A program made the position numbers and the translations under genes. Below, piece after piece: positions 1 to 64,000 of a stretch of 64,000 nucleotides of DNA. The stretch spans positions 7,482-71,481 of the forward strand of contig DASVDZ010000004.1 in assembly GCA_036380835.1 (NCBI GenBank), written 5' to 3'. The notes under the pieces were generated by a model. It had not been told where the DNA came from. It saw only the letters and a program-made list of their open reading frames with translations, and made no database searches. Positions within the stretch are counted from its first letter, which is position 1. Every line of letters starts with the position of its first letter. Origin of the DNA: Candidatus Eiseniibacteriota bacterium. GTDB lineage: Bacteria > Eisenbacteria > RBG-16-71-46 > SZUA-252.

Positions 1-318
1 CCCTTCGCGCGGCGAAACACGATCCGGATCTCGTAGGCCGCGCGGTACCCGCCCTCGCCGCGCTGGAAGAGCAGCTCCCACCGCGCCAGCCGGTAGTCGA
101 GCCGCACCTCCGGCGCCCCCTGATCCCCCGGCTCGATCGATGCGTCCACGGAGAAGCGCGGCCTCCCCTGGCTCGTTCCGGGGACCGGAGCGTCGGGCTG
201 GCTCGGCGGGCTCGGATTGGGGTATTGCGCACGGGCGGGCATGGCGAGGATCGCCGCGAGGAGCCCGGCCGCGATCGGTGCGACGGCGCGCCGGAGGCGG
301 CGGCCGCTTTCGCCCCGG

Positions 319-2895
319 CTAATGGAGAAGCGTGAGTGCGCGCGCATCGTCCAGACCTGCTCCGCTCAAGTGGAGAAAGAAGATGCCGTCGGCCACCATA
401 CGGCCGCGGTCGTCCCGGCCGTCCCAGGAAAGAGCGCCGAACCCCCCCGTGGCAGGGGCGACGCCGGTGACCGTGCGAACGAGGCGCCCCCTCATATCGT
501 AGATGCGGAGCGTCACCCGCGGAGCCGGCGATCTCGCCGGCACGCGATACGGGATCGAGGCGGCAGCGCCTCCCCGCGGCCGGAAGGGGTTCGGGTAGGG
601 CCGCCCGACGCGCGCCGAGGACGGAACATAGAGGGATCCCTCGGCCACCTTGAGCGCGCTCCCGTCGGCGAAGAACGCCTCGAGGCGGTAGCGATGGACC
701 GCGCCGGCCGTGAGCGAGTCGTCGACGGCGCTCCGGGCCGACGGGGCGAGGAGCGAGCGATTGACGAGGCGCCCCGAGGGATTCGACGTGCCGGCGGTGG
801 CCGCGCCGAGGTCGCGATATAAGTTGAGGCCGACCATTCCGGGGACCGAGACCGCCGACCACGACACGACGGCCCGCGGCAGCGCGCTCCCCGGGTCGAG
901 CGCCGCGGCGAGCGACGGGACGGGCACGCTGGAAGGGCTCGCCTCGTAGCGCTCGAGACCGAGCCCCGCCGCCACGACCAGCGTGTCGCCAACCCAGGCG
1001 CCCCCTCGGGAGACGCCGGGAATCCCGACCGGGCCCCGGACGCTCGGAGCGTTCGGATCCTGGACGTCGACGACCAGCGCCCCGGCGTCACCCAGGAGGA
1101 GGGCCGCCGACCCGGCGCTCCGCGCGATCCCGAGAATCGGCGGCGTCGGCAACGTCGCCCGCCGGATGAGCGCGCTCGGGTCGAGCGCGTCGACCACCTC
1201 GAGCCCTTCGGCGCGGGTTCCGACGAGGAGGGTCGCCCCCGTGAGATCCAGGGCGCGCGATCCCGTTCCGGAGGGCACTCCGAAGAGTCGTGGCAGATCG
1301 GGATTCCCGAACCCGATCGAGGCGAGGCCGACCTGCTCGTCGGCCACGAAGAGCACGGTGTCGCGCGCCGCGAGCGCGCGCGGATCCGACAAGGGCGCGT
1401 TCACGCTCCCCCGAGGCGACGGCAACGTCGAGTCGGAGACGTCCACGAACGTGACGCCGGCCGAGCCGGAACCCCGCCTTCCCACCGCCACGAGGCCCTG
1501 GCCCGCGACCGTCACCGCGCTCGCGAGGCCCGGGAGCACGAGCGAGGTGATGCGGGCGGGGGCCGCGGGATCGCGGACATCGACGATCTCGAGCCCGCCG
1601 GGGCCGCTGGCCAGATAGGCCAGCGACCGCGAGGGATCGAGCGCGACATCCACCGCCCGCGCGTTCCCGATCTCGGGAAGGACTCCTACGAGGGAGCTGT
1701 CGGCGCCCCCCGCGCGGTAGATGCGAAGGCCGCCCGAGTAGTCGGCCACGTAGGCGAGTCCCGCGTCCACGACGACGCGGCGCGTGCGGCCGACGTCCCC
1801 CACCGGCGGCGGCGGGGTCGTGAGCCCGTACGGATCGACGAATTCCACCTGGGAGCGCGCGATCTCGTCCGGCTCGGGCGCGGTCGCCTGGTCGACGGTC
1901 GAGACGGCGGCCGGCCCCTCGGTGAGGCGGATGTCGATCGGCTCGAGCTCCGTGAGCACCGTCTGGTCCAGCACCAGGGAGTCGAGCGCCGCGCCGGCCC
2001 GCGCGAACGACACGACCGTCCGGCCCTCGGCCGTCGCGACGACCCTGTCCGGGCCGGCGTCCACCGATCGGACGAACTTGCTCCCCTGGACGGGGACCGT
2101 GCGCACGATCGCGCGCGATGGGACGTTCAGGATCAGGACGCCGCGATTGCCGTCGGCGAGAAACGCCCGCGGTCCGCGCCACGCGAGGTCGCTGACCTCG
2201 TGCGCGTTGAACGCGAACTCGGCGAGCGAATCGGGCGCGGGCATCCCGGCGCCGAAACGGTAGAGGGTGAGGATGAGGCGCGGCAGGATCCCGGGGCGGT
2301 TGCTGGCGACCAGGAAGGAGTCGGATTGCACGGCGACGGCCGCGACGCGACGGCCGTCCGCGTACGTGACCGATCGCGCGAGCGTGAACCCGGTCGCGGG
2401 ATCGAAGTTCAGGAAGTGGAGCGTCGAGTCGCTCGCGGCGACGAGCCCGGGCCCCGCCGCCGCCGCGGCTCCGAGCGCGACGGCGCCCAGGCCGTCGATC
2501 GAGGAGAGGGCCGTGGCCGCGGCCGGATCGGTCGCGTCGAGCGCGAGCACGCCCCGGGTGCCGGCGAAGAGGAAGACGTTCGCCCCCGATCCCGCGACGC
2601 CGCGGATCGTCCCCGCGGTCCGGAACGTTCCGAGCCGCGCCACCGAGGAGGGGGAGGCGTTCGTGGCGAGGAATTCGACCCCGGATCCCGTGGGCACCGC
2701 GGTCACGCCGGTGCCCGGAGCGATCGCGGGGAGCGGGACGGCCGGCCCGTACGTGGCGGCGACCGCCGAGGGGATCCCGCGGACCGCCACGACCTCGGGC
2801 GCGGATCGCGCCGTCGCCGGCAGCCCCGCCAGGAGGCAGCCCGCCATGGCGATTCGCGAGAAGGCGCGCCACCGTCCGTGCGTGCTAGGGATCAT
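319..2895 (-). CDS. Secreted LVIVD-repeat beta-propeller protein with C-terminal Por/T9SS-type sorting domain (FlgD Ig-like CTD)
   Basis: 858-aa ORF. N-terminal hydrophobic signal-like segment. Repeated LVIVD-type motifs (LAYVADYSGGLRIYRAGG, LAYLASGPGGLEIVDVRDP, LLVGTRAEGLEVVDALDPS, ALVVDVQDPNAPS). C-terminus GRPYPNPFRP...LRIYDMRGRLVRTV...WDGRDDRGRMVADGIFFLHL fits the Por secretion tail consensus (YPNPFN .. IYD.GR.V .. WDG.D..G..V..G.YF). Confidence 0.8.
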   Translation of the reverse strand: MIPSTHGRWRAFSRIAMAGCLLAGLPATARSAPEVVAVRGIPSAVAATYGPAVPLPAIAPGTGVTAVPTGSGVEFLATNASPSSVARLGTFRTAGTIRGVAGSGANVFLFAGTRGVLALDATDPAAATALSSIDGLGAVALGAAAAAGPGLVAASDSTLHFLNFDPATGFTLARSVTYADGRRVAAVAVQSDSFLVASNRPGILPRLILTLYRFGAGMPAPDSLAEFAFNAHEVSDLAWRGPRAFLADGNRGVLILNVPSRAIVRTVPVQGSKFVRSVDAGPDRVVATAEGRTVVSFARAGAALDSLVLDQTVLTELEPIDIRLTEGPAAVSTVDQATAPEPDEIARSQVEFVDPYGLTTPPPPVGDVGRTRRVVVDAGLAYVADYSGGLRIYRAGGADSSLVGVLPEIGNARAVDVALDPSRSLAYLASGPGGLEIVDVRDPAAPARITSLVLPGLASAVTVAGQGLVAVGRRGSGSAGVTFVDVSDSTLPSPRGSVNAPLSDPRALAARDTVLFVADEQVGLASIGFGNPDLPRLFGVPSGTGSRALDLTGATLLVGTRAEGLEVVDALDPSALIRRATLPTPPILGIARSAGSAALLLGDAGALVVDVQDPNAPSVRGPVGIPGVSRGGAWVGDTLVVAAGLGLERYEASPSSVPVPSLAAALDPGSALPRAVVSWSAVSVPGMVGLNLYRDLGAATAGTSNPSGRLVNRSLLAPSARSAVDDSLTAGAVHRYRLEAFFADGSALKVAEGSLYVPSSARVGRPYPNPFRPRGGAAASIPYRVPARSPAPRVTLRIYDMRGRLVRTVTGVAPATGGFGALSWDGRDDRGRMVADGIFFLHLSGAGLDDARALTLLH

Positions 2896-2984
2896 CCGTC
2901 ACGACGCTAGCATGCGCCTCCCAACCCCTCAAGAATGAACTCTTTCCGCTTGTCGGGCCGCGAGCCGTTGGCTAGGGTTCCGCG

Positions 2985-3638
2985 GTGGCGTTCATCGAAT
3001 CGATCCTCGCTCCCCTCTCCACCTTCATCCTCGCGACCATTTCCTCGTGGGGCTACGCCGGCATCGTCGCCTGCATGGCGATCGAGAGCGCGTGCATCCC
3101 GCTCCCGAGCGAGATCATCATGCCGTTCTCGGGCTATCTCGTCTCGACGGGCCGGTTCACGCTCTGGGGCGTCACGCTGGCGGGCGCCGTGGGGAACGTG
3201 GTCGGCTCCTGGGCCGCCTACGGAGCGGGGGCGCGCGGCGGACGTCCGCTCGCGGAACGCCTCGCGTCCTGGCGCGTCATCCGGATGGAGGAGTACGACC
3301 AGGCCGACCGGTGGCTCAAGCGCCACGGGCTCCAGGTCGCCTTCTGGACGCGGCTCCTCCCGATCGTTCGAACGTTCGTCTCGTTTCCGGCGGGCGCGGC
3401 CCGCGTGCCGTTCTGGCGTTTCACGCTCTACACGCTCCTCGGCTCGCTCCCGTGGTCGTTCGCCCTCGCGCTGGTCGGCCGGGTCCTGGGCGAGCACTGG
3501 GAGCGGATCCGCACGTACTGGCGCGGATTCGACGTGATCGTCGTCGCCGCGCTCCTCGTGCTTTTCATCCTTTGGGCCCGTCACCACTTCCAACAAGGCG
3601 GCGCGCGGAAGCCACCGGCACCGGGCGCCGCGGATTGA
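2985..3638 (+). CDS. DedA family (SNARE-associated / TVP38-like) inner membrane protein
   Basis: 217 aa, multi-TM. DedA-like core (IESACIPLPSEIIMPFSGYLVSTG ... GSWAAYGAGARGGRPL ... FWTRLLPIVRTFVSFPAGAARVPF). Confidence 0.85.
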   Translation: MAFIESILAPLSTFILATISSWGYAGIVACMAIESACIPLPSEIIMPFSGYLVSTGRFTLWGVTLAGAVGNVVGSWAAYGAGARGGRPLAERLASWRVIRMEEYDQADRWLKRHGLQVAFWTRLLPIVRTFVSFPAGAARVPFWRFTLYTLLGSLPWSFALALVGRVLGEHWERIRTYWRGFDVIVVAALLVLFILWARHHFQQGGARKPPAPGAAD

Positions 3639-3675
3639 CGACCCCTGGGGCCCGTGATAGTCTCGGCAACCCATT

Positions 3676-3749
3676 TGGGGGATCGTCCAGTGGTAGGACA
3701 CGTGGCTCTGGACCACGGTACAGGGGTTCGAATCCTCTTCCCCCAGCCA
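3676..3749 (+). tRNA. tRNA-Gln (anticodon CUG)
   Basis: 74 nt, TGGGGGATCGTCCAGTGGTAGGACACGTGGCTCTGGACCACGGTACAGGGGTTCGAATCCTCTTCCCCCAGCCA. 7-bp acceptor stem with U1:A72 (typical of bacterial tRNA-Gln), GTTCGAATC T-loop, anticodon stem CGTGG/CCACG with loop CUCUGGA (anticodon CUG), discriminator G plus encoded CCA. Confidence 0.9.
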
Positions 3750-3787
3750 TTTCACATGACGCGAGACGCGGCCATGATGCCGGTTGT

Positions 3788-3862
3788 GGCGCTATCGTCT
3801 AGGGGTTAGGACGGGTGGTTCTCAGCCATCAAACCGGGGTTCGAATCCCCGTAGCGCTACCA
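3788..3862 (+). tRNA. tRNA-Glu (anticodon CUC)
   Basis: 75 nt, GGCGCTATCGTCTAGGGGTTAGGACGGGTGGTTCTCAGCCATCAAACCGGGGTTCGAATCCCCGTAGCGCTACCA. The UCGUCUAG...GGAC D-arm is typical of tRNA-Glu. Anticodon loop UUCUCAG (anticodon CUC), GTTCGAATC T-loop, encoded CCA. Confidence 0.9.
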
Positions 3863-3931
3863 ACCAACGCCTCGCGGCCGGGGCGCGCCGGTTCCGGGCG
3901 CGTTCGCGCCCGGCTCGCCGCGGCGTCCGCG

Positions 3932-6667
3932 CTGGTCGCGGGCCTCCTCGCCGGCTCCGCCCCGTCTTCCTCCGCCCAACCGCGCGAAACCACCCGCGCC
4001 GCCGTCCCCGGCGTGCCCGCCGGCGTCGAGCGACTCGACTCCCTCGCGGGCATCACGCAGTATCGCCTCCGCTCGAACGGAATGACGATCCTCGTCGTCC
4101 CGAACCACGCCGCCCCCGTGATCACGTTCGAGGTGGTCTACCACGTCGGTTCCCGGAACGAGGCCCCGGGAAACACCGGATCGGCGCACCTCCTCGAGCA
4201 CATGCTCTTCAACAAGAGCACGAAGAACTTCGGGAAGGCGAACGGCAAGAAGACGTTCCAGCAGGTGCTCTACGAGGCGGGGGCCGACTTCGCCTCGTCC
4301 AACATGACGACCTGGAACGACCGGATGACCGGCTACTCCACGCTTCCCTCGGACAAGCTCGAGCTGGCGATGAAGATCGAGGCCGACCGCCTCGGGCGCG
4401 CGCTGATCCTCGACTCGGAGCGCCAGCCCGAGATGTCGGTCGTTCGAAACGAGTACGAGATCGGCGAGAACAGCGCGTACAACGCGCTCGACAAGGCGGT
4501 GATCGGCGAGACGATCGTGGCCCACCCCTACCACTGGGACACGATCGGGTACCGCTCCGACATCGAGGGGGTCACGACCGAGAAGCTGCGCGAGCACTAC
4601 GAGGACTTCTTCCATCCCGACAACGCCGAGGCGATCCTGGTCGGCGACTTCGACGTCGCGCGGGCGCTCCGGATCTTCGATCGCGAGTTCGGCGGATTCG
4701 CGAGGGCCGCCAAGCCGATCCCGAAGGTGATCACCGTCGAGCCGCCGCAGGAGGGCGAGCGGCGCGTGATCGTGAGGCGCCCCGGCAAGATCGGCGTCGT
4801 CGAGATCGCCTTCATGCGCCCCGGCGCGCTCGATCCCGACTACGTGCCGCTCGACGTGCTGACGACGATCCTCTCGACCGGCGTGAACTCCCGGCTCCAC
4901 CAGGCCCTGGTCGAGACGGGCCTCGCGTCCGACGTGAGCGCCTGGAACTTCCAGTTCCGCGATCCGTATCCGATCGTGGCGCAGGCCACCGTCGCGCCCG
5001 GCAAGACACACGAACAGGTCGAGTCGGCGATGAAGGCGGCCCTCTACCGGATCGGCCATGACGGCGTTTCGCCCGCCGAGCTGAACCGCGCGAAGAGCCA
5101 GCTCGAGGTTTCCGTGATCCGCGGGCGCGACGGCACCTACCAGCTCGCGTCGGCGCTCGGCGAGGCCGTCGCCTCCGCCGACTGGAAGTGGTTCGTCGGC
5201 TACGTCGACTCCGTCCGCGCGGTCACCGCCGACGACGTGAAGCGCGTGGCGGCCAAGTACCTCGTGCCCGACCACGCGGACGTGGGATGGTTCGAGCCCC
5301 TCTCGAACGAGCCCCCCGCGGCCGCCCGGAAGCCCTCGGCCCCCAAGGCGAAGGCGCACGGCGCCGGCGGCGCCTCGGACGAGGCGGCGCCGTCGGGGTT
5401 CGCGGCGCGCACGCTCCACCGCGTTCTCCCGAACGGACTGACGCTCGACGTGATCGCGAACCACGCCGTGCCGACCGTAGCGATCCAGGGGACGGTGTTC
5501 GCCGGACGGATGTACGGATCGCCGGCCAAGCCGGCGGTGGCGGAGCTGACGGCGGAAATGCTCAACCGCGGCACCACGACGCGCGACAAGCGGGCCATCG
5601 CCGCCGCGCTCGACGGCGTCGGCGCGGAGCTCGGGATCGGCGCCGACCTGAACGACGGCACCGTCACCGGCTCCGGGCTCTCGCGGGACCTGCGGCTCCT
5701 TCTCACCACCCTCGCCGAAGAGGTCGCGCACCCCGCCTTTCCCGACTCCGAGCTGGTGAAGGCGAAGGCCGAGATGAAGGCCAACGTGCTCCGCGGGGCC
5801 GACAACACGCGCCAGCGCGCGTGGGACCGGCTCCTCCGAATGGTCTATCCCGAGGGCCACCCCTTCCGCGCGCCCACGACCGAGGCCCTGCTCGCGAGCA
5901 TCGAACGGACCACGACGTCCGATCTGCGCGCCTTCCATCGCGAACGCTGGGTCGGTTCGAGCATGATCCTCGCGATCGTGGGCGACGTCGATCCGGAGGC
6001 GACCGCCGCCCTGGTCGACTCCCTCTTCGCCTCGATTCCGCGCGGCGAGCGGCCCCGGCCCGACGTGGCCGTCACCGCCCCCGACGCGGCGGAGCGCGTC
6101 GTGGAGACGATGCCCGGCAAGGCCAACGTCGATTTCGTCTACGGCGAGGCGAGCGGGCTCAAGCGGAACGATCCCGACTACGAGGCCGCGCTGGTCGCCA
6201 ACGCCGCCCTCGGACAGAGCGGCATGACCTCGAGGATCGGCGTGCGCGTCCGCGACACCGAGGGCCTCTCGTACAGCCTCTTCTCCCGATTCCTCTGGAG
6301 CGACTTCGTGGACGGGGTCTGGCTCGTCGACGTGGCGGTGGCGCCGCAGAACGTGGCCAAGGCGGTCCGATCGACGAAGGACGAGATCGACCGCTACGTC
6401 CGGGAGGGGATCACCGACGAGGAGGTCTCGGTCCAGAAGGAGTTCTTCGCCGGGAACTACGTCGTCCGCCTCGGCACCAACGCCGGGGTCGCCGCCTCGC
6501 TCACGTACGCCGAGAAGTTCGGCTTCGGCCCTTCGTACCTGGACGACTACCCAGAGCGGATCCGCGCGGTCACGAAGGCTGAGGTGAACGAGGCGATCCG
6601 AAAGCACCTCCGGCCCGCCGCGATGCACCTCGTGATCGCGGGCGACGTCCCCTCGGTCCCGCAGTAG
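3932..6667 (+). CDS. Secreted two-unit M16 (pitrilysin/insulinase-family) zinc peptidase; start codon unresolved
   Basis: HLLEHMLFNKS inverted zinc-binding motif (HxxEH) in the N-terminal unit, with a second inactive-type M16 unit downstream. Signal-peptide-like RVRARLAAASALVAGLLAGSAPSSSAQ. The track ATG at 3815 lies inside tRNA-Glu and is rejected. There is no in-frame ATG/GTG/TTG between the tRNA end (3862) and the signal peptide; the candidates are CTG 3932 or GTG 4013 (which would give no signal peptide). The stop at 6667 is secure. Confidence 0.75.
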   Translation: MVAGLLAGSAPSSSAQPRETTRAAVPGVPAGVERLDSLAGITQYRLRSNGMTILVVPNHAAPVITFEVVYHVGSRNEAPGNTGSAHLLEHMLFNKSTKNFGKANGKKTFQQVLYEAGADFASSNMTTWNDRMTGYSTLPSDKLELAMKIEADRLGRALILDSERQPEMSVVRNEYEIGENSAYNALDKAVIGETIVAHPYHWDTIGYRSDIEGVTTEKLREHYEDFFHPDNAEAILVGDFDVARALRIFDREFGGFARAAKPIPKVITVEPPQEGERRVIVRRPGKIGVVEIAFMRPGALDPDYVPLDVLTTILSTGVNSRLHQALVETGLASDVSAWNFQFRDPYPIVAQATVAPGKTHEQVESAMKAALYRIGHDGVSPAELNRAKSQLEVSVIRGRDGTYQLASALGEAVASADWKWFVGYVDSVRAVTADDVKRVAAKYLVPDHADVGWFEPLSNEPPAAARKPSAPKAKAHGAGGASDEAAPSGFAARTLHRVLPNGLTLDVIANHAVPTVAIQGTVFAGRMYGSPAKPAVAELTAEMLNRGTTTRDKRAIAAALDGVGAELGIGADLNDGTVTGSGLSRDLRLLLTTLAEEVAHPAFPDSELVKAKAEMKANVLRGADNTRQRAWDRLLRMVYPEGHPFRAPTTEALLASIERTTTSDLRAFHRERWVGSSMILAIVGDVDPEATAALVDSLFASIPRGERPRPDVAVTAPDAAERVVETMPGKANVDFVYGEASGLKRNDPDYEAALVANAALGQSGMTSRIGVRVRDTEGLSYSLFSRFLWSDFVDGVWLVDVAVAPQNVAKAVRSTKDEIDRYVREGITDEEVSVQKEFFAGNYVVRLGTNAGVAASLTYAEKFGFGPSYLDDYPERIRAVTKAEVNEAIRKHLRPAAMHLVIAGDVPSVPQ

Positions 6668-6686
6668 CGCGGCGCGGGGCGGACGC

Positions 6687-7877
6687 TCAGACCGCCGAGG
6701 GCTCCTCGACGCGGCCGAGCATCCGACGCTCCACCGCCCACGGCTCCCCGTCCCGCTCCTCGAACGCGCGCCAGGCCAAGGTCAGCGCGGATTCCATCCG
6801 CTCCCGGTACCGGGCCCTCGCGAACCGTTCCGCATGCCGGCGCAGCGCGTGGGGATCGAACGCGCGGGCGTCCAGCGCCTCGACCGCGCGGCCGAGCCCC
6901 TCCTCGCTCGGGTCGTCGTAGAGGACGCCCGTCTCGGGCGCCACGACCTCCGCGGCGCCGCCCTTCGCGAGCGCGACCGCGGGGCGCCCGCACGCCATCG
7001 CCTCGAGCGGGGCGATCCCGAAGTCCTCCTCGTGCGCCTGGATCAGCGCGCGGGATCCGCGATACGCGTCGCGCAACGCCTCGGCCCCGAGCCATCCGTC
7101 GAAGCGCACGGTCGGCCCGGCGATCGACCGAAGGCGCGCGTGATCGGGCCCGGTGCCCACGATCCGAAGCGGCCGACCGAGCCGGTTCATCACGCGGATC
7201 GTCCGCTCGACGCCCTTGTAGGGCACGAGCGCCGAGACGACCAGGTAAGGCGCGTCGGCCGGGAGGGTCGCGCCCCCCGGGGTGAAGAACTCGGTGTCGA
7301 CGGGCGGGTGGACGACCATCGCCGGGCGGCGATAGTGCTTGGCGATCCGGTCGCGCACGTGGCGCGAGTCGGCGACGAAGAGGTCGACGCGGTCCGCGCT
7401 CACTCGATCCCAGAGCCGGAACCGGTGCGCGACGAAGGGCGCCCCGAGGCGCGCCACGGTACCGCTCCGCCCCGGCCCGAAGTAGTCGGGATAGAGGTCC
7501 CAGAAGTACCGGACCGGCGTGAAGCAGTAGCAGACGTGGAGCGCGTCGGCCCGCGTGACGGCTCCCTTCGCCGCGCAGTGGCTCAGCGAGACGACGAGGT
7601 CGTACGCGCTCAGGTCGAACGATTCGATCGCGAGCGGGTAGAGCGGAACGAAGAGGCGGTAGCGGCTCCGGCCGAACGGGAGCCGCGCGATCCACGACTC
7701 GACGATGCGGCGCTCCTCGATCACGCGGGAAACCGAGCCGCGCCGGTGGACCAGGGTGTAGAGGTCGGCCGCCGGGAAGAGCTCGCAGAGTGACTCGAGG
7801 CACTTCTCGCCGCCGCGCATCCCGGTGAGCCAGTCGTGGACCAGCGCCACGCGGAGCGAGGAGAGGGGACGGGACAC
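6687..7877 (-). CDS. Glycosyltransferase family 4 (GT-B, group 1)
   Basis: 396 aa. N-terminus RVALVHDWLTGMRGGEKCLESLCELFPAADLYTLV and C-terminal GT4 fold signature (VVSALVPYKGVERTIRV ... EEDFGIAPLEAMACGRPAVALAKGGAAEVV). Confidence 0.85.
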   Translation of the reverse strand: MSRPLSSLRVALVHDWLTGMRGGEKCLESLCELFPAADLYTLVHRRGSVSRVIEERRIVESWIARLPFGRSRYRLFVPLYPLAIESFDLSAYDLVVSLSHCAAKGAVTRADALHVCYCFTPVRYFWDLYPDYFGPGRSGTVARLGAPFVAHRFRLWDRVSADRVDLFVADSRHVRDRIAKHYRRPAMVVHPPVDTEFFTPGGATLPADAPYLVVSALVPYKGVERTIRVMNRLGRPLRIVGTGPDHARLRSIAGPTVRFDGWLGAEALRDAYRGSRALIQAHEEDFGIAPLEAMACGRPAVALAKGGAAEVVAPETGVLYDDPSEEGLGRAVEALDARAFDPHALRRHAERFARARYRERMESALTLAWRAFEERDGEPWAVERRMLGRVEEPSAV

Positions 7878-7884
7878 GCCGGGC

Positions 7885-9366
7885 CTACGAGGCGGGAGCC
7901 GTCGCGGCCGCCCGAAGCCGCGTCGCGGCGTCCCGTAGCCGCGCGACCGTCCGCTCGCGACCGAGGAGGAGGATCACGTCGAAGATCCCGGGGGTCACCT
8001 TCTTCCCGGTGAGCGCGATCCGCGCCGGCATGATGATCTCGCCGGCCTTCACGCCCTCCTCCGCGGCGAGCCCGCGGGCCGCCCGCTCGATCGGGTCGTG
8101 CTCGAACGGCTCGACCGACTGGAGCCGGTCGGCCAGCTTCTCCAAGTGCGCCGGCGCGAGCGTCTTCGCGAGGAGATCGGCCCAGGGGCCGGGCTCGGGG
8201 TCCACGCGGTCGACGAAGAGCCACGCCGCGTAATCGAGGAAGTGCTCGGGACGCTTCATCCGGTCGCCGACCGCCTCGACCGCGCGCGCGAGGAGCGCCC
8301 GATCGCCGAGCGCGCTCTCGGGAATCGCTCCCGTTCCGCGAAGGTGCGCGACCACCCGGTCCACCCGAGCCTCGACCGGGAGCGAGCGGAAGTACTCGCC
8401 GTTCATCCACTCCAGCTTCTCGGTGTTGAAGATCGCCGGATTGTGCGAGATCCGGTCGAGCGAGAAGACCTTCGCCAGCTCGTCGAGGGTGAAGATCTCC
8501 CGCTCCCCGTCGTAGGCCCAGCCGAGGAGCGCCAGGAAGTTCACCATCGCCTCCGGCAGGAACCCGGCGTCCCGGTACTCGGTCACCGACGTGGCCCCGT
8601 GACGCTTCGAGAGGCGCGTCCCGTCGGGCCCCAGGATCATCGGAACGTGCGCGAACACGGGAGGCGCGAGCCCGAGCGCGTCGTAGAGGCGGATCTGCCG
8701 GGGCGTGTTCGAGATGTGGTCGTCGCCGCGGATGACGTGGCTGATCCTCATCGCCGCGTCGTCCACCACCGCGGCGAAGTTGTAGGTCGGGTGCCGGTCC
8801 GTGCGGAGGATGACCAGATCGTCGAGGGTCGCGTTCTGGAAGGAGACCTCGCCGCGGACCCCGTCCTCCCAGGACGTGGCGCCCTCCGGCATGAGGAAGC
8901 GAAACGCGTGCGGCTCCCCCTTCGCCGCCCGGGCGTCCGACGTCTCGCGGGGGAGCCTGAGGCACGTGCGGTCGTACTTGGGCGGCTCGCCGCGCGAGAG
9001 CGCCGCCTCGCGCCGCCGCTTGAGATCCTCGGGGTCGCAGAAGCAGCGGTACGCCTTCCCCTGCGCGAAGAGGCGTTCCGCGGCGGCGGCGTATCCGGCG
9101 AGGCGCTCGCTCTGGAAGTAGGGCCCGTACGGGCCGCCGACGTCGGGGCCCTCGTCCCAGTGGAGTCCGAGCCAGCGCATCCCCTCGAAGATGGCCCCCA
9201 CCGCTTCCGTCGTCGATCGCTCCCGGTCGGTGTCCTCGATCCGGAGCAGGAAGACCCCTCCGTGACGGCGGGCGAAGAGGTAGTTGAAGAGCGCGGTGCG
9301 CGCCCCTCCCACGTGGAGGTAGCCGGTCGGGCTCGGCGCGAAGCGCACGCGGATCGGATCGGTCAT
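7885..9366 (-). CDS. gltX: Glutamyl-tRNA synthetase
   Basis: 493 aa. RVRFAPSPTGYLHVGGARTALFNYLFARRHGGVFLLRIEDTDRERS (HIGH-class signature region) and the LSKRHG KMSKS-equivalent motif. Confidence 0.95.
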   Translation of the reverse strand: MTDPIRVRFAPSPTGYLHVGGARTALFNYLFARRHGGVFLLRIEDTDRERSTTEAVGAIFEGMRWLGLHWDEGPDVGGPYGPYFQSERLAGYAAAAERLFAQGKAYRCFCDPEDLKRRREAALSRGEPPKYDRTCLRLPRETSDARAAKGEPHAFRFLMPEGATSWEDGVRGEVSFQNATLDDLVILRTDRHPTYNFAAVVDDAAMRISHVIRGDDHISNTPRQIRLYDALGLAPPVFAHVPMILGPDGTRLSKRHGATSVTEYRDAGFLPEAMVNFLALLGWAYDGEREIFTLDELAKVFSLDRISHNPAIFNTEKLEWMNGEYFRSLPVEARVDRVVAHLRGTGAIPESALGDRALLARAVEAVGDRMKRPEHFLDYAAWLFVDRVDPEPGPWADLLAKTLAPAHLEKLADRLQSVEPFEHDPIERAARGLAAEEGVKAGEIIMPARIALTGKKVTPGIFDVILLLGRERTVARLRDAATRLRAAATAPAS

Positions 9367-9398
9367 CCCATCTCCTCGGATCGCGGGGTTCGGGAGGG

Positions 9399-22825: not shown

Positions 22826-24009
22826 CGCTCCCCGGCCGGTGCGGCGTCGACCCGAACCTCCGCGCCGCCGCCGCCGAGCGTGTCGGCCGACGGGGGCCGG
22901 ATTCCGAGCGCCACGACCGGGGCCAGCGTGGTCACGAGCGCGTAGATCACGAGGCCGCCGAAGAGACGCGGCGGGAGGTCGTAGCGGTCGCGGGCGATCT
23001 CCGCGAGCACGAGGCAGAAGACCAGCGTCGGCGTCATCGACAGCGCGATCCGAAGCCCGTGGCGGAACGGCTCTCCGAGCGCGATGCGCCGGTGGAGCGT
23101 GACGGTCGCGAGGCGCACCGGGACCGCGACCAGGACGAAGATCGCTCCCACGGCCAGCGCGCGCAGGGTCAGGTCGTGCGTGCGCAGGTGGAGCCCCGCC
23201 GAGAAGAAGTAGAACGGGATGAAGAACGACGCGAAGACCTCGACCGCGTGGAACATCCGGTCGCTTCCGACCGCCGGGTACTGATCGCGGAACCGTCCGG
23301 CGGCCCACCCCACGACGAACGCCCCGACCAGATAGTAGACGCCCAGCGCGCGCGTCGCGTACCCGCACAGGATCGCCATCATGACGAGGAAGGCGAACTC
23401 GGAGCCGGGCGCGGCCGGCGCCACGCCCGCGGCGAAGACGCGAAAGGCGATCGGCAGGATGAAGATCAGCGCCGCCAGGGCCGCGGTCGCGAGGCCGAAC
23501 CGGAGCGGGGACGTGGACTGCGTCACTCCGAAGAGGATCAGGAGCGCCAGGAGCTCCGTCGCGATCGCCTTGGCCTTCACCCACGCGGCCTCGGACTCGG
23601 TCATCCCCGTCGATCGAAGCGTGCTCAGGATGAACCCCGTGGACGGGGTCAGGAGCGCGAGCGAGACGAGGCACGCGGGACGCCAACCGATCTGCGCGAC
23701 CGACATCGCGGCCCACGTGCCGGCCGCGACGAGAACGCTCCGGATCGCGAGATGCTGCAGGAGGACGAAGCGGTCGCGCGCGAGCGCGCGCACGTCCACG
23801 TCGAGCCCCGCCAACAGGAAGAGCGCGATGATCCCGAACGAGGAGAGGAGCGCGATCGTCGTGTCGCCGTGGAAGAGGCCCAGGCCGACCCCCGCCGCCG
23901 CTCCGAGGCCGAGCTCGGTGATGGCGGTCGGGATGCGGAAGCGGAGGATGACCTTGGGGACGACGAAGAGGGCGAAGACGAGGAGGACGTACGTGAGCTC
24001 TCCGCTCAC
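22822..24009 (-). CDS. Cation:proton antiporter (CPA1/CPA2 Na+/H+ exchanger family) membrane protein
   Basis: 395 aa, about 11-12 TM helices, Na_H exchanger-like pattern (LLSSFGIIALFLLAGLDVDVRAL ... VFASFFIPFYFFSAGLHL). Lies 3 nt downstream of crp/fnr on the same strand. Confidence 0.8.
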   Translation of the reverse strand: MSGELTYVLLVFALFVVPKVILRFRIPTAITELGLGAAAGVGLGLFHGDTTIALLSSFGIIALFLLAGLDVDVRALARDRFVLLQHLAIRSVLVAAGTWAAMSVAQIGWRPACLVSLALLTPSTGFILSTLRSTGMTESEAAWVKAKAIATELLALLILFGVTQSTSPLRFGLATAALAALIFILPIAFRVFAAGVAPAAPGSEFAFLVMMAILCGYATRALGVYYLVGAFVVGWAAGRFRDQYPAVGSDRMFHAVEVFASFFIPFYFFSAGLHLRTHDLTLRALAVGAIFVLVAVPVRLATVTLHRRIALGEPFRHGLRIALSMTPTLVFCLVLAEIARDRYDLPPRLFGGLVIYALVTTLAPVVALGIRPPSADTLGGGGAEVRVDAAPAGER

Positions 24010-24012
24010 GAG

Positions 24013-24726
24013 CTACCCGCGCCCCTCGGCGATCTCGCGCAGCCGGTCGAGGGACGGCACCAGGAAGCGGTCGCGTCCGGTGATCACGAGGCGTTCGCGT
24101 CCCCACCGGGAGAGGACCCGGATGGCGGTCTCGACCGTCGTTCCGACGAGGTCGGCGACCTCCTGGCGCGAAAGCTGGATCGGAATCTCGGTTCCGCCCT
24201 TCGCCTCGCGCCCCATGCGTTCGACGAGCGTGAGGAAGAGCTGGGCGATGCGCACGTCGACCTTCTGGCCCCGCATCTCCTGGAGCTTGCGGGTCAGCGA
24301 GACGGTGAGCTTGGTCAGCTCGCGGATGATCGCGCGGGCGAACTCGGGATTGCGGTCGAGCAGTTCGAAGTAGTCGCGCCGCGGAACCCAAAGGAGCGTG
24401 ACGGCCTCCAGGCAGATGGCGCTGGCCGGGTAGGGCATGTAGTTGTAGACGGCGATCGCGCCGACCGGCTCGCCTTCCTCGAACAGCTCGAGGATCACGT
24501 CCCCCGCGTCCCCGTGGGAGACGATCTTCACCCGCCCCTTGACGATCAGGGTGAGCGACTCGGCGGGGTCGCCGGCGCGCCAGAGGTAGTCGCCGCGCGC
24601 GTACTCGCGGATCGCCGCGAGCGCGGCGAGGCGCCGCTGGTCTTCCGGCGAGAGCCCTCGGAAGAGCGGGATCGCGCGCACCGCCCCGAGCACTCGATCG
24701 TCCCGAAGCTCCGCCGTCATGGGCAC
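24013..24726 (-). CDS. Crp/Fnr-family transcriptional regulator (cNMP-binding domain + C-terminal HTH); candidate NnrR/Dnr-like regulator of the adjacent nos cluster
   Basis: 237 aa. cNMP-binding beta-roll (YLWRAGDPAESLTLIVKGRVKIV ... GEPVGAIAV) and HTH (LSRQEVADLVGTTVETAIRVLSRW). No N-terminal Cys cluster, so not an FNR-type Fe-S sensor. Confidence 0.9.
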   Translation of the reverse strand: MPMTAELRDDRVLGAVRAIPLFRGLSPEDQRRLAALAAIREYARGDYLWRAGDPAESLTLIVKGRVKIVSHGDAGDVILELFEEGEPVGAIAVYNYMPYPASAICLEAVTLLWVPRRDYFELLDRNPEFARAIIRELTKLTVSLTRKLQEMRGQKVDVRIAQLFLTLVERMGREAKGGTEIPIQLSRQEVADLVGTTVETAIRVLSRWGRERLVITGRDRFLVPSLDRLREIAEGRG

Positions 24727-24743
24727 CGCCCCTCCGCGGCCGT

Positions 24744-24757
24744 ATGACGGCCGTCAT
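24744..24757. promoter_or_regulatory. Perfect 14-bp palindrome ATGACGGCCGTCAT (FNR/Dnr-type TGAC-N4-GTCA box)
   Basis: It is its own reverse complement. It lies 18-31 nt upstream of the crp/fnr ATG (24726), in the divergent intergenic region shared with the hemerythrin-cytc-nosZ operon. Confidence 0.6.
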
Positions 24758-24839
24758 GGTCCTTTGGTCTACCTCTCCCTATCTCCGTTCACTTCTATCA
24801 CTTTCAGCGGGATCGCGGCAGCCGAAATGTGATCGCGGC

Positions 24840-24853
24840 GTGACGCCGGTCAT
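24840..24853. promoter_or_regulatory. Second FNR/Dnr-type box GTGACGCCGGTCAT (TGAC-N4-GTCA half-sites)
   Basis: Palindromic half-sites TGAC/GTCA with a 4-nt spacer, about 84-97 nt upstream of the hemerythrin-like ATG (24937). This spacing suits a class-II activator site for the nos operon promoter. Confidence 0.55.
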
Positions 24854-24936
24854 GCCGCCGGGATCCGATTCCGCCGAAACTCCTTCGTGACGGCAATGCA
24901 GACGGGAGTTCATGAACCACACGGAGGACGAACGAG

Positions 24937-25467
24937 ATGGACGCCGACAGCCTGATCGAGAGGATCAAGAGCGATCACCGGCGCGTGCTTGCCGAGGTCT
25001 CGAGGCTGGAGTCGCTCCTCGCCCGCGGCGGGGCCACGCGCCCGGCGCCTCAGGCGAAGCTCGACGCGCTCGTCCGGATGCTCGAGCGCGAGTTCGGAAC
25101 CCACATGGCGGCCGAGGACGAGGCGCTCTACCCGGCGGTCGTCGCGGTGGTTCCCGCGGCCAAGGGAAGCGTCGAGCCGCTCCACGATGAGCACGCCGAG
25201 CTTCGCGCGATGCTCGAGCGGCTCCGCGAGACGATGGGCGAGCCGGGAGGCGCCGAGCGCGACGAACAGGTCACCGTCCAGGTGGCCGACCTGGCGGCGC
25301 TCCTCCGGATCCACATCCGAAAGGAGGAGTCGCTCGTCCTGAGCGTCGCGGCGCGGCTCCTCAGACCTCAAGACATCGACGCGATCGTGAAGCGAATGCA
25401 CCCGGAGCGCTCCGGCGAGGGCGCCCGGCCCACCACCACGGCACCCACGAAAGGGGACGCACGATGA
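24937..25467 (+). CDS. Hemerythrin-like (HHE cation-binding) domain protein, first gene of the nos operon
   Basis: 176 aa. Repeated His/Glu motifs characteristic of hemerythrin-like di-iron domains (SDHRRVLAEV, THMAAEDEALYP, LHDEHAEL, IHIRKEE). RBS GGAGGA before the ATG. The stop overlaps the cytochrome c ATG (ATGA). Confidence 0.75.
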   Translation: MDADSLIERIKSDHRRVLAEVSRLESLLARGGATRPAPQAKLDALVRMLEREFGTHMAAEDEALYPAVVAVVPAAKGSVEPLHDEHAELRAMLERLRETMGEPGGAERDEQVTVQVADLAALLRIHIRKEESLVLSVAARLLRPQDIDAIVKRMHPERSGEGARPTTTAPTKGDAR

Positions 25468-25937
25468 AGCGCATGTTGATCCGGGCCGCGATCCTGATCC
25501 TGGCGGCGGCGGCCTGGGGATGCGGAGGCGGCAAGTCGACGGACACGAAGGGGGCCGCCGGCGGCGCCGCCGTCTCTCCCTACGACAACGGGCCGCGCGC
25601 GGCCGATTCCCCGGTCGCGGTGGCGCTCGCCGAGAAGGGAGCGGGCCTTTTCAAGGCCAAGGGCTGCACCGCGTGCCACGCGTACGGCAAGCGCCTGACC
25701 GGTCCCGACCTGAAGGGCGTGACGCACCGGCGGACGGCCGACTGGATGGAACATCAGATCCTGCACCCGGAGATCATGACCAAGGAGGATCCCATCTCGC
25801 GTCAGCTCCTCGCCACGTACGCCGTGCAGATGTCGAACCAGGGACTCACGCCCGACGAGGCCAAGTCGGTCATCGAATACCTGAAGAAGCTGGACGAGGA
25901 GACGGACGAAAAGGAAGGGACGCAGGCCCAGAAGTGA
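25464..25937 (+). CDS. Monoheme c-type cytochrome, secreted (NosC-like candidate electron donor to NosZ)
   Basis: 157 aa, signal peptide, single CxxCH (KGCTACHAY). Lies immediately upstream of nosZ; a diverged paralog sits at 34028..34576. Confidence 0.85.
   Translation: MKRMLIRAAILILAAAAWGCGGGKSTDTKGAAGGAAVSPYDNGPRAADSPVAVALAEKGAGLFKAKGCTACHAYGKRLTGPDLKGVTHRRTADWMEHQILHPEIMTKEDPISRQLLATYAVQMSNQGLTPDEAKSVIEYLKKLDEETDEKEGTQAQK
25870..25898 (+). repeat. 29-nt exact repeat (copy 1) within the paralogous cytochrome c genes flanking the nos cluster
   Basis: gtcatcgaatacctgaagaagctggacga is identical at 25870..25898 and 34436..34464. The surrounding ~300 nt are diverged paralogous sequence (direct repeats about 8.5 kb apart). 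Confidence 0.8.
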
Positions 25938-25966
25938 GCCCCGCCCATACCAGAGGAGGAACAGTC

Positions 25967-27862
25967 ATGAAGCGTTGGATCGGTCTCAGCCTCGCGTTCG
26001 CGGTCGCGCTCGTCGCCGCGGCGCTCGTGGGAGGGTGCGGCGGCGGTCGCGGGTCGAACGCGGCGCTCAAGACGTACGTGAAGCCCGGAGAGCACGACAC
26101 GCACTACGCGTTCCTCTCCGGGGGCCACTCCGGGCAGGTGTTCGTGTACGGCCTTCCGTCCTGCCGCTACATCACCACGATCCCCGTGTTCACCCCGGAG
26201 CCCGCCAAGGGCTACGGCATCGACGAGGAGTCGAAGGCGATGCTCAAGGGCTTCACCTGGGGCGACGCGCACCACCCGGGCCTCTCCGAGACGAACGGCG
26301 ACTACGACGGACGCTGGCTCTTCATCAACGACATGCCGAACGCGCGAATCGCGCGGATCGACCTGAGCGACTTCACGACCCGCGAGATCTTCGGGCCGAT
26401 CCCGAACGTCTCCGCGGCGCACGCGTGCCCCTTCCCGACCCCGAACACCGAATACGTCTTCGCCGCGTCGCGATTCTCGATCCCTCTCCCCTTCCCCAGC
26501 GTGGCCAAGGTCGAGGACTACCAGACCAAGTTCAAGGGGATCGTGGCCGGCGTGAAGGTGAGCCCGGAAGGCCACATGTCGCTCGGATTCGAGATCCTGA
26601 CGCCGCCGTTCGACTGGGACCTCTCCGACGCCGGCAAGGGACCGAGCGAGGGGTGGCAATTCTTCACCTGCTACAACAGCGAAGAGGCCCACGACTCGCT
26701 GGAGATCAAGGCCTCCCAGAACGAGATGGACTACTTCCTCGCGGTGAACTGGCGTGAGGCGCAGAAGGCGAGCGACGCGGGCAAGGGTCACATGCTCGGG
26801 GGCGTGCCGGTCCTGACGCCGTCGGAGAACAAGGGAATCTGCTACCTGGTCCCGGTTCCGAAGAGCCCGCACGGCGTCGACGTCACGCCGAGCGGCGAGT
26901 TCATCTGCTGCTCCGGTAAGCTCCAGGCCGAAGTGACCGTCTACAACTTCAAGAAGATGATGGACGCCATCCAGGCCGGGAAGTTCGAGAAGGAGGTCGA
27001 GGGAATCCCGGTGATCGCCTTCCAGGACGTGATGGAGGCAAGGGTTCCGGTCGGTCTCGGCCCGCTCCACACGCAGTTCGACAACAAGGGCTACGCCTAC
27101 ACGTCCCTCTTCCTCGACTCGCAGATCGCGAAATGGAAGGTCGGTCCGCCGTGGAACGTGGTGGACAAGATCGACGTCTACTACTCGATCGGCCACCTCG
27201 CCGCTTCGGGGGGCGACACGCGCCACCCGACGGGCGAATACCTGCTCGCGCTCGACAAGCTCTCGAAGGACCGCTACCTGCCGGTCGGACCGTCCCACCC
27301 CGAGGCGACGCAGCTGATCGACATCCGGGGCTCGAAGATGGAGCTCCTCTACGACTTCCCGACGTATCCCGAGCCGCACTACGCGCAGATCATCGAGGCG
27401 AGCAAGCTCAAGCCGCTCAAGATCTACTCGCTCGCCGACAACAAGAACCCCGACGCGGTCAAGTCGGCCGACCAGACGCGCGTGGAGCGCCACGGCCGGC
27501 GGGTCGACGCCTACATGCTGACGATCCGCACGCACTTCACGCCCGACATCATCCGCGTGGCGCAGGGCGACACGATCTACTTCCACGTCACCAACCTGGA
27601 GCAGGACGAGGACATCACGCACGGCTTCGGGATCACCTTCTCGAGCAAGGACATGCAGGTCGAGCCCGGCGAGACGAAGACGATGCGGTGGGTGGCCGAG
27701 CGGGCCGGCATCCAGCCCTTCTACTGCTCCAATTTCTGCAGCGCGCTTCACCAGGAGATGCAGGGATACATCGAGGTGAATCCGCCGGGGACGAAGCTGG
27801 CCCAGGTGGCCCGGCCGAGTCCCGAGGAGATCGCGGAAGTCACCGCGCTCCTTCGGCGGTGA
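25967..27862 (+). CDS. nosZ: Nitrous-oxide reductase NosZ, clade II (Sec/lipoprotein-type signal)
   Basis: 631 aa. RBS GAGGAGGA. Signal MKRWIGLSLAFAVALVAAALVGGC without a twin-arginine motif. CuZ-site region (WGDAHHPGLSETNGDYDGRWLFINDMPNARIARIDL) and C-terminal CuA cupredoxin motif (HGFGI ... FYCSNFCSALHQEMQG). Confidence 0.97.
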   Translation: MKRWIGLSLAFAVALVAAALVGGCGGGRGSNAALKTYVKPGEHDTHYAFLSGGHSGQVFVYGLPSCRYITTIPVFTPEPAKGYGIDEESKAMLKGFTWGDAHHPGLSETNGDYDGRWLFINDMPNARIARIDLSDFTTREIFGPIPNVSAAHACPFPTPNTEYVFAASRFSIPLPFPSVAKVEDYQTKFKGIVAGVKVSPEGHMSLGFEILTPPFDWDLSDAGKGPSEGWQFFTCYNSEEAHDSLEIKASQNEMDYFLAVNWREAQKASDAGKGHMLGGVPVLTPSENKGICYLVPVPKSPHGVDVTPSGEFICCSGKLQAEVTVYNFKKMMDAIQAGKFEKEVEGIPVIAFQDVMEARVPVGLGPLHTQFDNKGYAYTSLFLDSQIAKWKVGPPWNVVDKIDVYYSIGHLAASGGDTRHPTGEYLLALDKLSKDRYLPVGPSHPEATQLIDIRGSKMELLYDFPTYPEPHYAQIIEASKLKPLKIYSLADNKNPDAVKSADQTRVERHGRRVDAYMLTIRTHFTPDIIRVAQGDTIYFHVTNLEQDEDITHGFGITFSSKDMQVEPGETKTMRWVAERAGIQPFYCSNFCSALHQEMQGYIEVNPPGTKLAQVARPSPEEIAEVTALLRR

Positions 27863-27874
27863 TCGCAGGGCGGC

Positions 27875-27898
27875 GGGGCCGGGCCCGTGTCCGGCCCC
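27875..27898 (+). terminator. GC-rich stem-loop immediately after nosZ (possible attenuator/partial terminator)
   Basis: GGGGCCGG-gcccgtgt-CCGGCCCC, 8-bp perfect stem, 12 nt after the nosZ stop, followed by a C/T-rich tract (ccgtcccttccccc). There is no classic U-tract. Confidence 0.35.
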
Positions 27899-27926
27899 CC
27901 GTCCCTTCCCCCACGGGAGGTTTGGA

Positions 27927-28544
27927 ATGGTCACGTACCTGAACGGCGCGTTCGCGACGAAAGAGCGGAGGCTCGTTCTCCTGGCCGCGCTGGTGCTGCT
28001 CCCGGTCTTCTTCCTCCCCGTGCTCCACGTCTGGGAGATGCGACTCTGGGCGCCGCAGTACCCCGAGGGCCTCCGGCTCACGATCTACTCGAACACCATC
28101 CGGGGCGACCTCGACAAGATCAACCTGCTGAACCACTACGTCGGGATGCATCCGATCACGCCGGCCGACTTCGCGGAGTTCCATTACCTGCCGCAGCTCC
28201 TGACCGGATTCGGCGTCCTGGCCCTCCTCGCGGCGCTCCTCAACCGGCGGTGGATCGCGGTCCTCGGGTGGCTCCTCTTCACCGGATTCGCGGTCTACAT
28301 GTTCCGGGACTACGCCCTGTGGCTCTGGCGCTACGGGCACGACCTCGATCCCCGCGCGGCGCTCAAGCTCCCCACCTTCTCGCCCCCCCTGATCGGGTTC
28401 GCGCGCATGGCGAACTTCCGGGTCCTGAGCCTCCCCGGTCCGGGCACGCTCCTCCTCGGCGTCGCCTGGCTCCTCGGTCCGATCGCGCTCTGGCTCGAAC
28501 GGCGCCACGGGAAGCGCGCTCCCGCGGCGGCCGACCGCCCTTGA
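27927..28544 (+). CDS. nosB: NosB-like integral membrane protein (clade-II nos cluster-specific)
   Basis: 205 aa, about 4-6 TM helices. Its position directly after nosZ and before nosD is diagnostic of clade-II clusters. Confidence 0.75.
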   Translation: MVTYLNGAFATKERRLVLLAALVLLPVFFLPVLHVWEMRLWAPQYPEGLRLTIYSNTIRGDLDKINLLNHYVGMHPITPADFAEFHYLPQLLTGFGVLALLAALLNRRWIAVLGWLLFTGFAVYMFRDYALWLWRYGHDLDPRAALKLPTFSPPLIGFARMANFRVLSLPGPGTLLLGVAWLLGPIALWLERRHGKRAPAAADRP

Positions 28545-29986
28545 TGATGTCCGAGCGGCGCGGCCGTCCGTTCCTGGCCGGGCTCCTCCTCGCCGCGGCG
28601 CTCGCCGCCGGCGGCGCCGGCTCGGCCAGCGCCGCGCGACGGGAGATCCCGGCTCGCGGAGACGCCGCCGAGACCGCGATCCTCGAAGCGGCCGACGGCG
28701 ACACCCTCCTGCTCGGCGCCGGCGTCCACCGCGGCCCGCTGATCCTCTCGCGCCGTCTCCTCCTCCGGGGAGCTCCGGGCGCGGTGCTCGACGGCGGCGG
28801 CGCCGGGACCGTGCTCACGGTGGCGGCCGCTGGCGCCGCGGTCGAATCGCTGACCATCCGGGGGAGCGGGAACGGCGCGCTGACGCTCGACGCGGGGGTC
28901 CACGTCGTCTCCGCCCGGGGCGTCCGGCTCCGCGGCCTTCGCGTGGTCGACGTCCTCTACGGGATCGCCGGGGAGCGCGCCGACTCGCTCGTGATCGAAG
29001 GCTGCGACCTGACCGGCCGCGTCCATCCCTCCGTCGACGTGACCCCCGAGATGAACGAAGCCGCGGGCAACGGCGTCCACCTCTGGTACTGTCGGGACGT
29101 CGCCGTCCGGCGCGTCGCGGAACGGCGCTTCATGGACGGAGTCTATCTCTCGTTCGTCGACCGGATCGTGGTCGAGGACGGACGCTTCTCGCGGAACGGC
29201 CGCTACGGGCTCCACACGATGTACTGTCAGGACAATCGCCTCGCCCGGAACCGCTTCCAGTTCAACCTCGCGGGCTGCGCGATCATGTTCTCGAACCATC
29301 TCGAGCTCTCCCGGAACGACTTCGTGCACAACCGCGGACCGCGCACGTACGGCGTCCTCCTCCGGGATTGCTCCGACGGCCACTTCCTCGAGAACCGCAT
29401 GGTCGACAACACCGTCGCCGTCTTCATGGACAACTCGAACCGGAACGTGATCCGGCGGAATCTCGTGCAGGACAACGGCTGGGGCGTGATCCTCTTCTCC
29501 TCCTGCGCCGGAAACGAATTCGCGGAGAACGACTTCGTCAACGACGACTACCCCGTGGCCCTCGACATGCGCTACTCGGACAACCGGTTCGACGACGGGC
29601 GTCGCGGCAACTACTGGAGCGGGAACGCCCCCTACGACCTGGACGGCGACGGCGCGAGCGACGTACCGTACTCGCCCGTGAGCGCCTTCGCGTTCCTCTC
29701 GAAGCGGTATCCCGACCTCGCGATCCTCGCCCAGAGCCCCGCCGCGAACGCCCTCACGATGGCGGAGCGGACCATCCCCGCGCTTCGGCCGAGCCAGATC
29801 GTCGACCGGTTCCCGCTCGTCGCGCCCGCCCCCGTCGGCGCGGGCGCCGGTGGCTCGCGAGGAACGCGCGCCGCCGGGGACGAGGCGCCGGGGGCTCGGC
29901 GCGGTTCGTTCCCCACCGCGGCCGCCTTCCTCCTCCTGGCCGCCGCGGGACTCAGGGGCGTCGCCTCGCGAGGGGGCCCGCGGTGA
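28544..29986 (+). CDS. nosD: NosD, periplasmic right-handed beta-helix (CASH-domain) copper-processing protein
   Basis: Start ATG 28544 overlaps the nosB stop (TGATG). Signal peptide, parallel beta-helix repeats (NRFQFNLAGCAIMFSNHLELSRNDFVHN ... NRNVIRRNLVQDNGWGVILFSS ... NEFAENDFVNDDYPVALD). The track ORF start at 27887 is rejected. Confidence 0.9.
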   Translation: MMSERRGRPFLAGLLLAAALAAGGAGSASAARREIPARGDAAETAILEAADGDTLLLGAGVHRGPLILSRRLLLRGAPGAVLDGGGAGTVLTVAAAGAAVESLTIRGSGNGALTLDAGVHVVSARGVRLRGLRVVDVLYGIAGERADSLVIEGCDLTGRVHPSVDVTPEMNEAAGNGVHLWYCRDVAVRRVAERRFMDGVYLSFVDRIVVEDGRFSRNGRYGLHTMYCQDNRLARNRFQFNLAGCAIMFSNHLELSRNDFVHNRGPRTYGVLLRDCSDGHFLENRMVDNTVAVFMDNSNRNVIRRNLVQDNGWGVILFSSCAGNEFAENDFVNDDYPVALDMRYSDNRFDDGRRGNYWSGNAPYDLDGDGASDVPYSPVSAFAFLSKRYPDLAILAQSPAANALTMAERTIPALRPSQIVDRFPLVAPAPVGAGAGGSRGTRAAGDEAPGARRGSFPTAAAFLLLAAAGLRGVASRGGPR

Positions 29987-30948
29987 TCCGGGTCGAAGGG
30001 CTCGTGAAGCGCTTCGGCGGGGTCACCGCCGTGGACGGACTCACCTTCGAGGTCGAGCGGGGCGAGACGTTCGCCGTGATCGGTCCGAACGGCGCCGGGA
30101 AGACGACCACGCTCAAGCTCATCCTCGGGCTCGCGCGCCCGGACGCGGGCTCGATCGCGATCGGCCCGCGCTCGCTTTCGCCCCTGGGTCCGGAGGCACG
30201 CCGCGATCTCGGCTACGTGCCGCAGAAGGTCGAGTTCCCGCCGGGGCGAACCGCGGCGCAGGTGCTCTCCTTCTTCGCCTCGCTCCGGGCCCTTTCCGAG
30301 CCGGCGGTCGAGCGCGCGCTCGGGCGGGTCGGCATGGCCGATCTGGCGAACCGCCGCGCGAGCGAGCTGTCGGGCGGATACGCGCAGCGGCTCTCCTTGG
30401 CCCAGGCGCTGCTCGCCGACCCGGCGCTCCTCGTGCTCGACGAGCCGACGGCGAGCCTCGACCCGGAAGCCACGTGGGAATTCAGGACCCTGGTCGAGCA
30501 GCTTCGCCGCGAGGGAAAGACGATCCTCCTCTGCTCGCACCTCCTGAGCGAGGTGGAGCGCGTGGCCGACCGGGTGCTCATCCTGAACGAGGGGCGGCGC
30601 GCGGCGCTCGAGTCGCTCTCCAGCCTGAGAGAGCGCCAGGCGTCGAGCACGCGGCTCGCGATCGAGACGCGGGGCGAGGCGGCGTCCGCGGCCGCGGCGC
30701 TCGCCCGCCGGGGCATCGCCTCGGCGCCGATCGACGCGACCCGCCTCACGGTGGACGGAAGCGACGGCCGCGGCGTCGCGGCGCTCGAGGCGCTCCGCGA
30801 GGACGCCGTGGCCGTCCGCTCGTTCGAGCTGGTCCGCCCGTCGCTCGAGGAGATCTTCCTCGCCGTGATCCGCCGCGAGCGCGGCGTCGCGGCGCGGGCG
30901 GCCGCGGGCTCTGCCCCGGACGCCGGGGGAAACGGCGATGGGCGCTGA
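29983..30948 (+). CDS. nosF: NosF, ABC transporter ATP-binding protein
   Basis: GTG start at 29983 overlapping the nosD stop (GTGA). Walker A GPNGAGKTT, signature LSGGYAQRLSLAQAL, Walker B LLVLDEPTASLD. Confidence 0.9.
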   Translation: MIRVEGLVKRFGGVTAVDGLTFEVERGETFAVIGPNGAGKTTTLKLILGLARPDAGSIAIGPRSLSPLGPEARRDLGYVPQKVEFPPGRTAAQVLSFFASLRALSEPAVERALGRVGMADLANRRASELSGGYAQRLSLAQALLADPALLVLDEPTASLDPEATWEFRTLVEQLRREGKTILLCSHLLSEVERVADRVLILNEGRRAALESLSSLRERQASSTRLAIETRGEAASAAAALARRGIASAPIDATRLTVDGSDGRGVAALEALREDAVAVRSFELVRPSLEEIFLAVIRRERGVAARAAAGSAPDAGGNGDGR

Positions 30949-31426
30949 CCGCCGCGGCCCGTCCGCGCTTCGGACCGCGGCCCGCGCCGCCGCCCGCGCC
31001 GCGGCGGTCCTCGTCCCGCTCGCGCTCGCGGGCTCGTTGCCCGGCTGTGTTCGCGCGCCGGAGAGCGGCGCGCCCCGCGTCGCCCTCGGAACGCCGTGCG
31101 CGACCTGCGGCATGGAGGTGCGCGACCTCCGATACGCCTGCGCCTCGCGCCGCGGCGGGACCGTGCGCGTCTACGATTCCATCGAGTGCGCCCTGAGGGG
31201 GGGCGCGGAATCGGCCGCCGCCGTCTACGTCGCCGATTTCGACACCGGAGGGCTCCACGCGGCCGACTCCCTCTGGGTCGTCCGCGCCGACCTTCCGACG
31301 CCGATGGGAGGCGGGTACGTCGCGTTCCTCGATCGCCGGCCCGCCGACCGCGTCGCCGCCGCCCGCGCCGGACGCGTCGGGCGGCTTCGCGACTTCCTCG
31401 CCGAAACGCCGGACGCGCGGCGATGA
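30938..31426 (+). CDS. nosL: NosL, copper-binding lipoprotein (Cu chaperone for NosZ maturation)
   Basis: 162 aa. Lipobox-like LAGSLPGC. NosL Cu-binding motif GTPCATCGMEV (CxxCGM) and the conserved PMGGGYVAF segment. Overlaps the nosF end by 11 nt. Confidence 0.8.
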   Translation: MGADRRGPSALRTAARAAARAAAVLVPLALAGSLPGCVRAPESGAPRVALGTPCATCGMEVRDLRYACASRRGGTVRVYDSIECALRGGAESAAAVYVADFDTGGLHAADSLWVVRADLPTPMGGGYVAFLDRRPADRVAAARAGRVGRLRDFLAETPDARR

Positions 31427-31839
31427 CGCGCTCCTACCGGATCCTCGCGCTCGCGCTCGTCCTCCTCGCCGCCTGGCTCGTCGTCGCGGTCCGAGCCCCT
31501 CGGCGTCCGGCCACGCCGCCGGAACGGGCCTCGGGCGCGCCGCGCGCCGCGACGATCGACCTCGTGGTCGGCGGCGGAGCGGTACGCCCCGAGAGGACGG
31601 CCGTCCCCAAGGGGGCGAACGTCTCCGTGACCGCCGTGAACCAGGACCGCGTGGCCCGCACGATCTCTCTCCTCGGCTACGAGGACCGGATCGCCACGAC
31701 CCGAATCGGCCCCGGCGACACGATCCGGCTCCGATTCGCCGCCGACCGGCCCGGCGAGGACTTCGCCTGGCTCGTCGACGGACGCCCCGCCGGCACGCTC
31801 GCCGTCACCGGCTCGCATCTCGTGGAGGGGCATCGGTGA
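31423..31839 (+). CDS. Small membrane-anchored/periplasmic protein with cupredoxin-like beta-sandwich character, between nosL and nosY (function unknown)
   Basis: 138 aa. ATG overlaps the nosL stop (ATGA) and the stop overlaps the nosY GTG (GTGA), so it is translationally coupled. N-terminal TM/signal ILALALVLLAAWLVVAV. No Cys and no obvious Cu-ligand set. The longer track ORF from 31096 is rejected. Confidence 0.6.
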   Translation: MTRSYRILALALVLLAAWLVVAVRAPRRPATPPERASGAPRAATIDLVVGGGAVRPERTAVPKGANVSVTAVNQDRVARTISLLGYEDRIATTRIGPGDTIRLRFAADRPGEDFAWLVDGRPAGTLAVTGSHLVEGHR

Positions 31840-32681
31840 GCGCGCCCTCGCAAGGACGTGGCCGCCGCGTCCTCGTCATCGCCCGCGAGGAGTACCGCCG
31901 CGCGCTCGAGACGCGGTGGCTCTTCGCCTTCACCGCGCTCTTCGCGCTCCTCGTGCTCGGCCTCTCCTATTTCGGCCTCGCCCAGAGCCAGGAGATCGGT
32001 TTCCAGGGATTCTCCCGCGTCACGCTGAGCCTCATGAACCTCGTCCTCTTCGTCGTGCCGCTGACCGGGCTCACGCTCGGCGTCGGGAGCATCGCGGGCG
32101 GCGCCGAGACGCTCCCGCTCCTCCTCGCGCAGCCGGTCTCGCGCGGAGAGGTGCTCGCCGGCAAGTACCTGGGCCTCGCCGCGGCCCTCACGGCGGCGCA
32201 GGCGCTCGGCTTCGGCGTCGGCGGCGTGGTCGTGGCGCTCCAGGCGGGGCCCGACCAGATCGAGGGATTCGTCACCCTGACGCTCCTGTCGTTCGTACTC
32301 GGCTGGCTCACGCTCTCCGCCGCCATCTGCATCGCCTCGCTCCTCGCCGACCGCGTGAAGGCGCTCTCGGCGGCGCTCCTCCTCTGGCTCCTCCTCGTCG
32401 TCGCGTACGACCTGGCGGTGCTCGGGGCGACGGCGCTCCTCCAGGGGGTGCCCCTCCAAGCCATCCTCTTCCCCGCGCTCCTCCTGAACCCGGTCGATCT
32501 CGCCCGCGTGATGATCACGCTCGCGGTCGGATCGGGAGCGCTCTTCGGCCCCACGTCGGCCGTCCTGGTCAAGCTCCTCGGCGGTCCCCTCGGGGTAGCG
32601 CTCGGGCTCGTGACGCTCGCGATCGAGACGGCGGCGCCGCTCGTGATCGCGGCGCGCGTCTTCCGGAAACGGGACTGGTGA
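31836..32681 (+). CDS. nosY: NosY, ABC-2 type permease
   Basis: 281 aa. GTG start overlapping the upstream stop. Six predicted TM helices typical of ABC-2 permeases partnered with NosF. Confidence 0.85.
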   Translation: MSAPSQGRGRRVLVIAREEYRRALETRWLFAFTALFALLVLGLSYFGLAQSQEIGFQGFSRVTLSLMNLVLFVVPLTGLTLGVGSIAGGAETLPLLLAQPVSRGEVLAGKYLGLAAALTAAQALGFGVGGVVVALQAGPDQIEGFVTLTLLSFVLGWLTLSAAICIASLLADRVKALSAALLLWLLLVVAYDLAVLGATALLQGVPLQAILFPALLLNPVDLARVMITLAVGSGALFGPTSAVLVKLLGGPLGVALGLVTLAIETAAPLVIAARVFRKRDW

Positions 32682-32685
32682 ACCC

Positions 32686-33942
32686 ATGGAGGTGAGGATC
32701 CCGCTCCAGGAGGGAGCGCGCCCGCCCGCGCCGCCGGCGGCGGGGGGCGAGGCCAAGCGAGCGCCCGGCAGTCCGGCCGAACCGCCCGACCCCTACCGCA
32801 TCCTCTTCCCGATGGGCGTGGCCTACGGGATCGCCGGCGCGGCGCTCTGGCCGCTTCACGCGCTGGGCCTCATCCCGTACCCCGCCCAGCTTCACTGGAC
32901 CCTGATGGCGCAGGGGTTCCAGCATTGCTTCATTCTCGGCTTCTTATTGACCGCCATGCCGTCGTTCATGCATGCCGAACACTGTCGCCGTTCGGAGCTC
33001 GTGATCGCGGTCGTCGCGATGGCGGGGTTCGGCGTCGCGGCCGTCCTAGGATGGGCGGCGGCGACCCAGGCGTGTTATCTGGCGACGCTCGCGCTGATCG
33101 TCGCGATGGCCTTCCGCCGGCGCCGGCAGGGGGCCGCCTCGCCGCCGGTCGAGTTCTCGCTCGTCGCGTTCGGGATCGCCCTCGGCGCCGTGGGATCGGC
33201 GATGATCGGAGGCGCCGCGCTCGGCCTCTTCGACGAGCCGGCGCCGCGCCTCGGGATCCGTCTCGTCTGGATGGGCATGATCCTCTCCGCGGTGCTCGGC
33301 GTCGGCGGCCTGCTCGTGCCGACGTTCAGCGCCATGCGCGAGCCGCTCGAGATCCCCGGCATCGCCCGGCCGCACGAGCGGCGGCCCCGGCGGATCCTCT
33401 ACGGCGTCGTGGCCCTCCTCCTCCTCTGCTCGCTGATTCTCGAGGGGGCGGGCCACGCCGCCCTCGGCGCCATCCTGAGGGCGGCCACCGCCAGCGGCGT
33501 GCTGCTCCTCGTCTGGAAGCTGTTCCGAAGGCCGGGGCGAGCCGACCTGCTCTCCTACGCGATCTGGGCCGCCGGGTGGTCGATCTTCGCCGGTCTCTGG
33601 CTGATGGCGTTCTTCCCGTCGCACCCCCTGCTCGGCGCGCACTTCGTCCTGATCGGGGGATTCGGGCTCCTCTCGGCGGGGATCGGAACGCGGGTCGTGG
33701 TGCGGCACGGCGGCCATCCGCTTCCCGAGGAGGGGCGCGTCCTGCGCCCGGCGGTGATCGCGCTCCTCGCGGCGACGCTCGCCGCGCGGGCGGCGGGCGA
33801 GCTGGCTCCTGGCCCTCGTCTCACGCTCCTCGCCGCGAGCGCGCTCGCGTGGATCGCCGCGTGGACCGTCTGGGCGGTCGGGGCGGCGCCGCGAATCCGG
33901 CGCCGCCGCGCGCCGCGCGCGGACGCGCCGCGGACCGCGTGA
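32686..33942 (+). CDS. nnrS: NnrS-family heme-copper membrane protein (NO-response)
   Basis: 418 aa, about 12 TM helices. The NnrS hallmark HWTLMAQGFQHCFILGFLLTAMPSFMHAEH (GFLLTA) plus conserved His positions. Starts 4 nt after nosY. Confidence 0.75.
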   Translation: MEVRIPLQEGARPPAPPAAGGEAKRAPGSPAEPPDPYRILFPMGVAYGIAGAALWPLHALGLIPYPAQLHWTLMAQGFQHCFILGFLLTAMPSFMHAEHCRRSELVIAVVAMAGFGVAAVLGWAAATQACYLATLALIVAMAFRRRRQGAASPPVEFSLVAFGIALGAVGSAMIGGAALGLFDEPAPRLGIRLVWMGMILSAVLGVGGLLVPTFSAMREPLEIPGIARPHERRPRRILYGVVALLLLCSLILEGAGHAALGAILRAATASGVLLLVWKLFRRPGRADLLSYAIWAAGWSIFAGLWLMAFFPSHPLLGAHFVLIGGFGLLSAGIGTRVVVRHGGHPLPEEGRVLRPAVIALLAATLAARAAGELAPGPRLTLLAASALAWIAAWTVWAVGAAPRIRRRRAPRADAPRTA

Positions 33943-33961
33943 CGCGAACGCCCCGATCCGG

Positions 33962-34020
33962 TATAATGAGCGTATCGTTGTAGGTTTCCGCGCATCTCAG
34001 AAGGGTTTCCCCACGGAAAC
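33962..34020 (+). promoter_or_regulatory. Promoter-like element (perfect TATAAT in GGTATAATG) plus 7-bp inverted repeat GTTTCCG...CGGAAAC in the 5' leader of the second cytochrome c gene
   Basis: TATAAT at 33962..33967 is conspicuous against the GC-rich background. Inverted repeat 33984..33990 / 34014..34020 separated by 23 nt, with the direct repeat GGTTTCC twice. It ends 8 nt before the ATG at 34028. Confidence 0.4.
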
Positions 34021-34027
34021 GAACCGC

Positions 34028-34576
34028 ATGGCGTCGAGACGTCGCTCGGCAATCCTGGTCGCGCTCGCGGCCGCCACCGCTGGCGGCTGCGGATGGTTCC
34101 AATCCCCGAAGACCACCGCCCCCACCCCGGAAGCCGTCGTTTCCGTCTATGACCGCGGCCCGCGGGCCGGCGAGGCGCCCTACATGCCGGTCTGGGCGAT
34201 CAGGGGGGAGTCTCTGTTCGTCCAGAAGGGCTGCAAGGCATGCCACGCCTATGGAGCCCGCCTCACCGGCCCCGACCTGAGGGGCGTCACCCGCCGGCGC
34301 TCCGCCGAGTGGATGGAGCAACAGATCCTCCACCCCGACGTCATGACCAAGGAAGATCCGATCTCGATGGCCCTGTTCGCCGAGTACGTCGCGCAGATGG
34401 CGAATCAAGGGCTCACGCCCGACGAGGCGAAGGACGTCATCGAATACCTGAAGAAGCTGGACGACGGGACGGAGGAGCGGGAAGGGCCGCAGGCCTTCCA
34501 GACCCAGAGCCCTCCGCCCTTCGCCGTTCCCGACTCGTCGGCTCCTCCCGCTACTTCCTCTCCACCGCCTTCTTGA
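34028..34576 (+). CDS. Monoheme c-type cytochrome, paralog of the 25464..25937 gene
   Basis: 182 aa, signal peptide, single CxxCH (KGCKACHAY). About 70% identical over the core to the nosZ-upstream cytochrome, including the identical 29-nt stretch at 34436..34464. Pro/Ser-rich C-terminal tail. Confidence 0.85.
   Translation: MASRRRSAILVALAAATAGGCGWFQSPKTTAPTPEAVVSVYDRGPRAGEAPYMPVWAIRGESLFVQKGCKACHAYGARLTGPDLRGVTRRRSAEWMEQQILHPDVMTKEDPISMALFAEYVAQMANQGLTPDEAKDVIEYLKKLDDGTEEREGPQAFQTQSPPPFAVPDSSAPPATSSPPPS
34436..34464 (+). repeat. 29-nt exact repeat (copy 2), see 25870..25898
   Basis: Identical to 25870..25898. Confidence 0.8.
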
Positions 34577-35072
34577 GCGCCGCCATGGTGGCGGCCATCT
34601 CCCCTTCCATCTTCCCTGCCGTCGCCTGCAGATCCTCCGCCTTGCTCTCGTCCGTGTACTGCTCCACGTACGTGACGTGCGTCATGGCGCCGCTCGGAGA
34701 GAGGAGGAGCTTCGCCTGGCACATGTAGGAGCCGTTCGTCGGCTCGTGCGCGACGCGAAGCTCCTTGCCGCGGTCGAGGTAGGTCACGATCGAGCGGCCC
34801 CCGTTCCCGAACTCGTCGGTGAAATCGAGCACGTCGCCCACCTTGGCGATCGTCACCTTGGCGTTCGACGCGTTCTTCCAGACCGGGCACCAGGTGACGA
34901 GGTTCTTGCCCGCGGTCAGATAGCTCCAGACGGCGACCGGTGGCGCGGCGATGTCCGCTTCCGACGTGAGGCGAACGACCGGGATCTGCTTCCACTCCGC
35001 GGACGCGGTCCCGGCGGACCCCGCGGCGAGGGTGAACGAGGCGAGCACGGCGAGGGCGAAACGGCGCTTCAT
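34551..35072 (-). CDS. Secreted SRPBCC-superfamily (AHSA1/START-like) protein
   Basis: 173 aa, signal peptide MKRRFALAVLASFTLAAGSAGTASA. Alpha/beta-grip-like pattern (WSYLTAGKNLVTWCPVW ... ). The 3' end overlaps the convergent cytochrome c gene by about 26 nt. Confidence 0.65.
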   Translation of the reverse strand: MKRRFALAVLASFTLAAGSAGTASAEWKQIPVVRLTSEADIAAPPVAVWSYLTAGKNLVTWCPVWKNASNAKVTIAKVGDVLDFTDEFGNGGRSIVTYLDRGKELRVAHEPTNGSYMCQAKLLLSPSGAMTHVTYVEQYTDESKAEDLQATAGKMEGEMAATMAALKKAVERK

Positions 35073-35234
35073 GGCGCTTCCTCCTGGATGTGGACCGGGC
35101 GCGACTCCTCGCGCTCCAATCGCGATTCGGAAACCGGGGCGCTGCGTCTATACCGCGAAACGGCGGCCCCCGGCAAGCCCGGTTCGAGGTCGATCGCGCT
35201 TTGTGCCTCGTCCGGGCTTCGGTAGAGTCCGCGC

Positions 35235-36485
35235 ATGACCCTCGAAACGCAAGGCCTTGCCGGAATCGCGGTCGCGGCGATCGGCGGCGCGGCGATCGGC
35301 GTGGAGCGCCAGCGGTCGGGCCACGCGACCGGCCCGGGGGCTCGGTTCGGGGGCATCCGCACCTTCACGCTCCTCGGCGCCGTCGCCGGCATGGCGGGGT
35401 GGATCTGGTCGCTCGGCTCGCCCGCGATCGCCGCGGCGCTGGCCGCCGCGCTCGGCGCCCTCGTGGTCGTCTCGTACGTCGCGTCGAGCCGCCGCGACGT
35501 CGACGGAACGACCGAGGTCGCGGCGCTCGCGGTCCTCGGCGCGGGGCTCCTGGCGGGCGCCGGGCGGCTCTCGCTCGCGAGCGGCGTCGTCGCGGTCACC
35601 GCGCTCCTCCTCGTCGAGAAGTCGCGGCTCCACGCGGCCGTGGCCAAGCTCGACGACGCGGAGCTGCGCGCCGCGATCCGGTTCGCCGTGATGGCGGTGG
35701 TGATCCTGCCGCTCCTGCCCCAAGGGCCGTTCGGCCCCCTCGGCGGCATCCGCCCCCGCCAGCTCTGGATGCTGGTCCTCTTCTTCTCCGGAATCAGCTT
35801 CGCGGGCTATCTCGCGCGGCGGGCCATCGGGCTCCGCCACGGGACCGTCGCCGCGGGCCTCCTCGGGGGCCTCGTCTCCTCCACCAGTGTGACGTTCGCT
35901 CTCTCCCGGGCGAGCCGCGATCGCGCCGGGATGTCGCGCTCGCTCGCGTTCGGGATCCTCGCCTCGTGCGTCGTCATGTACTTCCGCGTCCTCCTGGCGG
36001 CCGCCGTGCTCGACCTCGACCTGATGAGCGCGCTCTTGCCGTACGTGATCGCTCCCCTCGCCGCCACCGCCGGCATCGCCGCCTGGGGCCTTCGCGGGGC
36101 CCGGGAGCCTCGCGACGCCCAGCCGGGCCCGTCGAACCCGCTCGAGCTCAAGGCGGCGCTCCAGATGGCCGGCCTCTTCCAGGTCGTCCTCTTCGTGGTT
36201 TACGCCGCCCGCGCGGCCTGGGGCGACCTCGGGCTCGCGGTATCCGGCGGCCTCCTCGGCCTCACCGACATGGACGCCCTCACGATCTCCATGGCCCGAA
36301 CCGCGGCCGATCCGATCGCGCTCCACGGCGCGGCCCAGGCCGTAGCCGTCGGCATCGTGTCGAACAGCCTCTTCAAGGCGGCCGTCGCGCTCGCGCTGGG
36401 GCGGGGCGTCCTCCGCTGGGTCGTCCCCGCGTCGCTCTTCGTCTCGGCGATCCTCGGCGCGGCGGCCCTGCTCTACTACCGCTGA
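35235..36485 (+). CDS. MgtC/SapB-family N-terminal domain + DUF4010 membrane protein
   Basis: 416 aa. MgtC signature GIAVAAIGGAAIGVERQ...GIRTFTLLGAVAG followed by a further multi-TM C-terminal half. Confidence 0.8.
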   Translation: MTLETQGLAGIAVAAIGGAAIGVERQRSGHATGPGARFGGIRTFTLLGAVAGMAGWIWSLGSPAIAAALAAALGALVVVSYVASSRRDVDGTTEVAALAVLGAGLLAGAGRLSLASGVVAVTALLLVEKSRLHAAVAKLDDAELRAAIRFAVMAVVILPLLPQGPFGPLGGIRPRQLWMLVLFFSGISFAGYLARRAIGLRHGTVAAGLLGGLVSSTSVTFALSRASRDRAGMSRSLAFGILASCVVMYFRVLLAAAVLDLDLMSALLPYVIAPLAATAGIAAWGLRGAREPRDAQPGPSNPLELKAALQMAGLFQVVLFVVYAARAAWGDLGLAVSGGLLGLTDMDALTISMARTAADPIALHGAAQAVAVGIVSNSLFKAAVALALGRGVLRWVVPASLFVSAILGAAALLYYR

Positions 36486-36487
36486 CG

Positions 36488-37078
36488 ATGCGCGGGCCGA
36501 TCGACTTCCTCTCACGCGCCGAGCCGAGGGCCGGCGATTCGACCGGCGCCGACGCGCTCTTCGCGCTCGCCGGCGCCCAGGAGCGGGAGGCGTTCACCGC
36601 GGACGCCTGGCGGCGCGGCACCGCGCGAACGCTCGTGCTGAGCGTCGGGCGGTTCGACTGGCGCCGCTACCGATCCCTCGGGCTGCCCGGGGGAGACGCC
36701 CTGCGCGCCGCCGTCGACGCGGTTCCCTACCGTCGCCGTCACTTCCTCGTGGTGGTCGAAGGGGCGGAAGCCGAGATCGTCTCGATCGGCCGGCGCCGGT
36801 TCGGCACACGCCACGAGCTGCGCTGCCTCGCGCGCCTGGCCGCGGAGCGCCGTTGGCGGGCGATCGTCGTCGCGACGTCGGCCTTTCATCTTCGCCGCAC
36901 GTCCCTCGCGGCGCGCCGGATCTTCCGGGGCTCCGGCGTGTCGATCGCCTACCTCGCGGTGCCGCGCGACCTCGACCGCTACGCGCCCGGAGTCTGGCGC
37001 CGGACGTTCCGCGGCGTGCGCGTGGTCGCGAGCGAGTTCGTCAAGCTGGCCGTCTACGCGCTCTTCCTCGGACGCTGA
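36488..37078 (+). CDS. DUF218 / YdcF-ElyC-SanA family protein
   Basis: 196 aa; ATG 3 nt after the MgtC-like stop. RTLVLSVGRFDWRRYRSLGLPGG ... AIVVATSAFHLRRTSLAARRIF resembles the YdcF-like Rossmann fold. Confidence 0.6.
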   Translation: MRGPIDFLSRAEPRAGDSTGADALFALAGAQEREAFTADAWRRGTARTLVLSVGRFDWRRYRSLGLPGGDALRAAVDAVPYRRRHFLVVVEGAEAEIVSIGRRRFGTRHELRCLARLAAERRWRAIVVATSAFHLRRTSLAARRIFRGSGVSIAYLAVPRDLDRYAPGVWRRTFRGVRVVASEFVKLAVYALFLGR

Positions 37079-37130
37079 CGCGGGCCGCGCCTGGCCGCCG
37101 CGAGGCGGCTCCCTGGGCGGTCGAAGCGCG

Positions 37131-37856
37131 TCACGCCCGCTCGCCGCGCAGGATCACCGACGTGCCGAAGACGCGCTCCTCCACGGAGACCCGCTCGAAG
37201 CCCAGGTCGCGCATGAGCCCCGCCACGACGCGCTGGCCCGGATAGGCGCGGATCGACTCGACGATGTGCCAGTAGGTGCTCGCCCGGCCGTGGAGCAGGG
37301 CGCCCCACGTGGTGCCCGCCGCGAGGAGGTACGCGACATAGGCGCGCCGCGCGATCGGGTTCTCGGGAACGCCGAAGTCGAGCGAGAGGAAGACGCCCCC
37401 CGGGCGGAGGGCGCGATGGATCGCGGCGAGCGTCGCGCCGAGGTCGGTCGGATAGCGGAGCCCGTAGCCCATCAGCACCGCGTCGAACCGCCCGGCCGCG
37501 ACCGGGATCGCGTTCAGGTCCCCGACGACGTACCGGACGCCCGGGAGGCGTTTGCGATGCGCCTTCGCGAGCATCGGCCGGCTCCGGTCGAGCGCGACGA
37601 CCCGGTCGTCGCGGCCGGCGGCGCGCAGCAGCGCCGGCAGCTCCGCGGTGCCGGTGGCGAGGTCGAGGATCGCGGCGCCGGGCCGCGGCGGCGGCAGCCG
37701 CGCGATGAGCGCGCGCTTCCACCGGCGATCCTGGCCGAGGGAGAGGAGCCGCGTGAGCGCGTCGTATCGGGGTGCCACGCGCCGGAAGATCGCGTCGACG
37801 TCCCGGACGCGCTTCTCGCGATCCAAGGGCCACGGTTGGAGGCGGAGGGCGCTCAT
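37131..37856 (-). CDS. ubiE: Demethylmenaquinone/ubiquinone C-methyltransferase (UbiE/MenG family, class I SAM MTase)
   Basis: 241 aa. UbiE signature RRVAPRYDALTRLLSLGQDRRWKRAL (YD..N...S.G....WR) and SAM-binding ILDLATGTAEL. Confidence 0.8.
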   Translation of the reverse strand: MSALRLQPWPLDREKRVRDVDAIFRRVAPRYDALTRLLSLGQDRRWKRALIARLPPPRPGAAILDLATGTAELPALLRAAGRDDRVVALDRSRPMLAKAHRKRLPGVRYVVGDLNAIPVAAGRFDAVLMGYGLRYPTDLGATLAAIHRALRPGGVFLSLDFGVPENPIARRAYVAYLLAAGTTWGALLHGRASTYWHIVESIRAYPGQRVVAGLMRDLGFERVSVEERVFGTSVILRGERA

Positions 37857-37857
37857 C

Positions 37858-39246
37858 TCAGTCGGCGAGCCATCCCGCCCGCTCGAGCGCGCGCCACGCG
37901 TCCTCTTCGCCTCGCGAGAGGAGCGCCGCCGCGGTGCGCGGCGAGTAGTCGAGGACGCCTCCCGGAAGGGGGCGGTCGGGTTCCACGATGCAGAGCGGCC
38001 GGGGGAGAGCGCCGCTCGTCCATGGTGGCGGGAGCGCCCGCAGCTCCTCCTGGAGATCGCGCCAGTTGGCCAGGTCGAGAAGGCGGCCCCAGACGGTGAT
38101 CGGGTCCCCGGTCTTCGTCTCGGCGGGGGGCGCCCCGCTCGGCGCCACGACCACGACGAGAACCGCGTCCGCGCTGTCGTGGATCGCGGCCCGAAGCGGA
38201 TGCATCGAGATCGCCAGGGGGTCGATGAACTCCCGCCCGCGGATCCGCACCGGCTCGAAGATCACCGGAACCGCCGACGACGCGACCGCGGCCTCGAGCA
38301 CCTCCTCCGGCCTCGTGACCGAGATCGTATCGCCGAGCGCCTCGCGGACCCGATCGCGGAACGACGGCGACGGATCGGGCCAGTTGATGAAGTACGTGAC
38401 GCGGCCGTTGTCGAGGGCCAGGGCGCTCACGACCAGGTGGACGCGGCCGTCGACCAGCCGCGACGGATCGCCCTCCTCGGCGAGGCGTCGCGCCATCCGC
38501 CGCCTCGCCGCGCTGCCCCAGAGGCCCCGCGCCTTGGTCTCGGGGAGGAGGCCGAGGAAGGCCCGGCGGATCAGAGCTCCCACGCGGCCCGGCCGGTTCG
38601 CGAGCCAGACCATCGTGGCCACCGCGAGGAGCGTCGCGCTGAATCGGTGGGGCCACGGGAGGGCGAAGAGCCAGGCGACGACGTGGATCGCGGCCCAGAC
38701 GGCGAGCCCGACGGGCGCCCACCGGCGGGCGCGCCGGCCGATCTCCGGGTCGCCGAAGCGCACGAAAAGCTCCTCCGCGCCGCGGGACGCGCGGAGGATC
38801 CCGAATCCGGCCGCGGCGACCACGCCCCACGCGAGGATGTCGAGGATCGCCGACGGCACGCCGATGTCGGCGACCGGCTGACGCCAGTAGAGCGCGGTCA
38901 CGCTCAGCTCGTAGGACCCGATCCACGCGACGAGCACTTCCACGAGGCCGAGGACCAGAAGGAAGGCCCCGACCGCGCGCCACGCGATGGAGCCGAGGCG
39001 CATTCCGATCACGCCCGGGCGCATGTCGCGCCAGACGCGCTCGAGGCCCGCCGCGCTGAACCCCTGCGCGACCCACGCCACGGCGTTGAGCGCTCCCGCC
39101 GAGGCGCCCGAGACGATGGCGGGCTCGAGGCCGAGACGCTCCAGCGCCCGGAGCACGCCGACTTCGTAGCCGCCCAGCGCGCCGCCCCCCGAGAGGACGA
39201 CCGCGATGCGGCGGAACGGGAGGTCGGGGCGGAGCGCGCGGGACAT
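37858..39246 (-). CDS. Patatin-like phospholipase with C-terminal transmembrane region
   Basis: 462 aa. Oxyanion hole GGGALGGYEVGVL, nucleophile elbow GASAGALNA, catalytic DGG-type Asp region (IDPLAI). Hydrophobic helices in the middle and C-terminal part. Confidence 0.85.
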   Translation of the reverse strand: MSRALRPDLPFRRIAVVLSGGGALGGYEVGVLRALERLGLEPAIVSGASAGALNAVAWVAQGFSAAGLERVWRDMRPGVIGMRLGSIAWRAVGAFLLVLGLVEVLVAWIGSYELSVTALYWRQPVADIGVPSAILDILAWGVVAAAGFGILRASRGAEELFVRFGDPEIGRRARRWAPVGLAVWAAIHVVAWLFALPWPHRFSATLLAVATMVWLANRPGRVGALIRRAFLGLLPETKARGLWGSAARRRMARRLAEEGDPSRLVDGRVHLVVSALALDNGRVTYFINWPDPSPSFRDRVREALGDTISVTRPEEVLEAAVASSAVPVIFEPVRIRGREFIDPLAISMHPLRAAIHDSADAVLVVVVAPSGAPPAETKTGDPITVWGRLLDLANWRDLQEELRALPPPWTSGALPRPLCIVEPDRPLPGGVLDYSPRTAAALLSRGEEDAWRALERAGWLAD

Positions 39247-39901
39247 GGCGCGATCATACGGGATTGCCGCGGCGGCCCGAAGCGCCTACCCTTTTGTTCG
39301 CATGTCGCCCGATTTCGACGTCGCCCACGCGGTCCGGACGCTCCGCGCCGCCGACCCCGCGCTCGCCCGGCTGATCGACCGCGCCGGACCCTGCCGGTAC
39401 CGGGTCCGCCCCGCGCAGAATCCCTTTCATTCGCTCGCCGAATCGATCGCCTACCAGCAGCTCCACGGAAGGGCCGCCGCGGCGATCTTCGCGCGCGTTC
39501 GCGCGATCTACGCCCCGCGGCGCTTCCCCACCCCCGAGATGTTCCTCGCGACGCCCGACGAGGCGCTCCGCGCCGCCGGACTCTCGCGCGCCAAGCTCGC
39601 GGCGATGAGGGATCTCGCGGCGAAAACGGCGGACGGTACGATCCCCTCGCTGGTCCGGCTCAGGCGGATGGACGACGAGGAGATCATCGAACGCCTGACC
39701 GAGGTGCGTGGGATCGGGCGGTGGACCGCGGAGATGCTCCTCATGTTCCGTCTCGGGCGCCCGGACGTGCTGCCGGCCACCGACTTCGGGGTCCGCAAGG
39801 GATACTCGATCGCGTTCCGGAAACGGGCGATGCCGGCTCCGAAGGCGCTCCTCGCGCATGGCGAGCGGTGGCGGCCGTTCCGTTCGGTGGCCGCCTGGTA
39901 C

Positions 39902-43153
<3,252 letters not shown>

Positions 43154-43155
43154 CG

Positions 43156-44307
43156 CTAGCGCCTCCCCGACCCGGCCCTGTCCCGCGGGGCGCGCCGCTC
43201 CGCCATCCTCGCGACGAACTCGCGGAAGAGGTAGTGGCTGTCGTGGGGACCGGGGCTCGCCTCGGGGTGGTACTGCACCGAGAAGACGGGCAGGTCGCGG
43301 TGGCGGAACCCCTCCACCGTGCCGTCGTTCAGGTTGAGGTGCGTCAGGACGTACTCGGAGCGGTCGAAGAGCGCCGGATCGACCGCGAAGCCGTGGTTCT
43401 GCGCCGTGATCTCCACCTGCCCGGTCGCGAGGTTCTTGACCGGATGGTTGCCGCCGCGATGTCCGTACTTGAGCTTGAACGTCGTCCCGCCGCAGGCCAG
43501 GCCGAGGATCTGGTGGCCGAGGCAGATCCCGAAGAGCGGGCGGCCGCTTTGGATCAGCTCCCGGCCGGCCGCGACGGCGTACGCGCACGCCTCGGGATCG
43601 CCCGGCCCGTTCGAGAAGAAGATCCCCTCCGGGTCGAGCGCGAGCGCCTCGGCGGCCGGCGTCGTGGCGGGCAGGATCGTGACGTCGCAGCCCGCCAGCG
43701 TCAGCATGCGGAGGATGTTCTCCTTCATGCCGAAGTCGTACGCGACGACCCGGTACGGCGCGCTCCCGTCGGGAGTGCGCACGCCGTCCCGGTAGTGGTG
43801 CGGCGCCGCGCAGGTCACCTCGCGCGCCAGGTCGGCGCCGATCATCGAAGGAGCGCGCCGCGCCCGCTCGACCAGCGCGCTCGGGTCGTCTCCCGACGTC
43901 GAGATCACGCCCCGCTTGGCGCCGTGGGTGCGCAGGTGACGGGTCAGCATCCGGGTATCGATCTCGCTCACGCCGACGATCCCGGCCTCGTCCAGGTAGC
44001 GGTTCAGCTCCCCCGCCGCGCGCCACGAGGAGGCCGCGGTCGAGATCTCCCGGACGACGAACCCGGCCACCTGGGGGCGGGAGGACTCCACGTCGTCCCG
44101 GTTCACCCCGTAGTTGCCGATGTGGGGGTAGGTCATGGTGACGATCTGCCCGCGATAGGACGGATCGGTGAGGACTTCCTGGTAGCCGCAGAGGGCGGTG
44201 TTGAAGACGACCTCACCCGAAGTCTCACCAATGCGGCCGAACCGCTTGCCAATGAATACGATACCGTCCTCAAGCGCAAGCACGGCTCGGGCGTCGTCTC
44301 GGGACAT
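43156..44307 (-). CDS. carA: Carbamoyl-phosphate synthase small subunit (glutamine amidotransferase)
   Basis: 383 aa after trimming 184 aa of spurious extension. Starts [24 protein letters not shown]. GATase triad region [15 protein letters not shown]. Confidence 0.95.
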
Positions 44308-44412
44308 CGGGGGTGCGGGCCGCTCCTTTCGTGGCGGAGTGGATTCGGGCTCGATCCGGCGGTAGCCTTGGGGCTGGGCCGGTTTCCGGTCTGCCAATCC
44401 CAGGAGGCTCCC

Positions 44413-44853
44413 ATGGGACGAGTCGCCGATCTCCTCAGCGCCAAAGGCTCCGCCATCTATACCATTTCCAGCGACCAAACGGTGTACGAAGCGGTCGTCG
44501 AGATGGTCCGTCACAACGTCGGATCGCTCGTCGTACTCGAGGGCGACGATCCGGTGGGGATCATCACCGAGCGGGACTATCTCCGGGAGATCGCGCTCCG
44601 CGGCCGCACGTCGCGCAACACGGCGGTGCGGGACATCATGAGCCGGACGGTCATCGTGGTCGATCCGGACCGCTCGCTCGACGATTGCATGGCCATCATG
44701 ACGGAGCGGCGGGTCCGCCACCTCCCGGTGATCGAGCGGGGGCGGCTGGTGGGGCTCGTCTCGATCGGCGACGTCGTGAAACGGCTCTCCACCGATCAAC
44801 AGGTCGAAATCCGGTATCTCACCGACTACATCACGGGGAAATATCCAGCATGA
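44413..44853 (+). CDS. CBS-pair domain protein
   Basis: 146 aa, RBS CAGGAGG. Two CBS motifs ([20 protein letters not shown] ... [20 protein letters not shown]). Confidence 0.8.
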
Positions 44854-45398
44854 AGCCACGGCACGTCGTCGCGCTCGCCGCCGGAATCGCCGCGGTCTCC
44901 CTGATCGCCGCGGGAGAGTCGGCGGGCGGTCCGAGGGGGGCCGACAAGGCGGCCCCCGGCAAGCTCCGGCTCTATTCCGTGGAGCGAAAGGGATTCGTCA
45001 TGGTCGACAAGGTCGTGAAGAGCGAGGCGGAGTGGAAGAAGGAGCTCACGCCCGAGCAGTTCCGCATCACGCGCCAGGCCGGCACCGAGATCGCGTTCAC
45101 CGGGGCGTATTGGAACAACCATGACCGGGGGGTCTACCGGTGCGTCGCCTGCGGCAACGATCTCTTCGTGTCGGACACCAAGTTCGACAGCGGCACCGGC
45201 TGGCCGAGCTTCTGGAAGCCGGCCGCTCCGGAGAACGTCCAGACGGTCGGGGACGAGAGCCTCGGCATGGAGTGGAACGAGGTGCGCTGCGCCCGGTGCG
45301 GTTCCCATCTGGGGCATCTCTTCGACGACGGGCCCAAGCCGACCGGTCTTCGGTACTGCATCAACTCGGCGGCGCTTCGATTCGAGAAGGCGAAGTAG
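44850..45398 (+). CDS. msrB: Peptide-methionine (R)-S-oxide reductase MsrB, exported form
   Basis: 182 aa, signal peptide. Zn-binding CVACGNDLF / [12 protein letters not shown] and catalytic RYCINSAAL motif. The ATG overlaps the CBS gene stop. Confidence 0.9.
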
Positions 45399-45416
45399 CG
45401 AAGAAGCACCGGCCGA

Positions 45417-46847
45417 CTAGCCCTTCACGCAGAGGATCGGCGTGAGCCGGGCCACGACGCGCGCGAGCCCCGCCCGCTCGGCGGCGTCGACCACGGCGGC
45501 CACGTCCTTGTAGGCGCCGGGCGCCTCCTCGGCGACGCCGCGCGGCGAGGGGCTCCGGATCTCGATCCCCCCGAGACGGAGCGACTCCATCACGTCGCGT
45601 CCCCGCCAGCGCTTGAGCGCCGCGGTGCGGCTCATGGCCCGCCCCGCGCCGTGGCAGGCGGACCCGAACGAGCGCGCTTCGCCCTCTCGCGTTCCCGCGA
45701 GGATGTACGAGGCGGTCCCCATCGTCCCGCCGATCAGGACCGGCTGGCCGGTCTCGCGGAGAACGCCCGAGAGCTCGGGGTGACCGGGCCCCCACGCGCG
45801 CGTGGCTCCCTTCCGGTGGACGTAGAGACGCATCGACTCGCCGCCGACCCGGTGCTCCTCCACCTTGCACGTGTTGTGCGATACGTCGTACAGGAGCGAA
45901 AGCGTCGTCCCGGGCAGGACCTCGTCGAACGCCTGGCGCGCCAGATGGGTCACGATTTCCCGGTTCGCGAGGGCGCAGTTGATCCCGGCGCGCATCGCGC
46001 CGAGGTATTCCGCGCCGAGATCCGAGTGGATCGGCGCGCACGCGAGCTCCCGGTCGGGAAGCGTGAGCCCATGGCTCGGGGCGGAGACGACCATTCGCTT
46101 CAGGTAGTCGGTGCCGATCTGGTGTCCGAGCCCGCGCGAGCCGCAGTGGATCGAGACGACCGCGTCGCCGACCCGGAGTCCGAAGGCCGTCGCGATGTCC
46201 GCGGCGCCGATCTCCGACACCTCCTGCACTTCGAGGTAGTGGTTGCCCGATCCCAGGGTGCCCATCTCGTCCTTCTGGCGCTTCTTGGCGTGGTCCGAGA
46301 CGGCCCCCGGAAGCGCGCCGTCCATCACGCCTCCCTCCTCGACGCGCTCGAGATCCTCGGGACGTCCCCATCCCCGTTCCACGGCCCAACGCGCCCCGCC
46401 GAGCAGCATCCGATCGACCTCCTTCGCGTCGAGGTGGATCCGGCCGGTGCTGCCCACGCCCGCGGGCACGGCCCGGTAGAGCGCGTCGGCGACGTCGCCC
46501 CGCCGGGCCCTGATCTCGGCCGCGGTGTGCCCGGTGAAGAGCGTGCGGACGCCGCAGGAAATGTCGAAGCCGACGCCGCCCGCCGAGACCACGCCCCCCT
46601 GGTCCGGATCGAACGCCGCGACGCCGCCGATCGGGAATCCATAGCCCCAATGGGCGTCCGGCATCACGTACGACGCCCGCACGATGCCGGGGAGCGCGGC
46701 GACGTTCACCGCCTGCTCGTAGACCTTGTCGTCCATGTCGCGCAGGAGCGCCTCGGTCGCGTAGAGGATCGCCGGCACCCGCATCGCCCCGTGCGCCGGA
46801 ATCCACCACTCGCACTCGCCGCGGTGCTCGAATCGGGTCAGCTCCAT
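45417..46847 (-). CDS. rtcB: RNA-splicing ligase RtcB (3'-phosphate/5'-hydroxyl RNA ligase)
   Basis: 476 aa. YVMPDAHWGYGFPIGGVAAFD, GGVGFDISCGVR, HCGSRGLGHQIG, HNTCKVEEH, SACHGAGRAMSR. Confidence 0.95.
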   Translation of the reverse strand: MELTRFEHRGECEWWIPAHGAMRVPAILYATEALLRDMDDKVYEQAVNVAALPGIVRASYVMPDAHWGYGFPIGGVAAFDPDQGGVVSAGGVGFDISCGVRTLFTGHTAAEIRARRGDVADALYRAVPAGVGSTGRIHLDAKEVDRMLLGGARWAVERGWGRPEDLERVEEGGVMDGALPGAVSDHAKKRQKDEMGTLGSGNHYLEVQEVSEIGAADIATAFGLRVGDAVVSIHCGSRGLGHQIGTDYLKRMVVSAPSHGLTLPDRELACAPIHSDLGAEYLGAMRAGINCALANREIVTHLARQAFDEVLPGTTLSLLYDVSHNTCKVEEHRVGGESMRLYVHRKGATRAWGPGHPELSGVLRETGQPVLIGGTMGTASYILAGTREGEARSFGSACHGAGRAMSRTAALKRWRGRDVMESLRLGGIEIRSPSPRGVAEEAPGAYKDVAAVVDAAERAGLARVVARLTPILCVKG

Positions 46848-46875
46848 CGCATGGCCTCGCCCCCGCCACCTGACG

Positions 46876-47940
46876 TCACACGTCCACCACGCACTGCGCG
46901 ACCCATGTCCCGTTCGGCTCGCGCGCGACGCGGAGCGAAGTGAAGGTCGCCCCCTTCGGTTCCACGGCCGGTTGGTGCGACCCGACGCGCACGGGCTCTC
47001 CCCAAGCCCGCCCCTCGAGCGCGTGCTCCCCGATCGAGACGGCGTAGCGGCCGAAGACCATGCGCCGCGTCGCCATCTCGTAGATCACGGCGTTCAGCCA
47101 GTCGACGAGCAGCAGCTCCGGGTCCTGCGGCGCCGGCGCGGGAACGCGGATCGATACCGACTCCGCGTCCTGAACCGTCTCCGGTTCGAGCAGCACGGCG
47201 GTCAGGGCAGTCGCCGCCTGCGCGAACGCCTCTTCCATCGTGGCGCCGCGGCCGCGCACGCCGACGTCCGCGCCGTGCTCGAAGTGCTCCCACCGCCCGG
47301 CCCTGGCGGCCGTCTCGAGCAGGCGCACGACCTCGTCGTCGGTCACCTGGTGGAAGTCTTCGAAGAACGCTCCGACCGCGAGGAAGCGCTCGGGCGTCGA
47401 CAGGACGACGACCTCGTCGGCCTCGCGACGGAGCCGGCGGAGGGTCTCCGGCGGGGCGACCGCGGCGGCCGCGACGAGGCGCGCGGGCTTCCGCGCTCGA
47501 ATCAGGCGGAGCGCGGCCGCGAGCGTCGCGCCCGTCGCGACGCCGTCGTCGACGACGATCACCGTCCGCCCCGCGGGGTCGGCGGGCGCGCGCGCCGGCG
47601 TATAGCGGGCGCGGCGCTCGAGGAGGAGCCGCCACTGACGCTGGCGCTCCTCCTCGAGATAGCGCTCCGGGAGCCCCAGCTCCCCGGCGTTCCCGTGGAG
47701 CGTCACCGCTCCCGTCTCGTCCACCGCGCCGACGGCGAGCTCGGCCTGGCGCGGCGCGCCCAGCTTGTGGACCAACACGACGTCGAGGTCGCCCTCGAGC
47801 TCTCTCGCGATGATCGCGGCCATCGGCATCGCGCCCCGCGGGACGCCGAGCACGAGGGGGCGGCTCCCGCGGTAGCGCGAGAGTCGGCGCGCGAGACGGC
47901 GCGCGGCGTCCTCCCGATCCCGGAATGTCTCCGCGTTCAC
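46876..47940 (-). CDS. Type-I phosphoribosyltransferase domain fused to archease (RtcB activator)
   Basis: 354 aa. The N-terminal ~210 aa contain the PRTase fold with PRPP-binding loop VIVVDDGVATGATL. The C-terminal ~140 aa are archease (HFEHGADVGVRGRGATMEEAFAQAA ... EGRAWGEP ... KGATFTSLRV). Lies 28 nt upstream of rtcB on the same strand. Confidence 0.8.
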   Translation of the reverse strand: MNAETFRDREDAARRLARRLSRYRGSRPLVLGVPRGAMPMAAIIARELEGDLDVVLVHKLGAPRQAELAVGAVDETGAVTLHGNAGELGLPERYLEEERQRQWRLLLERRARYTPARAPADPAGRTVIVVDDGVATGATLAAALRLIRARKPARLVAAAAVAPPETLRRLRREADEVVVLSTPERFLAVGAFFEDFHQVTDDEVVRLLETAARAGRWEHFEHGADVGVRGRGATMEEAFAQAATALTAVLLEPETVQDAESVSIRVPAPAPQDPELLLVDWLNAVIYEMATRRMVFGRYAVSIGEHALEGRAWGEPVRVGSHQPAVEPKGATFTSLRVAREPNGTWVAQCVVDV

Positions 47941-47950
47941 GGCCCGCCTC

Positions 47951-48874
47951 TCATCGGACGGCCCCCGGCGCGAGGCCGAGTCCCGCGGCGACGCCGACGG
48001 CGTACAGCGTGAACGAAAGAAGCGCCCAGGCCTGGGCCGGCACGATCCGCGCCGTAACCTCGGGGTCCCGGGCGAGCCGGCGAGCGGCCACGACGGCGTG
48101 CGGGAGCCCGGCGAGCCCCAGGAGGACGAGGGGCGGGCCCGTCGTGGCGGCGATCGCGACGAGCCCCGCGAACGCGACCGCGATCAGCGCCGCGAACGCG
48201 CGGCTCGCCGCCCGGCGCCCCAGCCGGACGACGAGCGTCCGCTTCCCCGCCGCGAGATCGGAGCGGTAGTCGGGGAATTCGTTGATCCAGAGGAAGGCCG
48301 CGACGAGGATTCCGAGCGGGATCGAGAGAAGGAGGGCGTCCCGGCCGATGGCTCCCCGCTGGACCAGATCGACGCCGCAGGCGATCAGCGGGCCGTAGGT
48401 CAGAGCGACCGCCGCCTCTCCGAGGCCGCGATACGAGAGCCGGAGCGGGGCCGCGTGGTAGAACCAGGCGAGGAGGACGCCGGCGAGCCCGAGCCAGAGG
48501 ACGCGCGGCTCGCGCGCGACGGTGATCCAGAGGCCGATGGCGATCACGGCGCCGTACCCGACCGCCGCGACCGCCGCCGTTTCGCGGCGGCTCAGGAGCC
48601 CGTCCACCAGGACGCGCTTCCCCCCGGAGAAGGGGCTCCGGTCCTCCGGCGCGACTCCCCCGTCGGCGCCCGAGTCGAAGTCGACCAGCTCGCCCGAGGC
48701 GTTCTTCGCCGTTTCGACGCAGAAGATCCCCGCGATCGTCACGACGAGCCATCCCCATTCCACCGGACCCGCGCGCGCGGCGGCCGCGGCGCCCACGAGG
48801 AGCGAGGCCGCCGACGCGAGCGTGATCTTCGGATCGGCCAGGCGGTGGACGCCCTGGCCCCAGCTGGCCCTCAT
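47951..48874 (-). CDS. UbiA-family aromatic prenyltransferase (MenA-like)
   Basis: Multi-TM. Asp-rich motif region (ETAKNASGELVDFDSGADGG) and a second motif (YRSDLAAGKRTLVVRLG), as in UbiA/MenA enzymes. Start taken at MRASWGQG; the upstream Met at 48919 is possible. Confidence 0.7.
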   Translation of the reverse strand: MRASWGQGVHRLADPKITLASAASLLVGAAAAARAGPVEWGWLVVTIAGIFCVETAKNASGELVDFDSGADGGVAPEDRSPFSGGKRVLVDGLLSRRETAAVAAVGYGAVIAIGLWITVAREPRVLWLGLAGVLLAWFYHAAPLRLSYRGLGEAAVALTYGPLIACGVDLVQRGAIGRDALLLSIPLGILVAAFLWINEFPDYRSDLAAGKRTLVVRLGRRAASRAFAALIAVAFAGLVAIAATTGPPLVLLGLAGLPHAVVAARRLARDPEVTARIVPAQAWALLSFTLYAVGVAAGLGLAPGAVR

Positions 48875-49124
48875 GCGCCCCCCTCGGTCCGCACGGCGCG
48901 CGCCACGCTCAGCGAACACCCGGCGCGATACCGGGTCAAGAGGTTCCGGCCCGCCGGGGCCATGTCATCCCTTGGTAGCGTTCCCAGTCGCCCCGCCCGG
49001 GTCTATCGTTGTATGTAGAGGGGGTTTCGGTAGGGTTTTCAAATCGACCTGTTCCGTCGGCGCCAAGGGTGTCAACCTACGCGATGGGCAGTCCGCGGAG
49101 CCGGCCCGTCAAAGGAGGGAGTCG

Positions 49125-49559
49125 ATGAAGGTTCTCATCGGAGTCGATGATTCGCCGTTTTCCGAGGCGGCGCTCGCCTACGTGAAGCAGGCGGCTTGGC
49201 CGCAGGGGACCCAGTTCATCGTCTTGTCCTCGAGTCCGCCCATCTGGATCGGGCCGGGGGAGGCCGTGGGAGCCGCTCCGATCGCCCAGCTGAACCAGGA
49301 GCAGCAGGACTACCATCGCGAGGTCGCGGAGAAGGCGGCCAAGTTGCTCACCGGGGCCGGCCTCGCCGCCAAGGCGGTCTCGATGCTCGGCGATCCGCGG
49401 TCGGCGATCACCGACGCCGCGACGAGGGAGAAGGCCGACCTGGTGATCGTCGGCTCCCACGGCCGCTCCGGCATCAAGAAGCTGCTCCTCGGGAGCGTGG
49501 CGTCGCACGTCGTCTCCCACGCGCCCTGCAGCGTTCTCGTGGTGAAGCGGGCGGCCTAG
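49125..49559 (+). CDS. Universal stress protein (UspA family)
   Basis: 144 aa, strong RBS AAAGGAGGGA. MKVLIGVDDSPFSEAAL ... LVIVGSHGRSGIKKLLLGSVASHVVSHAPCSVLVV. Confidence 0.85.
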   Translation: MKVLIGVDDSPFSEAALAYVKQAAWPQGTQFIVLSSSPPIWIGPGEAVGAAPIAQLNQEQQDYHREVAEKAAKLLTGAGLAAKAVSMLGDPRSAITDAATREKADLVIVGSHGRSGIKKLLLGSVASHVVSHAPCSVLVVKRAA

Positions 49560-50779
49560 CCTCCCCGCTCCTCCGGCGGCTTCACGCCGCGGAACGACAC
49601 GTAGAGCAGGACGTCGTAGGCGATCTTCATCCCCGCGCCGATCACGAGCGGCGCGCCGAGAGACGGCCCCCGCATGAAGAGCCCCGCGAAGGCGGGGGCC
49701 ACGGCCCACGACCCGAGCCGGACCAGGTGCGTCACCCCGGACGCCGCGGTCCGCTCCTCCGGCCCGACCACCGCCATGACGTAGGACTGCCGCGTGGGCA
49801 CGTCCATCTCCACGAGCCCCTCCCGGAGGAGGAAGAGCGCGGCCGCGATCGCGAAGGTCGGCGCAAAAGGGACGGTCAAGAGGAAGACGCTCGACGGAAT
49901 GTGCGTGAAGACCATCGTGTTCACGAGGCCGATCCGGCGCGCGAGCCAGGCCGCGCCGAGGTGCGAACCGGCGTTCAGGAGGCGCGCGGCGAAGAAAAGG
50001 AGCCCGATTCCTTCCTCCCGCACGCCGAACCGGACGTAGAAGAAATAGGAGAGGAGGGCGGTCGTGAGGAATCCACCGCCCAGGCCGTCGAGGGCGAAGA
50101 GCGCCGAGATCCGCGTGACGATGCGGCGCGTGGCCGGGGTCAGGGCGACGCGGGCCACTCGCGTCGCCGCCTCGACCCGCGGCGAGAGTCCCCGGTAGAG
50201 GAGCGCGGTCGCGAAGAGGAGGACCGCGTAGACGAGGACCGCGAGGCGGAGCGATTCCGTGTTCCCCGCGTGCGCGGCGCGGAACGCGGCCGGGAGGCCG
50301 GCCGCGAGCGACCCCAGCGCGTGGCCGGCGTCTTGGAGCACGTTGTAGTACGCGAAGACCGCCGTGCGGCGTCCCGGGCTCGCGGTCGACGGAAGGATCA
50401 CCTGATCGAGGATCATCGACGCCCCGCGGTCCCGGCCCATCCCGTTCAGCATCCCGAAAAACGCCGCGAGGGCGACCACGCCGAACCGCGACGCGAAGGC
50501 GACCGCGACGCCCCCCGAGGCGCCGAGGAGGCCGAGCAGGAAGAGCCCCCGGCGCCGGCCGAGCCGATCGCCGCGGAGCGTGATCACCAGCGCGGCCACG
50601 GCGGCGCCGGAGAGTCCCGCGGTGACGACGGCGCCGATCCGCGCGGCGTCGAGCCCGGAGGCCGCGAGGTGGATCCCGATCAGCACGCCGATCATGCCCG
50701 TGGCGAGCGCGCGGAGGAAGGCGGCCACGTAGAGGATCGCGCGGTCGCGCGAGGACGCCGTCGCCGTGGGATCGATCAC
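49556..50779 (-). CDS. MFS transporter
   Basis: About 408 aa, 12 TM helices, MFS motif GDRLGRRRG. Probable GTG start (VIDPTATASS) at 50779; the track ORF extended to 51511 overlaps the PiT gene and is rejected. Confidence 0.7.
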   Translation of the reverse strand: MIDPTATASSRDRAILYVAAFLRALATGMIGVLIGIHLAASGLDAARIGAVVTAGLSGAAVAALVITLRGDRLGRRRGLFLLGLLGASGGVAVAFASRFGVVALAAFFGMLNGMGRDRGASMILDQVILPSTASPGRRTAVFAYYNVLQDAGHALGSLAAGLPAAFRAAHAGNTESLRLAVLVYAVLLFATALLYRGLSPRVEAATRVARVALTPATRRIVTRISALFALDGLGGGFLTTALLSYFFYVRFGVREEGIGLLFFAARLLNAGSHLGAAWLARRIGLVNTMVFTHIPSSVFLLTVPFAPTFAIAAALFLLREGLVEMDVPTRQSYVMAVVGPEERTAASGVTHLVRLGSWAVAPAFAGLFMRGPSLGAPLVIGAGMKIAYDVLLYVSFRGVKPPEERGG

Positions 50780-50787
50780 GCGGGCAC

Positions 50788-51807
50788 TCAGCGGCCGAGC
50801 GAGGAGGTCGCCAGGTAGGTGACCGCCGCGACGGCCGCCGCCGCCGGGATGGTGAGCACCCAAGCCCAGACGATGCGCCCGGCCACGCCCCATCGCACCG
50901 CCGAGAGCCGCCGCGTCGAGCCGACGCCCACGATCGCGCCGGTGATCGTATGCGTCGTCGAGACCGGAACGCCGAGGTGGGTCGCCGCGAAGAGGCTGAC
51001 GGCGCCGGCCGTCTCCGCGCAGAAGCCTCCGAACGGGCGGAGCTTCGTGACGCGCGAGCCGAGCGTGTGGACGATCCGCCATCCCCCGGACAGCGTCCCG
51101 AACGCGATCGCCGCGCCGCAGGAGATGACGACCCACGTCGGAATGTAGAAGTGGTCGATCCGCCCCGTCGTCACGAGGAGGAGCGCGATGATGCCCATCG
51201 TCTTCTGGGCGTCGTTCGCGCCATGGCCCAGCGAGTAGAGCGCCGCGGAGAGGAGCTGGAGCCGCCGGAAGAGCTGGTCCACCTTGCCCGGCAGGGCGCG
51301 GCGGAAGATCCACGACGTGACGATCATGTTCCCCCATCCGAGGATGAGCCCCACGAGCGGCGCGACGACGATGAAGACGGCGATCTTCGTCAGCCCCGGC
51401 AGGATCACGGCGGCGATCCCTCCGTAGCACATGGCGGCGCCCACCAGTCCCCCGATCAGGGCGTGGGACGACGACGTGGGGAGTCCGAGCCACCAGGTGA
51501 GCAGATTCCACACGATCGCTCCCACGAGGGCCGAGAGGAGCACGTGGTTGTTGACCGCCTCGGTGATCACGATCCCCTTCCCCACCGTCTTCGCCACGGC
51601 CTCGCCCAGCACGAACACGGCGATGAAGTTGAAGAAGGCAGCCCAGACGACCGCGAATCCCGGCGTCAGGACCCGCGTCGAGACGACCGTCGCGATCGAG
51701 TTGGCGGCGTCGTGGAATCCGTTCAGGTAGTCGAAGAAGAGGGCGAGGACGATGATGAAGAGGACGAGGGGCGAGAACGCGTCGCCGGCGCCGAGGGGGA
51801 CGCTCAC
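50788..51807 (-). CDS. Inorganic phosphate transporter, PiT family
   Basis: 339 aa. PiT signature at both repeats (FFDYLNGFHDAANSIATVVSTR and LGHGANDAQKTMGII). Confidence 0.9.
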   Translation of the reverse strand: MSVPLGAGDAFSPLVLFIIVLALFFDYLNGFHDAANSIATVVSTRVLTPGFAVVWAAFFNFIAVFVLGEAVAKTVGKGIVITEAVNNHVLLSALVGAIVWNLLTWWLGLPTSSSHALIGGLVGAAMCYGGIAAVILPGLTKIAVFIVVAPLVGLILGWGNMIVTSWIFRRALPGKVDQLFRRLQLLSAALYSLGHGANDAQKTMGIIALLLVTTGRIDHFYIPTWVVISCGAAIAFGTLSGGWRIVHTLGSRVTKLRPFGGFCAETAGAVSLFAATHLGVPVSTTHTITGAIVGVGSTRRLSAVRWGVAGRIVWAWVLTIPAAAAVAAVTYLATSSLGR

Positions 51808-51820
51808 CGATCGGCGCCCG

Positions 51821-52435
51821 TCAGTTGTTCTTCACGACGATGCCCTCGAGGATGTTCGCGACGTCCTCGCAGTCGTCCGTCGTGGCCTCGAGGCGCCCGT
51901 ACAGCTCCTTCCACTTGATCAACTCCCGGAAATCGGCCGCGTCCTCGAACAGTTTCGCCGTCATGTTCCGCGAGATGGTATCGGCGTCGTTCTCGAGGGT
52001 ATGGATCTCGACGCAGTAGGCCTGGATCCGCTTCGGGTCCCGGAGGTGCTTCACGGCCTCGCAGATGGCGACGCAGGCGCGCTCGATGATGTCGATCAGC
52101 TCGATCGTCTCGGGCGTGACGCTCTGGACCTTGAAGAGAGCGAACCGGCTCGAGACGCCTTCGATGTTGTCGAGCACGTCGTCGAGGGCGCTGGCGAGCG
52201 CGTGGATGTCCTCGCGATCGAACGGGGTGATGAACGTGCGGTTGAGCGTGCTGATCAGATCGTGCGTGAGCTGATCGCCCCGGCTCTCGAGCTCCTTGAT
52301 GTGTTGCGCCTTCTCCCCGACGTGGTCGAACTGGCGCGCCAACCCCTGGAGCGCCCGCGCGGCCTCGAGGACGGTCTCGGCCTGGGATCCGAAGAGCTCG
52401 AAGAACCGGTGCTCGGTCGGAAGGAATCGCAACAT
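51821..52435 (-). CDS. DUF47 (PhoU-like) protein paired with PiT
   Basis: 204 aa. Start MLRFLPTEHRFFELF, typical of DUF47; the ORF-track Met at 52537 is rejected as an extension. Lies 13 nt upstream of the PiT gene. Confidence 0.8.
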   Translation of the reverse strand: MLRFLPTEHRFFELFGSQAETVLEAARALQGLARQFDHVGEKAQHIKELESRGDQLTHDLISTLNRTFITPFDREDIHALASALDDVLDNIEGVSSRFALFKVQSVTPETIELIDIIERACVAICEAVKHLRDPKRIQAYCVEIHTLENDADTISRNMTAKLFEDAADFRELIKWKELYGRLEATTDDCEDVANILEGIVVKNN

Positions 52436-52521
52436 GGTCGCGCCGTGTATACACCACGGGGGCGCTCCCTGTCCATGTCGCTCTCGCGCGATCGCCCCCG
52501 AGTGCGGTAGGATGCCGCGCC

Positions 52522-53514
52522 ATGGCGGGTCTTCCACGATCCTCGGTCGGCCGATGGCTGCCGGGCACGCTGATCCTGGTCGCGCTGCTCGTCTTCGGGT
52601 TGCGAAACGTCGCGTGGCGCCACTTCTCGGAGATCCTGCAGCGGGCCGAGCCGTCGTGGATCCTGGCGGCCGTCGTGCTGCAGCTCGGCACGTATCTCTG
52701 CGCGGCGGGCGTCCTCCATCGCGGGATCGCCGCCTCCGGCGTGCGGCGCTCGCTCCTCTCGCTCGTCCCCCTCGGCCTCGCCAAGCTCTTCATCGACCAG
52801 GTCGTTCCGACCGGGGGCCTCGGCGGGACCCTCCTGGTGGTGCGAGCGCTCGAGCGGCGCACCGTCCCGCGCGGCGTCGCGACCGCGGCGGTCGTCGTGA
52901 ACATGCTCTCGTTCTACGCGGCCTACGCGATCGCGGTGGCGGCCACGCTGGGAGTGCTCTGGCTCGGCCACAAGTTCCACCCCGCGATCCTCGTCCTCCT
53001 GACCCTGTTCGCGTTCTACGCGACGGCGATGCCGGTGCTGATCCTCTGGATCGTCTACGGCGGCCCCCGGTCCCGCCCGGCGTGGCTCCACCGGGTGCCG
53101 GGCTTCGACGCGGCGCTCCGGGCGATCGAGGAGGCGCCCGCGTCCACGCTCCGTCACCCGCTCCTCTTCCTCGAGTCGATCCTGCTCCAGCTCGCGATCG
53201 TCGTCCTCGACGCGCTGACGCTCGACGTGCTCCTTCGCGCGACCGGACACGTGGCACCCTTCCCGATCGTCTTCACGAGCTTCGTGCTCGCGTCGATCGC
53301 CGCCACGCTGAGCCTTCTTCCGGGCGGCGTCGGGACGTTCGAGGCGGGCTCCGTCGCCTCGCTCCACTACTTCGGCGTGCCGCTCGAGGTCTCCTTGACC
53401 GCGACGCTCCTCGTGCGCGGCTTCACGCTCTGGCTCCCGCTCGTACCCGGCGTCTGGTTCGCGCGCCACGAGATGATGGGGTCGGCGCCGCCCGGCGACG
53501 CGCCCCCGCCCTAG
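52522..53514 (+). CDS. UPF0104 / lysylphosphatidylglycerol-synthase-TM-region-like flippase-type membrane protein
   Basis: 330 aa, about 8 TM helices. The pattern resembles the TIGR00374 family (SILLQLAIVVLDALTLDVLLRATG...SLLPGGVGTFEAGSVASL). Confidence 0.6.
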   Translation: MAGLPRSSVGRWLPGTLILVALLVFGLRNVAWRHFSEILQRAEPSWILAAVVLQLGTYLCAAGVLHRGIAASGVRRSLLSLVPLGLAKLFIDQVVPTGGLGGTLLVVRALERRTVPRGVATAAVVVNMLSFYAAYAIAVAATLGVLWLGHKFHPAILVLLTLFAFYATAMPVLILWIVYGGPRSRPAWLHRVPGFDAALRAIEEAPASTLRHPLLFLESILLQLAIVVLDALTLDVLLRATGHVAPFPIVFTSFVLASIAATLSLLPGGVGTFEAGSVASLHYFGVPLEVSLTATLLVRGFTLWLPLVPGVWFARHEMMGSAPPGDAPPP

Positions 53515-53543
53515 ACCCGGCGCGAGCGGCCCCCGCGGCGCGC

Positions 53544-53969
53544 TCACGCCTCCAGCGTCGCCTCCAGCGTGATCGTCGCCGTCAGGAGCCGGGAGATCGG
53601 GCATCCCGCCTTCGCCTTCGCCGCCGCCGCGTCGAACTTCGCCCGGTCGGCGCCGGGGATCCGGGCGACGCTCGACAGGTGCGACCGGGTCACGGTGAAT
53701 CCGGCGTCGGTCTTCTCCAGCGTGACCGCCGCGGTCGTGCGCACGCTCTCCGGCGTGAGCCCCACCGCCCCCAGCTCCGCCGAGAGCGCCATCGAGAAGC
53801 ATCCGGCGTGCGCCGCCGCGATCAGCTCCTCGGGGTTGGTTCCCTTGCCGTTCTCGAATCTCGTGCCGAACGAGTAGGCGGCGTCGGCGAGCACGCCGCT
53901 CTCCGTCGATACGGTCCCCTTGCCGTCCTTGAGCCCACCGCGCCAGACCGCCGATCCCTTTCGAACCAT
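53544..53969 (-). CDS. OsmC/Ohr-family peroxiredoxin-like protein
   Basis: 141 aa. MVRKGSAVWRGGLKDGKGTV N-terminus and the two conserved Cys (HAGCFSMAL ... KAGCPISR). Confidence 0.85.
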   Translation of the reverse strand: MVRKGSAVWRGGLKDGKGTVSTESGVLADAAYSFGTRFENGKGTNPEELIAAAHAGCFSMALSAELGAVGLTPESVRTTAAVTLEKTDAGFTVTRSHLSSVARIPGADRAKFDAAAAKAKAGCPISRLLTATITLEATLEA

Positions 53970-54175
53970 GGCTCCTCCTTGTGATGTGGCCGCGAGACGG
54001 GCCTCCGGTCCGCTTGGGCCCGCGCGTCCTGCCAACCAAACCGGCCGCGGCGACGTCTATTGTAGGTTGAGGCGCCGCCAGGCGGTAGCCCCGCGGGCTT
54101 GCGGCGGGCGCGGCGGGCCGGTACCCTCGCTCCACTTTCGCGTCGCGCACACCGGTACTCCCAGGAGGCTGATTC

Positions 54176-56227
54176 ATGGTCCGTCCCCGACAGCGCCCCG
54201 TTCTCCGCTCCGCGTCGCGTCTCCTCGGCGCGCTCCCGCTCCTGGCCGCCGCGTTCGCCGCCGCACCTCCGGCGGGCGCCGCGGCGGCGGTGCCGCCTCC
54301 CTTCTTCAGCGACCGCCCGGACGTCAAGACGTACGCCGCCGAGGCCGACGCCGAGATGAAGGAGGCGCAAGGCGCCCTCGACCGGCTCCTCGCCGTCCAG
54401 GGCGCCCGCACGATCGACAACACGTGGGGCGCGTACAACGAGGTGATGACGCACGCGGAGAACGTCGCGTACCAGGCGAGCCTCATGGAGTCGTGCCATC
54501 CCGATTCCGCGTTCCGCGCGGAGGCCGAGGGCAAGGACCGCCTCTCGTCCAAGTTCCTCGACGACCTCGGGCTGAACCGGGACCTCTACGACGCGCTCCG
54601 GGCGGTCGACGTGTCGGGCGCGGACGCCGCGACGCGCTATTTTGTCACCCGGACGCTCCAGGACTTCAAGCGGTCGGGCGTCGACAAGGACGAGGCGACG
54701 CGGAAGCAGATCGCGGCGCTCCTCGAGGAGTTGACGAAGACGAGCCAGGAGTTCGACAAGAACATCCGGAACGACTCGAGGAAGATCGAGGTCGAGCCCG
54801 CCGAGCTCGAGGGGCTGCCCCAGGACTTCATCGATTCGCACAAGCCCGGTCCCGACGGAAAGGTCACGATCTCGATCGAGTACCCGGACCTCTTCCCCGT
54901 CATCCGCTACTGCAAGAGTTCCGAGGTGCGGCGCCGCCTGATGCATGAAGACATGAATCGCGGCTATCCGGGCAACATGGCGGTCCTCGACTCCCTCGTC
55001 TCCAAGCGGTACCAGGTCGCGCGCCTGCTCGGCTACGCCACGTGGGCCGACTACATCACGGAGAACAAGATGATCGGCACGGCGGCGCGCGCCGCCGACT
55101 TCATCCAACGCCTGAACGACCTGACGCTCAAGCGCGCGAAGGACGAGTACGCGCTCTACCTGAAGCGGAAGCAGGAGGACGATCCCACGGCGACGGTGGT
55201 CAACCGCTGGGAGCTCTCGTACTACGGCCGCCTGATCCGGAAGCGCGACTACGACTTCGATCCGGAGGCGGCGCGCCCCTACTTCGCGTTCGAGGACGTG
55301 AAGAAGGGCGTGCTCGAGGTGACCTCGAAGATGTTCGGGGTCACGTACAAGAAGGTGGACACGCCGGTCTGGGATCCGTCCGTCGAGGCGTACGAGATGT
55401 ACGACGGGAAGAAGCTCCTCGGGCGCTTCTTCCTCGACCTCCATCCGCGGCCCGGAAAGTACAACCACGCGGCCAACTTCGGGGTGCGCCAGGGCGTGGC
55501 GGGCGTGCAGGTCCCCGAGGGCGCGCTCCTCTGCAACTTCCCCGGCGGCAAGCCGGGGGATCCGGGGCTGATGGAGCACTCGGACGTCGAGACCTTCTTC
55601 CACGAGTTCGGCCACCTGATCCACAAGATCTTCGGCGGACAGGGCCGCTGGGAGCCCGTCGCCGGGACGGCGACGGAGCGCGACTTCGTCGAGGCGCCGT
55701 CGCAGCTCCTCGAGGAGTGGGTCTGGGATCCCAAGGTCCTTCGAACGTTCGCGTTCCACTACCAGACCCGAAAGCCGATTCCGGTCGAGATGGTGGAGAA
55801 GATGCGCCGCGCGGACGCGTTCGGGCGCGCCATGGCCTACGCGACGCAGACCTTCTACTCGGCGGTCTCCCTCGACATCTACAACCGCCCGGCGCCGGAG
55901 GTGGACACCGACAAGACCGTGGCCGAGCTGGAGCCGCGCTACTCCGCGACGCCGCCGATGAGCGACACGCACATGCAGTGCTCGTTCGGGCACCTGGATG
56001 GCTACTCCGCGGTCTACTACACGTACGAGTGGTCGCTCGTGATCGCCAAGGACATGTTCAGCCAGTTCCACAAGGACAACCTGCTCGACCCCAAGGTCGC
56101 GCGGCGATATCGCGACGAGGTGTTGAAGCCCGGAGGGAGCCGCCCGGCCGCGGAGTCGGTGCGCGCGTTCCTCGGGCGCGACTACGATTTCAAGGCCTTC
56201 GACGCGTGGCTCGCGGGGAAGAGCTGA
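54176..56227 (+). CDS. Secreted M3-family zinc oligopeptidase (thimet oligopeptidase/Dcp/OpdA-like)
   Basis: 683 aa, RBS AGGAGG, signal peptide. HEXXH FFHEFGHLIHKIF with the downstream Glu region (FVEAPSQLLEEW). Confidence 0.9.
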   Translation: MVRPRQRPVLRSASRLLGALPLLAAAFAAAPPAGAAAAVPPPFFSDRPDVKTYAAEADAEMKEAQGALDRLLAVQGARTIDNTWGAYNEVMTHAENVAYQASLMESCHPDSAFRAEAEGKDRLSSKFLDDLGLNRDLYDALRAVDVSGADAATRYFVTRTLQDFKRSGVDKDEATRKQIAALLEELTKTSQEFDKNIRNDSRKIEVEPAELEGLPQDFIDSHKPGPDGKVTISIEYPDLFPVIRYCKSSEVRRRLMHEDMNRGYPGNMAVLDSLVSKRYQVARLLGYATWADYITENKMIGTAARAADFIQRLNDLTLKRAKDEYALYLKRKQEDDPTATVVNRWELSYYGRLIRKRDYDFDPEAARPYFAFEDVKKGVLEVTSKMFGVTYKKVDTPVWDPSVEAYEMYDGKKLLGRFFLDLHPRPGKYNHAANFGVRQGVAGVQVPEGALLCNFPGGKPGDPGLMEHSDVETFFHEFGHLIHKIFGGQGRWEPVAGTATERDFVEAPSQLLEEWVWDPKVLRTFAFHYQTRKPIPVEMVEKMRRADAFGRAMAYATQTFYSAVSLDIYNRPAPEVDTDKTVAELEPRYSATPPMSDTHMQCSFGHLDGYSAVYYTYEWSLVIAKDMFSQFHKDNLLDPKVARRYRDEVLKPGGSRPAAESVRAFLGRDYDFKAFDAWLAGKS

Positions 56228-56263
56228 CGCCGCGGGGCTGGGGCGCGCGGTGAGCCTCTCGGG

Positions 56264-56944
56264 GTGAGGACGACCCGGGTCCTCCTCGTCCGCCACGGCG
56301 CCACGGTCCTCTCCGCCGAGGACCGCTTCGCCGGGGAGACCGACGCCGCGCTCTCCGAGGCGGGCGTCGAGCAGGCGCGGCTCCTGGGCGTCCGCCTCGC
56401 GACGGAGGAGATCGCCGCGTTCGTCGCCAGTCCCCTGTCGCGCGCCATGGAGACCGCGCGCCGGATCGCGGCGCCGCACGGCGCGCCCGTCGCCGCCGAA
56501 GCCGCCCTTCGGGAGATCTCGCACGGGCGCTGGGAGGGACAGTCGCGCGCCGAGGTGGAAGCGCTCTTCCCCGACGAGTACGCGCGTTGGGAGCGCGATC
56601 CGTTCACGTTCGCGCCCGAGGGAGGCGAAACCGGACTGGCCGTGACGGCCCGGGCCCTCCCGGCCCTCCTCGCGCTGGTGGCCTCTCACGAGGGCCGCCA
56701 GATCCTGATCGTCTCCCACAAGGCGACGATCCGCCTCCTCCTGAGCTCCCTCCTCGGGTTCGACCCGCGCTCCTACCGGGACCGGCTCGACCAGAGCCCG
56801 GCCGCGCTCAACGTCCTCGACTTCCGTGGCCTCGAGAACGCCCGCCTCTGCCTCTTCAACGACACGTCCCACTACCGCCCTGCCGGCGCCCGGCTCCCCG
56901 ACGCCCCGGCGCCCCGCCTCTCCAAGCGCTGGAGCGCTCCCTAG
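56264..56944 (+). CDS. Histidine phosphatase (phosphoglycerate-mutase-like) family protein
   Basis: GTG start. LLVRHGATVLSAEDRFAGETD (RHG motif) and the second catalytic His region (LIVSHKATIRLL). Confidence 0.8.
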   Translation: MRTTRVLLVRHGATVLSAEDRFAGETDAALSEAGVEQARLLGVRLATEEIAAFVASPLSRAMETARRIAAPHGAPVAAEAALREISHGRWEGQSRAEVEALFPDEYARWERDPFTFAPEGGETGLAVTARALPALLALVASHEGRQILIVSHKATIRLLLSSLLGFDPRSYRDRLDQSPAALNVLDFRGLENARLCLFNDTSHYRPAGARLPDAPAPRLSKRWSAP

Positions 56945-57041
56945 ACCCGAATCGGCGGTCCGACCGTACCCCCGTAACCCAAGCCCTCCCCGCGCCCTCC
57001 GGCGTCGAGACCAGGGTCCATAGGTGCGGGGGTGGTACGCC

Positions 57042-57053
57042 CGGGTATACCCG
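57042..57053. promoter_or_regulatory. 12-bp perfect palindrome CGGGTATACCCG upstream of the NHL/multiheme-cytochrome cluster (candidate operator)
   Basis: It is its own reverse complement, has an AT core in GC-rich DNA, and lies about 60 nt upstream of the NHL gene GTG (57112) and its AGGAGG RBS. Confidence 0.4.
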
Positions 57054-57111
57054 TGGATAGCTAGGCTAACGTCGCCAATTCGACGAGGATAGGTCGTATG
57101 AGGAGGCGGGC

Positions 57112-58101
57112 GTGATCTTGCAGAGCAATCCCATCTTTCGACCGATCCGGAGGGCACCGGCCCTTCCCATGGGCGCGATTTCGATGCTCGCGCTCGGGCT
57201 CGGCGCCGCCTCTGGCGTCTTGGCCGAACCGGCGCCCCTGATCCCCGAGATCGTGGTGCGCGGCTTCGGCGACGACGCGCCCTTCACGCTCCCCCAGGGA
57301 ATCGCGATCGATCCGACCCACGGCGAGATCCTCGTCGCCGACACCGGGCGCCACGCGGTGGAGATCTTCAGCCGCTCGGGGAAACCGCTCTTCCGCTTCG
57401 TGCACGAGGTTCGTCGCGCGGACGGATCGTGGGTCGATGGATCTCCGAGCGGTCTCGCCGCGGGGGTCGACGGGCGCATCTACATCGTCGACATGGCCGC
57501 CCCCTACGTGGACGTCGTGGACGGCCGCGGGCGCCCGCTCTCGCGCCTCGAGCCGCCCGCCGAGGAGGGCGCCGGCAACCCCGGCGCCGTCATGATCACC
57601 CGAACCGGTCTGACCCTCGTCGCCACGTCCGGCGACACGGGCCGGATCCACTGCTTCAACCGGGACGGCTCCTTTCGCCGTTCCTGGGGAACACCGGGCC
57701 CCTCGCCCGGGCAGTTGCGTCACGTTCGTGCCATGGCGGAAGCAAAGGACGGGTCCATCGCCGTCCTCTGCACGGACACGCAGTTCGCCGTGCAACGCTT
57801 CTCCGCCGAAGGATCGTACCTCGATGGCTTTGCCCGGCACGAGATCGGACCGGGTAACGTCTCCCTCCCATCCGGTCTCGCCATAACCGAGGACGGCAGG
57901 CTTTGGGTAAGCGACGAGCTCCGCCAATCCGTCCAGGTTTTCGATAACTCCGGCCGCTTCCTACGCCAGTTGGGCCAGATGGGCGAAGCGAACGGAGAAT
58001 TCCTCTACCCCAGCGCCGTCGCCAGCGACGGCAGCACGCGGCTTGCCGTGATCGAGCGGGTCGGAGCCCGATTCCAGCTCTTCCGGCTGCCGGAGGAATG
58101 A
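57112..58101 (+). CDS. Secreted NHL-repeat (six-bladed beta-propeller) protein
   Basis: GTG start 5 nt after AGGAGG. Signal-like MGAISMLALGLGAASGVLA. Six NHL-type repeats (GIAIDPTHGEILVADTGRHAVEIFSRSGKPL; GVDGRIYIVDMAAPYVDVVDGRGRPL; LPSGLAITEDGRLWVSDELRQSVQVFDNSGRFL; etc.). Confidence 0.8.
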   Translation: MILQSNPIFRPIRRAPALPMGAISMLALGLGAASGVLAEPAPLIPEIVVRGFGDDAPFTLPQGIAIDPTHGEILVADTGRHAVEIFSRSGKPLFRFVHEVRRADGSWVDGSPSGLAAGVDGRIYIVDMAAPYVDVVDGRGRPLSRLEPPAEEGAGNPGAVMITRTGLTLVATSGDTGRIHCFNRDGSFRRSWGTPGPSPGQLRHVRAMAEAKDGSIAVLCTDTQFAVQRFSAEGSYLDGFARHEIGPGNVSLPSGLAITEDGRLWVSDELRQSVQVFDNSGRFLRQLGQMGEANGEFLYPSAVASDGSTRLAVIERVGARFQLFRLPEE

Positions 58102-58183
58102 TCGGCCATGAACGGCACTAGGGAAACCGGCGCGAACGCCCTCCGCGCGGCTTCCGGGCAACCATGGGAAAGAAGGTGACTGC

Positions 58184-59188
58184 ATGAGAACCCTCATGCT
58201 CCTGATTGCGCTCTGTCTCATCGTCGCGTTCGCACCGGCGGCGACGGCGGGCGATTTCCACGTCGGGACGAACCTGGTCTGTAGCGATTGCCACGTGGCG
58301 CACTACAGCCAGTCGCACGCGATGACCTCCGGCGGCACCTCGGTCACGCTCGGCGCCGACGGTCCGTACGATCACCTGCTGCGCAACGAGGTGAACGATC
58401 TCTGCTTGACCTGCCACGACGGCCAGTCGTGGGCTCCCGACGTGTTCGGTGGGAGCGCGACCAACTCCAATCGGCTCGCCGGCGGCTTGAACGCCGACCC
58501 GGCGCACCGCACGAACGAGACCGGCTACGAGACCCCGGACGGCCACACGCTGTGGTCGACCGCGACGGCCCCGGGCGGCACGTTCAGTGAGCCGGTCGGT
58601 CTGGAGTGCACCGACTGCCACGCGCAGCACGGCAGCGCCACCCAGTATCGGAATCTGCTGAACCGCGGTAACTTCACGGGCAAGAACCTGACCTACGCGA
58701 TCGGGACGAACGACCTCACGAAGGACGTCTTCGAGCGCTCGGCGGCCGGGTACACCTCGAGCAACGTCGACTACAACGAGCCGTCGACCAGCGCCAGCGC
58801 GTACGCGAACTGGTGCAAGTCGTGCCATACCGATTTCCATGGCGCGAGCGGCGGCATCGAAGTCGGCGGCGCGAGCAACGGCGGCACGGGCTGGGTGCGT
58901 CACCCGCAGGCCGACGTGAACATCGGCGCCAACGCCACGTTCATTTCGAGCCTCTCGCAGTTCAACGGCCACACGAACCGCGTGAAGGTGATGGACTCGC
59001 AGGGCCTGTGGAACGGGACGGTGGGCGACAACACGGTGACCCCGTCCTGCTTCTCCTGCCACAAGTCGCACGGTAACAAGAACGCGTTCGGCCTCGTCTT
59101 CATGGCCGGAACCGGCACCGTCACGGAAGAGGGCGACGGCGGCGTGTACAAGGATCTGTGCCGCCAGTGCCACATCCAGGGTGGTTGA
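58184..59188 (+). CDS. Secreted hexaheme c-type cytochrome
   Basis: 334 aa, signal peptide MRTLMLLIALCLIVAFAPAATA. Six CxxCH motifs (CSDCH, CLTCH, CTDCH, CKSCH, CFSCH, CRQCH). No CxxCK, so it is not NrfA. Confidence 0.85.
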   Translation: MRTLMLLIALCLIVAFAPAATAGDFHVGTNLVCSDCHVAHYSQSHAMTSGGTSVTLGADGPYDHLLRNEVNDLCLTCHDGQSWAPDVFGGSATNSNRLAGGLNADPAHRTNETGYETPDGHTLWSTATAPGGTFSEPVGLECTDCHAQHGSATQYRNLLNRGNFTGKNLTYAIGTNDLTKDVFERSAAGYTSSNVDYNEPSTSASAYANWCKSCHTDFHGASGGIEVGGASNGGTGWVRHPQADVNIGANATFISSLSQFNGHTNRVKVMDSQGLWNGTVGDNTVTPSCFSCHKSHGNKNAFGLVFMAGTGTVTEEGDGGVYKDLCRQCHIQGG

Positions 59189-59205
59189 TCTAGAACCCGA
59201 TCGAC

Positions 59206-59249
59206 GCGGCCGGCCCCACCTGGGGCCGGCCGCTCGATCCCTTTCTCCC
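59206..59249 (+). terminator. Strong GC hairpin plus pyrimidine tract between the two multiheme cytochrome genes (putative intrinsic terminator/attenuator)
   Basis: GCGGCCGGCCCC-acct-GGGGCCGGCCGC, perfect 12-bp stem at 59206..59233, followed by tcgatccctttctccc. Lies 18 nt after the hexaheme gene stop. Confidence 0.5.
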
Positions 59250-59287
59250 GAGCCCGCCCGGAGTGGCGGGCGGTACGGTGGCGCCGC

Positions 59288-60730
59288 ATGAACCGGGCAA
59301 CCAGGATGGAGACGCCGTACCGGGACCGACCCGAGCGCCCCGGGCTCCGCCGCGCGCTCGTTCCCCTCCTCGCTTCGCTTGCCCTCGTGGCGGCCTCCCG
59401 GCCGGCGCCGCTTCGCACGACCGCCGAGATCGAGAAGATCCTGGCCCGCGGACCGCACGCCGGCGAGTGCGAGCAATGCCATGTGATGCACGGCGCGGAA
59501 ACGTCCCTGCCCGAGCTTCACGCGCTCGTCGGCCCCGACGACAACTCGCTCTGCGACCGCTGCCACACCTCGCCGTGGACGACGGGGAGCTATGCCGGCA
59601 CCTGGATCTATGCCGGCTCCTCGCACGGATCGAGCCCCAACGCCGCGTGGCCCGGCCCCTCGCCCCCGGCACGAACCGAGCTCGGCGCCGCGGGCAAGTG
59701 CGTGAACTGCCACGACGCCCACGGATGGCAGGACGGGCAGGGGGACATCCCGGGCCTCGCCGTCGCGCGCGAGGAGCAGCTCTGCCTCGCCTGCCACAGC
59801 GGCTCCCCGGCCTCGACCAACGTCGGAGCGGACTACGTGAAGGCGTTCCGGCATCCGACGACGACCATCTCCGGCATCCATACCGGGCCCGAGGAGTCGT
59901 CCCCCACCGACTTCGGCGCCGCGCCGGCGAACCGGCGCCACGCCGAGTGCGTCGACTGCCACAATCCGCACGTCGCGACGCACGATCCCTCGACGCCGCC
60001 GCCCGACGACAACCTGTCGCGCGTGAACTATGGCGTGAGCCGGGTCCGCGTGACGAACGGCGGGGCCGGCTCGCCGCCGACCTTCACCTTCGTCGCGGCG
60101 TCCGATACGTTGAGCCCGCCCCTCGCCGAGTACGAGCTCTGCTTCAAGTGCCATTCGTCGTGGACGGTCCAGCCGAGCGGGCAGACCGATCTGGCCGCGG
60201 CGCTCAATCCCTCCAATCCCTCGTACCACCCGGTGGAGTCCGTCGGCCGCGACCCGTCGATCCGGATCGGCGCCTTCGCCCCGGGATGGGGGCCGACGTC
60301 GCTCACGCGGTGCGGCTCGTGCCACGGCAGCGATTTCGGAACCACCGAGGGCCCGCACGGCTCGTCCTACCGCTACATCCTCCGGGCGTCCTACGCGGCG
60401 TCAACGGCGCCGCGCACGATGACCTCCGATGAGATCTGCTTCACGTGCCACGCGTACGACGTCTACGCGAACCCCACCTCGTCGGCGGCCACGCTGACCC
60501 AGTCGCGATTCAACGAACCGGGGGACGCGAAGGGGCACGCGCGGCACGTGGGCGAGGAGAACGTCCCCTGCTACGGCTGCCACGTGACGCACGGCTCGTC
60601 GACGCTTCCCCACCTCCTCGTCACGGGGCGAATCCCCGGCATCGCGGCGTACACCGAGACCCCGACTGGGGGCACCTGCCAGCCGACCTGTCACGGCTCC
60701 GAGAGTTACTCGGTGAACTATGCTCGATGA
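59288..60730 (+). CDS. Secreted multiheme (about 10-heme) c-type cytochrome
   Basis: 480 aa; signal RRALVPLLASLALVAAS (an alternative start is METPYR at 59306). Nine CxxCH (CEQCH, CDRCH, CVNCH, CLACH, CVDCH, CFKCH, CGSCH, CFTCH, CYGCH) plus one CX3CH-type (CQPTCH). Confidence 0.85.
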   Translation: MNRATRMETPYRDRPERPGLRRALVPLLASLALVAASRPAPLRTTAEIEKILARGPHAGECEQCHVMHGAETSLPELHALVGPDDNSLCDRCHTSPWTTGSYAGTWIYAGSSHGSSPNAAWPGPSPPARTELGAAGKCVNCHDAHGWQDGQGDIPGLAVAREEQLCLACHSGSPASTNVGADYVKAFRHPTTTISGIHTGPEESSPTDFGAAPANRRHAECVDCHNPHVATHDPSTPPPDDNLSRVNYGVSRVRVTNGGAGSPPTFTFVAASDTLSPPLAEYELCFKCHSSWTVQPSGQTDLAAALNPSNPSYHPVESVGRDPSIRIGAFAPGWGPTSLTRCGSCHGSDFGTTEGPHGSSYRYILRASYAASTAPRTMTSDEICFTCHAYDVYANPTSSAATLTQSRFNEPGDAKGHARHVGEENVPCYGCHVTHGSSTLPHLLVTGRIPGIAAYTETPTGGTCQPTCHGSESYSVNYAR

Positions 60731-62411
60731 GAGCGAGCCCGGCGCGGCGGGGTGTCCGAGGCGAGGGCTCCTCGCGACCGTTCTCGCCGCGGCGACGCTC
60801 CTCGGACTCGCCGCCGCTCCCGCCGCCGCCGCGCCGACGCCGCAGTCGCTCCGTGGATTCGCCCAGGTGCAGTACGAGAGCCAGGACCAGCGGGGCGGTC
60901 TCGCCGACGACGTCCAGTGGTGGACGCGCACCCTCCAGGTGGACTACACCACGCGCCTCAAGGATGAGCTCAACGTCGCCGCGCAGGGCGTCTGGAGCGA
61001 CCTTTCCTACATCGACCGCCCCGATCGTCGTACGCAACCGCGCGGCTCGATCCGGCTCGCCCACCGGTTCTTCGGAGCCAGCGCTTCCTACCGCCCGCTC
61101 CGGACCACCGACGCGCTCGGCGTCACCGTCCGGCAGCGCGAGACCCTCTTCTCCGGCTATCTCCTCAGACCCGGGTGGCCCTCGGTGACCGGGACGTGGA
61201 TCCGGCGCCACCAGCTCGAGAACGTGGGCGGCCCGGCGGCGACCGGGGTCACGCGGTCGGTCCAGGCGAACCACCAGCTCGGCCCCCTCAACGTCCGCGG
61301 CTCCTGGGGCGATCAGATCCGTTTCGTCGGGGAGGATCAGGTCCGCACGTTCACGCAGACCAACTTCGGCGGCGGCGGCACGTTCGCCGTCACGCGCGGG
61401 AGCGCGAACGCGGCGCTCCAGTACGACTTCCAGGGCGTCCAGAGCGGGGCCCCGGGAGCCGTCCTCCAGCGGACCGGGATCCACGCGGCGCAGGGCTCGG
61501 CGATGAACCGGTTCTCGAAGCGTTTCGACGCCGCAGCGAGCTACGTCTACCACCGGACGATCGTGCGGAACAACGTCCGGACCGATCTGGACGAGCACGA
61601 GGGCGCCCTGTTGGGGAATTGGCGGATGACGCAAGCGCTGCGCCTCACGTCGGGCGGTGGGCTCCGCACCGCTCGGTTGGAGTCCCGGCAGCGGACCGAA
61701 CGCTACGTGCTCGCGACCGCGGCCGCGGAAGGCGCCATCCGGAGGGGCATGACCGGAGTCGCCGCGGTGACGCGTTCCTACAATTGGTTTCCCGGAGAAA
61801 CGCCCCATCCGGTCGACGCCTATCACGCCGGGGGGCGCGTTCGCCTCGCGCGCGGACTCGACGCGAACGCCGACGCCCAGGTGACCGCGTCGAGGAGCCG
61901 CGCCGCGATCGCCGATACCGCGGGCGGACCGACGCGCGTGACGGCGCAGTCGGGGTTCGGCTTCGTCGCCGTTCCCCTTCAACCCATCAGCGTGGCCTTC
62001 TCGTGGCGCGAGTATCGCACCGGGGCCTCGCTCTTCGATCCATCGGCGCGGGCCCGGTCGAGCACGTGGGAGACCCGCTGGAATCCCTCCACCGCGCTCT
62101 CGTTGAACGCGACGCTGGGCCGCTCCCGAGGGCTCGGCGCGAGCGAACCGGTGGTTACGACCGCGACCGCGAACGCCGCCTGGCGGCCCCGCGCTTCCCT
62201 CGATCTTTCCGGATCCTATACGCGAAGCGATCGCGTACGATTCGACCCCACCTCGGGTATCAGCGTCGGGCGGGAGGTCTACGGCGCCCGGCTCCTCGCG
62301 TCCATCGCCACCGACTGGCGCGTCCAGGTCGCGGCGACCGACGCCGACCCGGGCCGTCCCAGCCACGTTCGCCAGTGGGACCTCTCTCTGACCAAGGCGT
62401 TTCGGAGGTAA
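60720..62411 (+). CDS. Predicted outer-membrane beta-barrel protein (porin-like), co-operonic with the multiheme cytochromes
   Basis: 563 aa; overlaps the cytochrome stop by 11 nt. Signal LLATVLAAATLLGLAAAPAAAA. Mature part rich in alternating hydrophobic/polar beta-strand patterns and Gly/Tyr/Trp/Arg, ending ...WDLSLTKAFRR with Phe near the C-terminus. No enzyme motifs. Confidence 0.55.
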   Translation: MLDESEPGAAGCPRRGLLATVLAAATLLGLAAAPAAAAPTPQSLRGFAQVQYESQDQRGGLADDVQWWTRTLQVDYTTRLKDELNVAAQGVWSDLSYIDRPDRRTQPRGSIRLAHRFFGASASYRPLRTTDALGVTVRQRETLFSGYLLRPGWPSVTGTWIRRHQLENVGGPAATGVTRSVQANHQLGPLNVRGSWGDQIRFVGEDQVRTFTQTNFGGGGTFAVTRGSANAALQYDFQGVQSGAPGAVLQRTGIHAAQGSAMNRFSKRFDAAASYVYHRTIVRNNVRTDLDEHEGALLGNWRMTQALRLTSGGGLRTARLESRQRTERYVLATAAAEGAIRRGMTGVAAVTRSYNWFPGETPHPVDAYHAGGRVRLARGLDANADAQVTASRSRAAIADTAGGPTRVTAQSGFGFVAVPLQPISVAFSWREYRTGASLFDPSARARSSTWETRWNPSTALSLNATLGRSRGLGASEPVVTTATANAAWRPRASLDLSGSYTRSDRVRFDPTSGISVGREVYGARLLASIATDWRVQVAATDADPGRPSHVRQWDLSLTKAFRR

Positions 62412-62417
62412 CCCTCG

Positions 62418-63023
62418 ATGACGGTGCGTCCGCAAGGCACGATCCGGCCCTCCCTCGCGTGGCTCCTGGCCGCCTCGTTGCTGGCCCTCGCTCCGGGCTG
62501 CGCGTCGGGCCCGCGCCTCTACGTGAACTCGGAGGCCGATCTCGCCTTCTACAAGAAGATCGCGGTCCTCCCGTTCACGAATCTAAGCGCCGAGCGATTC
62601 GCCGGCGAGCGGGTGACGCGCGGATTCCTCGTCGAGTTGACCATGGCCGAGCGCTACCAGATCGTGGATCCCGCCGAGTTCCTCGCCCTGCTCGACAAGA
62701 TGGGCGGGCTCCCGGGATCCAACGGCATCTACGACCCCGCGAAGCTCAAGGACGCGGCGACGCAGGTCGGCGCGAATGCCGTGCTCCGAGGCGCCGTGAC
62801 CGAATTCCGGATGCAGCGGACGGGGAATTCCGAGATCCCCGTGGTCGCCTTCGACGTCGAGCTGATCGACGTCGCGACGTCGAACGTGATCTGGCGCGGC
62901 TCGATCGGGAAGCGGGGCAAGGGACGCGTCCCGGTTTTCGGCGGCGGCCAGCGGACGTACGCCGGCCTCGTCGAGAGCGCGAGCCGCGAGCTGGTGGGGC
63001 GGCTCGAGAAGGAGGGCTTCTGA
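62418..63023 (+). CDS. Small lipoprotein (LpoB/TolB-N/CsgG-like fold candidate), paralog 1
   Basis: 201 aa, RBS GGAGGT, lipobox-like LLALAPGC. Conserved block KKIAVLPFTNLSA ... ANAVLRGAVTEF ... SNVIWRG shared with the next gene. Confidence 0.7.
   Translation: MTVRPQGTIRPSLAWLLAASLLALAPGCASGPRLYVNSEADLAFYKKIAVLPFTNLSAERFAGERVTRGFLVELTMAERYQIVDPAEFLALLDKMGGLPGSNGIYDPAKLKDAATQVGANAVLRGAVTEFRMQRTGNSEIPVVAFDVELIDVATSNVIWRGSIGKRGKGRVPVFGGGQRTYAGLVESASRELVGRLEKEGF

Positions 63024-64000: not shown

What the first reader, a model, noticed from the sequence alone, without database searches (positions are those of the whole stretch)
24013..34576. Complete clade-II nos cluster with atypical gene order (nosZ-B-D-F-L-X-Y-nnrS), a leading hemerythrin-like gene and no nosR/nosG/nosH
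NosZ has a Sec/lipoprotein-type signal (no twin-arginine) and is followed by nosB; both are hallmarks of clade II. Unusual points:
- the operon starts with a hemerythrin-like di-iron domain gene and a monoheme cytochrome c;
- nosL sits between nosF and nosY rather than after nosY;
- an extra small ORF (31423..31839) is inserted;
- the Rieske/cyt b pair NosGH that many clade-II clusters use for electron input is absent;
- nnrS is fused into the same tightly overlapping gene string (overlaps TGATG, GTGA, ATGA, GTGA).

The electron donor is therefore probably the upstream monoheme cytochrome, fed by bc1 or an alternative complex III.
Basis: partly seen in the sequence, partly recalled or inferred. 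Interest (0 to 1): 0.6.

Follow-up and report, generated by a model that had tools for sequence, protein, structure and literature searches.

The report
Eisenbacteria N2O-reductase operon with NosL-partner cupredoxin
This is a real and complete nitrous-oxide-reductase gene cluster from an uncultured Candidatus Eisenbacteria bacterium; its "odd" layout is normal for that lineage, and the one new element is a small copper-protein-like gene that always travels with, or is fused to, the copper chaperone NosL.

Summary
Window 24013-34576 carries a divergent Crp/Fnr regulator, then hemerythrin, cytochrome c, nosZ, nosB, nosD, nosF, nosL, ORF X, nosY and nnrS, then a second cytochrome c. NosZ is Sec-type clade II (TIGR04246, 852 bits).

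- **The layout is the lineage norm.** The whole arrangement recurs in Candidatus Eisenbacteria MAGs (NosZ 59-79% identical).
- **Missing nosG/nosH is the norm.** In 62 of 63 related loci nosD and nosF are adjacent.
- **NosGH was mis-described.** They are not a Rieske/cytochrome b pair.
- **The first 714 bases are not operon.** They encode the regulator on the other strand. It comes with two conserved TGAC-N4-GTCA boxes about 97 bp apart.

The under-rated part is ORF X (31423-31839). It is a membrane-anchored cupredoxin fold with no Cys or Met copper site. It is present in all 13 Eisenbacteria sources that reach that slot, four of which lack nosL there. In two low-GC lineages it is fused to the C-terminus of NosL in the same nosF-[L-X]-nosY slot.

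X therefore most likely works with NosL and NosDFY in copper delivery, not in electron transfer. That role is inferred, not shown. I rate this a new variant of a known system, of moderate interest.

The parts
24013..24726 (-). Crp/Fnr-family transcription regulator, divergent from the nos operon. It has a single Cys, so it is not an FNR-type Fe-S oxygen sensor.
   Evidence: Pfam cNMP_binding 65 bits and HTH_Crp_2 50 bits. It reaches no NCBIfam equivalog cutoff. Its only Cys is at position 105. A 62-77% identical orthologue in the same divergent position was detected in 14 of the Eisenbacteria loci.
24745..24756 (.). Palindromic box 1 (TGACGGCCGTCA), next to the regulator's start codon. Putative operator.
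   Evidence: The window has 3 matches against 0.5 expected. In the 14 orthologous loci that have both flanking genes, the Crp-Hr intergenic region carries at least one such box with at most one mismatch. Eleven of them carry a pair 97-100 bp apart.
24841..24852 (.). Palindromic box 2 (TGACGCCGGTCA), centred about 90 nt upstream of the hemerythrin ATG. Putative activator site for the operon promoter.
   Evidence: In most related loci it is the only exact match in the whole locus.
24937..25467 (+). Cytoplasmic hemerythrin-like (HHE) di-iron protein of 176 aa. First gene of the operon.
   Evidence: PF01814, 76 bits. H14, H56, E60, H86, H126 and E130 are invariant in 15 orthologues. An ATGA overlap links it to the next gene. 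It falls below the RIC/YtfE cutoffs.
25464..25937 (+). Monohaem c-type cytochrome with a lipoprotein-type signal (CytC1, in the NosC-like position). Proposed direct electron donor to NosZ.
   Evidence: PF00034, 46 bits. It carries a CTACH motif and an AWGC lipobox. Homologues lie within 700 nt upstream of nosZ in 55 of 80 loci.
25967..27862 (+). NosZ, clade II (Sec-dependent) nitrous-oxide reductase, 631 aa. It has a lipobox-like signal (LVGGC24), no twin-arginine motif and no C-terminal haem domain.
   Evidence: TIGR04246, 851.9 bits against a cutoff of 625. Seven CuZ His residues and the CuA motif THGF...CSNFCSALHQEM align with solved NosZ structures.
27927..28544 (+). NosB, the clade II-specific polytopic membrane protein, 205 aa.
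   Evidence: It lies immediately downstream of nosZ. It is homologous to the gene in that position in nearly all 80 loci. It carries the motifs LNHYVGM (68) and YGHD (136), matching the NosB motifs quoted in PMC9697520.
28544..29986 (+). NosD, periplasmic beta-helix maturation protein.
   Evidence: TIGR04247, 336.8 bits against a cutoff of 300; PF05048.
29983..30948 (+). NosF, ABC ATPase.
   Evidence: PF00005, 110.8 bits, plus its conserved position after nosD.
30938..31426 (+). NosL, lipoprotein Cu(I) chaperone. A divergent clade II-type copy.
   Evidence: PF05573 scores only 20 bits against a cutoff of 24. Orthologues in the same slot score 26.6-61 bits. Ligand motifs C54-x2-C57-x-M59, D80-x3-C84 and M123, and a lipobox LPGC, correspond to the SdNosL ligands described in PMC8457098.
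31423..31839 (+). ORF X: an N-terminally membrane-anchored periplasmic cupredoxin-like protein of 138 aa. It has no Cys/Met copper site. It has an invariant His132 in a conserved C-terminal tail (GSHLVEGHR). Proposed partner of NosL and NosDFY.
   Evidence: Third-position GC about 0.9. PF13473, 27.9 bits. AF2 pLDDT 83.6. Cupredoxin fold hits. Present in 13 of 13 Eisenbacteria sources that reach the slot. Fused to NosL in other lineages, in the same slot.
31836..32681 (+). NosY, ABC-2 permease.
   Evidence: PF12679, 87.9 bits. A GTGA overlap links it to X.
32686..33942 (+). NnrS, a multi-pass membrane protein of a family associated by annotation and literature with the NO response. It starts 4 nt after nosY.
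   Evidence: PF05940, 117.5 bits. It follows nosY in L003, L006, L019 and L030, and lies upstream of crp in L016.
33939..33967 (+). Sigma-70-like promoter match (GTGACG-17-TATAAT) in the nnrS-cytC2 spacer.
   Evidence: 10 of 12 positions match, and it is the only such site in 11.5 kb. A consensus match only.
34028..34576 (+). CytC2, a second lipoprotein-type monohaem cytochrome c and paralogue of CytC1. Possibly transcribed on its own.
   Evidence: PF00034, 45.7 bits. 62% identical to CytC1. In L004 and L013 a second paralogue lies upstream of crp instead.

Best explanation
The interval is the lineage-typical N2O-respiration regulon of a Candidatus Eisenbacteria bacterium.

**Regulation (inferred).** A divergently encoded Crp/Fnr-type regulator binds two conserved TGAC-N4-GTCA boxes. 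One lies at its own start and one about 90 nt upstream of the operon.

**The operon.** hr-cytC-nosZ-nosB-nosD-nosF-nosL-X-nosY-nnrS.

**Enzyme and electron supply.** NosZ is a Sec-exported, probably lipid-anchored clade II enzyme (shown by sequence). Electrons most likely arrive through the lipoprotein monohaem cytochrome(s) c encoded next to it, with NosB, from a quinol:cytochrome c oxidoreductase encoded elsewhere (inferred). There is no NosGH or NosR module.

**Copper-centre maturation.** It uses NosDFY and NosL, plus ORF X. X is a membrane-tethered cupredoxin-fold protein that has lost every CuA or type-1 ligand but keeps one invariant His in a flexible acidic C-terminal tail. Three observations bear on its role:
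- it is kept even where nosL is missing from the cluster;
- it is translationally coupled to nosL and nosY;
- it occurs as a C-terminal domain of NosL in other lineages, in the same nosF-[L-X]-nosY slot.

From these I infer that X acts with NosL at the NosDFY complex. It would be either a relay or acceptor for Cu(I) through His132, or a docking adaptor. It is not an electron carrier.

**NO/O2 handling.** The hemerythrin and NnrS most likely buffer or sense NO or O2 (inferred from family knowledge only).
For: **Identity of the parts.**

**Source organism.** X is 100% identical to an NCBI protein of a Candidatus Eisenbacteria MAG on a 73.8-kb contig. The best NosZ relatives are Eisenbacteria MAGs at 59-79% identity.

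**Conserved synteny.** It includes the regulator, hemerythrin and X.

**Paired boxes.** They recur with 97-100 bp spacing in 11 of the 14 Eisenbacteria loci that have both flanking genes. They are usually the only match in the locus.

**X**
- Its HMM finds it in the window and 12 Eisenbacteria loci, which is every source that reaches the slot, and nowhere else among the 80 loci.
- L001, L012, L016 and L030 have nosF-X-nosY with no nosL between.
- About 250 database clusters match at E <= 1e-5. Those listed are mostly 131-141 aa, and the named ones are all Eisenbacteria.
- The AF2 model is a cupredoxin. Its best matches are FtrB and the CuA domains of ba3 oxidase and NosZ.
- hhalign against the NosZ CuA domain gives 85% probability.
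- No Cys or Met is conserved.
- NosL::X fusion proteins (P0191, P0215, P0232, P0244) are encoded between nosF and nosY in L083-L087.
- A published model says an exposed His on a partner mobilises Cu(I) from NosL (PMC8457098).
Against: - Nothing here shows metal binding, protein contacts or expression.
- The C-terminal tail of X is modelled with low confidence.
- Only His132 is invariant across standalone and fused forms. His137 is not. A single His cannot form a copper site on its own.
- X could instead serve the NosY permease, or NosZ docking.
- The regulator-box link rests on co-location and conservation only.
- The canonical FNR box TTGA-N6-TCAA is absent from the window.
- The quinol-oxidising complex that would feed the cytochromes is not in the window, so the electron path is incomplete.
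- The remaining roughly 10 kb of the contig and the rest of the genome could not be examined.
Confidence: 0.6

Rival explanations
1. X is a small blue-copper (type-1) electron carrier, like pseudoazurin or halocyanin, that feeds electrons to the CuA site of NosZ. On this reading it replaces the missing NosGH module.
For: X has a cupredoxin fold. It is membrane-tethered and periplasmic like the cytochromes. Distant relatives of the same size carry an intact H...C..H..M site, for example P0186 and P0188.
Against: X has no cysteine at all and no conserved methionine. The CuA His position aligns to a non-His residue. The conserved features lie outside the classical ligand loop. Fusion to the chaperone NosL points to metal trafficking rather than redox.
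Confidence: 0.07
2. X binds no metal. It is a structural adaptor: a degenerate copy of the CuA-type domain that docks to NosD, NosY or the cytochrome and positions apo-NosZ or NosL at the membrane complex.
For: X has weak but specific similarity to the NosZ CuA domain. It has lost all ligands. Its start and stop codons overlap those of nosL and nosY. A precedent exists for small lineage-specific, non-metal NosZ-binding proteins, NosP and NosQ (bioRxiv 10.64898/2025.12.16.694761).
Against: The invariant His followed by an acidic tail is the most conserved feature across very divergent members. That pattern suggests chemistry rather than only shape. The data do not exclude this rival.
Confidence: 0.25
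3. One reading: this is an individually atypical, rearranged clade II cluster whose unusual content signals an unusual electron-input solution.
For: The gene order differs from the Wolinella-type and Bacteroidota-type clusters. No nosG/H/R is present.
Against: The same order recurs in Eisenbacteria MAGs from many samples. nosGH is absent from all 80 nearest loci. A cytochrome c upstream of nosZ is the common state, seen in 55 of 80 loci.
Confidence: 0.05

Closest known systems
Clade II nos clusters of Bacteroidota, Gemmatimonadota and Ignavibacteriota (cytC-nosZ-nosB-(nosL)-nosD-nosF-nosY)
   Same: Sec or lipoprotein-type NosZ. nosB directly downstream. A monohaem cytochrome c upstream. nosD and nosF adjacent. 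No nosG/H/R (PMC9697520).
   Different: Here nosL sits between nosF and nosY rather than before nosD or fused to nosB. The operon also has an extra X gene, a leading hemerythrin, a trailing nnrS and a divergent Crp/Fnr gene with paired boxes. The tblastn comparison detected hemerythrin and X only in Eisenbacteria loci.
Wolinella succinogenes nos cluster (nosZ-B-D-G-C1-C2-H-F-Y-L; order from my own knowledge) with Nss regulators
   Same: Clade II NosZ, an essential NosB, NosDFYL, and Crp/Fnr-type regulators that control nos (PMC11539149; PMC9697520).
   Different: This cluster has no NosG/H/C1/C2 quinol-dehydrogenase module. NosZ has no C-terminal haem c domain, since no CxxCH motif is present. 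The regulator box is TGAC-N4-GTCA rather than TTGA-N6-TCAA.
NosL-NosDFY copper-delivery machinery (Shewanella denitrificans NosL; Pseudomonas stutzeri NosDFY)
   Same: The NosL ligand motifs are present and NosD, NosF and NosY are all present. The published trafficking model needs an exposed His on a partner (PMC8457098).
   Different: An additional cupredoxin-like partner is encoded between nosL and nosY, or fused to NosL. I found no such component described for the characterised clade I systems in the papers I could search.
NosP/NosQ small accessory proteins of acid-tolerant clade I reducers
   Same: They are lineage-restricted small proteins encoded next to nosL that act on NosZ maturation.
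   Different: NosPQ lack signal peptides, are reported only in clade I clusters and bind NosZ itself. The sections I read do not say they have a cupredoxin fold. X has an N-terminal membrane anchor, a cupredoxin fold and a genetic link to NosL.
Cupredoxin_1 / EfeO-type cupredoxin-like domains (FtrB, EfeO N-domain, B. anthracis 4HCF) and CuA domains
   Same: The fold is shared: Foldseek E 9e-7 to FtrB (8vuk), and 1e-5 to the CuA domains of ba3 oxidase and NosZ. Pfam PF13473 is just above its cutoff.
   Different: No sequence-level relative has a solved structure. X lacks the Cys/His/Met ligands. It has family-specific motifs GYE, ADRPGxxF and V-x-G-S/A-H followed by an acidic tail.

Membership tests
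Clade II (Sec-dependent) NosZ | Scores above the curated cutoff of the Sec-dependent NosZ model and below that of the TAT model | tested here: met
   TIGR04246 scores 851.9 bits against a cutoff of 625. TIGR04244 scores 446.2 against 625. L-NosZ (clade III) scores 154.9 against 700.
Clade II (Sec-dependent) NosZ | N-terminal signal without a twin-arginine motif | tested here: met
   The N-terminus reads MKRWIGLSLAFAVALVAAALVGGC. It has K-R only, followed by a lipobox-like VGGC. This is a motif reading; no signal-peptide predictor was run.
Clade II (Sec-dependent) NosZ | Seven CuZ histidines and the CuA ligands H, C, C, H, M | tested here: met
   DAHH100-103, AAH152, SPH302, PLH368, IGH410, EPH471, TH552 and C587-x3-C591-x3-H595-x2-M598 all align to the same residues of solved NosZ structures.
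Clade II (Sec-dependent) NosZ | N2O-reducing activity | not testable with these tools
   Requires expression or culture.
NosB | Polytopic membrane protein encoded directly downstream of clade II nosZ, with motifs LNHYxGM and YGH[ND] | tested here: met
   It lies 64 nt after nosZ. LNHYVGM is at residue 68 and YGHD at 136. At least 3 hydrophobic segments are predicted. The motifs are quoted in PMC9697520. It is homologous to the post-nosZ gene in nearly all 80 loci.
NosL | Match to PF05573 above the gathering score | tested here: inconclusive
   The window copy scores 20 bits against a cutoff of 24. Same-slot orthologues score 26.6, 27.7 and 61 bits, and Bacteroidota homologues 50-60 bits.
NosL | Lipoprotein carrying the Cu(I) ligands Cys-x-Met plus a distal Met | tested here: met
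   Lipobox LPGC37, C54ATC57GM59, D80SIEC84 and PM123GGG. Ligand roles are taken from PMC8457098. The correspondence is by motif, not by structural alignment.
NosDFY ABC complex | NosD model above cutoff, plus an adjacent ABC ATPase and an ABC-2 permease | tested here: met
   TIGR04247 scores 336.8 against 300. PF00005 scores 110.8 bits and PF12679 scores 87.9 bits.
NosGH (NapGH-like) electron-input module | Poly-[4Fe-4S] ferredoxin-type genes inside the cluster, typically between nosD and nosF | tested here: not met
   No Fer4 hit in the window. No ORF with two or more CxxCxxCxxxC motifs in the window. nosD and nosF overlap by 4 nt.
NosR / NosX (ApbE) of clade I | NosR-type membrane flavoprotein gene or ApbE-type gene in the cluster | tested here: not met
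   No such Pfam or NCBIfam hit among the 43 scanned ORFs of the window. ORF X is not the ApbE-type nosX.
Type-1 blue copper protein / CuA domain (for ORF X) | Cupredoxin fold | tested here: met
   AF2 pLDDT is 83.6, with a beta-sandwich at residues 42-129. Foldseek probability is 1.00 to cupredoxins.
Type-1 blue copper protein / CuA domain (for ORF X) | His-Cys-His-Met (type 1) or His-Cys-Cys-His-Met (CuA) ligand set | tested here: not met
   The protein has no Cys. No Met is conserved. The His ligand column aligns to a non-His residue.
Hemerythrin/HHE di-iron domain | PF01814 above cutoff with conserved His/Glu ligands | tested here: met
   It scores 76 bits against a cutoff of 25.3. H14, H56, E60, H86, H126 and E130 are invariant in 15 orthologues. 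The RIC/YtfE equivalogs are not reached: 31.5 against 204.7.
FNR-type oxygen-sensing Crp/Fnr regulator | N-terminal cysteine cluster for a [4Fe-4S] centre, and the TTGAT-N4-ATCAA box | tested here: not met
   There is a single Cys, at position 105. TTGA-N6-TCAA has 0 matches in the window. The protein belongs to the Crp/Fnr superfamily only.
NnrS | PF05940 above cutoff, multi-pass membrane protein | tested here: met
   It scores 117.5 bits against a cutoff of 28, covering 371 of 371 profile positions. Many hydrophobic segments are predicted.

The most novel reading that the evidence does not exclude
ORF X and the homologous C-terminal domain of some NosL proteins define an unrecognised component of N2O-reductase maturation. 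It would be a ligand-less, CuA-like cupredoxin module that takes Cu(I) from NosL through its invariant tail histidine and hands it to NosD or NosZ. On this reading it is required in a subset of clade II reducers, and can stand in for cluster-encoded NosL where nosL is absent.
Probability: 0.3. Interest if true: 0.65.

Novelty: new variant of a known kind. Interest (0 to 1): 0.45.

Why it matters
Clade II N2O reducers are the main biological sink for a potent greenhouse gas. How their enzyme gets its twelve copper ions and its electrons is much less well understood than for clade I.

This locus documents the nos regulon of an uncultured soil and groundwater phylum, Candidatus Eisenbacteria. It also points to a candidate new maturation factor whose link to the copper chaperone NosL is supported by gene fusion in independent lineages. 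If confirmed, it would add a step to the NosL-to-NosDFY-to-NosZ copper pathway. It might also help with heterologous production of clade II NosZ.

The conserved regulator boxes give a testable handle on how these organisms switch N2O reduction on.

Tried and rejected
- **NosB reference sequences.** I looked for them in the supplement of PMC11409646 to make a direct comparison. The FASTA part holding NosB could not be located, so I used the published NosB motifs and positional homology instead.
- **Canonical FNR/Crp box.** I searched the window for TTGA-N6-TCAA and found 0 matches. I replaced it with the palindrome actually present.
- **Extending beyond the window.** The protein at 62418-63023 is not on record. 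X is recorded only on a 2-kb Logan contig. No additional genome sequence could be examined for bc1, ACIII, nir or nor.
- **Sanford et al. 2012 (PMC3511753)** is not held.
- **Literature searches.** A search for hemerythrin with nosZ and 'nos gene cluster' found nothing. Searches on Eisenbacteria with nosZ and on cupredoxin with nosL/nosD/clade II turned up no description of these features in the papers I opened.
- **afdb50 fold library** was not available.
- **X as a type-1 copper electron carrier.** Considered and rejected: no Cys or Met ligands.
- **X as ApbE-type NosX.** Considered and rejected: unrelated family and size.
- **X as a spurious ORF.** Considered and rejected: codon bias, about 250 homologous clusters and a confident fold.
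- **P0240 as a NosF-NosL-X fusion.** Considered and rejected. This 586-aa hit is an evident mis-called read-through of wrong frames.

Full report
**1. What is in the sequence.**
The window is about 72% G+C, so raw ORF lists are mostly noise. Third-codon-position GC and frame plots single out one coding frame per stretch. Pfam and NCBIfam then name the products:
- a Crp/Fnr regulator on the minus strand (24013-24726);
- on the plus strand, a hemerythrin/HHE protein (24937-25467);
- a monohaem lipoprotein cytochrome c (25464-25937);
- NosZ (25967-27862);
- a 205-aa membrane protein (27927-28544);
- NosD (28544-29986);
- NosF (29983-30948);
- a NosL-like lipoprotein (30938-31426);
- a 138-aa ORF X (31423-31839);
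- NosY (31836-32681);
- NnrS (32686-33942);
- a second monohaem cytochrome c (34028-34576), 62% identical to the first.

There is also an ATGA overlap between hemerythrin and cytochrome c and an 11-nt overlap between nosF and nosL. nnrS follows nosY after a 4-nt gap rather than overlapping it. The nnrS-cytC2 spacer is 85 nt and holds the only sigma-70-like match of the region.

**2. Identity of the core genes.**
NosZ scores 851.9 bits on the Sec-dependent model TIGR04246 (cutoff 625). It scores only 446 on the TAT model and 155 on the clade III model. Its N-terminus has no twin arginine and ends in a lipobox-like VGGC. All seven CuZ histidines and the CuA motif align with solved NosZ structures.

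The gene after nosZ carries the two NosB signature motifs, LNHYVGM and YGHD, reported for NosB in PMC9697520. It is homologous to the gene in the same position in almost all 80 related loci.

The NosL candidate scores below the Pfam cutoff (20 against 24 bits). Its orthologues in the same slot pass the cutoff. It also has the lipobox and the C-x2-C-x-M, D-x3-C and PMGGG motifs. These correspond to the Cu and Zn ligands described for Shewanella NosL, including the Asp/Cys swap said to be typical of clade II (PMC8457098).

**3. Source and comparison.**
X is 100% identical to an NCBI protein of a Candidatus Eisenbacteria MAG on a 73.8-kb contig. A scan of one genome per species returned 80 nosZ loci:
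- The best NosZ relatives, at 70-79% identity, are nearly all labelled Eisenbacteria MAGs. A more distant Eiseniibacteriota MAG (L022) is 59% identical.
- A Spirochaetia MAG and a Dadabacteria MAG follow at 62-63%.
- Gemmatimonadota, Verrucomicrobiota and Bacteroidota lie at 48-56%.

A tblastn of the window's proteins against these loci shows that Crp(-)|Hr-CytC-NosZ-NosB-NosD-NosF-NosL-X-NosY is the standard Eisenbacteria arrangement. NnrS follows NosY in four further loci and sits upstream of Crp in one. NosL between NosF and NosY, without X, is also seen in the Spirochaetia and Dadabacteria MAGs. Bacteroidota-type clusters have Z-B-(L)-D-F-Y.

In 62 of 63 loci with both genes, nosD and nosF are adjacent. 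No ORF with two or more 4Fe-4S motifs lies inside any of the 80 clusters. So lack of nosG/C1/C2/H is the norm among the nearest relatives.

A cytochrome c homologous to CytC1/2 lies within 700 nt upstream of nosZ in 55 of 80 loci. Signals ending in a Cys are common among these NosZ proteins.

Calling NosGH a 'Rieske/cyt b pair' conflates two separate modules.

**4. The regulator and its boxes.**
The Crp-Hr intergenic region contains two palindromes, TGACGGCCGTCA (24745-24756) and TGACGCCGGTCA (24841-24852). The pattern TGAC-N4-GTCA has 3 matches in 64 kb against 0.5 expected. In the Eisenbacteria loci the exact pattern is usually found only in this intergenic region.

Allowing one mismatch, 11 of the 14 loci with both flanking genes show the same pair 97-100 bp apart, with the extended consensus (T)ATGAC-N4-(G/A)TCAT(A). 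The canonical TTGA-N6-TCAA box is absent.

The regulator has one cysteine only, so it is not an FNR-type Fe-S oxygen sensor. It reaches no NCBIfam equivalog cutoff.

I infer a dedicated regulator of the Crp/Fnr superfamily. This is comparable in role to the Nss regulators of Wolinella cited in PMC11539149. Its signal is unknown.

**5. ORF X.**
X has strong coding bias. It has about 100 homologous 90%-identity clusters, almost all 131-141 aa long, and about 250 with a broader profile. In a 1.84-billion-protein library it has about 70-80 full-length representatives, followed by a sharp drop to generic cupredoxins.

Its layout, by alignment and AF2 model:
- an N-terminal transmembrane helix;
- a Pro/Ala-rich linker;
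- a beta-sandwich;
- a nearly invariant C-terminus, GSHLVEGHR.

The AF2 model (pLDDT 83.6) matches cupredoxins:
- FtrB (8vuk, E 9e-7, target TM-score 0.80);
- CuA domains of ba3 oxidase and of NosZ;
- the B. anthracis Cupredoxin_1 protein;
- nitrosocyanin;
- EfeO.

After the true X proteins, the next hits of an X profile in the 80 loci are the NosZ ORFs themselves. hhalign against a NosZ CuA-domain alignment gives 85% probability.

X contains no cysteine and no conserved methionine, and the CuA His column is not His. It therefore cannot hold a type-1 or CuA centre. Distant same-sized relatives with an intact H..C..H..M site show what such a site looks like.

**6. The link between X and NosL.**
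Three observations tie X to copper delivery rather than to electron transfer.
- **Retention.** X is found in the window and 12 Eisenbacteria loci, which is every source that reaches that position. In L001, L012, L016 and L030 nosF is followed directly by X and nosY, with no nosL.
- **Coupling.** Its start and stop codons overlap nosL and nosY.
- **Fusion.** The profile search recovered 245-261-aa lipoproteins in which an N-terminal NosL domain is fused to a C-terminal X-like domain: P0191, P0215, P0232 and P0244, with partial copies P0221, P0235 and P0238.

The genomic context of the fusions was recoverable for two lineages, at 38-43% G+C. In both, the fusion gene sits exactly between nosF and nosY of a clade II nos cluster (L083-L087).

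An alignment of standalone and fused domains keeps P, G-Y, A-D-R/K-P-G-x-x-F and V-x-G-S/A-H, followed by an acidic tail. The single invariant potential ligand is His132 of the window protein.

The published NosL structure paper proposes that an exposed histidine of a partner protein mobilises Cu(I) from NosL (PMC8457098). X offers such a histidine on a flexible tail.

This is an inference. No binding, contact or expression data exist here. A purely structural adaptor role remains a serious rival. The NosP/NosQ precedent shows that small, lineage-specific, non-metal NosZ helpers exist.

**7. Hemerythrin, NnrS and electron supply.**
The hemerythrin has no signal peptide. It keeps H14, H56, E60, H86, H126 and E130 in 15 orthologues. 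It does not reach the RIC/YtfE models. NnrS is a full-length match.

By family knowledge both relate to NO or O2 stress. Their presence in one operon with nosZ, under a Crp/Fnr regulator, suggests a regulon that responds to or copes with NO or O2. That is not tested here.

No quinol-oxidising module (NosGH, NosR, Rieske/cytochrome b, ACIII) is present in the 64 kb. The cytochrome(s) c must therefore be reduced by a complex encoded elsewhere. In contrast, L083 does carry Rieske, cytochrome b and a multihaem cytochrome c directly upstream of nosZ.

**8. Verdict.**

The locus is a new variant of a known kind of system. It is a standard clade II nos core with lineage-specific additions. One of these, X, is a candidate new accessory factor with comparative-genomic support (retention, coupling and Rosetta-stone fusion). 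I found no description of it in the searchable literature. Interest is moderate at 0.45.

Noticed in passing
window 57142-63655 (+): A gene string for an NHL-repeat beta-propeller, two multihaem cytochromes c (Paired_CXXCH_1 / cytochrome c7-like), a 563-aa protein with no Pfam match, an LpoB-like lipoprotein and a 216-aa unknown protein. It looks like a periplasmic or extracellular multihaem electron-transfer module.
   Followed up: no
window 319-2895 (-) and 9399-13553 (-): Two very large secreted proteins that end in FlgD_ig-like domains. One has LVIVD repeats. The other has a Peptidase_C25 (gingipain-like) domain plus FG-GAP repeats.
   Followed up: no
window 34673-34684: The third and only other exact TGAC-N4-GTCA palindrome of the window. 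It lies 97 nt past cytC2, inside the convergent SRPBCC gene (34551-35072, minus strand). It may be chance, since 0.5 matches are expected per window.
   Followed up: partly
window 35235-36485 (+); L030 6822-8009: An MgtC/DUF4010 membrane protein lies downstream of the cluster. In L030 its orthologue (62% identical) follows nnrS directly. In the window, cytC2 and the SRPBCC gene therefore look inserted between nnrS and this gene.
   Followed up: no
L004 7420-7836; L013 7598-7924: In these Eisenbacteria loci the second cytochrome c paralogue lies upstream of the crp gene rather than downstream of nnrS. The paralogue is kept but its position varies.
   Followed up: no
L001, L012, L016, L030 (between nosF and nosY): Four Eisenbacteria nos clusters have no nosL in the cluster while keeping X. 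Whether nosL lies elsewhere in those genomes is unknown.
   Followed up: partly
L083 11595-13895; L086 4528-8225: The nos clusters that carry the NosL::X fusion continue downstream of nosY. L083 has two more NosL paralogues, one of them 257 aa with a weak X-like C-terminus, plus a thioredoxin-like protein. L086 has a YtkA-domain protein. Both have a TonB-dependent receptor. This suggests a linked copper-uptake module.
   Followed up: no
L083 12377-12739; L086 4528-4929: A conserved small (120-133 aa) Cys-rich protein with CxCGC...KCxC motifs and a shared C-terminal motif (V/I)EHPPR lies downstream of nosY in both fusion-bearing lineages: directly after nosY in L086, after the second NosL in L083. 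It has no Pfam match and could bind metal.
   Followed up: no
window 24001-28000: G+C dips to 0.66-0.69 across hemerythrin, cytC and nosZ, against about 0.72 for the window. This was not analysed further. The cluster is conserved across the phylum, so recent transfer is not indicated.
   Followed up: no
window 36470-37078 (+): A roughly 200-aa ORF with strong coding bias and no Pfam match.
   Followed up: no

Follow-up and report, generated by a model that had tools for sequence, protein, structure and literature searches.

Organisms with clade II nosZ are considered the main biological sink of N2O in soils, and to our knowledge almost nothing is known about how nosZ is switched on in those that lie outside Campylobacterota. 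The window, which is the whole 64-kb stretch of DNA analysed here (G+C content 71%), raises this question in a concrete form, as a gene for a Crp/Fnr-superfamily regulator stands there divergently to a clade II nos operon, and two palindromes, box 1 and box 2, lie in the region between them. The reading that we consider probable is that both boxes are operators of the adjacent regulator, with box 2 serving class II activation of the nos operon, box 1 serving autorepression, and an N-oxide acting as the signal. The genes concerned are:

24013-24720, minus strand: Crp/Fnr-superfamily regulator, 235 aa (PF00027, 65 bits; PF13545, 50 bits; PF00325, 32 bits)
24937-25467, plus strand: hemerythrin-domain gene, the first of the operon (PF01814, 76 bits)
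25464-25937, plus strand: cytochrome c, predicted lipoprotein, the second gene of the operon
25964-27862, plus strand: Sec-dependent (clade II) NosZ (TIGR04246, 852 bits, cut-off 625)
27927-28544, plus strand: membrane protein at the nosB position, without a Pfam match, kept after nosZ in the loci
28541-29986, plus strand (start approximate): NosD (PF05048)
32686-33942, plus strand: NnrS-family protein within the nos cluster (PF05940, 117 bits)

Further along, the nos cluster contains an ABC-2 permease, the NnrS gene and a second cytochrome c gene. The gene starting at 24937, which the sequence-only reading had described as the first nos-operon gene, encodes the hemerythrin-domain protein and does not belong to the classical nos genes. 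In every locus with a flank reaching that far, the regulator and the hemerythrin-cytochrome c-nosZ-nosB genes point away from each other, and neither the 64-kb window nor any of the 12-kb Eisenbacteria loci contains nir or nor genes.

The two palindromes that had been noticed previously were confirmed at the following positions, scored here with a position weight matrix (PWM):

24744-24757, no strand: box 1, ATGACGGCCGTCAT, a perfect 14-bp palindrome (the 16-mer TATGACGGCCGTCATG spans 24743-24758), PWM score 24.7
24840-24853, no strand: box 2, GTGACGCCGGTCAT, PWM score 18.0

Box 1 is separated by 17 nt from a GTG (24726) and by 23 nt from the ATG (24720) of the regulator, while the end and the start of box 2 are 83 nt and 97 nt away from the ATG at 24937. 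The sequence TGAC-N4-GTCA occurs three times in the window, against 0.50 expected, and this number was reached in 2 of 100 shuffles. Two of the three matches share one 216-bp intergenic region, for which a Poisson estimate from the window rate gives a P value of about 1e-6. The third match (34673-34684) lies within an SRPBCC gene (34551-35072, minus strand) and was taken as chance, as were the remaining PWM matches, all of them coding, at 23368 and 52085 of the window and in loci L023, L026, L028 and L032. Boxes 1 and 2 are the only intergenic high-scoring sites in the 456 kb of Eisenbacteria DNA scanned, which comprised the 64-kb window and the 12-kb loci.

A scan for relatives, with one genome per species, yielded 38 loci that encode close homologues of the regulator (67-83% identical), almost all of them with the label Eisenbacteria; the window together with 34 Eisenbacteria loci having a complete intergenic region gave 35 orthologous regions. 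Both boxes are present in all 35, with a start-to-start spacing of 96-100 bp. All regions have TGA and TCA in box 1, and in box 2 these elements hardly vary (the A of TGA is found in 34 of 35 regions); the columns flanking the boxes carry almost no information in the alignment, the neighbouring DNA having diverged. Box 1 follows the pattern T-A-TGAC-N4-(A 22, G 13)TCAT-(A/G) in the 35 regions and box 2 the pattern (A/C/G)-TGAC-N4-GTCAT, which gives the consensus T-ATGAY-N4-RTCAT-A, and TATGAC-N4-GTCATA for the clade. The inner TGAC/GTCA of the previously claimed TTGAC-N4-GTCAA core was thus found, although its outer base was not: T occupies the outer position of the 14-mer in none of the 70 sites, and A in 32 of the 35 box 1 copies. 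Box 1 is the stronger and more symmetric operator of the pair; in the great majority of loci its PWM score exceeds that of box 2. The TGA-N6-TCA palindromic core is that of Crp/Fnr-superfamily operators, and it lies near the putative targets of the regulator. Together with the retention of both boxes in 35/35 regions, this argues that the palindromes are, as had been proposed, genuine Crp/Fnr-type operators.

The regulator is identical to P0001, a 235-aa protein from a Candidatus Eisenbacteria MAG, whose start corresponds to the ATG at 24720. The matches to PF00027, PF13545 and PF00325 are all above cut-offs, which places it in the Crp/Fnr fold with a cNMP-like barrel and a Crp-type HTH. Judged by sequence, it is outside all curated subfamilies, because NCBIfam scores are all far under their cut-offs (best FtrB, 61 bits versus 211; FNR NF008365, 38 versus 228). 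The best match among solved structures was an actinobacterial CRP/GlxR-like protein (E 1e-16 with the single sequence, 5e-21 with a profile). Dnr (3dkw; E 1.6e-9 and 2e-14, respectively) ranked under actinobacterial CRP-like proteins, NtcA and others, and the match to the FNR structure had E values of about 7e-9 and 2e-11. Hence, the previous assignment to a Dnr/NnrR type does not hold at the sequence level. A library of 1.84 billion proteins contained only 67 cluster representatives at E <= 1e-30, the nearest of them 54-55% identical and the next 40-49%. The regulator belongs to an uncharacterised clade with members in Candidatus Eisenbacteria and Acidobacteriota, and probably in further groups as well.

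The residues that define known sensors of the superfamily were also compared. The absence of an N-terminal Cys cluster, on which the sequence-only reading had built, was borne out, as the protein has a single cysteine, C103, invariant in the family alignment; the four cluster-ligating cysteines of FNR (three N-terminal and one central) are missing. In the alignment to CRP-like chains the cAMP-binding residues are replaced, GE by GA and PRT(S/A)SA/PRTSSA by PYPASA, and the residues that stand at the cAMP contacts instead, A88, Y97 and P98, do not vary within the family. The recognition helix is TTVETAIRVLSRW, with the family form T-T-V-E-T/S-A-I-R-V-L-S-R-W, which corresponds to V180, E181, I184 and R185 in CRP numbering, the roles of CRP residues 180, 181 and 185 having been summarised previously (PMC1274295). 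In FNR numbering these are V208, E209, I in place of S212, and R213. The form x-E-T/S-A-I-R-[IV]-[ML]-S-R-W extends across the clade: among neighbours at 31-55% identity E197 and R201 are invariant, I200 is conserved in at least 90%, and PYPA[ST]A is shared. The locus thus has V-E-T-A-I-R in place of the E--SR helix of FNR, and its boxes differ from TTGAT-N4-ATCAA. In 1990 Spiro et al. are said to have found that Ser212 of FNR reads the outer T of the box. We infer that the Ser-to-Ile change in the helix is paired with the T-to-A change in the site, which makes it a clean hypothesis for the altered outer-base preference.

The same motif was found beyond Eisenbacteria. Metagenomes were scanned with an alignment of the neighbours at 31-55% identity, and the 80 loci that were kept all encode members of one sister family, which are 62-86% identical to P0124, a protein with about 45% identity to the regulator of the window. 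The NCBI names of this family are Acidobacteriota and Vicinamibacterales, and it has 5,194 metagenome proteins at E <= 1e-40. The PWM trained on the Eisenbacteria boxes only, at a threshold score >= 15, detected 69 sites in 326 kb around the sister-family regulators, as compared to an average of 2.5, and never more than 5, in dinucleotide shuffles. Nearly all of these sites are TATGAC-N4-GTCATA, and a plain TGA-N6-TCA regular expression yields the same TATGAC...GTCATA flanks, so the motif is not an artefact of the matrix. The transfer of the PWM means that the motif travels with the regulator clade across gene contexts.

The sister-family boxes are located just upstream or downstream of the regulator gene, and their neighbouring genes code for ScdA_N-hemerythrin proteins of the RIC/YtfE/DnrN type, one qNor NorB, radical-SAM proteins, NosZ and Usp; hcp was not found next to any of the boxes. 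A -10 element of the form TAtnCT/GAnAcT lies 22 nt past the box, and in leaderless targets the ATG follows 7 nt past this element, both among the aligned sites and in locus L088, so that the register of the box is fixed without assuming a transcription start. In L088 a single box serves both a leaderless RIC gene on its left, by way of GACACT, and norB on its right, by way of CACACT, the gap being 22 nt on either side, while in L068 GATACT lies 22 nt past the box upstream of nosZ; the targets in L068 and L112 have short leaders. The enrichment of the motif before other denitrification genes, which had been predicted for the same genome, was thus seen only in the sister family, before RIC/YtfE-like, qNor norB, nosZ and radical-SAM genes. 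These targets support an N-oxide regulon, in which the signal is probably NO.

Which signal the Eisenbacteria regulator would respond to bears directly on this point. Hemerythrin, nnrS, RIC and qNor genes are classical members of NO-responsive regulons (PMC1274295). Given the hemerythrin and NnrS genes in the operon of the window and the RIC and qNor targets of the sister family, the most likely activating signal is an N-oxide cue, with NO as the best candidate. NO sensing would be assigned to the regulator by guilt by association only, and because the Eisenbacteria DNA covered contains no nir or nor, the link to NO is borrowed from the sister family. It is conceivable, though less likely, that the regulator instead responds to a signal other than NO, such as low O2 or redox state sensed through Cys103, N2O, or a metabolite, in which case the Eisenbacteria protein would not share the NO-type regulon seen in the sister family. 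Such a signal would agree with the position of the Eisenbacteria family next to nos only in the loci covered, with the absence of nir and nor from the window, with the identity of merely about 45% to the sister family, with a similarity to Dnr/NnrR that does not exceed the superfamily level, and with the existence of an N2O-responsive Crp/Fnr regulator, NssC of Wolinella (PMC6682613). It agrees less well with an operon that opens with a hemerythrin gene and holds nnrS, both of the classical NO-regulon type (PMC1274295), and with a PYPA[ST]A motif and a helix that recur in the sister family, where RIC and qNor are among the targets.

A bolder proposal, which we regard as quite improbable, is that the clade with the ETAIR helix and the PYPA[ST]A pocket constitutes a new sensor type, the Eisenbacteria branch of which senses N2O, or O2 via the co-transcribed hemerythrin. 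The protein has neither Fe-S cysteines nor cAMP residues, and there is no obvious haem ligand. In the DNA covered, this branch is wired only to the clade II nos operon, and its hosts may lack nir and nor. If true, the proposal would describe a dedicated N2O-respiration switch in uncultured soil phyla. An N-oxide, most likely NO, is the signal that we retain below.

The role of box 1 was considered together with the elements of the regulator's own promoter:

24731-24735, minus strand: Shine-Dalgarno sequence GGAGG of the regulator, between box 1 and the start codon
24756-24761, minus strand: -10-like hexamer GACCAT, which overlaps box 1 at its right edge and could belong to a regulator promoter, although a weak one in the window

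The sequence-only reading had predicted autoregulation at this box. Box 1 is unsuited as a class II site for the regulator gene, because transcription would start 11 nt inside the coding region, because GGAGG lies between the box and the ATG, and because there is no conserved alternative start codon (the V10 position is variable). It was also rejected as the class II site of a second rightward promoter, as nAnnnT is found there in only 4/35 loci and the conserved yAAnyC ends in C; counting either direction, just 4 of the 35 loci have a class II hexamer at box 1. The location of GGAGG means that the 5' end of the regulator mRNA must lie inside box 1 or on its right side, and it is expected at about 24746-24749; CCTCC- or CTCC-like strings corresponding to this Shine-Dalgarno sequence are present in most orthologous regions. 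The two halves of box 1 are not equally conserved (left half TGAC in 33/35, right half ATCAT in 22/35), and this asymmetry creates TATGAT or CATGAT on the regulator strand. A -10-like nAnnnT hexamer (TATGAT, CATGAT, TACCAT or GACCAT) overlaps the right edge of box 1 in 23/35 loci, the other 12 being without one; in 15 loci it is accompanied by a TTG 16-19 bp upstream, which the window does not have. Loci L020 and L021 have a hexamer, GAGTGT or GAGCGT, 22 nt to the left of box 1, which suggests positive autoregulation in those two loci.

Of the autoregulation that had been predicted, class II activation is therefore disfavoured by the internal start and the position of GGAGG, and repression is the likeliest form if the regulator controls its own gene. 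Our best guess, at roughly even odds, is negative autoregulation in which the protein bound at box 1 would occlude the promoter. It is unlikely, although worth weighing, that box 1 has no autoregulatory role and is a high-affinity upstream site, at about -138 to -142 of the nos promoter, which helps the regulator onto the weaker box 2 by cooperative binding, looping, or serving as a local sink for the protein. The spacing would be explained in this way, since it stays at 96-100 bp in all 35 regions, including the four loci (L018, L020, L021 and L033) in which the regulator gene starts 70-126 nt from box 1; so would the higher score of box 1 in the large majority of loci and its lack of a class II -10 in either direction. 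However, 96-100 bp corresponds to 9.1-9.5 helical turns, which does not place the boxes consistently on the same face, and alpha-CTD does not usually make contacts as far upstream as -138, as established for class I/III promoters. Moreover, a -10 that overlaps the box on the regulator strand accounts best for the A in place of G in the right half, and the target promoters of the sister family manage with single boxes. Occlusion of the regulator promoter at box 1 thus stays our preferred reading of this site.

Downstream and upstream of box 2 the following elements were identified:

24876-24881, plus strand: -10-like hexamer GAAACT, 22 nt past box 2; family consensus cGAnAcT
24887-24889, plus strand: inferred transcription start of the nos operon, 7 nt past the -10 hexamer
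24824-24828, no strand: conserved A/T tract GAAAT, family form GGAAATC, at a fixed distance from box 2

An nAnnnT hexamer, for example GACACT, GAAACT, GACAAT or GATGCT, is found downstream of box 2 in 35/35 regions, the gap being 22 nt in 27 loci and 23 nt in 9, while none of the 35 Eisenbacteria regions has nAnnnT at the matching gap leftward of box 2. The centre of box 2 is therefore at -41.5 of the inferred start, or at -42.5 where the gap is 23 nt, and the 5' UTR from this start would be about 49 nt long, with GGAGGA at 24923-24928. There is no -35 hexamer adjoining box 2, and a strict scan of 24600-25000 did not find a sigma-70 consensus promoter. The missing -35 and the poor -10 (GAnAcT) form the signature of an activator-dependent promoter, and the position of the site near -41.5, with a -10 at the fitting distance, is the one expected of class II. 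The class II geometry that had been proposed for box 2 is thereby upheld by the 22/23-nt gap in every region and by the recurrence of this register in the sister family, and class II activation of the nos operon at box 2 is well supported, as far as promoter architecture can tell. The A/T tract, at about -64 to -59 of the nos promoter, comprises the three most informative columns outside the boxes. It was considered as a leftward -10, but it occurs as an A or T tract in either orientation (a T-tract in L007, L010 and L012), which fits better with an UP-like patch or a bend; that it is a docking site for alpha-CTD or bends the DNA is speculative.

We think it very unlikely that box 2 is instead a repressor site, where the regulator would cover the -35 region of the nos promoter and leave upon the signal. 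Box 2 does occupy the place expected for a -35 hexamer, and Crp/Fnr proteins are able to repress, as at the E. coli fnr promoter; nevertheless, the region has neither a -35-like hexamer by the box nor a sigma-70 consensus promoter, its -10 is poor, and the exact 22/23-nt register, kept in 35/35 regions and in the sister family, is required by class II activation and not by occlusion. The idea that the palindromes are due to chance, are structural (a hairpin or a terminator remnant) or are the target of an unrelated protein, which could point to the weak terminator-like hairpin call overlapping box 1 and to its perfect 14-bp symmetry in the window, is effectively refuted, given that only the 5+5 arms are conserved around a variable and usually not self-complementary N4, that a scan of the region gave no Rfam match, and that the motif accompanies the regulator clade in two families and many contexts.

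Taken together, the sequence-only reading is partly supported, and the control of the locus could work as follows. A regulator dimer on box 2, at about -41.5, would stand in for the missing -35 and recruit RNA polymerase to the weak -10 GAAACT, turning on the hemerythrin-cytochrome c-nosZ-nosB-nosD operon, and the A/T tract near -62 would probably dock alpha-CTD or bend the DNA. A dimer bound to box 1, which is predicted to have the higher affinity and lies immediately upstream of the regulator's ribosome binding site and over the best -10-like hexamers of that strand, would limit transcription of the regulator.

The locus offers a concrete promoter architecture that is open to test. The operator TATGAC-N4-GTCATA would score poorly with standard FNR/Dnr matrices, and searching MAGs of Eisenbacteria and Acidobacteriota with the motif is a direct way to predict N-oxide regulons in these phyla, where RIC, qNor, NosZ and radical-SAM genes appear to be under the control of the clade.

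The arrangement resembles several known systems. The E. coli fnr promoter has FNR sites at about -0.5 and -103.5 and is negatively autoregulated. If the regulator transcript starts inside box 1, the boxes would lie at about -5 and about -100 to -105, which is similar; the difference is that the distal site is here also the class II site of a divergent operon. With the class II promoters of FNR, Dnr and ANR the locus shares a dimer of the Crp/Fnr fold, a 5-N4-5 palindrome with the TGA-N6-TCA core, a site at -41.5 replacing the -35 and, as for Dnr at nirS, norC and nosZ in Pseudomonas, a nos target (PMC1274295). In the boxes of FNR (TTGAT-N4-ATCAA), Dnr and HcpR1 the outer base is T, as TTGAT or TTGAC (PMC1274295), whereas here it is A, never T, and the inner bases are C/G (ATGAC-N4-GTCAT). 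The (C)TTGAT-N4-ATCAA(G) box that precedes nir, nor and nos in Dnr/NNR systems (PMC1274295) is accordingly replaced by TATGAC-N4-GTCATA. The protein also differs from FNR in having Ile for Ser212 and no Cys cluster, its similarity to FNR and Dnr is superfamily-level only, and, unlike in the FNR/Dnr systems, the hosts are Eisenbacteria and Acidobacteriota and nosZ belongs to clade II.

HcpR1 of Geobacter, Desulfuromonas and cyanobacteria recognizes wyTTGACnnnnGTCAArw and controls an NO/nitrosative-stress regulon (PMC1274295). The inner TGAC/GTCA is identical to that found here, the regulon predicted here is likewise of the NO/nitrosative-stress kind, and HcpR genes, too, often stand divergently to their targets (PMC1274295). 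The TTGAC-N4-GTCAA sites before hcp/frdX have the outer T, in contrast to the A found here, and hcp/frdX targets were not seen among the loci; the HcpR1 helix has Ser/Pro at the position of CRP R180, where the regulator of the window has Val, together with Ile at 184. NnrR of alpha-proteobacteria binds TTGCG-N4-CGCAA and has a regulon of nir, nor, nnrS and nos (PMC1274295). It resembles the regulator described here in lacking a Cys cluster and in having a regulon with nnrS and nos, as predicted for the window, and some clade members carry the JGI KO-based name 'nitrogen oxide reductase regulator'; however, the TTGCG half-site differs from that of the window, where the NnrR box is absent, and there is no specific sequence relationship.

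A parallel in a clade II nos system is given by NssA, NssB and NssC of Wolinella succinogenes, Crp/Fnr-type proteins that upregulate clade II nos in response to nitrate, NO or N2O (PMC6682613), and relatives of Nss are present in Nitrosophilus, another clade II nosZ organism (PMC11539149). Unlike the regulator of the window, the Nss proteins use TTGA-N6-TCAA boxes, have a Dnr-type DNA-binding domain and belong to another phylum, and their genes are not next to nosZ with paired boxes. Literature searches on Eisenbacteria nos regulation, hemerythrin-nosZ clusters and ATGAC/GTCAT Fnr-type motifs returned nothing relevant, and a text search of Matsui et al. 2013 (PMC3590769) did not find the motif. 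Activation of nos by a Crp/Fnr dimer at -41.5, with a second site at the regulator gene, is a well-known mechanism of FNR, Dnr, NnrR, FixK2 and Nss; what is new here is a large unclassified regulator clade in uncultured soil phyla, an operator with an outer A, paired boxes at a fixed spacing, and a clade II nos operon that begins with a hemerythrin gene.

Two short repeats lie around the operators predicted for the Crp/Fnr-superfamily regulator between its gene and the nos operon. The sequence GATCGCGGC occurs as an exact direct repeat of two copies 20 bp apart (24811-24819 and 24831-24839), which stand on either side of the conserved GAAAT patch, immediately upstream of box 2, and this direct repeat is not kept in the other loci. 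The second sequence, GCCGTCATGG, has one copy at the regulator start codon (24713-24722) and another in the right-hand half of box 1 (24750-24759), which places the regulator ATG inside a GTCAT half-site at a distance of 37 bp from this box. At the start codon it showed no consistent conservation in the other loci, and the half-site around the ATG is probably there by chance.

In two of the loci encoding close relatives of the regulator (L020 and L021), about 126 nt separate the regulator start from box 1, and a hexamer, GAGTGT or GAGCGT, is located 22 nt to the left of this box. The regulator may be positively autoregulated as a class II activator in these two loci. Many targets of the sister-family regulator (L039-L118) are leaderless: their ATG follows the −10 hexamer after exactly 7 nt. 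One locus (L088, 1110-1235) showed that a single box can serve two divergent predicted class II promoters, leftward for the ScdA_N-hemerythrin protein RIC and rightward for the qNor gene norB. Another contig encoding a sister-family regulator (L112) contains upstream of cytochrome c–nosZ a perfect match to the sigma-54 −24/−12 element, TGGCAC-N5-TTGC (2651-2668), with a TATGAC-N4-GTCATA box farther upstream.

The metagenome-assembled genome MFD05942.bin.1.32 contains two separate regulator–hemerythrin–cytochrome c–nosZ loci (L023 and L029), each with both boxes. The nosZ gene appears frameshifted in L029, L008 and L014, likely as a result of assembly errors. The contigs of L001, L002, L006, L036 and L037 carry the labels Hyphomicrobiales, Omnitrophota, Saccharimonadaceae, Bacteroidota and Acidobacteriota. 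In all five, the encoded regulator shows 73-83% identity, and the four whose flanking sequence is long enough have an Eisenbacteria-type locus with the same synteny; all five contigs were probably mis-binned.

Three further genes of the window lie next to or within the nos locus:
20855-22825, P-type ATPase gene
22822-24009, Na+/H+ exchanger gene, between the P-type ATPase gene and the regulator–nos locus
32686-33942, NnrS-family gene, within the nos cluster

Of the 38 Eisenbacteria loci, 14 have a P-type ATPase gene beside the regulator and nos genes, and the ATPase could supply copper to NosZ. An AT-rich gap contains a near-consensus sigma-70 promoter (33940-33967; TGACGC, 16 nt, TATAAT), and downstream of it, at the end of the nos cluster, is a second cytochrome c gene (34028-34576). 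The TATAAT at 33962-33967 shows that canonical −10 elements do occur in this 71% G+C genome. As to the NnrS-family gene, NO-responsive regulons typically include NnrS.

Follow-up and report, generated by a model that had tools for sequence, protein, structure and literature searches.

Two cytochrome c genes bracket a nos cluster

The 64-kb window (the whole stretch of DNA that was analyzed; the sequences analyzed here are uncultured MAGs) carries two cytochrome c genes on the forward strand, cytA (25464-25937) and cytB (34028-34576), on either side of a nos cluster. A Crp/Fnr-family regulator (24013-24726, reverse strand; Pfam and NCBIfam matches), syntenic across most Eisenbacteria nos loci, is divergent from the operon formed by a hemerythrin-domain gene (24937-25467, forward strand; PF01814, E=4.8e-21; also syntenic), cytA and nosZ. 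The start of cytA overlaps the hemerythrin stop by 4 nt, and its end lies 29 nt from nosZ (25967-27862, forward strand), whose product is of the Sec-dependent (clade II) type, with a nos_propeller Pfam match and a TIGR04246 score of 851.9 bits (cutoff 625 bits). Directly after nosZ comes a gene for a 205-aa membrane protein (27927-28544, forward strand) that returned no match in Pfam or NCBIfam profile searches. This nosB-position protein is 63-86% conserved in Eisenbacteria and 32-43% in the nos clusters of Gemmatimonadota and Bacteroidota, and its gene always directly follows nosZ in the clusters compared. The block from nosD to nnrS (28523-33942, all forward strand) was assigned by Pfam and NCBIfam matches and synteny: nosD (28523-29986; NosD match), nosF (about 29983-30948; ABC ATPase match), nosL (30938-31426; weak NosL match), a cupredoxin-like gene (31426-31839; Cupredoxin_1), nosY (31836-32681; an ABC-2 permease gene, with the ABC2_membrane match found in its orthologues) and nnrS (32686-33942; NnrS match). 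A preceding sequence-only reading had given this same content as nosZBDFL-X-Y-nnrS and had placed both cytochrome genes correctly. Downstream of nnrS, cytB forms a transcription unit of its own, convergent with an SRPBCC (Polyketide_cyc2) gene (34551-35072, reverse strand). The 3' ends of the two overlap by 26 nt (34551-34576), as they also do in L001, L003, L004, L105, L106 and L108, and the last 8 codons of a Pro-rich extension of cytB lie antisense to the region around the SRPBCC stop.

Both genes encode lipoprotein-type mono-heme cytochromes c, each with one CxxCH motif (CTACH in cytA, CKACH in cytB) and a PF00034 match (46.2 and 45.7 bits, respectively; cutoff 21.3 bits). The Gly-Cys of the lipobox is invariant across 26 aligned family sequences, and both proteins are probably anchored to the membrane by lipidation of this Cys. 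They are 62% identical over 151 aa (BLASTP, E=3e-67), a homology far exceeding chance, and the earlier estimate of about 70% identity between their cores was fair, since we measured 68% over a core of 109 residues. Both are class I mono-heme cytochromes of the Rhodothermus marinus type (PDB 3CP5). A sequence search matched cytA to 3cp5 with E=2e-15 over 97 residues, and 3cp5 was also the top PDB match of the AF2 model of cytB (pLDDT 85), with an rmsd of 0.9 Å over 93 columns, 33% identity and a TM(target) of 0.77. Like cytA and cytB, the R. marinus protein (Stelter et al., 2008, pmid 18855424, as cited in PMC3534657) has one CxxCH motif, a signal at the N terminus that closes with a lipobox-like Gly-Cys, and a GPDL...W...HP stretch of the CcoO/FixO-like kind. 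However, identity to it is only ∼33%, the genomic context here is a nos cluster and not an oxygen-reductase/ACIII cluster, and the CKACH motif and 25-aa Pro-rich C-terminal tail of cytB are missing from 3CP5.

Different candidate control elements precede the two copies

The 85-nt spacer between nnrS and cytB holds a sigma-70-like promoter candidate, GTGACG-17-TATAAT (33939-33967, forward strand), so that the TATAAT-containing leader already pointed out for the second copy is real; the pattern was found at 1 site against 0.0 expected. A -10 box of the form TAnAnT, mostly with TGn ahead, recurs in L001, L003, L004, L105 and L108, and the promoter-like element of cytB is a conserved one of the extended -10 type. 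Between crp and the hemerythrin gene, the intergenic region carries a pair of TGAC-N4-GTCA palindromes (24745-24756 and 24841-24852) spaced 96 nt apart, candidates for the Crp/Fnr boxes of the operon containing cytA. The motif occurs 3 times in the window against 0.5 expected, and the pair is found at the same place in L001, L008-10, L031 and L048, with single boxes in many other loci. Scanning the window revealed no such box upstream of cytB.

cytA and cytB are old paralogues under separate selection

In almost all of ∼60 nos loci from Eisenbacteria, Gemmatimonadota, Bacteroidota and Balneolaceae, cytA lies directly 5' of nosZ; it is the conserved nosZ-adjacent cytochrome of the cluster. Cytochrome genes beside clade II nosZ have been described before: they typify clade II nos clusters (PMC11096178, PMC9697520), and in Melioribacter roseus the cytochrome c gene Mros1103 is directly upstream of nosZ Mros1104 (PMC3534657). 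cytA occupies the very place of the cytochrome gene in clusters of the FCB group and other non-epsilonproteobacterial clade II clusters: nosZ comes directly after it, then the nosB-position gene and nosDFLY, an order seen in ∼60 loci of four phyla. Whereas described clade II clusters are reported with one cytochrome gene beside nosZ, the window has a second, diverged and apparently self-promoted paralogue after nnrS, and related Eisenbacteria have extra cytochrome copies at other places. Two mono-heme c-type cytochromes also occur in one clade II nos cluster in the NosGH-C1-C2 module of Wolinella succinogenes (Hein et al., 2017), where, in the accounts given by PMC11409646 and PMC11539149, NosC1 and NosC2 are proposed to hand electrons to NosZ. 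The likeness is one of cluster content; cytA and cytB are close paralogues of each other and of the R. marinus type. Genes for nosG and nosH (Fe-S / menaquinol dehydrogenase) are both absent from the window's nos cluster, and the fusion of NosC2 to NosB that can occur according to these accounts is not seen here.

A neighbor-joining tree (109 columns, 500 bootstraps; a modest phylogenetic method) recovered the cytB orthologue clade (P0100, P0121-P0124) with 100% bootstrap support and an A1 clade with 87%, while deeper nodes received 21-51%; the two copies of the window were sisters in 0% of replicates. cytB scores at least 260 bits against its own clade vs 196 bits against cytA, and ∼90 proteins of other organisms are nearer to cytA than cytB is. 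Core identity is 83% between A orthologues and 78-90% between B orthologues, compared with 68% between A and B, and the B clade has fixed diagnostic substitutions, including the change of the heme motif from CTACH to CKACH and changes in the N-terminal helix. dN/dS is 0.25-0.29 for the A orthologues and 0.19-0.36 for the B orthologues (dS saturated). The two paralogues parted long ago, and purifying selection acts on each of them independently. The nnrS-distal position of cytB is kept in at least five other lineages (L001, L003, L086, L105 and L108); the identical architecture is present in another MAG (L001/L017) whose NosZ is just 84% identical, and also in L003, L086 and L105. Of the two possibilities raised by the sequence-only reading, an ancient duplication with an independently promoted second copy is the one supported by this clade, its conserved position and its conserved -10 box.

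Protein conservation and codon bias account for the DNA repeat

The coding cores of the two genes form a 270-nt repeat of 80% identity (25659-25928 in cytA and 34226-34495 in cytB, both on the forward strand), its copies 8567 nt apart in direct orientation. An exact 29-nt match reported earlier does exist and is the longest exact direct repeat within the window, but its first copy lies at 25869-25897, one position from where it had been put; the second copy, at 34436-34464, encodes VIEYLKKLD. Codons are identical at 51 of the 80 matching residues, where the codon usage of the window predicts 51.8, and synonymous sites between the two genes are saturated. An exact run of at least 29 nt appeared in 7.3% of 5000 codon re-draws. 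The nucleotide identity of cytA and cytB does not exceed what protein conservation and codon bias predict, and for this reason the pair is not a working recombination repeat. The 270-nt repeat and the 29-mer are instead very probably a passive by-product of conserved residues (VIEYLKKLD) and a strong GC3 codon bias.

Two readings in which the DNA similarity is recent or active have to be weighed against this. A recent duplication or ongoing gene conversion, with the 3' third of the genes as a conversion tract, would explain why dS apparently falls along the genes, with ∼1.5 near their 5' end and ∼0.4 towards the 3' end where the 29-mer lies, and would explain the rare GAA codon common to both copies of the 29-mer. 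We nevertheless hold it to be very improbable: the 3' core of A in one genome is as similar to that of B in another (78-83%) as the two are within a genome (80% in the window, 74% in L001), orthologue pairs are no closer there (79-89%), same-codon use in the 3' half is 26/34 vs 24.1 expected (z=0.8), and the window's A and B were sisters in 0/500 bootstraps. The other reading, in which the nos module is lost or gained by recombination, takes the cytochrome genes as direct repeats between which homologous recombination excises or captures nos, leaving a hybrid cytochrome as a scar. Their direct orientation 8.5 kb apart, the 270 nt of similarity with the longest exact direct repeat of the window, and the variable presence of nos among relatives all speak for it, and repeat-flanked excisable cassettes likewise have two homologous direct segments around a functional module. 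Here, however, each repeat copy is a complete and intact gene under selection, synonymous divergence between the two is saturated, and the loci compared showed neither a scar or chimera nor a deletion breakpoint that would fit. The minimal efficient processing segment in E. coli is ∼23-27 bp, which places 29 nt at the lower limit for RecA-type recombination. With 20% divergence and a longest identical run of this length, the pair is a very poor RecA substrate, although very rare A x B deletions could in principle occur.

The comparison with relatives leaves excision or capture through the cytochrome genes with hardly any plausibility. The arrangement is stable across lineages whose NosZ differs by 16%. 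No A/B chimera was present among 156 family proteins: the 6 that have any B-clade mark each have all marks together, and an A-type core is combined with a B-type C-terminal tail in 0/156. A hemerythrin-cyt-SRPBCC order occurs in none of the loci compared, and the nos-less configuration with a single cytochrome that had been suggested as an excision scar was not found in relatives. The nos-less relatives that were found, L100 and L096, lack both cytochromes as well as the ATPase, Crp and hemerythrin genes, and their junction is that of aconitase with SRPBCC, the aconitase gene being directly convergent on SRPBCC-MgtC. The segment missing from them corresponds to 20855-34576 of the window, bounded by aconitase (18099-20855) and SRPBCC, and contains genes for a heavy-metal P-type ATPase, a CPA2 antiporter, Crp and hemerythrin, then cytA, the nos genes, nnrS and cytB; its breakpoints differ from those of the repeat. 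Many relatives carry nos and one cytochrome, and L011, L012, L023 and L087-L089 have nos without the second copy. The recombination reading fails because such relatives exist and because both genes are ancient and independently selected (orthologue dN/dS 0.19-0.36), with no signal of recombination or conversion.

Origin and possible roles of the second cytochrome

Three candidate origins remain for cytB, an in-genome duplication of cytA, relocation of an 'upstream' copy such as that of L008-L010, and transfer from another Eisenbacteria lineage, because the deeper nodes of the tree are poorly supported (21-51% bootstrap). That cytB was acquired alone, with another Eisenbacteria lineage as donor, or relocated (e.g., from the ATPase-cyt-Crp copy) and inserted between nnrS and SRPBCC is conceivable, if rather unlikely in our estimate. 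The B clade falls outside the cytA group of related genomes and has a weak association (41%) with Pro-tailed upstream copies (U1), nnrS and SRPBCC have no intervening cytochrome in L087-L089, consistent with a single-gene insertion, and extra copies lie at several positions that differ between lineages (U1, U2, L034, L038 and the L108 tandem). Yet any deep placement is poorly supported (6-51%), the faster evolution of a fresh duplicate would give the same topology, and the close relatives of cytB are all within one phylum-level group.

The role of cytB can be proposed from its position and family only, and it may have no functional tie to NosZ and merely sit beside the nos cluster, its partner being NnrS (a NO-stress protein), a terminal oxidase or some other redox enzyme of the periplasm. 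cytB has its own promoter candidate and none of the Crp/Fnr-type boxes that precede the nos operon, its neighbor is always nnrS or another cytochrome gene (in L108, another family cytochrome upstream in place of nnrS) and never nosZ, most nos-bearing relatives are without it, and changes have occurred in its heme motif and N-terminal helix. The R. marinus prototype, moreover, reportedly serves an oxygen reductase. Against such a separate role, which we regard as the less probable one, cytB-clade genes with sampled flanks are all at the nnrS-distal end of the nos cluster, beside nnrS where it was sampled (several contigs are too short for any nos gene), both nos-less relatives lack cytB, and its closest paralogues are all nosZ-adjacent cytochromes.

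We conclude that cytA and cytB are very probably old paralogues, the former the nos cytochrome and the latter a lineage-specific, separately promoted second copy, the repeat between them being a passive by-product. An electron route from bc1 through cytochrome c to NosZ has been described (PMC11539149). cytA belongs by translational coupling to the hemerythrin-cytA-nosZ operon, which Crp/Fnr-type boxes precede, and is presumed to donate electrons in the periplasm to the CuA site of the clade II NosZ; a specific donor role for cytB, and a division of labor between the two, are likewise putative. cytB presumably became fixed in a common ancestor of the lineages of the window, L001, L003, L086, L105 and L108, between nnrS and the convergent SRPBCC gene, and it has a constitutive-looking sigma-70 promoter candidate of its own. 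It is most likely a sub- or neo-functionalized second electron carrier, regulated differently from cytA and feeding the same N-oxide machinery of the periplasm (NosZ and/or NnrS).

The two cytochrome c genes and the DNA they share

The genes cytA (25464-25937) and cytB (34028-34576) are both open reading frames on the + strand, and they encode PF00034 cytochromes with one CxxCH motif each (46.2 and 45.7 bits respectively, both above the gathering threshold of 21.3 bits). As a sequence-only reading of the locus had described, they enclose, in order, nosZ, a gene in the nosB position, nosD, nosF, nosL, a cupredoxin-like gene, nosY and nnrS. The two proteins are 62% identical over 151 aa (E=3e-67) and 68% identical in a 109-residue core, close to the 70% proposed for their cores, and no third paralogue was found in the window. 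At the DNA level the genes match without gaps over 270 nt at 80% identity (25659-25928 vs 34226-34495). The exact 29-mer reported between them exists, although its first copy had been placed one base off (25869-25897 = 34436-34464), and no exact direct repeat in the window is longer. The sole other exact direct repeat of at least 20 nt is a 21-nt sequence, CCGTCGCCGTCCAGATCGGCG, at 10018-10038 and 10774-10794, 756 nt apart.

The same reading had offered two explanations for this arrangement: that the genes act as repeats for recombinational loss or gain of the nos module, or that they reflect an ancient duplication that gave a second, independently promoted copy. Repeats of the first kind require nucleotide identity beyond coding constraint, and none was found in cytA and cytB. 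The Nei-Gojobori dS between them is 0.83, at a GC3 of 84-90%, and the same codon is used at 51 of the 80 identical-residue positions, where independent draws from the window codon usage predict 51.8; their synonymous sites are thus saturated. The motif encoded by the 29-mer, VIEYLKKLD, is conserved throughout the cytochrome family, and 7.3% of 5000 codon re-draws produced an exact in-register match of at least 29 nt (P=0.073; mean longest run 19.8 nt). In a genome of 71% GC (the value for the window) with strong codon bias, the DNA repeat adds no information beyond protein homology.

A dS gradient that falls toward the 3' end hinted at gene conversion in the 3' third of the genes, but the gradient is a property of the family. 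In the 3' core, A/B nucleotide identity within a genome is 80% (window) or 74% (L001, a locus with the same architecture), cross-genome pairs of A and B are equally similar (78-83%), and orthologue pairs reach only 79-89%. Same-codon counts are as codon usage predicts, and we rejected gene conversion. Nor was there a sign of concerted evolution: within-genome A/B pairs are no more alike in this core than between-genome pairs, and the two copies of the window were sisters in 0 of 500 bootstrap replicates.

Phylogeny of the cytochromes

About 90 proteins of other organisms are nearer to cytA than cytB is, and the cytB orthologues (P0100 and P0121-P0124) score at least 260 bits to cytB, vs 196 bits for cytA. 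In a neighbor-joining tree (own implementation, 83 family members, 109 columns, 500 bootstraps), the B clade of cytB orthologues received 100% support and the A1 clade, which holds cytA of the window, L001 and L008-L010, received 87%, while the window's two copies were never recovered as sisters (0%). Deeper nodes have support of just 6-51%. Among them, cytB grouped with U1, an extra copy found in L008-L010, at 41%; both have Pro-rich tails, yet with such a bootstrap value we did not retain them as one orthologous clade.

Purifying selection acts on both genes, with dN/dS among orthologues of 0.25-0.29 for cytA and 0.19-0.36 for cytB, values that are upper bounds because dS is saturated. The second explanation, an ancient duplication with a separately promoted copy, is supported by the B clade at 100%, the absence of A and B as sisters and a promoter candidate of cytB's own (see below). 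The two cytochromes are old paralogous genes that are separately selected. As for its origin, cytB may have arisen in situ, by relocation or by transfer.

Gene order in relatives and the presence/absence unit

Gene-order maps were drawn by tblastn of the window proteins against 85 + 19 fetched loci. A cytochrome lies directly 5' of nosZ in almost all sampled nos loci, which come from Eisenbacteria, Gemmatimonadota, Bacteroidota and Balneolaceae. The complete architecture of the window is also present in a different MAG (L001/L017; NosZ 84% identical), in the order Crp(-), hemerythrin, cytA, nosZ...nnrS, cytB, SRPBCC(-), MgtC, and its right half in L003, L086 and L105. Some MAG labels are at odds with these maps: L001/L017 (JBLMXB010000028) is labelled Hyphomicrobiales, L008 (JBLMWD010000133) Bacteroidota, L010 Omnitrophota and L026 Methylomirabilota, but the gene order of all of them fully matches that of Eisenbacteria nos loci, with proteins 65-86% identical, and the labels are probably mis-binned or mis-assigned.

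The second copy is not a necessary companion of nos, since many relatives retain nos without it. The gene nnrS is followed directly by MgtC in L011 and L012, by DUF218 in L023, and by SRPBCC(-) after a spacer of only 17-209 nt in L087-L089. Other loci carry an extra cytochrome elsewhere. L005-L010, L015 and L038 have it between the P-type ATPase and Crp, and these copies fall into two distinct clades, U1 and U2, of which U2 pairs with its own cytA as sister at 67% bootstrap. In L034 the extra copy is 9 kb upstream (676-1179), and in L108 cytB is immediately preceded by a divergent tandem copy with the motif CAKCH (1-315). Gene order and phylogeny thus suggest that extra copies of the nosZ-adjacent cytochrome were gained on several occasions and at various positions; they form at least three phylogenetically separate groups in Eisenbacteria.

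Two metagenomic relatives, L100 and L096, lack nos. In each of them, aconitase and SRPBCC are convergent neighbours (L100 1331-1374; L096 426-509), with identities to the window of 76-78% for aconitase and 62-63% for SRPBCC, and of 71% for MgtC in L100; the L096 contig stops within SRPBCC and so has no MgtC. Missing from both are the ATPase, the antiporter, Crp, hemerythrin, both cytochromes, the nos genes and nnrS. The ATPase of the window starts where aconitase (18099-20855) stops. Taken with the junctions in L100 and L096, this places the presence/absence unit at about 20855-34576, with edges that are not the cytochromes. By these comparisons, what is present or absent among relatives for N2O reduction would be 13.7 kb of DNA that runs from the heavy-metal P-type ATPase to nnrS/cytB and is flanked by aconitase and SRPBCC (34551-35072).

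The expected excision scar, a nos-less site with a single cytochrome, was not found in public contigs; L100 and L096 have no cytochrome at this site and their breakpoints differ from those of such a scar. No A/B hybrid cytochrome was found among the 156 retrieved family proteins either, and the six that carry B-type marks each carry the full set. Loss or gain of the nos module by recombination between cytA and cytB fails every test run, including the observations that its proposers had named as counting against it, namely nos-bearing relatives that lack the second copy and two ancient copies under independent purifying selection with no recombination signal.

Properties of the cytochrome proteins

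The haem motif is CTACH in cytA and CKACH in cytB, and C68, C71, H72, M105 and M123 are invariant among 26 aligned family sequences. Residues 49-145 of cytA match Rhodothermus marinus cytochrome c (PDB 3CP5; phmmer E=2.1e-15). The AF2 model of cytB (pLDDT 85) has the same structure as its top PDB match (3cp5: rmsd 0.9 A, 93 columns, 33% identity, E=1.5e-6), and its strong matches are only 3CP5 and engineered variants thereof, the next unrelated cytochrome being at E=0.05. Both proteins begin with a hydrophobic N-terminus followed by a Gly-Cys that is invariant in the 26 sequences, which fits a putative lipoprotein anchor. Lipobox-like signals are seen in NosZ (25967-26040, …ALVGGCGGG), in NosL (30938-31060, …SLPGC) and in both cytochromes, and this suggests that the entire periplasmic N2O-reducing set may be membrane-tethered in the source organism. 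No NCBIfam model reached its cutoff for the cytochromes, the nosB-position gene, nosL or the cupredoxin-like gene.

The derived characters of the B clade are GCGWF after the lipobox Cys, Y-M-P-x-W, CKACH for CTACH, T91S, E103D and a Pro-rich tail ending in ATSxPPPS. This tail looks like an extension beyond the A-type stop (...QAQK*) into the neighbouring SRPBCC gene. The 3' ends of the two genes overlap by 26 nt (34551-34576), a length shared by every B-clade locus, with L001, L003, L004, L105, L106 and L108 among them, and the eight terminal codons of cytB (ATSSPPPS*) run antisense to those of SRPBCC (LKKAVERK*). Across the overlap loci the conserved ATSxPPPS is antisense to the SRPBCC C-terminus KKAVE(R/K)K, which accounts for the conservation of the tail end; the PPPF motif inside the tail is conserved independently of the overlap. 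Net charge, sought as a hint of the partner, did not clearly differ between A cores and B cores.

Regulatory sequences

The TATAAT-containing leader ascribed to the second copy is present in the 85-nt nnrS-cytB spacer as GTGACG-17-TATAAT (33939-33967; 1 site vs 0.0 expected from shuffles), and no terminator-like site was found. Although orthologous spacers vary from 85 to 203 nt, all keep the -10 box as TAnAnT, mostly as an extended -10 (TGGTACACT in L003, TGGTAGACT in L004, TGATACACT in L105, TGATACAAT in L108; the box in L001 is TAGAGT), and they conserve the leader CACGGAAnCGAAG ahead of the cytB start codon. Two copies of GGTTTCC lie within 33982-34021, and a perfect 6-bp inverted repeat, GTTTCC-N4-GGAAAC, immediately precedes the start. 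This hairpin is not conserved in L001 and only its right half (CACGGAAACG) is kept in orthologous leaders; it is probably not functional.

The setting of cytA is different. The hemerythrin stop overlaps the cytA start, and a divergent Crp/Fnr regulator gene lies upstream. The spacer between crp and hemerythrin holds two TGAC-N4-GTCA palindromes, 24745-24756 and 24841-24852, 96 nt apart, the proximal one about 90 nt 5' of the hemerythrin start. The pair is position-conserved across many Eisenbacteria loci (L001 641/737, L008 9292/9388, L009 5769/5865, L031, L048 and others) and is a plausible candidate operator for the adjacent regulator. A Crp/Fnr-type box common to both copies was considered and rejected, TGAC-N4-GTCA being absent upstream of cytB. 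A third occurrence (34673-34684), about 97 nt beyond the cytB stop, lies inside the SRPBCC coding region, where its codons read MTHVT; conserved in L003 (3823) and L004 (750), it is probably a coding coincidence. With boxes only before hemerythrin-cytA-nosZ and a promoter candidate before cytB, it looks as though cytA is co-regulated with nosZ and cytB independently transcribed.

Type of the nos cluster

NosZ scores 851.9 bits with the Sec-dependent model TIGR04246 (cutoff 625 bits) vs 446 bits with the TAT model. Directly 3' of nosZ, in all compared nos loci, is a 205-aa open reading frame for a putative membrane protein in the nosB position, with no match to any Pfam or NCBIfam model. The textbook clade II nos cluster has cytochrome genes, a Sec-type NosZ and nosB (PMC11096178, PMC9697520, PMC11409646). 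With cytA and cytB present and no Pfam or NCBIfam match to NosR or NosX among its ORFs, the cluster belongs to this type. Neither nosG nor nosH was found in 24013-35072 or in syntenic loci, so the cluster is not a NosGH-C1-C2 module of the Wolinella type, which has both genes beside its cytochromes. A small cupredoxin-like gene (31426-31839; 137 aa, with an N-terminal hydrophobic segment) lies between nosL and nosY; it is kept in most Eisenbacteria nos loci and matches no curated family above cutoff.

Discussion

Melioribacter roseus, of the FCB group, has a cytochrome c gene, Mros1103, directly before nosZ (PMC3534657), in the position that cytA takes in the window. The gene cytA is an ordinary representative of this known nosZ-adjacent cytochrome, and cytB, its paralogue, is lineage-specific and distinctive in some of its features. 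In the accepted framework, electrons reach NosZ from bc1 through cytochrome c, or via NosGH/C1/C2 (PMC11539149). The reading to which we commit is that cytB would carry electrons in the periplasm for the N-oxide machinery, under regulation of its own. We put the chance that it serves NosZ at roughly even; service to NnrS or another partner is possible, though we consider it the less probable assignment.

A broader reading of these data is speculative and, in our judgment, unlikely to hold as a whole. Eisenbacteria would repeatedly recruit extra, diverged copies of the cytochrome (the B clade after nnrS, U1 and U2 between the ATPase and Crp, the tandem in L108), and the B clade would act as a carrier of new function. 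A constitutive promoter of its own, changes in the haem pocket (CKACH, Y-M-P-x-W) and a Pro-rich docking tail that in part overprints the SRPBCC gene in antisense would provide a second, differently regulated entry of electrons to N2O/NO reduction. Such a route might allow N2O to be scavenged before induction of the operon controlled by Crp/Fnr.

These results dispose of an attractive but mistaken reading of the locus: the nos cluster does not form a cassette set between repeats and ready to be excised. They also document, in a phylum that is uncultured and has clade II nosZ, the near-universal Rhodothermus-type cytochrome beside nosZ, its added copies and the presence/absence block. If cytB is indeed a separately regulated donor, this would bear, in an incremental way, on how electron supply to NosZ is tuned in non-denitrifying N2O reducers.

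Follow-up and report, generated by a model that had tools for sequence, protein, structure and literature searches.

A phosphoribosyltransferase-archease fusion protein encoded directly upstream of rtcB in a Candidatus Eiseniibacteriota genome

The stretch of Candidatus Eiseniibacteriota DNA analysed here, 64,000 nucleotides of contig DASVDZ010000004.1 and in the following called the window, encodes a real two-domain protein in which a type I phosphoribosyltransferase (PRTase) domain of the TT1426 family is joined to a C-terminal archease, and its gene is directly followed by rtcB (Table 1). This fusion is a rare but recurrent variant of the archease-RtcB system. Its recurrence suggests that RNA repair is tied to nucleotide salvage, and we lean, with modest confidence, towards the reading that the protein is bifunctional and works together with the RtcB encoded downstream, thereby coupling PRPP-dependent salvage to RNA repair. 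The activity of either domain, the substrate of the PRTase and a direct mechanistic coupling between both are what we infer. In the literature searched we found no paper combining archease with a PRTase and none describing the fusion. TT1426 is mentioned there only in method papers, nothing was found for COG1926 or for Rv2630 together with archease, and papers on the B. cenocepacia lxa locus do not list a TT1426-type PRTase among the genes given. Automated annotation already labels the fusion protein "archease".

The fusion gene and its operon

The open reading frame of 354 aa is unbroken on the minus strand from the GTG start at 47940 to the TGA stop at 46878-46876. In Pfam searches aa 9-177 match PF00156 (Pribosyltran; E=6.6e-21), and aa 217-354 match PF01951 over its full length (E=1.2e-33), which bears out the domain identities and the boundary that an earlier note had proposed from the nucleotide letters. 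In a metagenome-assembled genome (MAG) of high GC content (approximately 0.72 in the window) it is a priori possible that a frameshift, a sequencing error or a mis-assembly joined two genes, and the earlier note had named such an error as the finding that would undo the fusion. This explanation is rejected on the evidence of independent homologs and can be regarded as extremely improbable: an identical protein has already been deposited from a Candidatus Eisenbacteria MAG, and about 27 further clusters at 90% identity, from NCBI, JGI, ENA and Logan assemblies, share the architecture and keep the join in frame, with 44-73% identity to the window protein over 99% of its length. Both domains are conserved in an alignment of 19 fusions, in which the linker ranges from three residues (the window protein, the shortest) to approximately 45 low-complexity residues, a variation that is to be expected of a genuine two-domain protein. 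Moreover, AlphaFold2 predicts two folded domains with a mean pLDDT of 87.8 and is confident through the junction. The type I PRTase core fold is present in the N-terminal domain and the archease (SHS2-type) fold in the C-terminal one, which also settles the doubt raised earlier that the PRTase-like region might lack its fold on structure prediction.

Table 1. Features of the fusion gene and the adjacent genes in the window.
Feature	Position	Strand	Length or residues	Remarks
RtcB RNA ligase	45417..46847	-	476 aa	PF01139, E=1e-161
Spacer between fusion gene and rtcB	46848..46875	-	28 nt	Purine-rich, RBS-like GGGGGCGAGG; terminator absent
PRTase-archease fusion gene	46876..47940	-	354 aa + stop codon	
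C-terminal archease domain	46879..47295	-	aa 216-354	Tip D225, K329, D353, free C-terminal V354
Inter-domain linker	47296..47304	-	aa 213-215, three residues	From alignments
N-terminal type I PRTase domain, TT1426 family	47305..47940	-	aa 1-212	
PRPP-binding loop VIVVDDGVATGATL	47521..47562	-	aa 127-140	Read directly from the sequence
UbiA-family (MenA-like) prenyltransferase, first gene of the likely operon	47951..48919	-		PF01040, E=2.1e-28

The fusion gene and rtcB form an operon, as noted earlier, and a UbiA-family gene lies upstream on the same strand, also as noted earlier. No terminator-like site was found between the UbiA gene, the fusion gene and rtcB. Since, in addition, only 10 nt separate the end of the UbiA gene from the start codon of the fusion gene in the window, and UbiA overlaps its downstream gene by 4 nt in the two syntenic loci L001 and L090, the UbiA gene is very probably co-transcribed with the fusion gene, as judged from the gene layout. 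A search for a sigma-70-like promoter yielded none, and the UbiA/Usp divergent upstream region contains no convincing conserved palindrome or operator. Against the NCBIfam MenA models the UbiA-family protein scores below the cut-offs. In the window, Usp, CBS and MsrB genes flank the operon. Farther upstream, beyond the MFS-Usp-UbiA block, the minus strand carries the gene of a PHO4-family phosphate transporter next to a PhoU_div/DUF47 gene (50788-52537), an arrangement that is kept in L001. Rfam and ARAGORN detected no RNA genes in the window other than a tandem of tRNA-Gln(CTG) at 3676-3749 and tRNA-Glu(CTC) at 3788-3862.

Conservation of both domains and of the RtcB partner

The archease domain scores 116.8 bits against PF01951 (cut-off 25) and covers profile positions 1-136 of 136; against NCBIfam PRK00407 it reaches 96, below the cut-off of 126. 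In human Archease, a third Mn2+ is held by D51, D178 and the carboxylate at the end of I179, whereas K156 binds phosphate; the importance of D51 and K156 was to be confirmed by mutating them (PMC10944509). D225, K329, D353 and the C-terminal V354 of the window protein align with human D51, K156, D178 and I179, respectively, which RTCB guanylylation requires, and are invariant in the 19 fusions. Because the free C-terminus of archease is a metal ligand, a partner domain has to be N-terminal, and the PRTase is located N-terminally of the archease in every homolog. By homology with the human complex it is well supported that the archease domain is fully competent and would activate the downstream RtcB by the third-metal mechanism. 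Many stand-alone archeases in JGI metagenomes (e.g. P0271, P0273, P0280) are annotated as "tRNA nucleotidyltransferase (CCA-adding enzyme)", and a CCA-adding label on a protein of 140 aa looks like a systematic mis-annotation.

The window RtcB matches PH1602 of P. horikoshii (1UC2; E=3.7e-148), TTHA1785 of T. thermophilus (E=4e-143) and human RTCB (E=5.5e-115). The motifs D-x-x-C, GSGNH, H-x-GSRG, H-N and C-H-G-A-G-R are conserved in the alignment, so that the metal-binding and guanylylated-His motifs are intact. These similarities assign the protein to the archaeal/eukaryal type of RtcB, which is predicted to be archease-dependent; the RtcB of T. thermophilus, which is of this type, achieves multiple turnover only with archease (PMC4604427).

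The PRTase domain scores 74.7 bits against PF00156 (cut-off 26.3). It contains the PRPP loop that the earlier note had described as intact: VIVVDDGVATGATL comprises the hydrophobic run, the acidic pair and the G-x-x-T-G-x-T pattern, and the positions D131, G133, A135, T136, G137 and T139 do not vary among the fusions and show 85-100% conservation across 302 stand-alone homologs. The domain belongs to the TT1426 subfamily, to which it is similar over its full length including the C-terminal hood and of which it keeps the family-specific conserved positions. Wherever conservation among the 302 stand-alone PRTases reaches 85% or more, the 29 fused domains examined have retained the position; this holds for the PRG loop, for K59/P63/E67/G71 in the flexible loop, for the DDGxATGxT loop and for F186/F196/D201 in the hood. 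Judged by these positions, the fused domain has not decayed into a pseudo-enzyme. Since conservation is complete and PRPP synthetases are encoded in the neighbourhood of the family (see below), the domain is most likely still a PRPP-using enzyme. Equivalog models all scored far below their cut-offs on the PRTase domain, and no protein of known function is similar enough to point to an acceptor. A crystal structure of TT1426-type PRTases has existed since 2004, and we know of no substrate for this family.

A toxin-antitoxin-like module had been considered in the earlier note, and an anti-phage defence module with a PRTase effector, as in Shosta, is a related possibility. The sole PADLOC match is a weak one to ShosT (E=5e-5), but it extends over no more than 43 residues, those of the generic PRPP loop; a ShosA/DprA-like partner is not encoded nearby, and neither RtcB nor UbiA has a PADLOC match. 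Furthermore, the neighbours are stress and housekeeping genes in kept synteny. The protein is thus not assigned to Shosta, the toxin-antitoxin idea is not upheld, and we consider a defence role of this kind highly unlikely.

Recurrence and origin of the fusion

In all six homologous loci with downstream DNA (L001, L002, L003, L005, L006, L087) rtcB directly follows the fusion gene, and these loci cover at least four unrelated neighbourhoods. Nevertheless the fusion is rare. Among 1.84 billion representatives at 50% identity, approximately three clusters carry both domains versus approximately 1,500 TT1426-like clusters at E < 1e-30. The best 80 loci of the reference-genome scan contain no full-length fusion. 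The 120 closest relatives of the archease domain of the window are all stand-alone proteins with 60-69% identity, and with 57-63% identity to other fused archeases the domain is no closer to these than to stand-alone ones. In group G3 (P0025) the PRTase shares 68% identity with a stand-alone Planctomycete protein but only 45% with the window type, and P0179, with an overall identity of 38%, stands apart in both domains and has a classical EHTAD/KAVTRH archease. On account of these three relationships the fusion is polyphyletic, going back to at least two independent events and probably to three to five, whereby the exact number is uncertain, as it was read from neighbour-joining trees with short internal branches and without support values.

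The closest stand-alone PRTase, P0028 (219 aa, 73% identical), is encoded in L090. This locus shares synteny with the window (MFS, Usp, UbiA, PRTase, MsrB, CBS, CarA, CarB; flanking proteins 67-81% identical), and it contains neither an archease domain nor rtcB. Stand-alone PRTases end 5-10 residues past the last PRTase helix, which is the point where the archease begins in the window. Since L090 lacks the segment and stand-alone PRTases stop exactly at the join, the archease-rtcB segment of approximately 1.9 kb is an insertion or deletion at the 3' end of a UbiA-PRTase pair, and this pair is older than the fusion, because L090 has it without archease-rtcB.

UbiA is absent from L002, L003, L005 and L006, and L087 again has it nearby; it is a lineage-specific partner of the PRTase and not part of the RtcB system. 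In the relatives L001 (UbiA at 3629-4567) and L090 (6004-6915) the coupling to the PRTase occurs with or without archease-rtcB. At the distant fusion locus L087, ECH (MenB-like) and UbiE-type methyltransferase genes are found besides the UbiA close by. The PRTase may be linked to quinone or prenyl metabolism, and mycobacterial DPPR synthase, a member of the UbiA family, itself uses PRPP. The protein P0002 of L001 (GCA_050257555.1, JBLMXB010000028.1) is labelled "Hyphomicrobiales bacterium" by NCBI, but its contig shares more than 11 kb of synteny, with protein identities of 68-88%, with the Eisenbacteria-labelled window; either the taxonomic label of L001 or of the window MAG, or the binning, is probably wrong.

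Genomic company, possible role and known systems

To describe the company of TT1426-type PRTases, the open reading frames around 65 stand-alone PRTase loci of reference genomes were clustered and the cluster families confirmed by Pfam. A DLH-like alpha/beta hydrolase is encoded near the PRTase in 18 of the 65 loci, usually adjacent and in Streptomyces fused to it, and a PRPP synthetase adjoins the PRTase in 11. Other recurrent neighbours are an APH+AAA_33 protein (11 loci), NAPRTase (8), a PncA-like isochorismatase (7), HPF+CSD (7), CapA/PGA_cap (6), CBS (6), Hsp20 (5) and RtcB (5). Within 8 kb of a stand-alone PRTase, rtcB/archease is thus present in five of the 65 loci, compared with an expectation of approximately 0.5 or fewer for a roughly single-copy gene, a 16-kb interval and 65 loci. 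Three of these five loci are from Alphaproteobacteria, one from Ca. Lustribacter and one from Omnitrophica; this is a real, if modest, enrichment, and a common descent of the three alphaproteobacterial loci is possible. In the Omnitrophica locus, PRTase, rtcB and archease genes lie on one strand and are followed by PncA and NAPRTase genes. The G3 fusion has PRPP-synthetase-like, AAA_33, Usp, DLH and class II RNR genes as neighbours.

A recurring cluster of PRPP synthetase, DLH, an APH+AAA_33 protein of approximately 510 aa, PncA-like, NAPRTase, CapA/PGA_cap, HPF+CSD and DUF2267 genes is seen around stand-alone TT1426-type PRTases across several phyla in L007-L086 (e.g. L025 3-15295, L032 1-7287, L041 3-11737, L009, L030 and L045). 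In L003, a 548-aa PRPP-synthetase-like protein, approximately 230 residues longer than usual, is encoded at 4307-5953 divergent from the G3 fusion, and its gene adjoins one for a 531-aa AAA_33/KTI12-like protein. The same PRTase domain has other fusion partners as well, namely an N-terminal CBS+DUF2267, a C-terminal HAD hydrolase and a C-terminal DLH/alpha-beta hydrolase; we know of no function for any of these architectures, and the domain is thus a promiscuous fusion module. P0135, P0137, P0153, P0158, P0138 and P0132 are such other PRTase fusion proteins. C-terminal extensions of approximately 150 aa without a Pfam match on some PRTases were considered as divergent archeases and rejected, as they are truncated DLH domains.

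[quoted passage not shown] Rv0571c of this regulon is presumably a relative of the TT1426-type PRTases with a PRTase-DLH two-domain architecture. The listing contains Rv0571c (putative PRTase), Rv0573c, Rv0574c, Rv0570 and Rv2630/Rv2631 (RtcB) (PMC5309233).

The promiscuity of the PRTase domain would also fit an opportunistic origin, in which an archease-rtcB cassette came to lie, or stayed, immediately 3' of a PRTase gene whose stop codon was lost, so that the two domains are independent and their union is neutral or equalises expression. The fusion is rare, L090 shows a UbiA-PRTase-MsrB arrangement without archease-rtcB, the join falls exactly at the natural C-terminal tail of the PRTase, and a PRTase is nearby in none of 15 stand-alone archease loci. 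However, at least two and probably three to five separate lineages have acquired a fusion of these two domains, and in every case rtcB lies downstream of it. In several phyla, unfused PRTase, rtcB and archease genes also occur together much more often than chance predicts, and both domains are under full purifying constraint down to 38% identity. It is therefore the recurrence of the same fusion together with the co-localisation at the operon level that argues against a pure accident, and we regard the opportunistic explanation as rather unlikely, though next in weight to the coupling of salvage and repair.

[quoted passage not shown] Formation of RtcB-His-GMP would thereby be promoted, and RtcB could join 3'-P or 2',3'-cyclic-P ends of RNA to 5'-OH ends with multiple turnover. 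The PRTase domain would keep using PRPP as a salvage enzyme, and through the fusion the cell would produce RNA repair and nucleotide or NAD-type salvage at one time and at one site under stress or during recovery. The coupling could be catalytic, regulatory or a matter of co-expression. The idea of the earlier note that the PRTase domain supplies or senses GTP/PRPP is plausible and gains support from the recurrence of the fusion and from the stand-alone PRTases near rtcB. Three points speak against an obligatory direct mechanism: a PRTase makes an NMP and not GTP, RtcB-archease clearly works without the PRTase, and the linker is variable.

The by-products of RtcB, GMP and PPi, are products or reverse substrates of a guanine PRTase. 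The PRTase could accordingly act within the nucleotide cycle of RtcB, either by sensing PRPP, GMP, PPi or (p)ppGpp and gating the docking or by handling the released GMP and PPi, which we take to be a doubtful proposition. If true, it would describe a nucleotide-status switch for RNA repair at dormancy entry or exit and a first function for the widespread TT1426 family. A regulatory sensor in the strict sense, in which occupancy of the PRTase by PRPP, GMP/GTP, PPi or (p)ppGpp gates docking of the archease and repair follows the nucleotide or stringent-response status, is likewise unlikely: the catalytic-type positions are conserved exactly as in the stand-alone enzymes, a PRPP synthetase encoded alongside the family fits catalysis better than pure sensing, and the long variable linkers of most homologs fit poorly with steric gating. 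For the preferred coupling of salvage and repair, the fusion and the co-localisation in operons provide a Rosetta-stone lead that would place TT1426 PRTases alongside RtcB repair in a stress programme of PRPP/NAD salvage. The fusion is also a lead to the physiological setting of bacterial RtcB, and a natural single-polypeptide reagent for the hypothesis of a PRTase/RtcB coupling.

Compared with known systems, the described forms of archease (PF01951; P. horikoshii 4N2P; human ARCH in the RTCB complex 8ODO/8ODP) are stand-alone proteins of approximately 140-180 aa, whereas the fusion has an extra N-terminal PRTase domain of 212 aa. The linkage to rtcB known from the archease-rtcB "tRNA splicing operon" is also found in the window, with the 28-nt gap. 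TT1426 of Thermus thermophilus (PDB 1WD5) is a stand-alone "predicted phosphoribosyltransferase" from structural genomics, and here the same family is covalently linked to archease. With regulatory PRTase-fold proteins such as PyrR and PurR and with ppGpp- or GTP-binding PRTases, only the core of the PRTase domain superposes, and it has no RNA- or DNA-binding feature. The PRTase-DLH proteins (P0132; Streptomyces L069) share the same PRTase family as N-terminal module and a stress/dormancy gene context, but their C-terminal partner is an alpha/beta hydrolase, whereas that of the window fusion is an archease.

Follow-up and report, generated by a model that had tools for sequence, protein, structure and literature searches.

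The locus studied here raises a simple question: does a multiheme cytochrome whose last heme motif is one residue longer than the canonical form bind a heme at this site, and would such a heme be a special one? The gene lies in a window of 64,000 nucleotides (the whole stretch of DNA that was analysed) and encodes a protein that is 100% identical to the NCBI entry 'cytochrome c3 family protein [Candidatus Eisenbacteria bacterium]'. Its open reading frame has a GC3 of 0.91, and the N-terminus carries a Sec-type signal whose hydrophobic helix spans residues 21-35. Ala, Pro, Ser, Gly and Thr are abundant and Lys makes up 1% of the protein; a comparable enrichment in Thr, Ser, Ala and Gly has been described for extracellular multiheme cytochromes (PMC5566968). 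The original prediction had counted nine CxxCH motifs and one C-x3-CH (TCQPTCHG) near the C-terminus, and the translation of 59288-60730 matches this exactly. The gene and its ten motifs are given below, sites 2 to 9 as read from the translation together with the orthologue alignment.

59288..60730, plus strand: gene 3, the decaheme c-type cytochrome that is the subject of this study, 480 aa
59468..59482, plus strand: heme site 1, CEQCH (C61-H65), followed by VMH68, invariant in 117 orthologues
59552..59566, plus strand: heme site 2, CDRCH (C89-H93)
59699..59713, plus strand: heme site 3, CVNCH (C138-H142), followed by DAH145
59783..59797, plus strand: heme site 4, CLACH (C166-H170)
59948..59962, plus strand: heme site 5, CVDCH (C221-H225), followed by NPH228
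60140..60154, plus strand: heme site 6, CFKCH (C285-H289)
60311..60325, plus strand: heme site 7, CGSCH (C342-H346)
60437..60451, plus strand: heme site 8, CFTCH (C384-H388)
60569..60583, plus strand: heme site 9, CYGCH (C428-H432), followed by VTH435
60677..60694, plus strand: heme site 10, the non-canonical CQPTCH (C464-H469), DNA tgc cag ccg acc tgt cac

All 20 cysteines of the decaheme fall inside these ten motifs and none is spare. Site 10, in its TCQPTCHG context, is placed 12 residues before the C-terminus and belongs to the peptide GGTCQPTCHGSESY. Composition alone predicts 0.045 Cx3CH motifs for the protein; the stronger argument that the motif is real, however, comes from its conservation, which was computed here along with the motifs and the domain make-up. 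In an alignment of 117 orthologues (57-100% identity) we found C464, C468 and H469 invariant in every sequence, as are G461, Y474 and Y478 beside the site. Within the loop, 76 of the 117 sequences have Pro at position 466, and 113 have Thr or Ser at position 467. H435 is found in 116 of 117 orthologues and 13 histidines outside the motifs are conserved, while neither a conserved spare Cys or Lys nor an invariant Met was seen in the 117 sequences.

The same picture holds at greater distance. We collected 156 relatives whose match reaches the C-terminus, taken from representatives of 50%-identity clusters and from genome loci; their identity goes down to about 30% for some, and they come from Eisenbacteria, Acidobacteriota, Myxococcota, Verrucomicrobiota, Nitrospirota, Planctomycetota, Chloroflexota and other phyla. 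The terminal site is Cx3CH in 136 of these relatives and Cx4CH to Cx17CH in a further 15; a clear CxxCH was found in only one. Hence the CH dipeptide is kept in 151 of 156 while the spacer varies between 3 and 17 residues, which is how a heme site behaves and not a disulfide. Conservation of a CQPTCH-type site among orthologues, which had been put forward as a check on this motif, is thus borne out. In very distant relatives, mostly Bacillota, the terminal site has no CH dipeptide (e.g. CSTSHAH, CSVSHGQH), which means that the site was remodelled on at least one occasion. That the Cx3CH might stem from a local sequencing error or a frameshift was considered and rejected, since the motif is kept in hundreds of independent assemblies. 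The clusters of ten diverse representatives held no cultured or characterised members; all are MAG-derived and carry generic names. Judged from these sequences, the decaheme almost certainly attaches its tenth heme at the Cx3CH, and this motif is a trait of the whole cytochrome family rather than an oddity of one gene.

The spacing of the hemes had also been called irregular (about 28 to 75 residues), unlike that of the compact MtrA family (about 20-30 residues). The start-to-start distances between motifs are 28, 49, 28, 55, 64, 57, 42, 44 and 36 residues, so they are indeed unequal along the protein, but their true range is 28-64 and they are not loose: each interval varies by 0-4 residues across 116 orthologues, and the last one is always 36. 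For this reason the spacing is no anomaly, and the notion of a degenerate or unusual cytochrome was rejected. What we see instead is five doubled-CXXCH units in a rigidly conserved arrangement, with the Cx3CH as second site of the fifth. The protein reaches 75.6 bits with the Pfam family Paired_CXXCH_1 (PF09699; cut-off 20.6) and 42.4 bits with TIGR01905 (cut-off 25.2). Taken singly, units 1-4 score 21.5-30.7 bits and so exceed the Paired_CXXCH_1 cut-off; unit 5 stays below it at 12.2 bits, its alignment reaching about C464-Q465, where the second motif is expected. Like the decaheme, cytochromes of this class (PF09699/TIGR01905) repeat the pattern CxxCHxxH ... CxxCH, and they are periplasmic or secreted. 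Unlike other doubled-CXXCH proteins, the decaheme family has a fixed Cx3CH as the second motif of its last unit. Long inserts (28 to 64 residues), themselves conserved, part its units, and the whole five-unit arrangement is matched by no characterised doubled-CXXCH protein. At 48 residues per heme the decaheme is heme-dense yet ordinary, when set beside about 60-70 ± 30 residues in multiheme cytochromes generally and about 33 in MtrA (PMC5566968). In its predicted make-up, with an export signal, ten sites, ten proximal and 13 further conserved histidines, it corresponds to a general c-type multiheme cytochrome.

How might a heme be held at the longer motif? Cx3CH is an accepted heme-binding variant (PMC11492766). 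In the AF2 apo model of the decaheme (mean pLDDT 68.6, with 45-60 in the N-terminal half) site 10 lies in a predicted beta-hairpin with strands 452-458, 461-466 and 472-475 and a pLDDT of about 80. The concern that the motif could lie outside the folded domain is thereby answered, as it appears to belong to a hairpin of the folded C-terminal part and not to a dispensable tail. We infer that C464 and C468 form both thioether bonds and that H469 binds the iron of heme 10 on the proximal side. This heme would be the last of the chain, at the second site of the fifth unit, with H435 as its likely distal ligand. The extra loop residue (consensus C-x-P-[TS]-C-H) would then reflect a family-specific way of attaching a heme to a C-terminal beta-hairpin instead of a helical turn. 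The 13 conserved non-motif histidines provide enough distal ligands for ten bis-His hemes, and all ten are probably bis-His hemes serving electron transfer. Variant motifs often mark functionally special hemes, according to the original prediction; no evidence singles out heme 10 in this way.

A special heme 10 would be catalytic or unusually tuned, like the CX15CH heme of MccA or the CXXCK heme of NrfA, and would be matured by a dedicated lyase of the CcmF/NrfE type. The near absence of CxxCH from the terminal site throughout a very large family points to selection for a non-canonical loop, and Cx3CH with altered ligation has a precedent in MtrA homologues (10.1101/2025.05.29.656830), where, in the MtrA branch, it occurs at heme 1 with a Cys ligand and not at heme 10 as in the decaheme. 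Candidate lyase genes are also found near related operons. A lone CcmF-like gene (PF01578 and PF16327) stands divergently beside the NHL-repeat gene, outside any ccm operon, in loci L081 and L082, and seven further Eisenbacteria loci have an ORF with a tryptophan-rich motif of CcmF type; among the loci worked out, such an ORF lies by position just upstream of the NHL gene in L006, L017 and L018, and in one Deltaproteobacteria and one Nitrospirae locus (partial ORF) it lies downstream of the decaheme gene. However, a tryptophan-rich (WWD) lyase gene is absent from the whole 64 kb window and also from L083 and L084, so the link between lyase and cytochrome is not obligatory, and unlike variant-motif systems such as MccA the decaheme family has no consistently linked dedicated lyase. 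Moreover, the general Ccm system of E. coli can mature CX3CH and CX4CH variants, the conserved histidines cover ten bis-His hemes with no spare Cys, Lys or Met ligand being conserved, and the decaheme has no homology to MccA or NrfA. We therefore regard a special heme 10 as unlikely; the cluster-linked CcmF-like gene as a dedicated lyase is an unproven lead. It might also be imagined that C464 and C468 are heme-free and that the hairpin is stiffened by them, through a CX3C disulfide or a small metal site, with H469 acting as distal ligand of a neighbouring heme in what would be a nonaheme protein. This would agree with the tails of the Bacillota-type relatives, in which Cys and His are not arranged as CH (FCSTSHAH, CTDAMCQTHG) and hardly make a classical c-heme site, with the score of unit 5 under the Pfam cut-off, and with the beta-hairpin location, which is atypical for CxxCH. 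Yet a disulfide would constrain the length of the spacer and would need no adjacent His, whereas in the 151 of 156 relatives noted above the CH is strictly kept over spacers of 3 to 17 residues. The site also sits where the second motif of a doubled-CXXCH unit belongs, and 13 other conserved histidines are more than the nine distal ligands of a nonaheme protein, all of which makes a heme-free site very improbable.

The MccA and Geobacter OmcS/OmcZ-type proteins with which an alignment had been suggested gave no sequence or fold match. A search of PDB sequences with the family profile returned marginal local matches only, to cytochrome c552 (best E 0.0026) and reaction-centre cytochromes, and homology to MccA, OmcS, OmcZ, OmcE, MtrA or OcwA was rejected on this basis. 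Neither a sequence nor a fold relationship of the decaheme to MccA, OmcS, OmcZ, OmcE or MtrA was found, nor any solved relative. For MccA in particular, the family profile found no chain at E <= 1, there was no fold match, and the decaheme contains no Cx5-20CH motif; the nanowire cytochromes OmcS, OmcZ and OmcE likewise showed no similarity in sequence or fold. Scores with established families stay below their cut-offs: 38 bits against 192.2 for the MtrA/DmsE family TIGR03508, 21.3 against 325 for the GSU2203 decaheme family NF041028, 20.9 against 25 for Cytochrom_c3_2, and 15.1 against 22.9 for class III cytochrome c3 (PF02085), NCBI's name for the protein. Like MccA (CX15CH), and in the manner of other variant heme motifs (CX4CH in cytochrome c3, CXXCK in NrfA), the decaheme is a multiheme protein with two heme-binding cysteines at a non-canonical distance, but its spacer is one residue over the canonical length compared with 13 in MccA, and no catalytic or copper site is evident.

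For the genes around the decaheme, synteny and the predicted barrel were computed here. The neighbouring features in the window are:

57112..58101, plus strand: gene 1, secreted NHL-repeat six-bladed beta-propeller, 329 aa (Pfam NHL 2.1e-17; DUF5128 6-bladed propeller)
58184..59188, plus strand: gene 2, hexaheme c-type cytochrome with six CxxCH and a signal peptide, 334 aa
59206..59233, plus strand: perfect 12-bp GC-rich stem with a 4-nt loop and no T-tract, in the 99-nt hexaheme-decaheme spacer
60720..62411, plus strand: gene 4, predicted outer-membrane beta-barrel of about 28 strands, 563 aa, with a signal peptide and no plug domain
62418..63023, plus strand: gene 5, probable lipoprotein, LpoB/GNA1162-like, 201 aa (Pfam LpoB 2.3e-8), syntenic in 28/80 loci
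63023..63655, plus strand: gene 6, second lipoprotein with lipobox LAGC, a paralogue-like partner of gene 5, syntenic in 28/80 loci
63652..64000, plus strand: gene 7, small secreted protein, truncated at the window end

The hexaheme motifs, at C33, C74, C142, C211, C289 and C326, form three doubled-CXXCH units (Pfam Paired_CXXCH_1 3.2e-15), and the protein scores 32.2 bits with MtrC/MtrF domain II/IV (cut-off 30). Among 80 related loci the hexaheme gene is syntenic in 37, and an NHL homologue adjoins the decaheme gene in 54. The start of the barrel gene overlaps the decaheme stop codon by 11 nt. No sequence family was found for the barrel; it resembles any large barrel, and TonB-dependent receptors score slightly above MtrB. 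The translation of gene 7 resembles, by eye, products of 161-239 aa in loci L081, L083 and L084. Downstream of the small protein, the orthologous operons L081-L084 encode a cytochrome with 42 CxxCH motifs and a length of about 1050-1083 aa, which brings the operon to 58 hemes. The gene order between the NHL gene and that of the 42-heme cytochrome is strictly conserved, with overlapping frames, in distinct genomes. No lipobox was seen in the N-terminal sequences of hexaheme or decaheme; the lipoproteins encoded alongside them are LpoB-like and carry no heme. A gene for an inner-membrane quinol oxidase was likewise not seen among the operon genes.

We propose that the decaheme acts as a heme wire within this operon of NHL protein, hexaheme, decaheme, barrel, two lipoproteins, small protein and, in the orthologues, 42-heme cytochrome. 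Most likely the operon would encode a conduit of the porin-cytochrome type by which electrons cross the outer membrane of Candidatus Eisenbacteria and of other soil and sediment phyla, and terminal heme 10 would most likely be a site of hand-over between proteins; the cell location, the direction in which electrons move and the protein that heme 10 would pair with are what we infer here. As in porin-cytochrome systems of the Mtr/Pcc type, the gene of a large plug-less barrel adjoins the cytochrome genes. A lipoprotein outer cytochrome such as MtrC or OmcB is lacking, hexaheme and decaheme having no canonical lipobox. Alternatively, the cytochromes might be periplasmic, as an electron store or as the partner of an unknown enzyme, and the barrel and LpoB-like lipoproteins might have an unrelated envelope function, their co-transcription being a historical accident. 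This would be in line with a barrel that has no sequence family and fits TonB-dependent barrels no less well than MtrB, and with a cluster that has no lipoprotein cytochromes and no inner-membrane quinol oxidase. However, the strict gene order and overlapping frames, the 58 hemes, and a plug-less barrel whose predicted 28 or so strands would be wide enough for a heme wire, as in MtrAB, argue against it, and we find it quite improbable. A decaheme with a bis-His heme 10 at the Cx3CH, serving as a wire in a porin-cytochrome conduit operon, is our best joint reading and a probable one. It has also been considered that a terminal CXnCH heme (with n of at least 3) is the defining and required hand-over or gating heme of a very widespread, so far unrecognised class of outer-membrane conduits with this set of components, from NHL scaffold to 42-heme wire, and that some lineages mature it with a dedicated, cluster-linked CcmF/NrfE-like lyase, but this seems doubtful to us.

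Several known systems resemble the proposed conduit in part. MtrA, DmsE, MtoA and PioA are decahemes threaded in an MtrB/PioB barrel (PDB 6R2Q); the decaheme studied here is no member of their family and is longer than MtrA on a per-heme basis. The operon barrel, with about 28 strands compared with 26 in MtrB/PioB, falls outside any MtrB family, and NHL, LpoB-like and 42-heme partners stand where Mtr has MtrC. Links between NHL-multiheme gene clusters and extracellular electron exchange have been described for D. ferrophilus (PMC5815863) and for the uet cluster (10.1101/2022.05.06.490989). An NHL gene beside multiheme cytochromes, as in the 54 of 80 loci counted above, is found in D. ferrophilus IS5 (DFE_0448-0451, DFE_0461-0465), in Geobacter metallireducens (Gmet_0556) and in the uet cluster of Ca. 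Tenderia, and the cytochromes of those clusters are proposed to exchange electrons with solids. Compared by description, the D. ferrophilus-type cytochromes have 12-14 hemes each (CXnCH counted) and in this number resemble 13+1-heme relatives of the decaheme. Unlike the decaheme operon, the D. ferrophilus genome has no apparent porin-cytochrome conduit genes, and in the uet cluster the heme proteins carry three, four or eleven hemes and are accompanied by a PPIase and a cupredoxin. Geobacter Pcc (OmaB-OmbB-OmcB), PCC3/PCC4 (PMC5566968) and EET1-EET4 combine a porin with periplasmic and outer cytochromes as the operon does, and PCC3 also has very heme-rich partners. The decaheme operon differs in having neither the conserved inner-membrane b-type protein of PCC3/PCC4 nor lipoprotein cytochromes such as OmcB. 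Peat EET1 is described as a porin-scaffold-cytochrome system in Acidobacteriota (10.64898/2026.05.27.727921), which also carry the decaheme family, the likeness to peat EET1-4 being one of description only.

One large cytochrome family appears to be common to uncultured phyla of soil and sediment, among them Eisenbacteria, Acidobacteriota, Verrucomicrobiota and Myxococcota, and in many cases an operon of porin-cytochrome type is apparently shared as well. If this is truly an extracellular conduit, it bears on the share of anaerobic respiration in soil and peat that uses solid or humic acceptors. The conserved terminal Cx3CH provides a simple sequence signature for the family, and as a defined site for mutagenesis it might reveal the effect of a one-residue-longer loop on the entry or exit heme of a wire. 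A specialised lyase paired with its substrate motif would, if true, be a new example of its kind.

A last observation concerns the hairpin in the spacer between the hexaheme and decaheme genes. A scan of 56900-60800 found no terminators or promoters, so the hairpin is not a canonical terminator; the RNA fold of 59189-59290, which includes it, has an energy of -61.8 kcal/mol (z = -4.0).

Translation of the decaheme gene bears out the original prediction of nine CxxCH motifs and one C-x3-CH of the TCQPTCHG type near the C-terminus:

59288-60730, plus strand: decaheme c-type cytochrome, 480 residues
60677-60694, plus strand: CQPTCH (tgc cag ccg acc tgt cac), residues C464-H469, sole C-x3-CH of the protein

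The CxxCH motifs start at C61, C89, C138, C166, C221, C285, C342, C384 and C428, and CQPTCH lies 12 residues from the C-terminus. All 20 cysteines fall within these ten heme motifs, and composition alone would lead us to expect 0.045 Cx3CH motifs. Third-position GC (0.91) is as expected of a real gene in a window of 70% GC, and an NCBI entry from a 73.8-kb MAG contig, annotated as a cytochrome c3 family protein, is 100% identical to the protein. The N-terminus carries a basic stretch and then a hydrophobic helix (residues 21-35), consistent with Sec export; no lipobox was found there.

From start to start the motifs are spaced by 28, 49, 28, 55, 64, 57, 42, 44 and 36 residues. The irregular spacing of about 28 to 75 residues described originally is right in its lower bound, but the upper bound is 64 and the intervals are nearly fixed: each differs by only 0-4 residues across 116 orthologues, and the last is invariably 36. 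The irregularity as such carries no information. The motifs pair up as 61/89, 138/166, 221/285, 342/384 and 428/464, the first partner reading CxxCHxxH in four of the five pairs. Pairs 1-4 each exceed the Pfam Paired_CXXCH_1 cut-off singly (21.5-30.7 against 20.6 bits), while pair 5 aligns weakly (12.2 bits) up to about C464-Q465, the expected place of the second motif. Because of this pairing and these matches, the sequence reads as five doubled-CXXCH units with conserved inserts, the Cx3CH being the second site of unit five. The heme density of 48 residues per heme, higher than the multiheme average and lower than that of MtrA (PMC5566968), is unremarkable.

Whether orthologues keep the Cx3CH, a point that the original prediction had left to be checked, is answered by its presence at the equivalent place in 118 of the 120 top-ranking homologues (57-100% identity); of the other two, one is truncated and one has Cx5CH. 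C464, C468 and H469 are invariant in an alignment of 117 orthologues, as are G461, Y474 and Y478; Pro occupies position 466 in 76/117 sequences, and Thr or Ser position 467 in 113/117. Scanning one genome for each species turned up more than 575 loci, spread over Eisenbacteria, Acidobacteriota, Myxococcota, Verrucomicrobiota, Nitrospirota, Binatia, Planctomycetota, Chloroflexota and Bacillota. When 1.84 billion cluster representatives were searched with the profile, 2684 relatives came up, 521 of them at E <= 1e-30; many carry the decaheme module as the C-terminal end of a far larger cytochrome. Where the match extends to the profile C-terminus (156 relatives), the terminal site is Cx3CH in 136, Cx4 to Cx17CH in 15 and a clear CxxCH in one. 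Because the site is conserved across homologues, aligned orthologues and distant relatives alike, the sequences mark it as a hallmark of the decaheme family; this conservation, more than the composition estimate, decides against chance. A rival reading puts a disulfide in place of a heme at C464/C468; unlike in a structural disulfide, the CH is always retained while the spacer varies, as expected of a heme attachment site, and we regard the Cx3CH as a conserved and almost certainly heme-binding site.

Among the more remote relatives, most of them Bacillota and bearing 15-42 hemes (L066, L073-L075, L079 and L080; P0153, P0157, P0160, P0173 and P0196), the C-terminal site is not CXnCH, and Cys and His are arranged otherwise (e.g. 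FCSTSHAH, CSVSHGQH, CTDAMCQTHG); evidently, Gram-positive lineages have remodelled it. Other relatives, from Verrucomicrobiota, Binatia and Deltaproteobacteria MAGs, combine 13 CxxCH with the terminal Cx3CH (loci L025, L027, L034, L036, L039-L041, L052, L056, L058 and L063; ∼730-1160 aa as stop-to-stop ORF lengths), the same count of 14 hemes as reported for D. ferrophilus DFE_0461. An NHL gene often adjoins them; L042 belongs with these 13-CxxCH relatives and ends in Cx6CH.

The decaheme fails the family models for MtrA/DmsE (whole-protein score 38 against a cut-off of 192.2), GSU2203 (21.3 against 325) and class III c3 (15.1 against 22.9). Its family profile matched no solved structure at E < 1e-3, and MccA, OmcS, OmcZ, OmcE, MtrA, MtrC and OcwA were absent even at E <= 1. 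The comparison with MccA and Geobacter families proposed earlier is thus negative, a link to MccA, OmcS or OmcZ is unsupported, and no solved or characterised family member was found. An AF2 model (117 sequences; mean pLDDT 68.6, 80-94 in much of the last 160 residues) sets the Cx3CH in a predicted beta-hairpin (strands 452-458, 461-466 and 472-475), and so within the folded domain. Neither outcome originally named as refuting, loss of the site in orthologues or a place outside the folded domain, came about.

The decaheme gene stands third in a conserved operon, with these neighbours in the window:

57112-58101: NHL beta-propeller (Pfam, 2.1e-17)
58184-59188, plus strand: hexaheme cytochrome of three doubled-CXXCH units, passing the MtrC/MtrF domain II/IV Pfam model (32.2 against 30 bits)
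60720-62411, plus strand: 563-aa protein without family, start overlapping the decaheme stop by 11 nt
62418-63023: LpoB/GNA1162-like lipoprotein (family search)
63023-63655: second lipoprotein
63652-64000, running on, plus strand: small secreted protein truncated where the window stops, ATG overlapping the stop of the preceding lipoprotein gene

The hexaheme fails the OmcA/MtrC family model (24.3 against 209.3 bits); its last motif, CRQCH, comes 4 residues before the C-terminus. The 563-aa protein, with no Pfam or NCBIfam family and ten homologues detectable by word search, is modelled confidently as a plug-less beta-barrel of ∼28 strands whose longest structural alignment is to MtrB. The ORF at 63652 has no known family and by eye resembles gene 7 (161-239 aa, small secreted) of L081, L083 and L084. 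In the gap separating the hexaheme and decaheme genes, a 12-bp GC stem without mismatches closes a loop of 4 nt (59206-59233, plus strand; RNA fold of the spacer z = -4.0). The hairpin lacks a T-tract, which rules out a canonical terminator, and may set relative expression or mRNA stability of both cytochromes.

The gene order recurs in Eisenbacteria loci and, less similar, in Acidobacteriota, Nitrospirota and Anaeromyxobacter MAGs; of 80 loci, 54 have the NHL gene, 37 the hexaheme and 28 the lipoproteins. On four long orthologous contigs (L081-L084) the full unit has eight genes, the last encoding a 42-CxxCH cytochrome (1050-1083 aa, 25 residues per heme, no Pfam match on record):

L081 14978-18136: 42-heme cytochrome
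L082 14852-18013: 42-heme cytochrome
L083 15145-18396: 42-heme cytochrome
L084 14836-18039: 42-heme cytochrome

The window's equivalent would lie past the window end. Since flanking genes differ among genomes, the operon is a self-contained unit.

Published work connects clusters of NHL and multiheme cytochrome genes with extracellular electron exchange, both for Desulfovibrio ferrophilus (PMC5815863, PMC9769857) and for Ca. Tenderia (10.1101/2022.05.06.490989). Porin and cytochrome clusters define Mtr, Pcc and PCC3/PCC4 (PMC5566968), and a 2026 preprint describes porin-cytochrome clusters of shared gene order from peat Acidobacteriota and Verrucomicrobiota (10.64898/2026.05.27.727921). The decaheme operon is likened to all of these by gene content; a rival reading holds that it is not a conduit. 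We conclude that the decaheme belongs to a large, uncharacterised, cross-phylum family with a signature terminal CXnCH, within a distinct porin-cytochrome-type operon; family and operon context are the part of the finding worth keeping.

CX3CH sites were said to mark functionally special hemes often, and heme 10, at CQPTCH, could be a special catalytic heme served by a dedicated lyase. Two contigs carry a lone CcmF-like gene (PF01578 and PF16327; Cytochrom_C_asm and CcmF_C):

L081 4921-7116, minus strand: CcmF-like gene
L082 4900-7101, minus strand: CcmF-like gene

In both it is divergent, adjoins the NHL gene outside any ccm operon and is flanked by unrelated glycogen-metabolism genes. ORFs with the CcmF-type tryptophan-rich motif lie near the operon in L006, L008, L012, L015, L017, L018, L037, L019 and L065. 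Seven of these are further Eisenbacteria loci, and in those whose layout was worked out (L006, L017, L018) the position of the ORF is immediately upstream of the NHL gene. In one Deltaproteobacteria and one Nitrospirae locus the ORF, partial in the latter, lies downstream of the decaheme gene. This distribution is reminiscent of NrfE for CXXCK and CcsA1 for CX15CH; the CcmF-like protein might act as a dedicated lyase on the non-canonical site, or may simply be the sole CcmF of those genomes. However, the link is not universal, as no CcmF-type gene was found in the window, L083 or L084, and a special status of heme 10 is unsupported.

On the best-supported reading the decaheme serves as a ten-heme electron wire, in which the thioether bonds of heme 10 would come from C464 and C468 and its proximal ligand would be H469. 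Thirteen conserved non-motif histidines (57, 68, 113, 145, 189, 198, 218, 228, 314, 357, 417, 420 and 435) would suffice for bis-His ligation at all ten hemes; H435 as distal ligand of heme 10 is a guess by analogy with the CxxCHxxH pattern of other units. Heme 10 would pass electrons to a partner (barrel lumen, hexaheme or NHL scaffold) and is most plausibly the hand-over heme because it closes a module that itself stands at the C-terminal end of many larger cytochromes. Both decaheme and hexaheme are rich in Ser, Thr, Gly, Pro and Ala (decaheme Lys 1%), which would fit barrel-inserted or surface components, and the N-terminal part of the 42-heme protein, visibly Lys/Glu-rich by eye in the L084 orthologue, would fit a periplasmic wire.

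Upstream of the operon, a PHO4/PiT phosphate transporter and a PhoU-like gene occur in the window (50788-52537, minus strand; read from ORF translations) and in L084 (5647-7300, minus strand), probably as residual synteny outside the system; relative to L084, M3 peptidase and histidine phosphatase genes are inserted in this region of the window.
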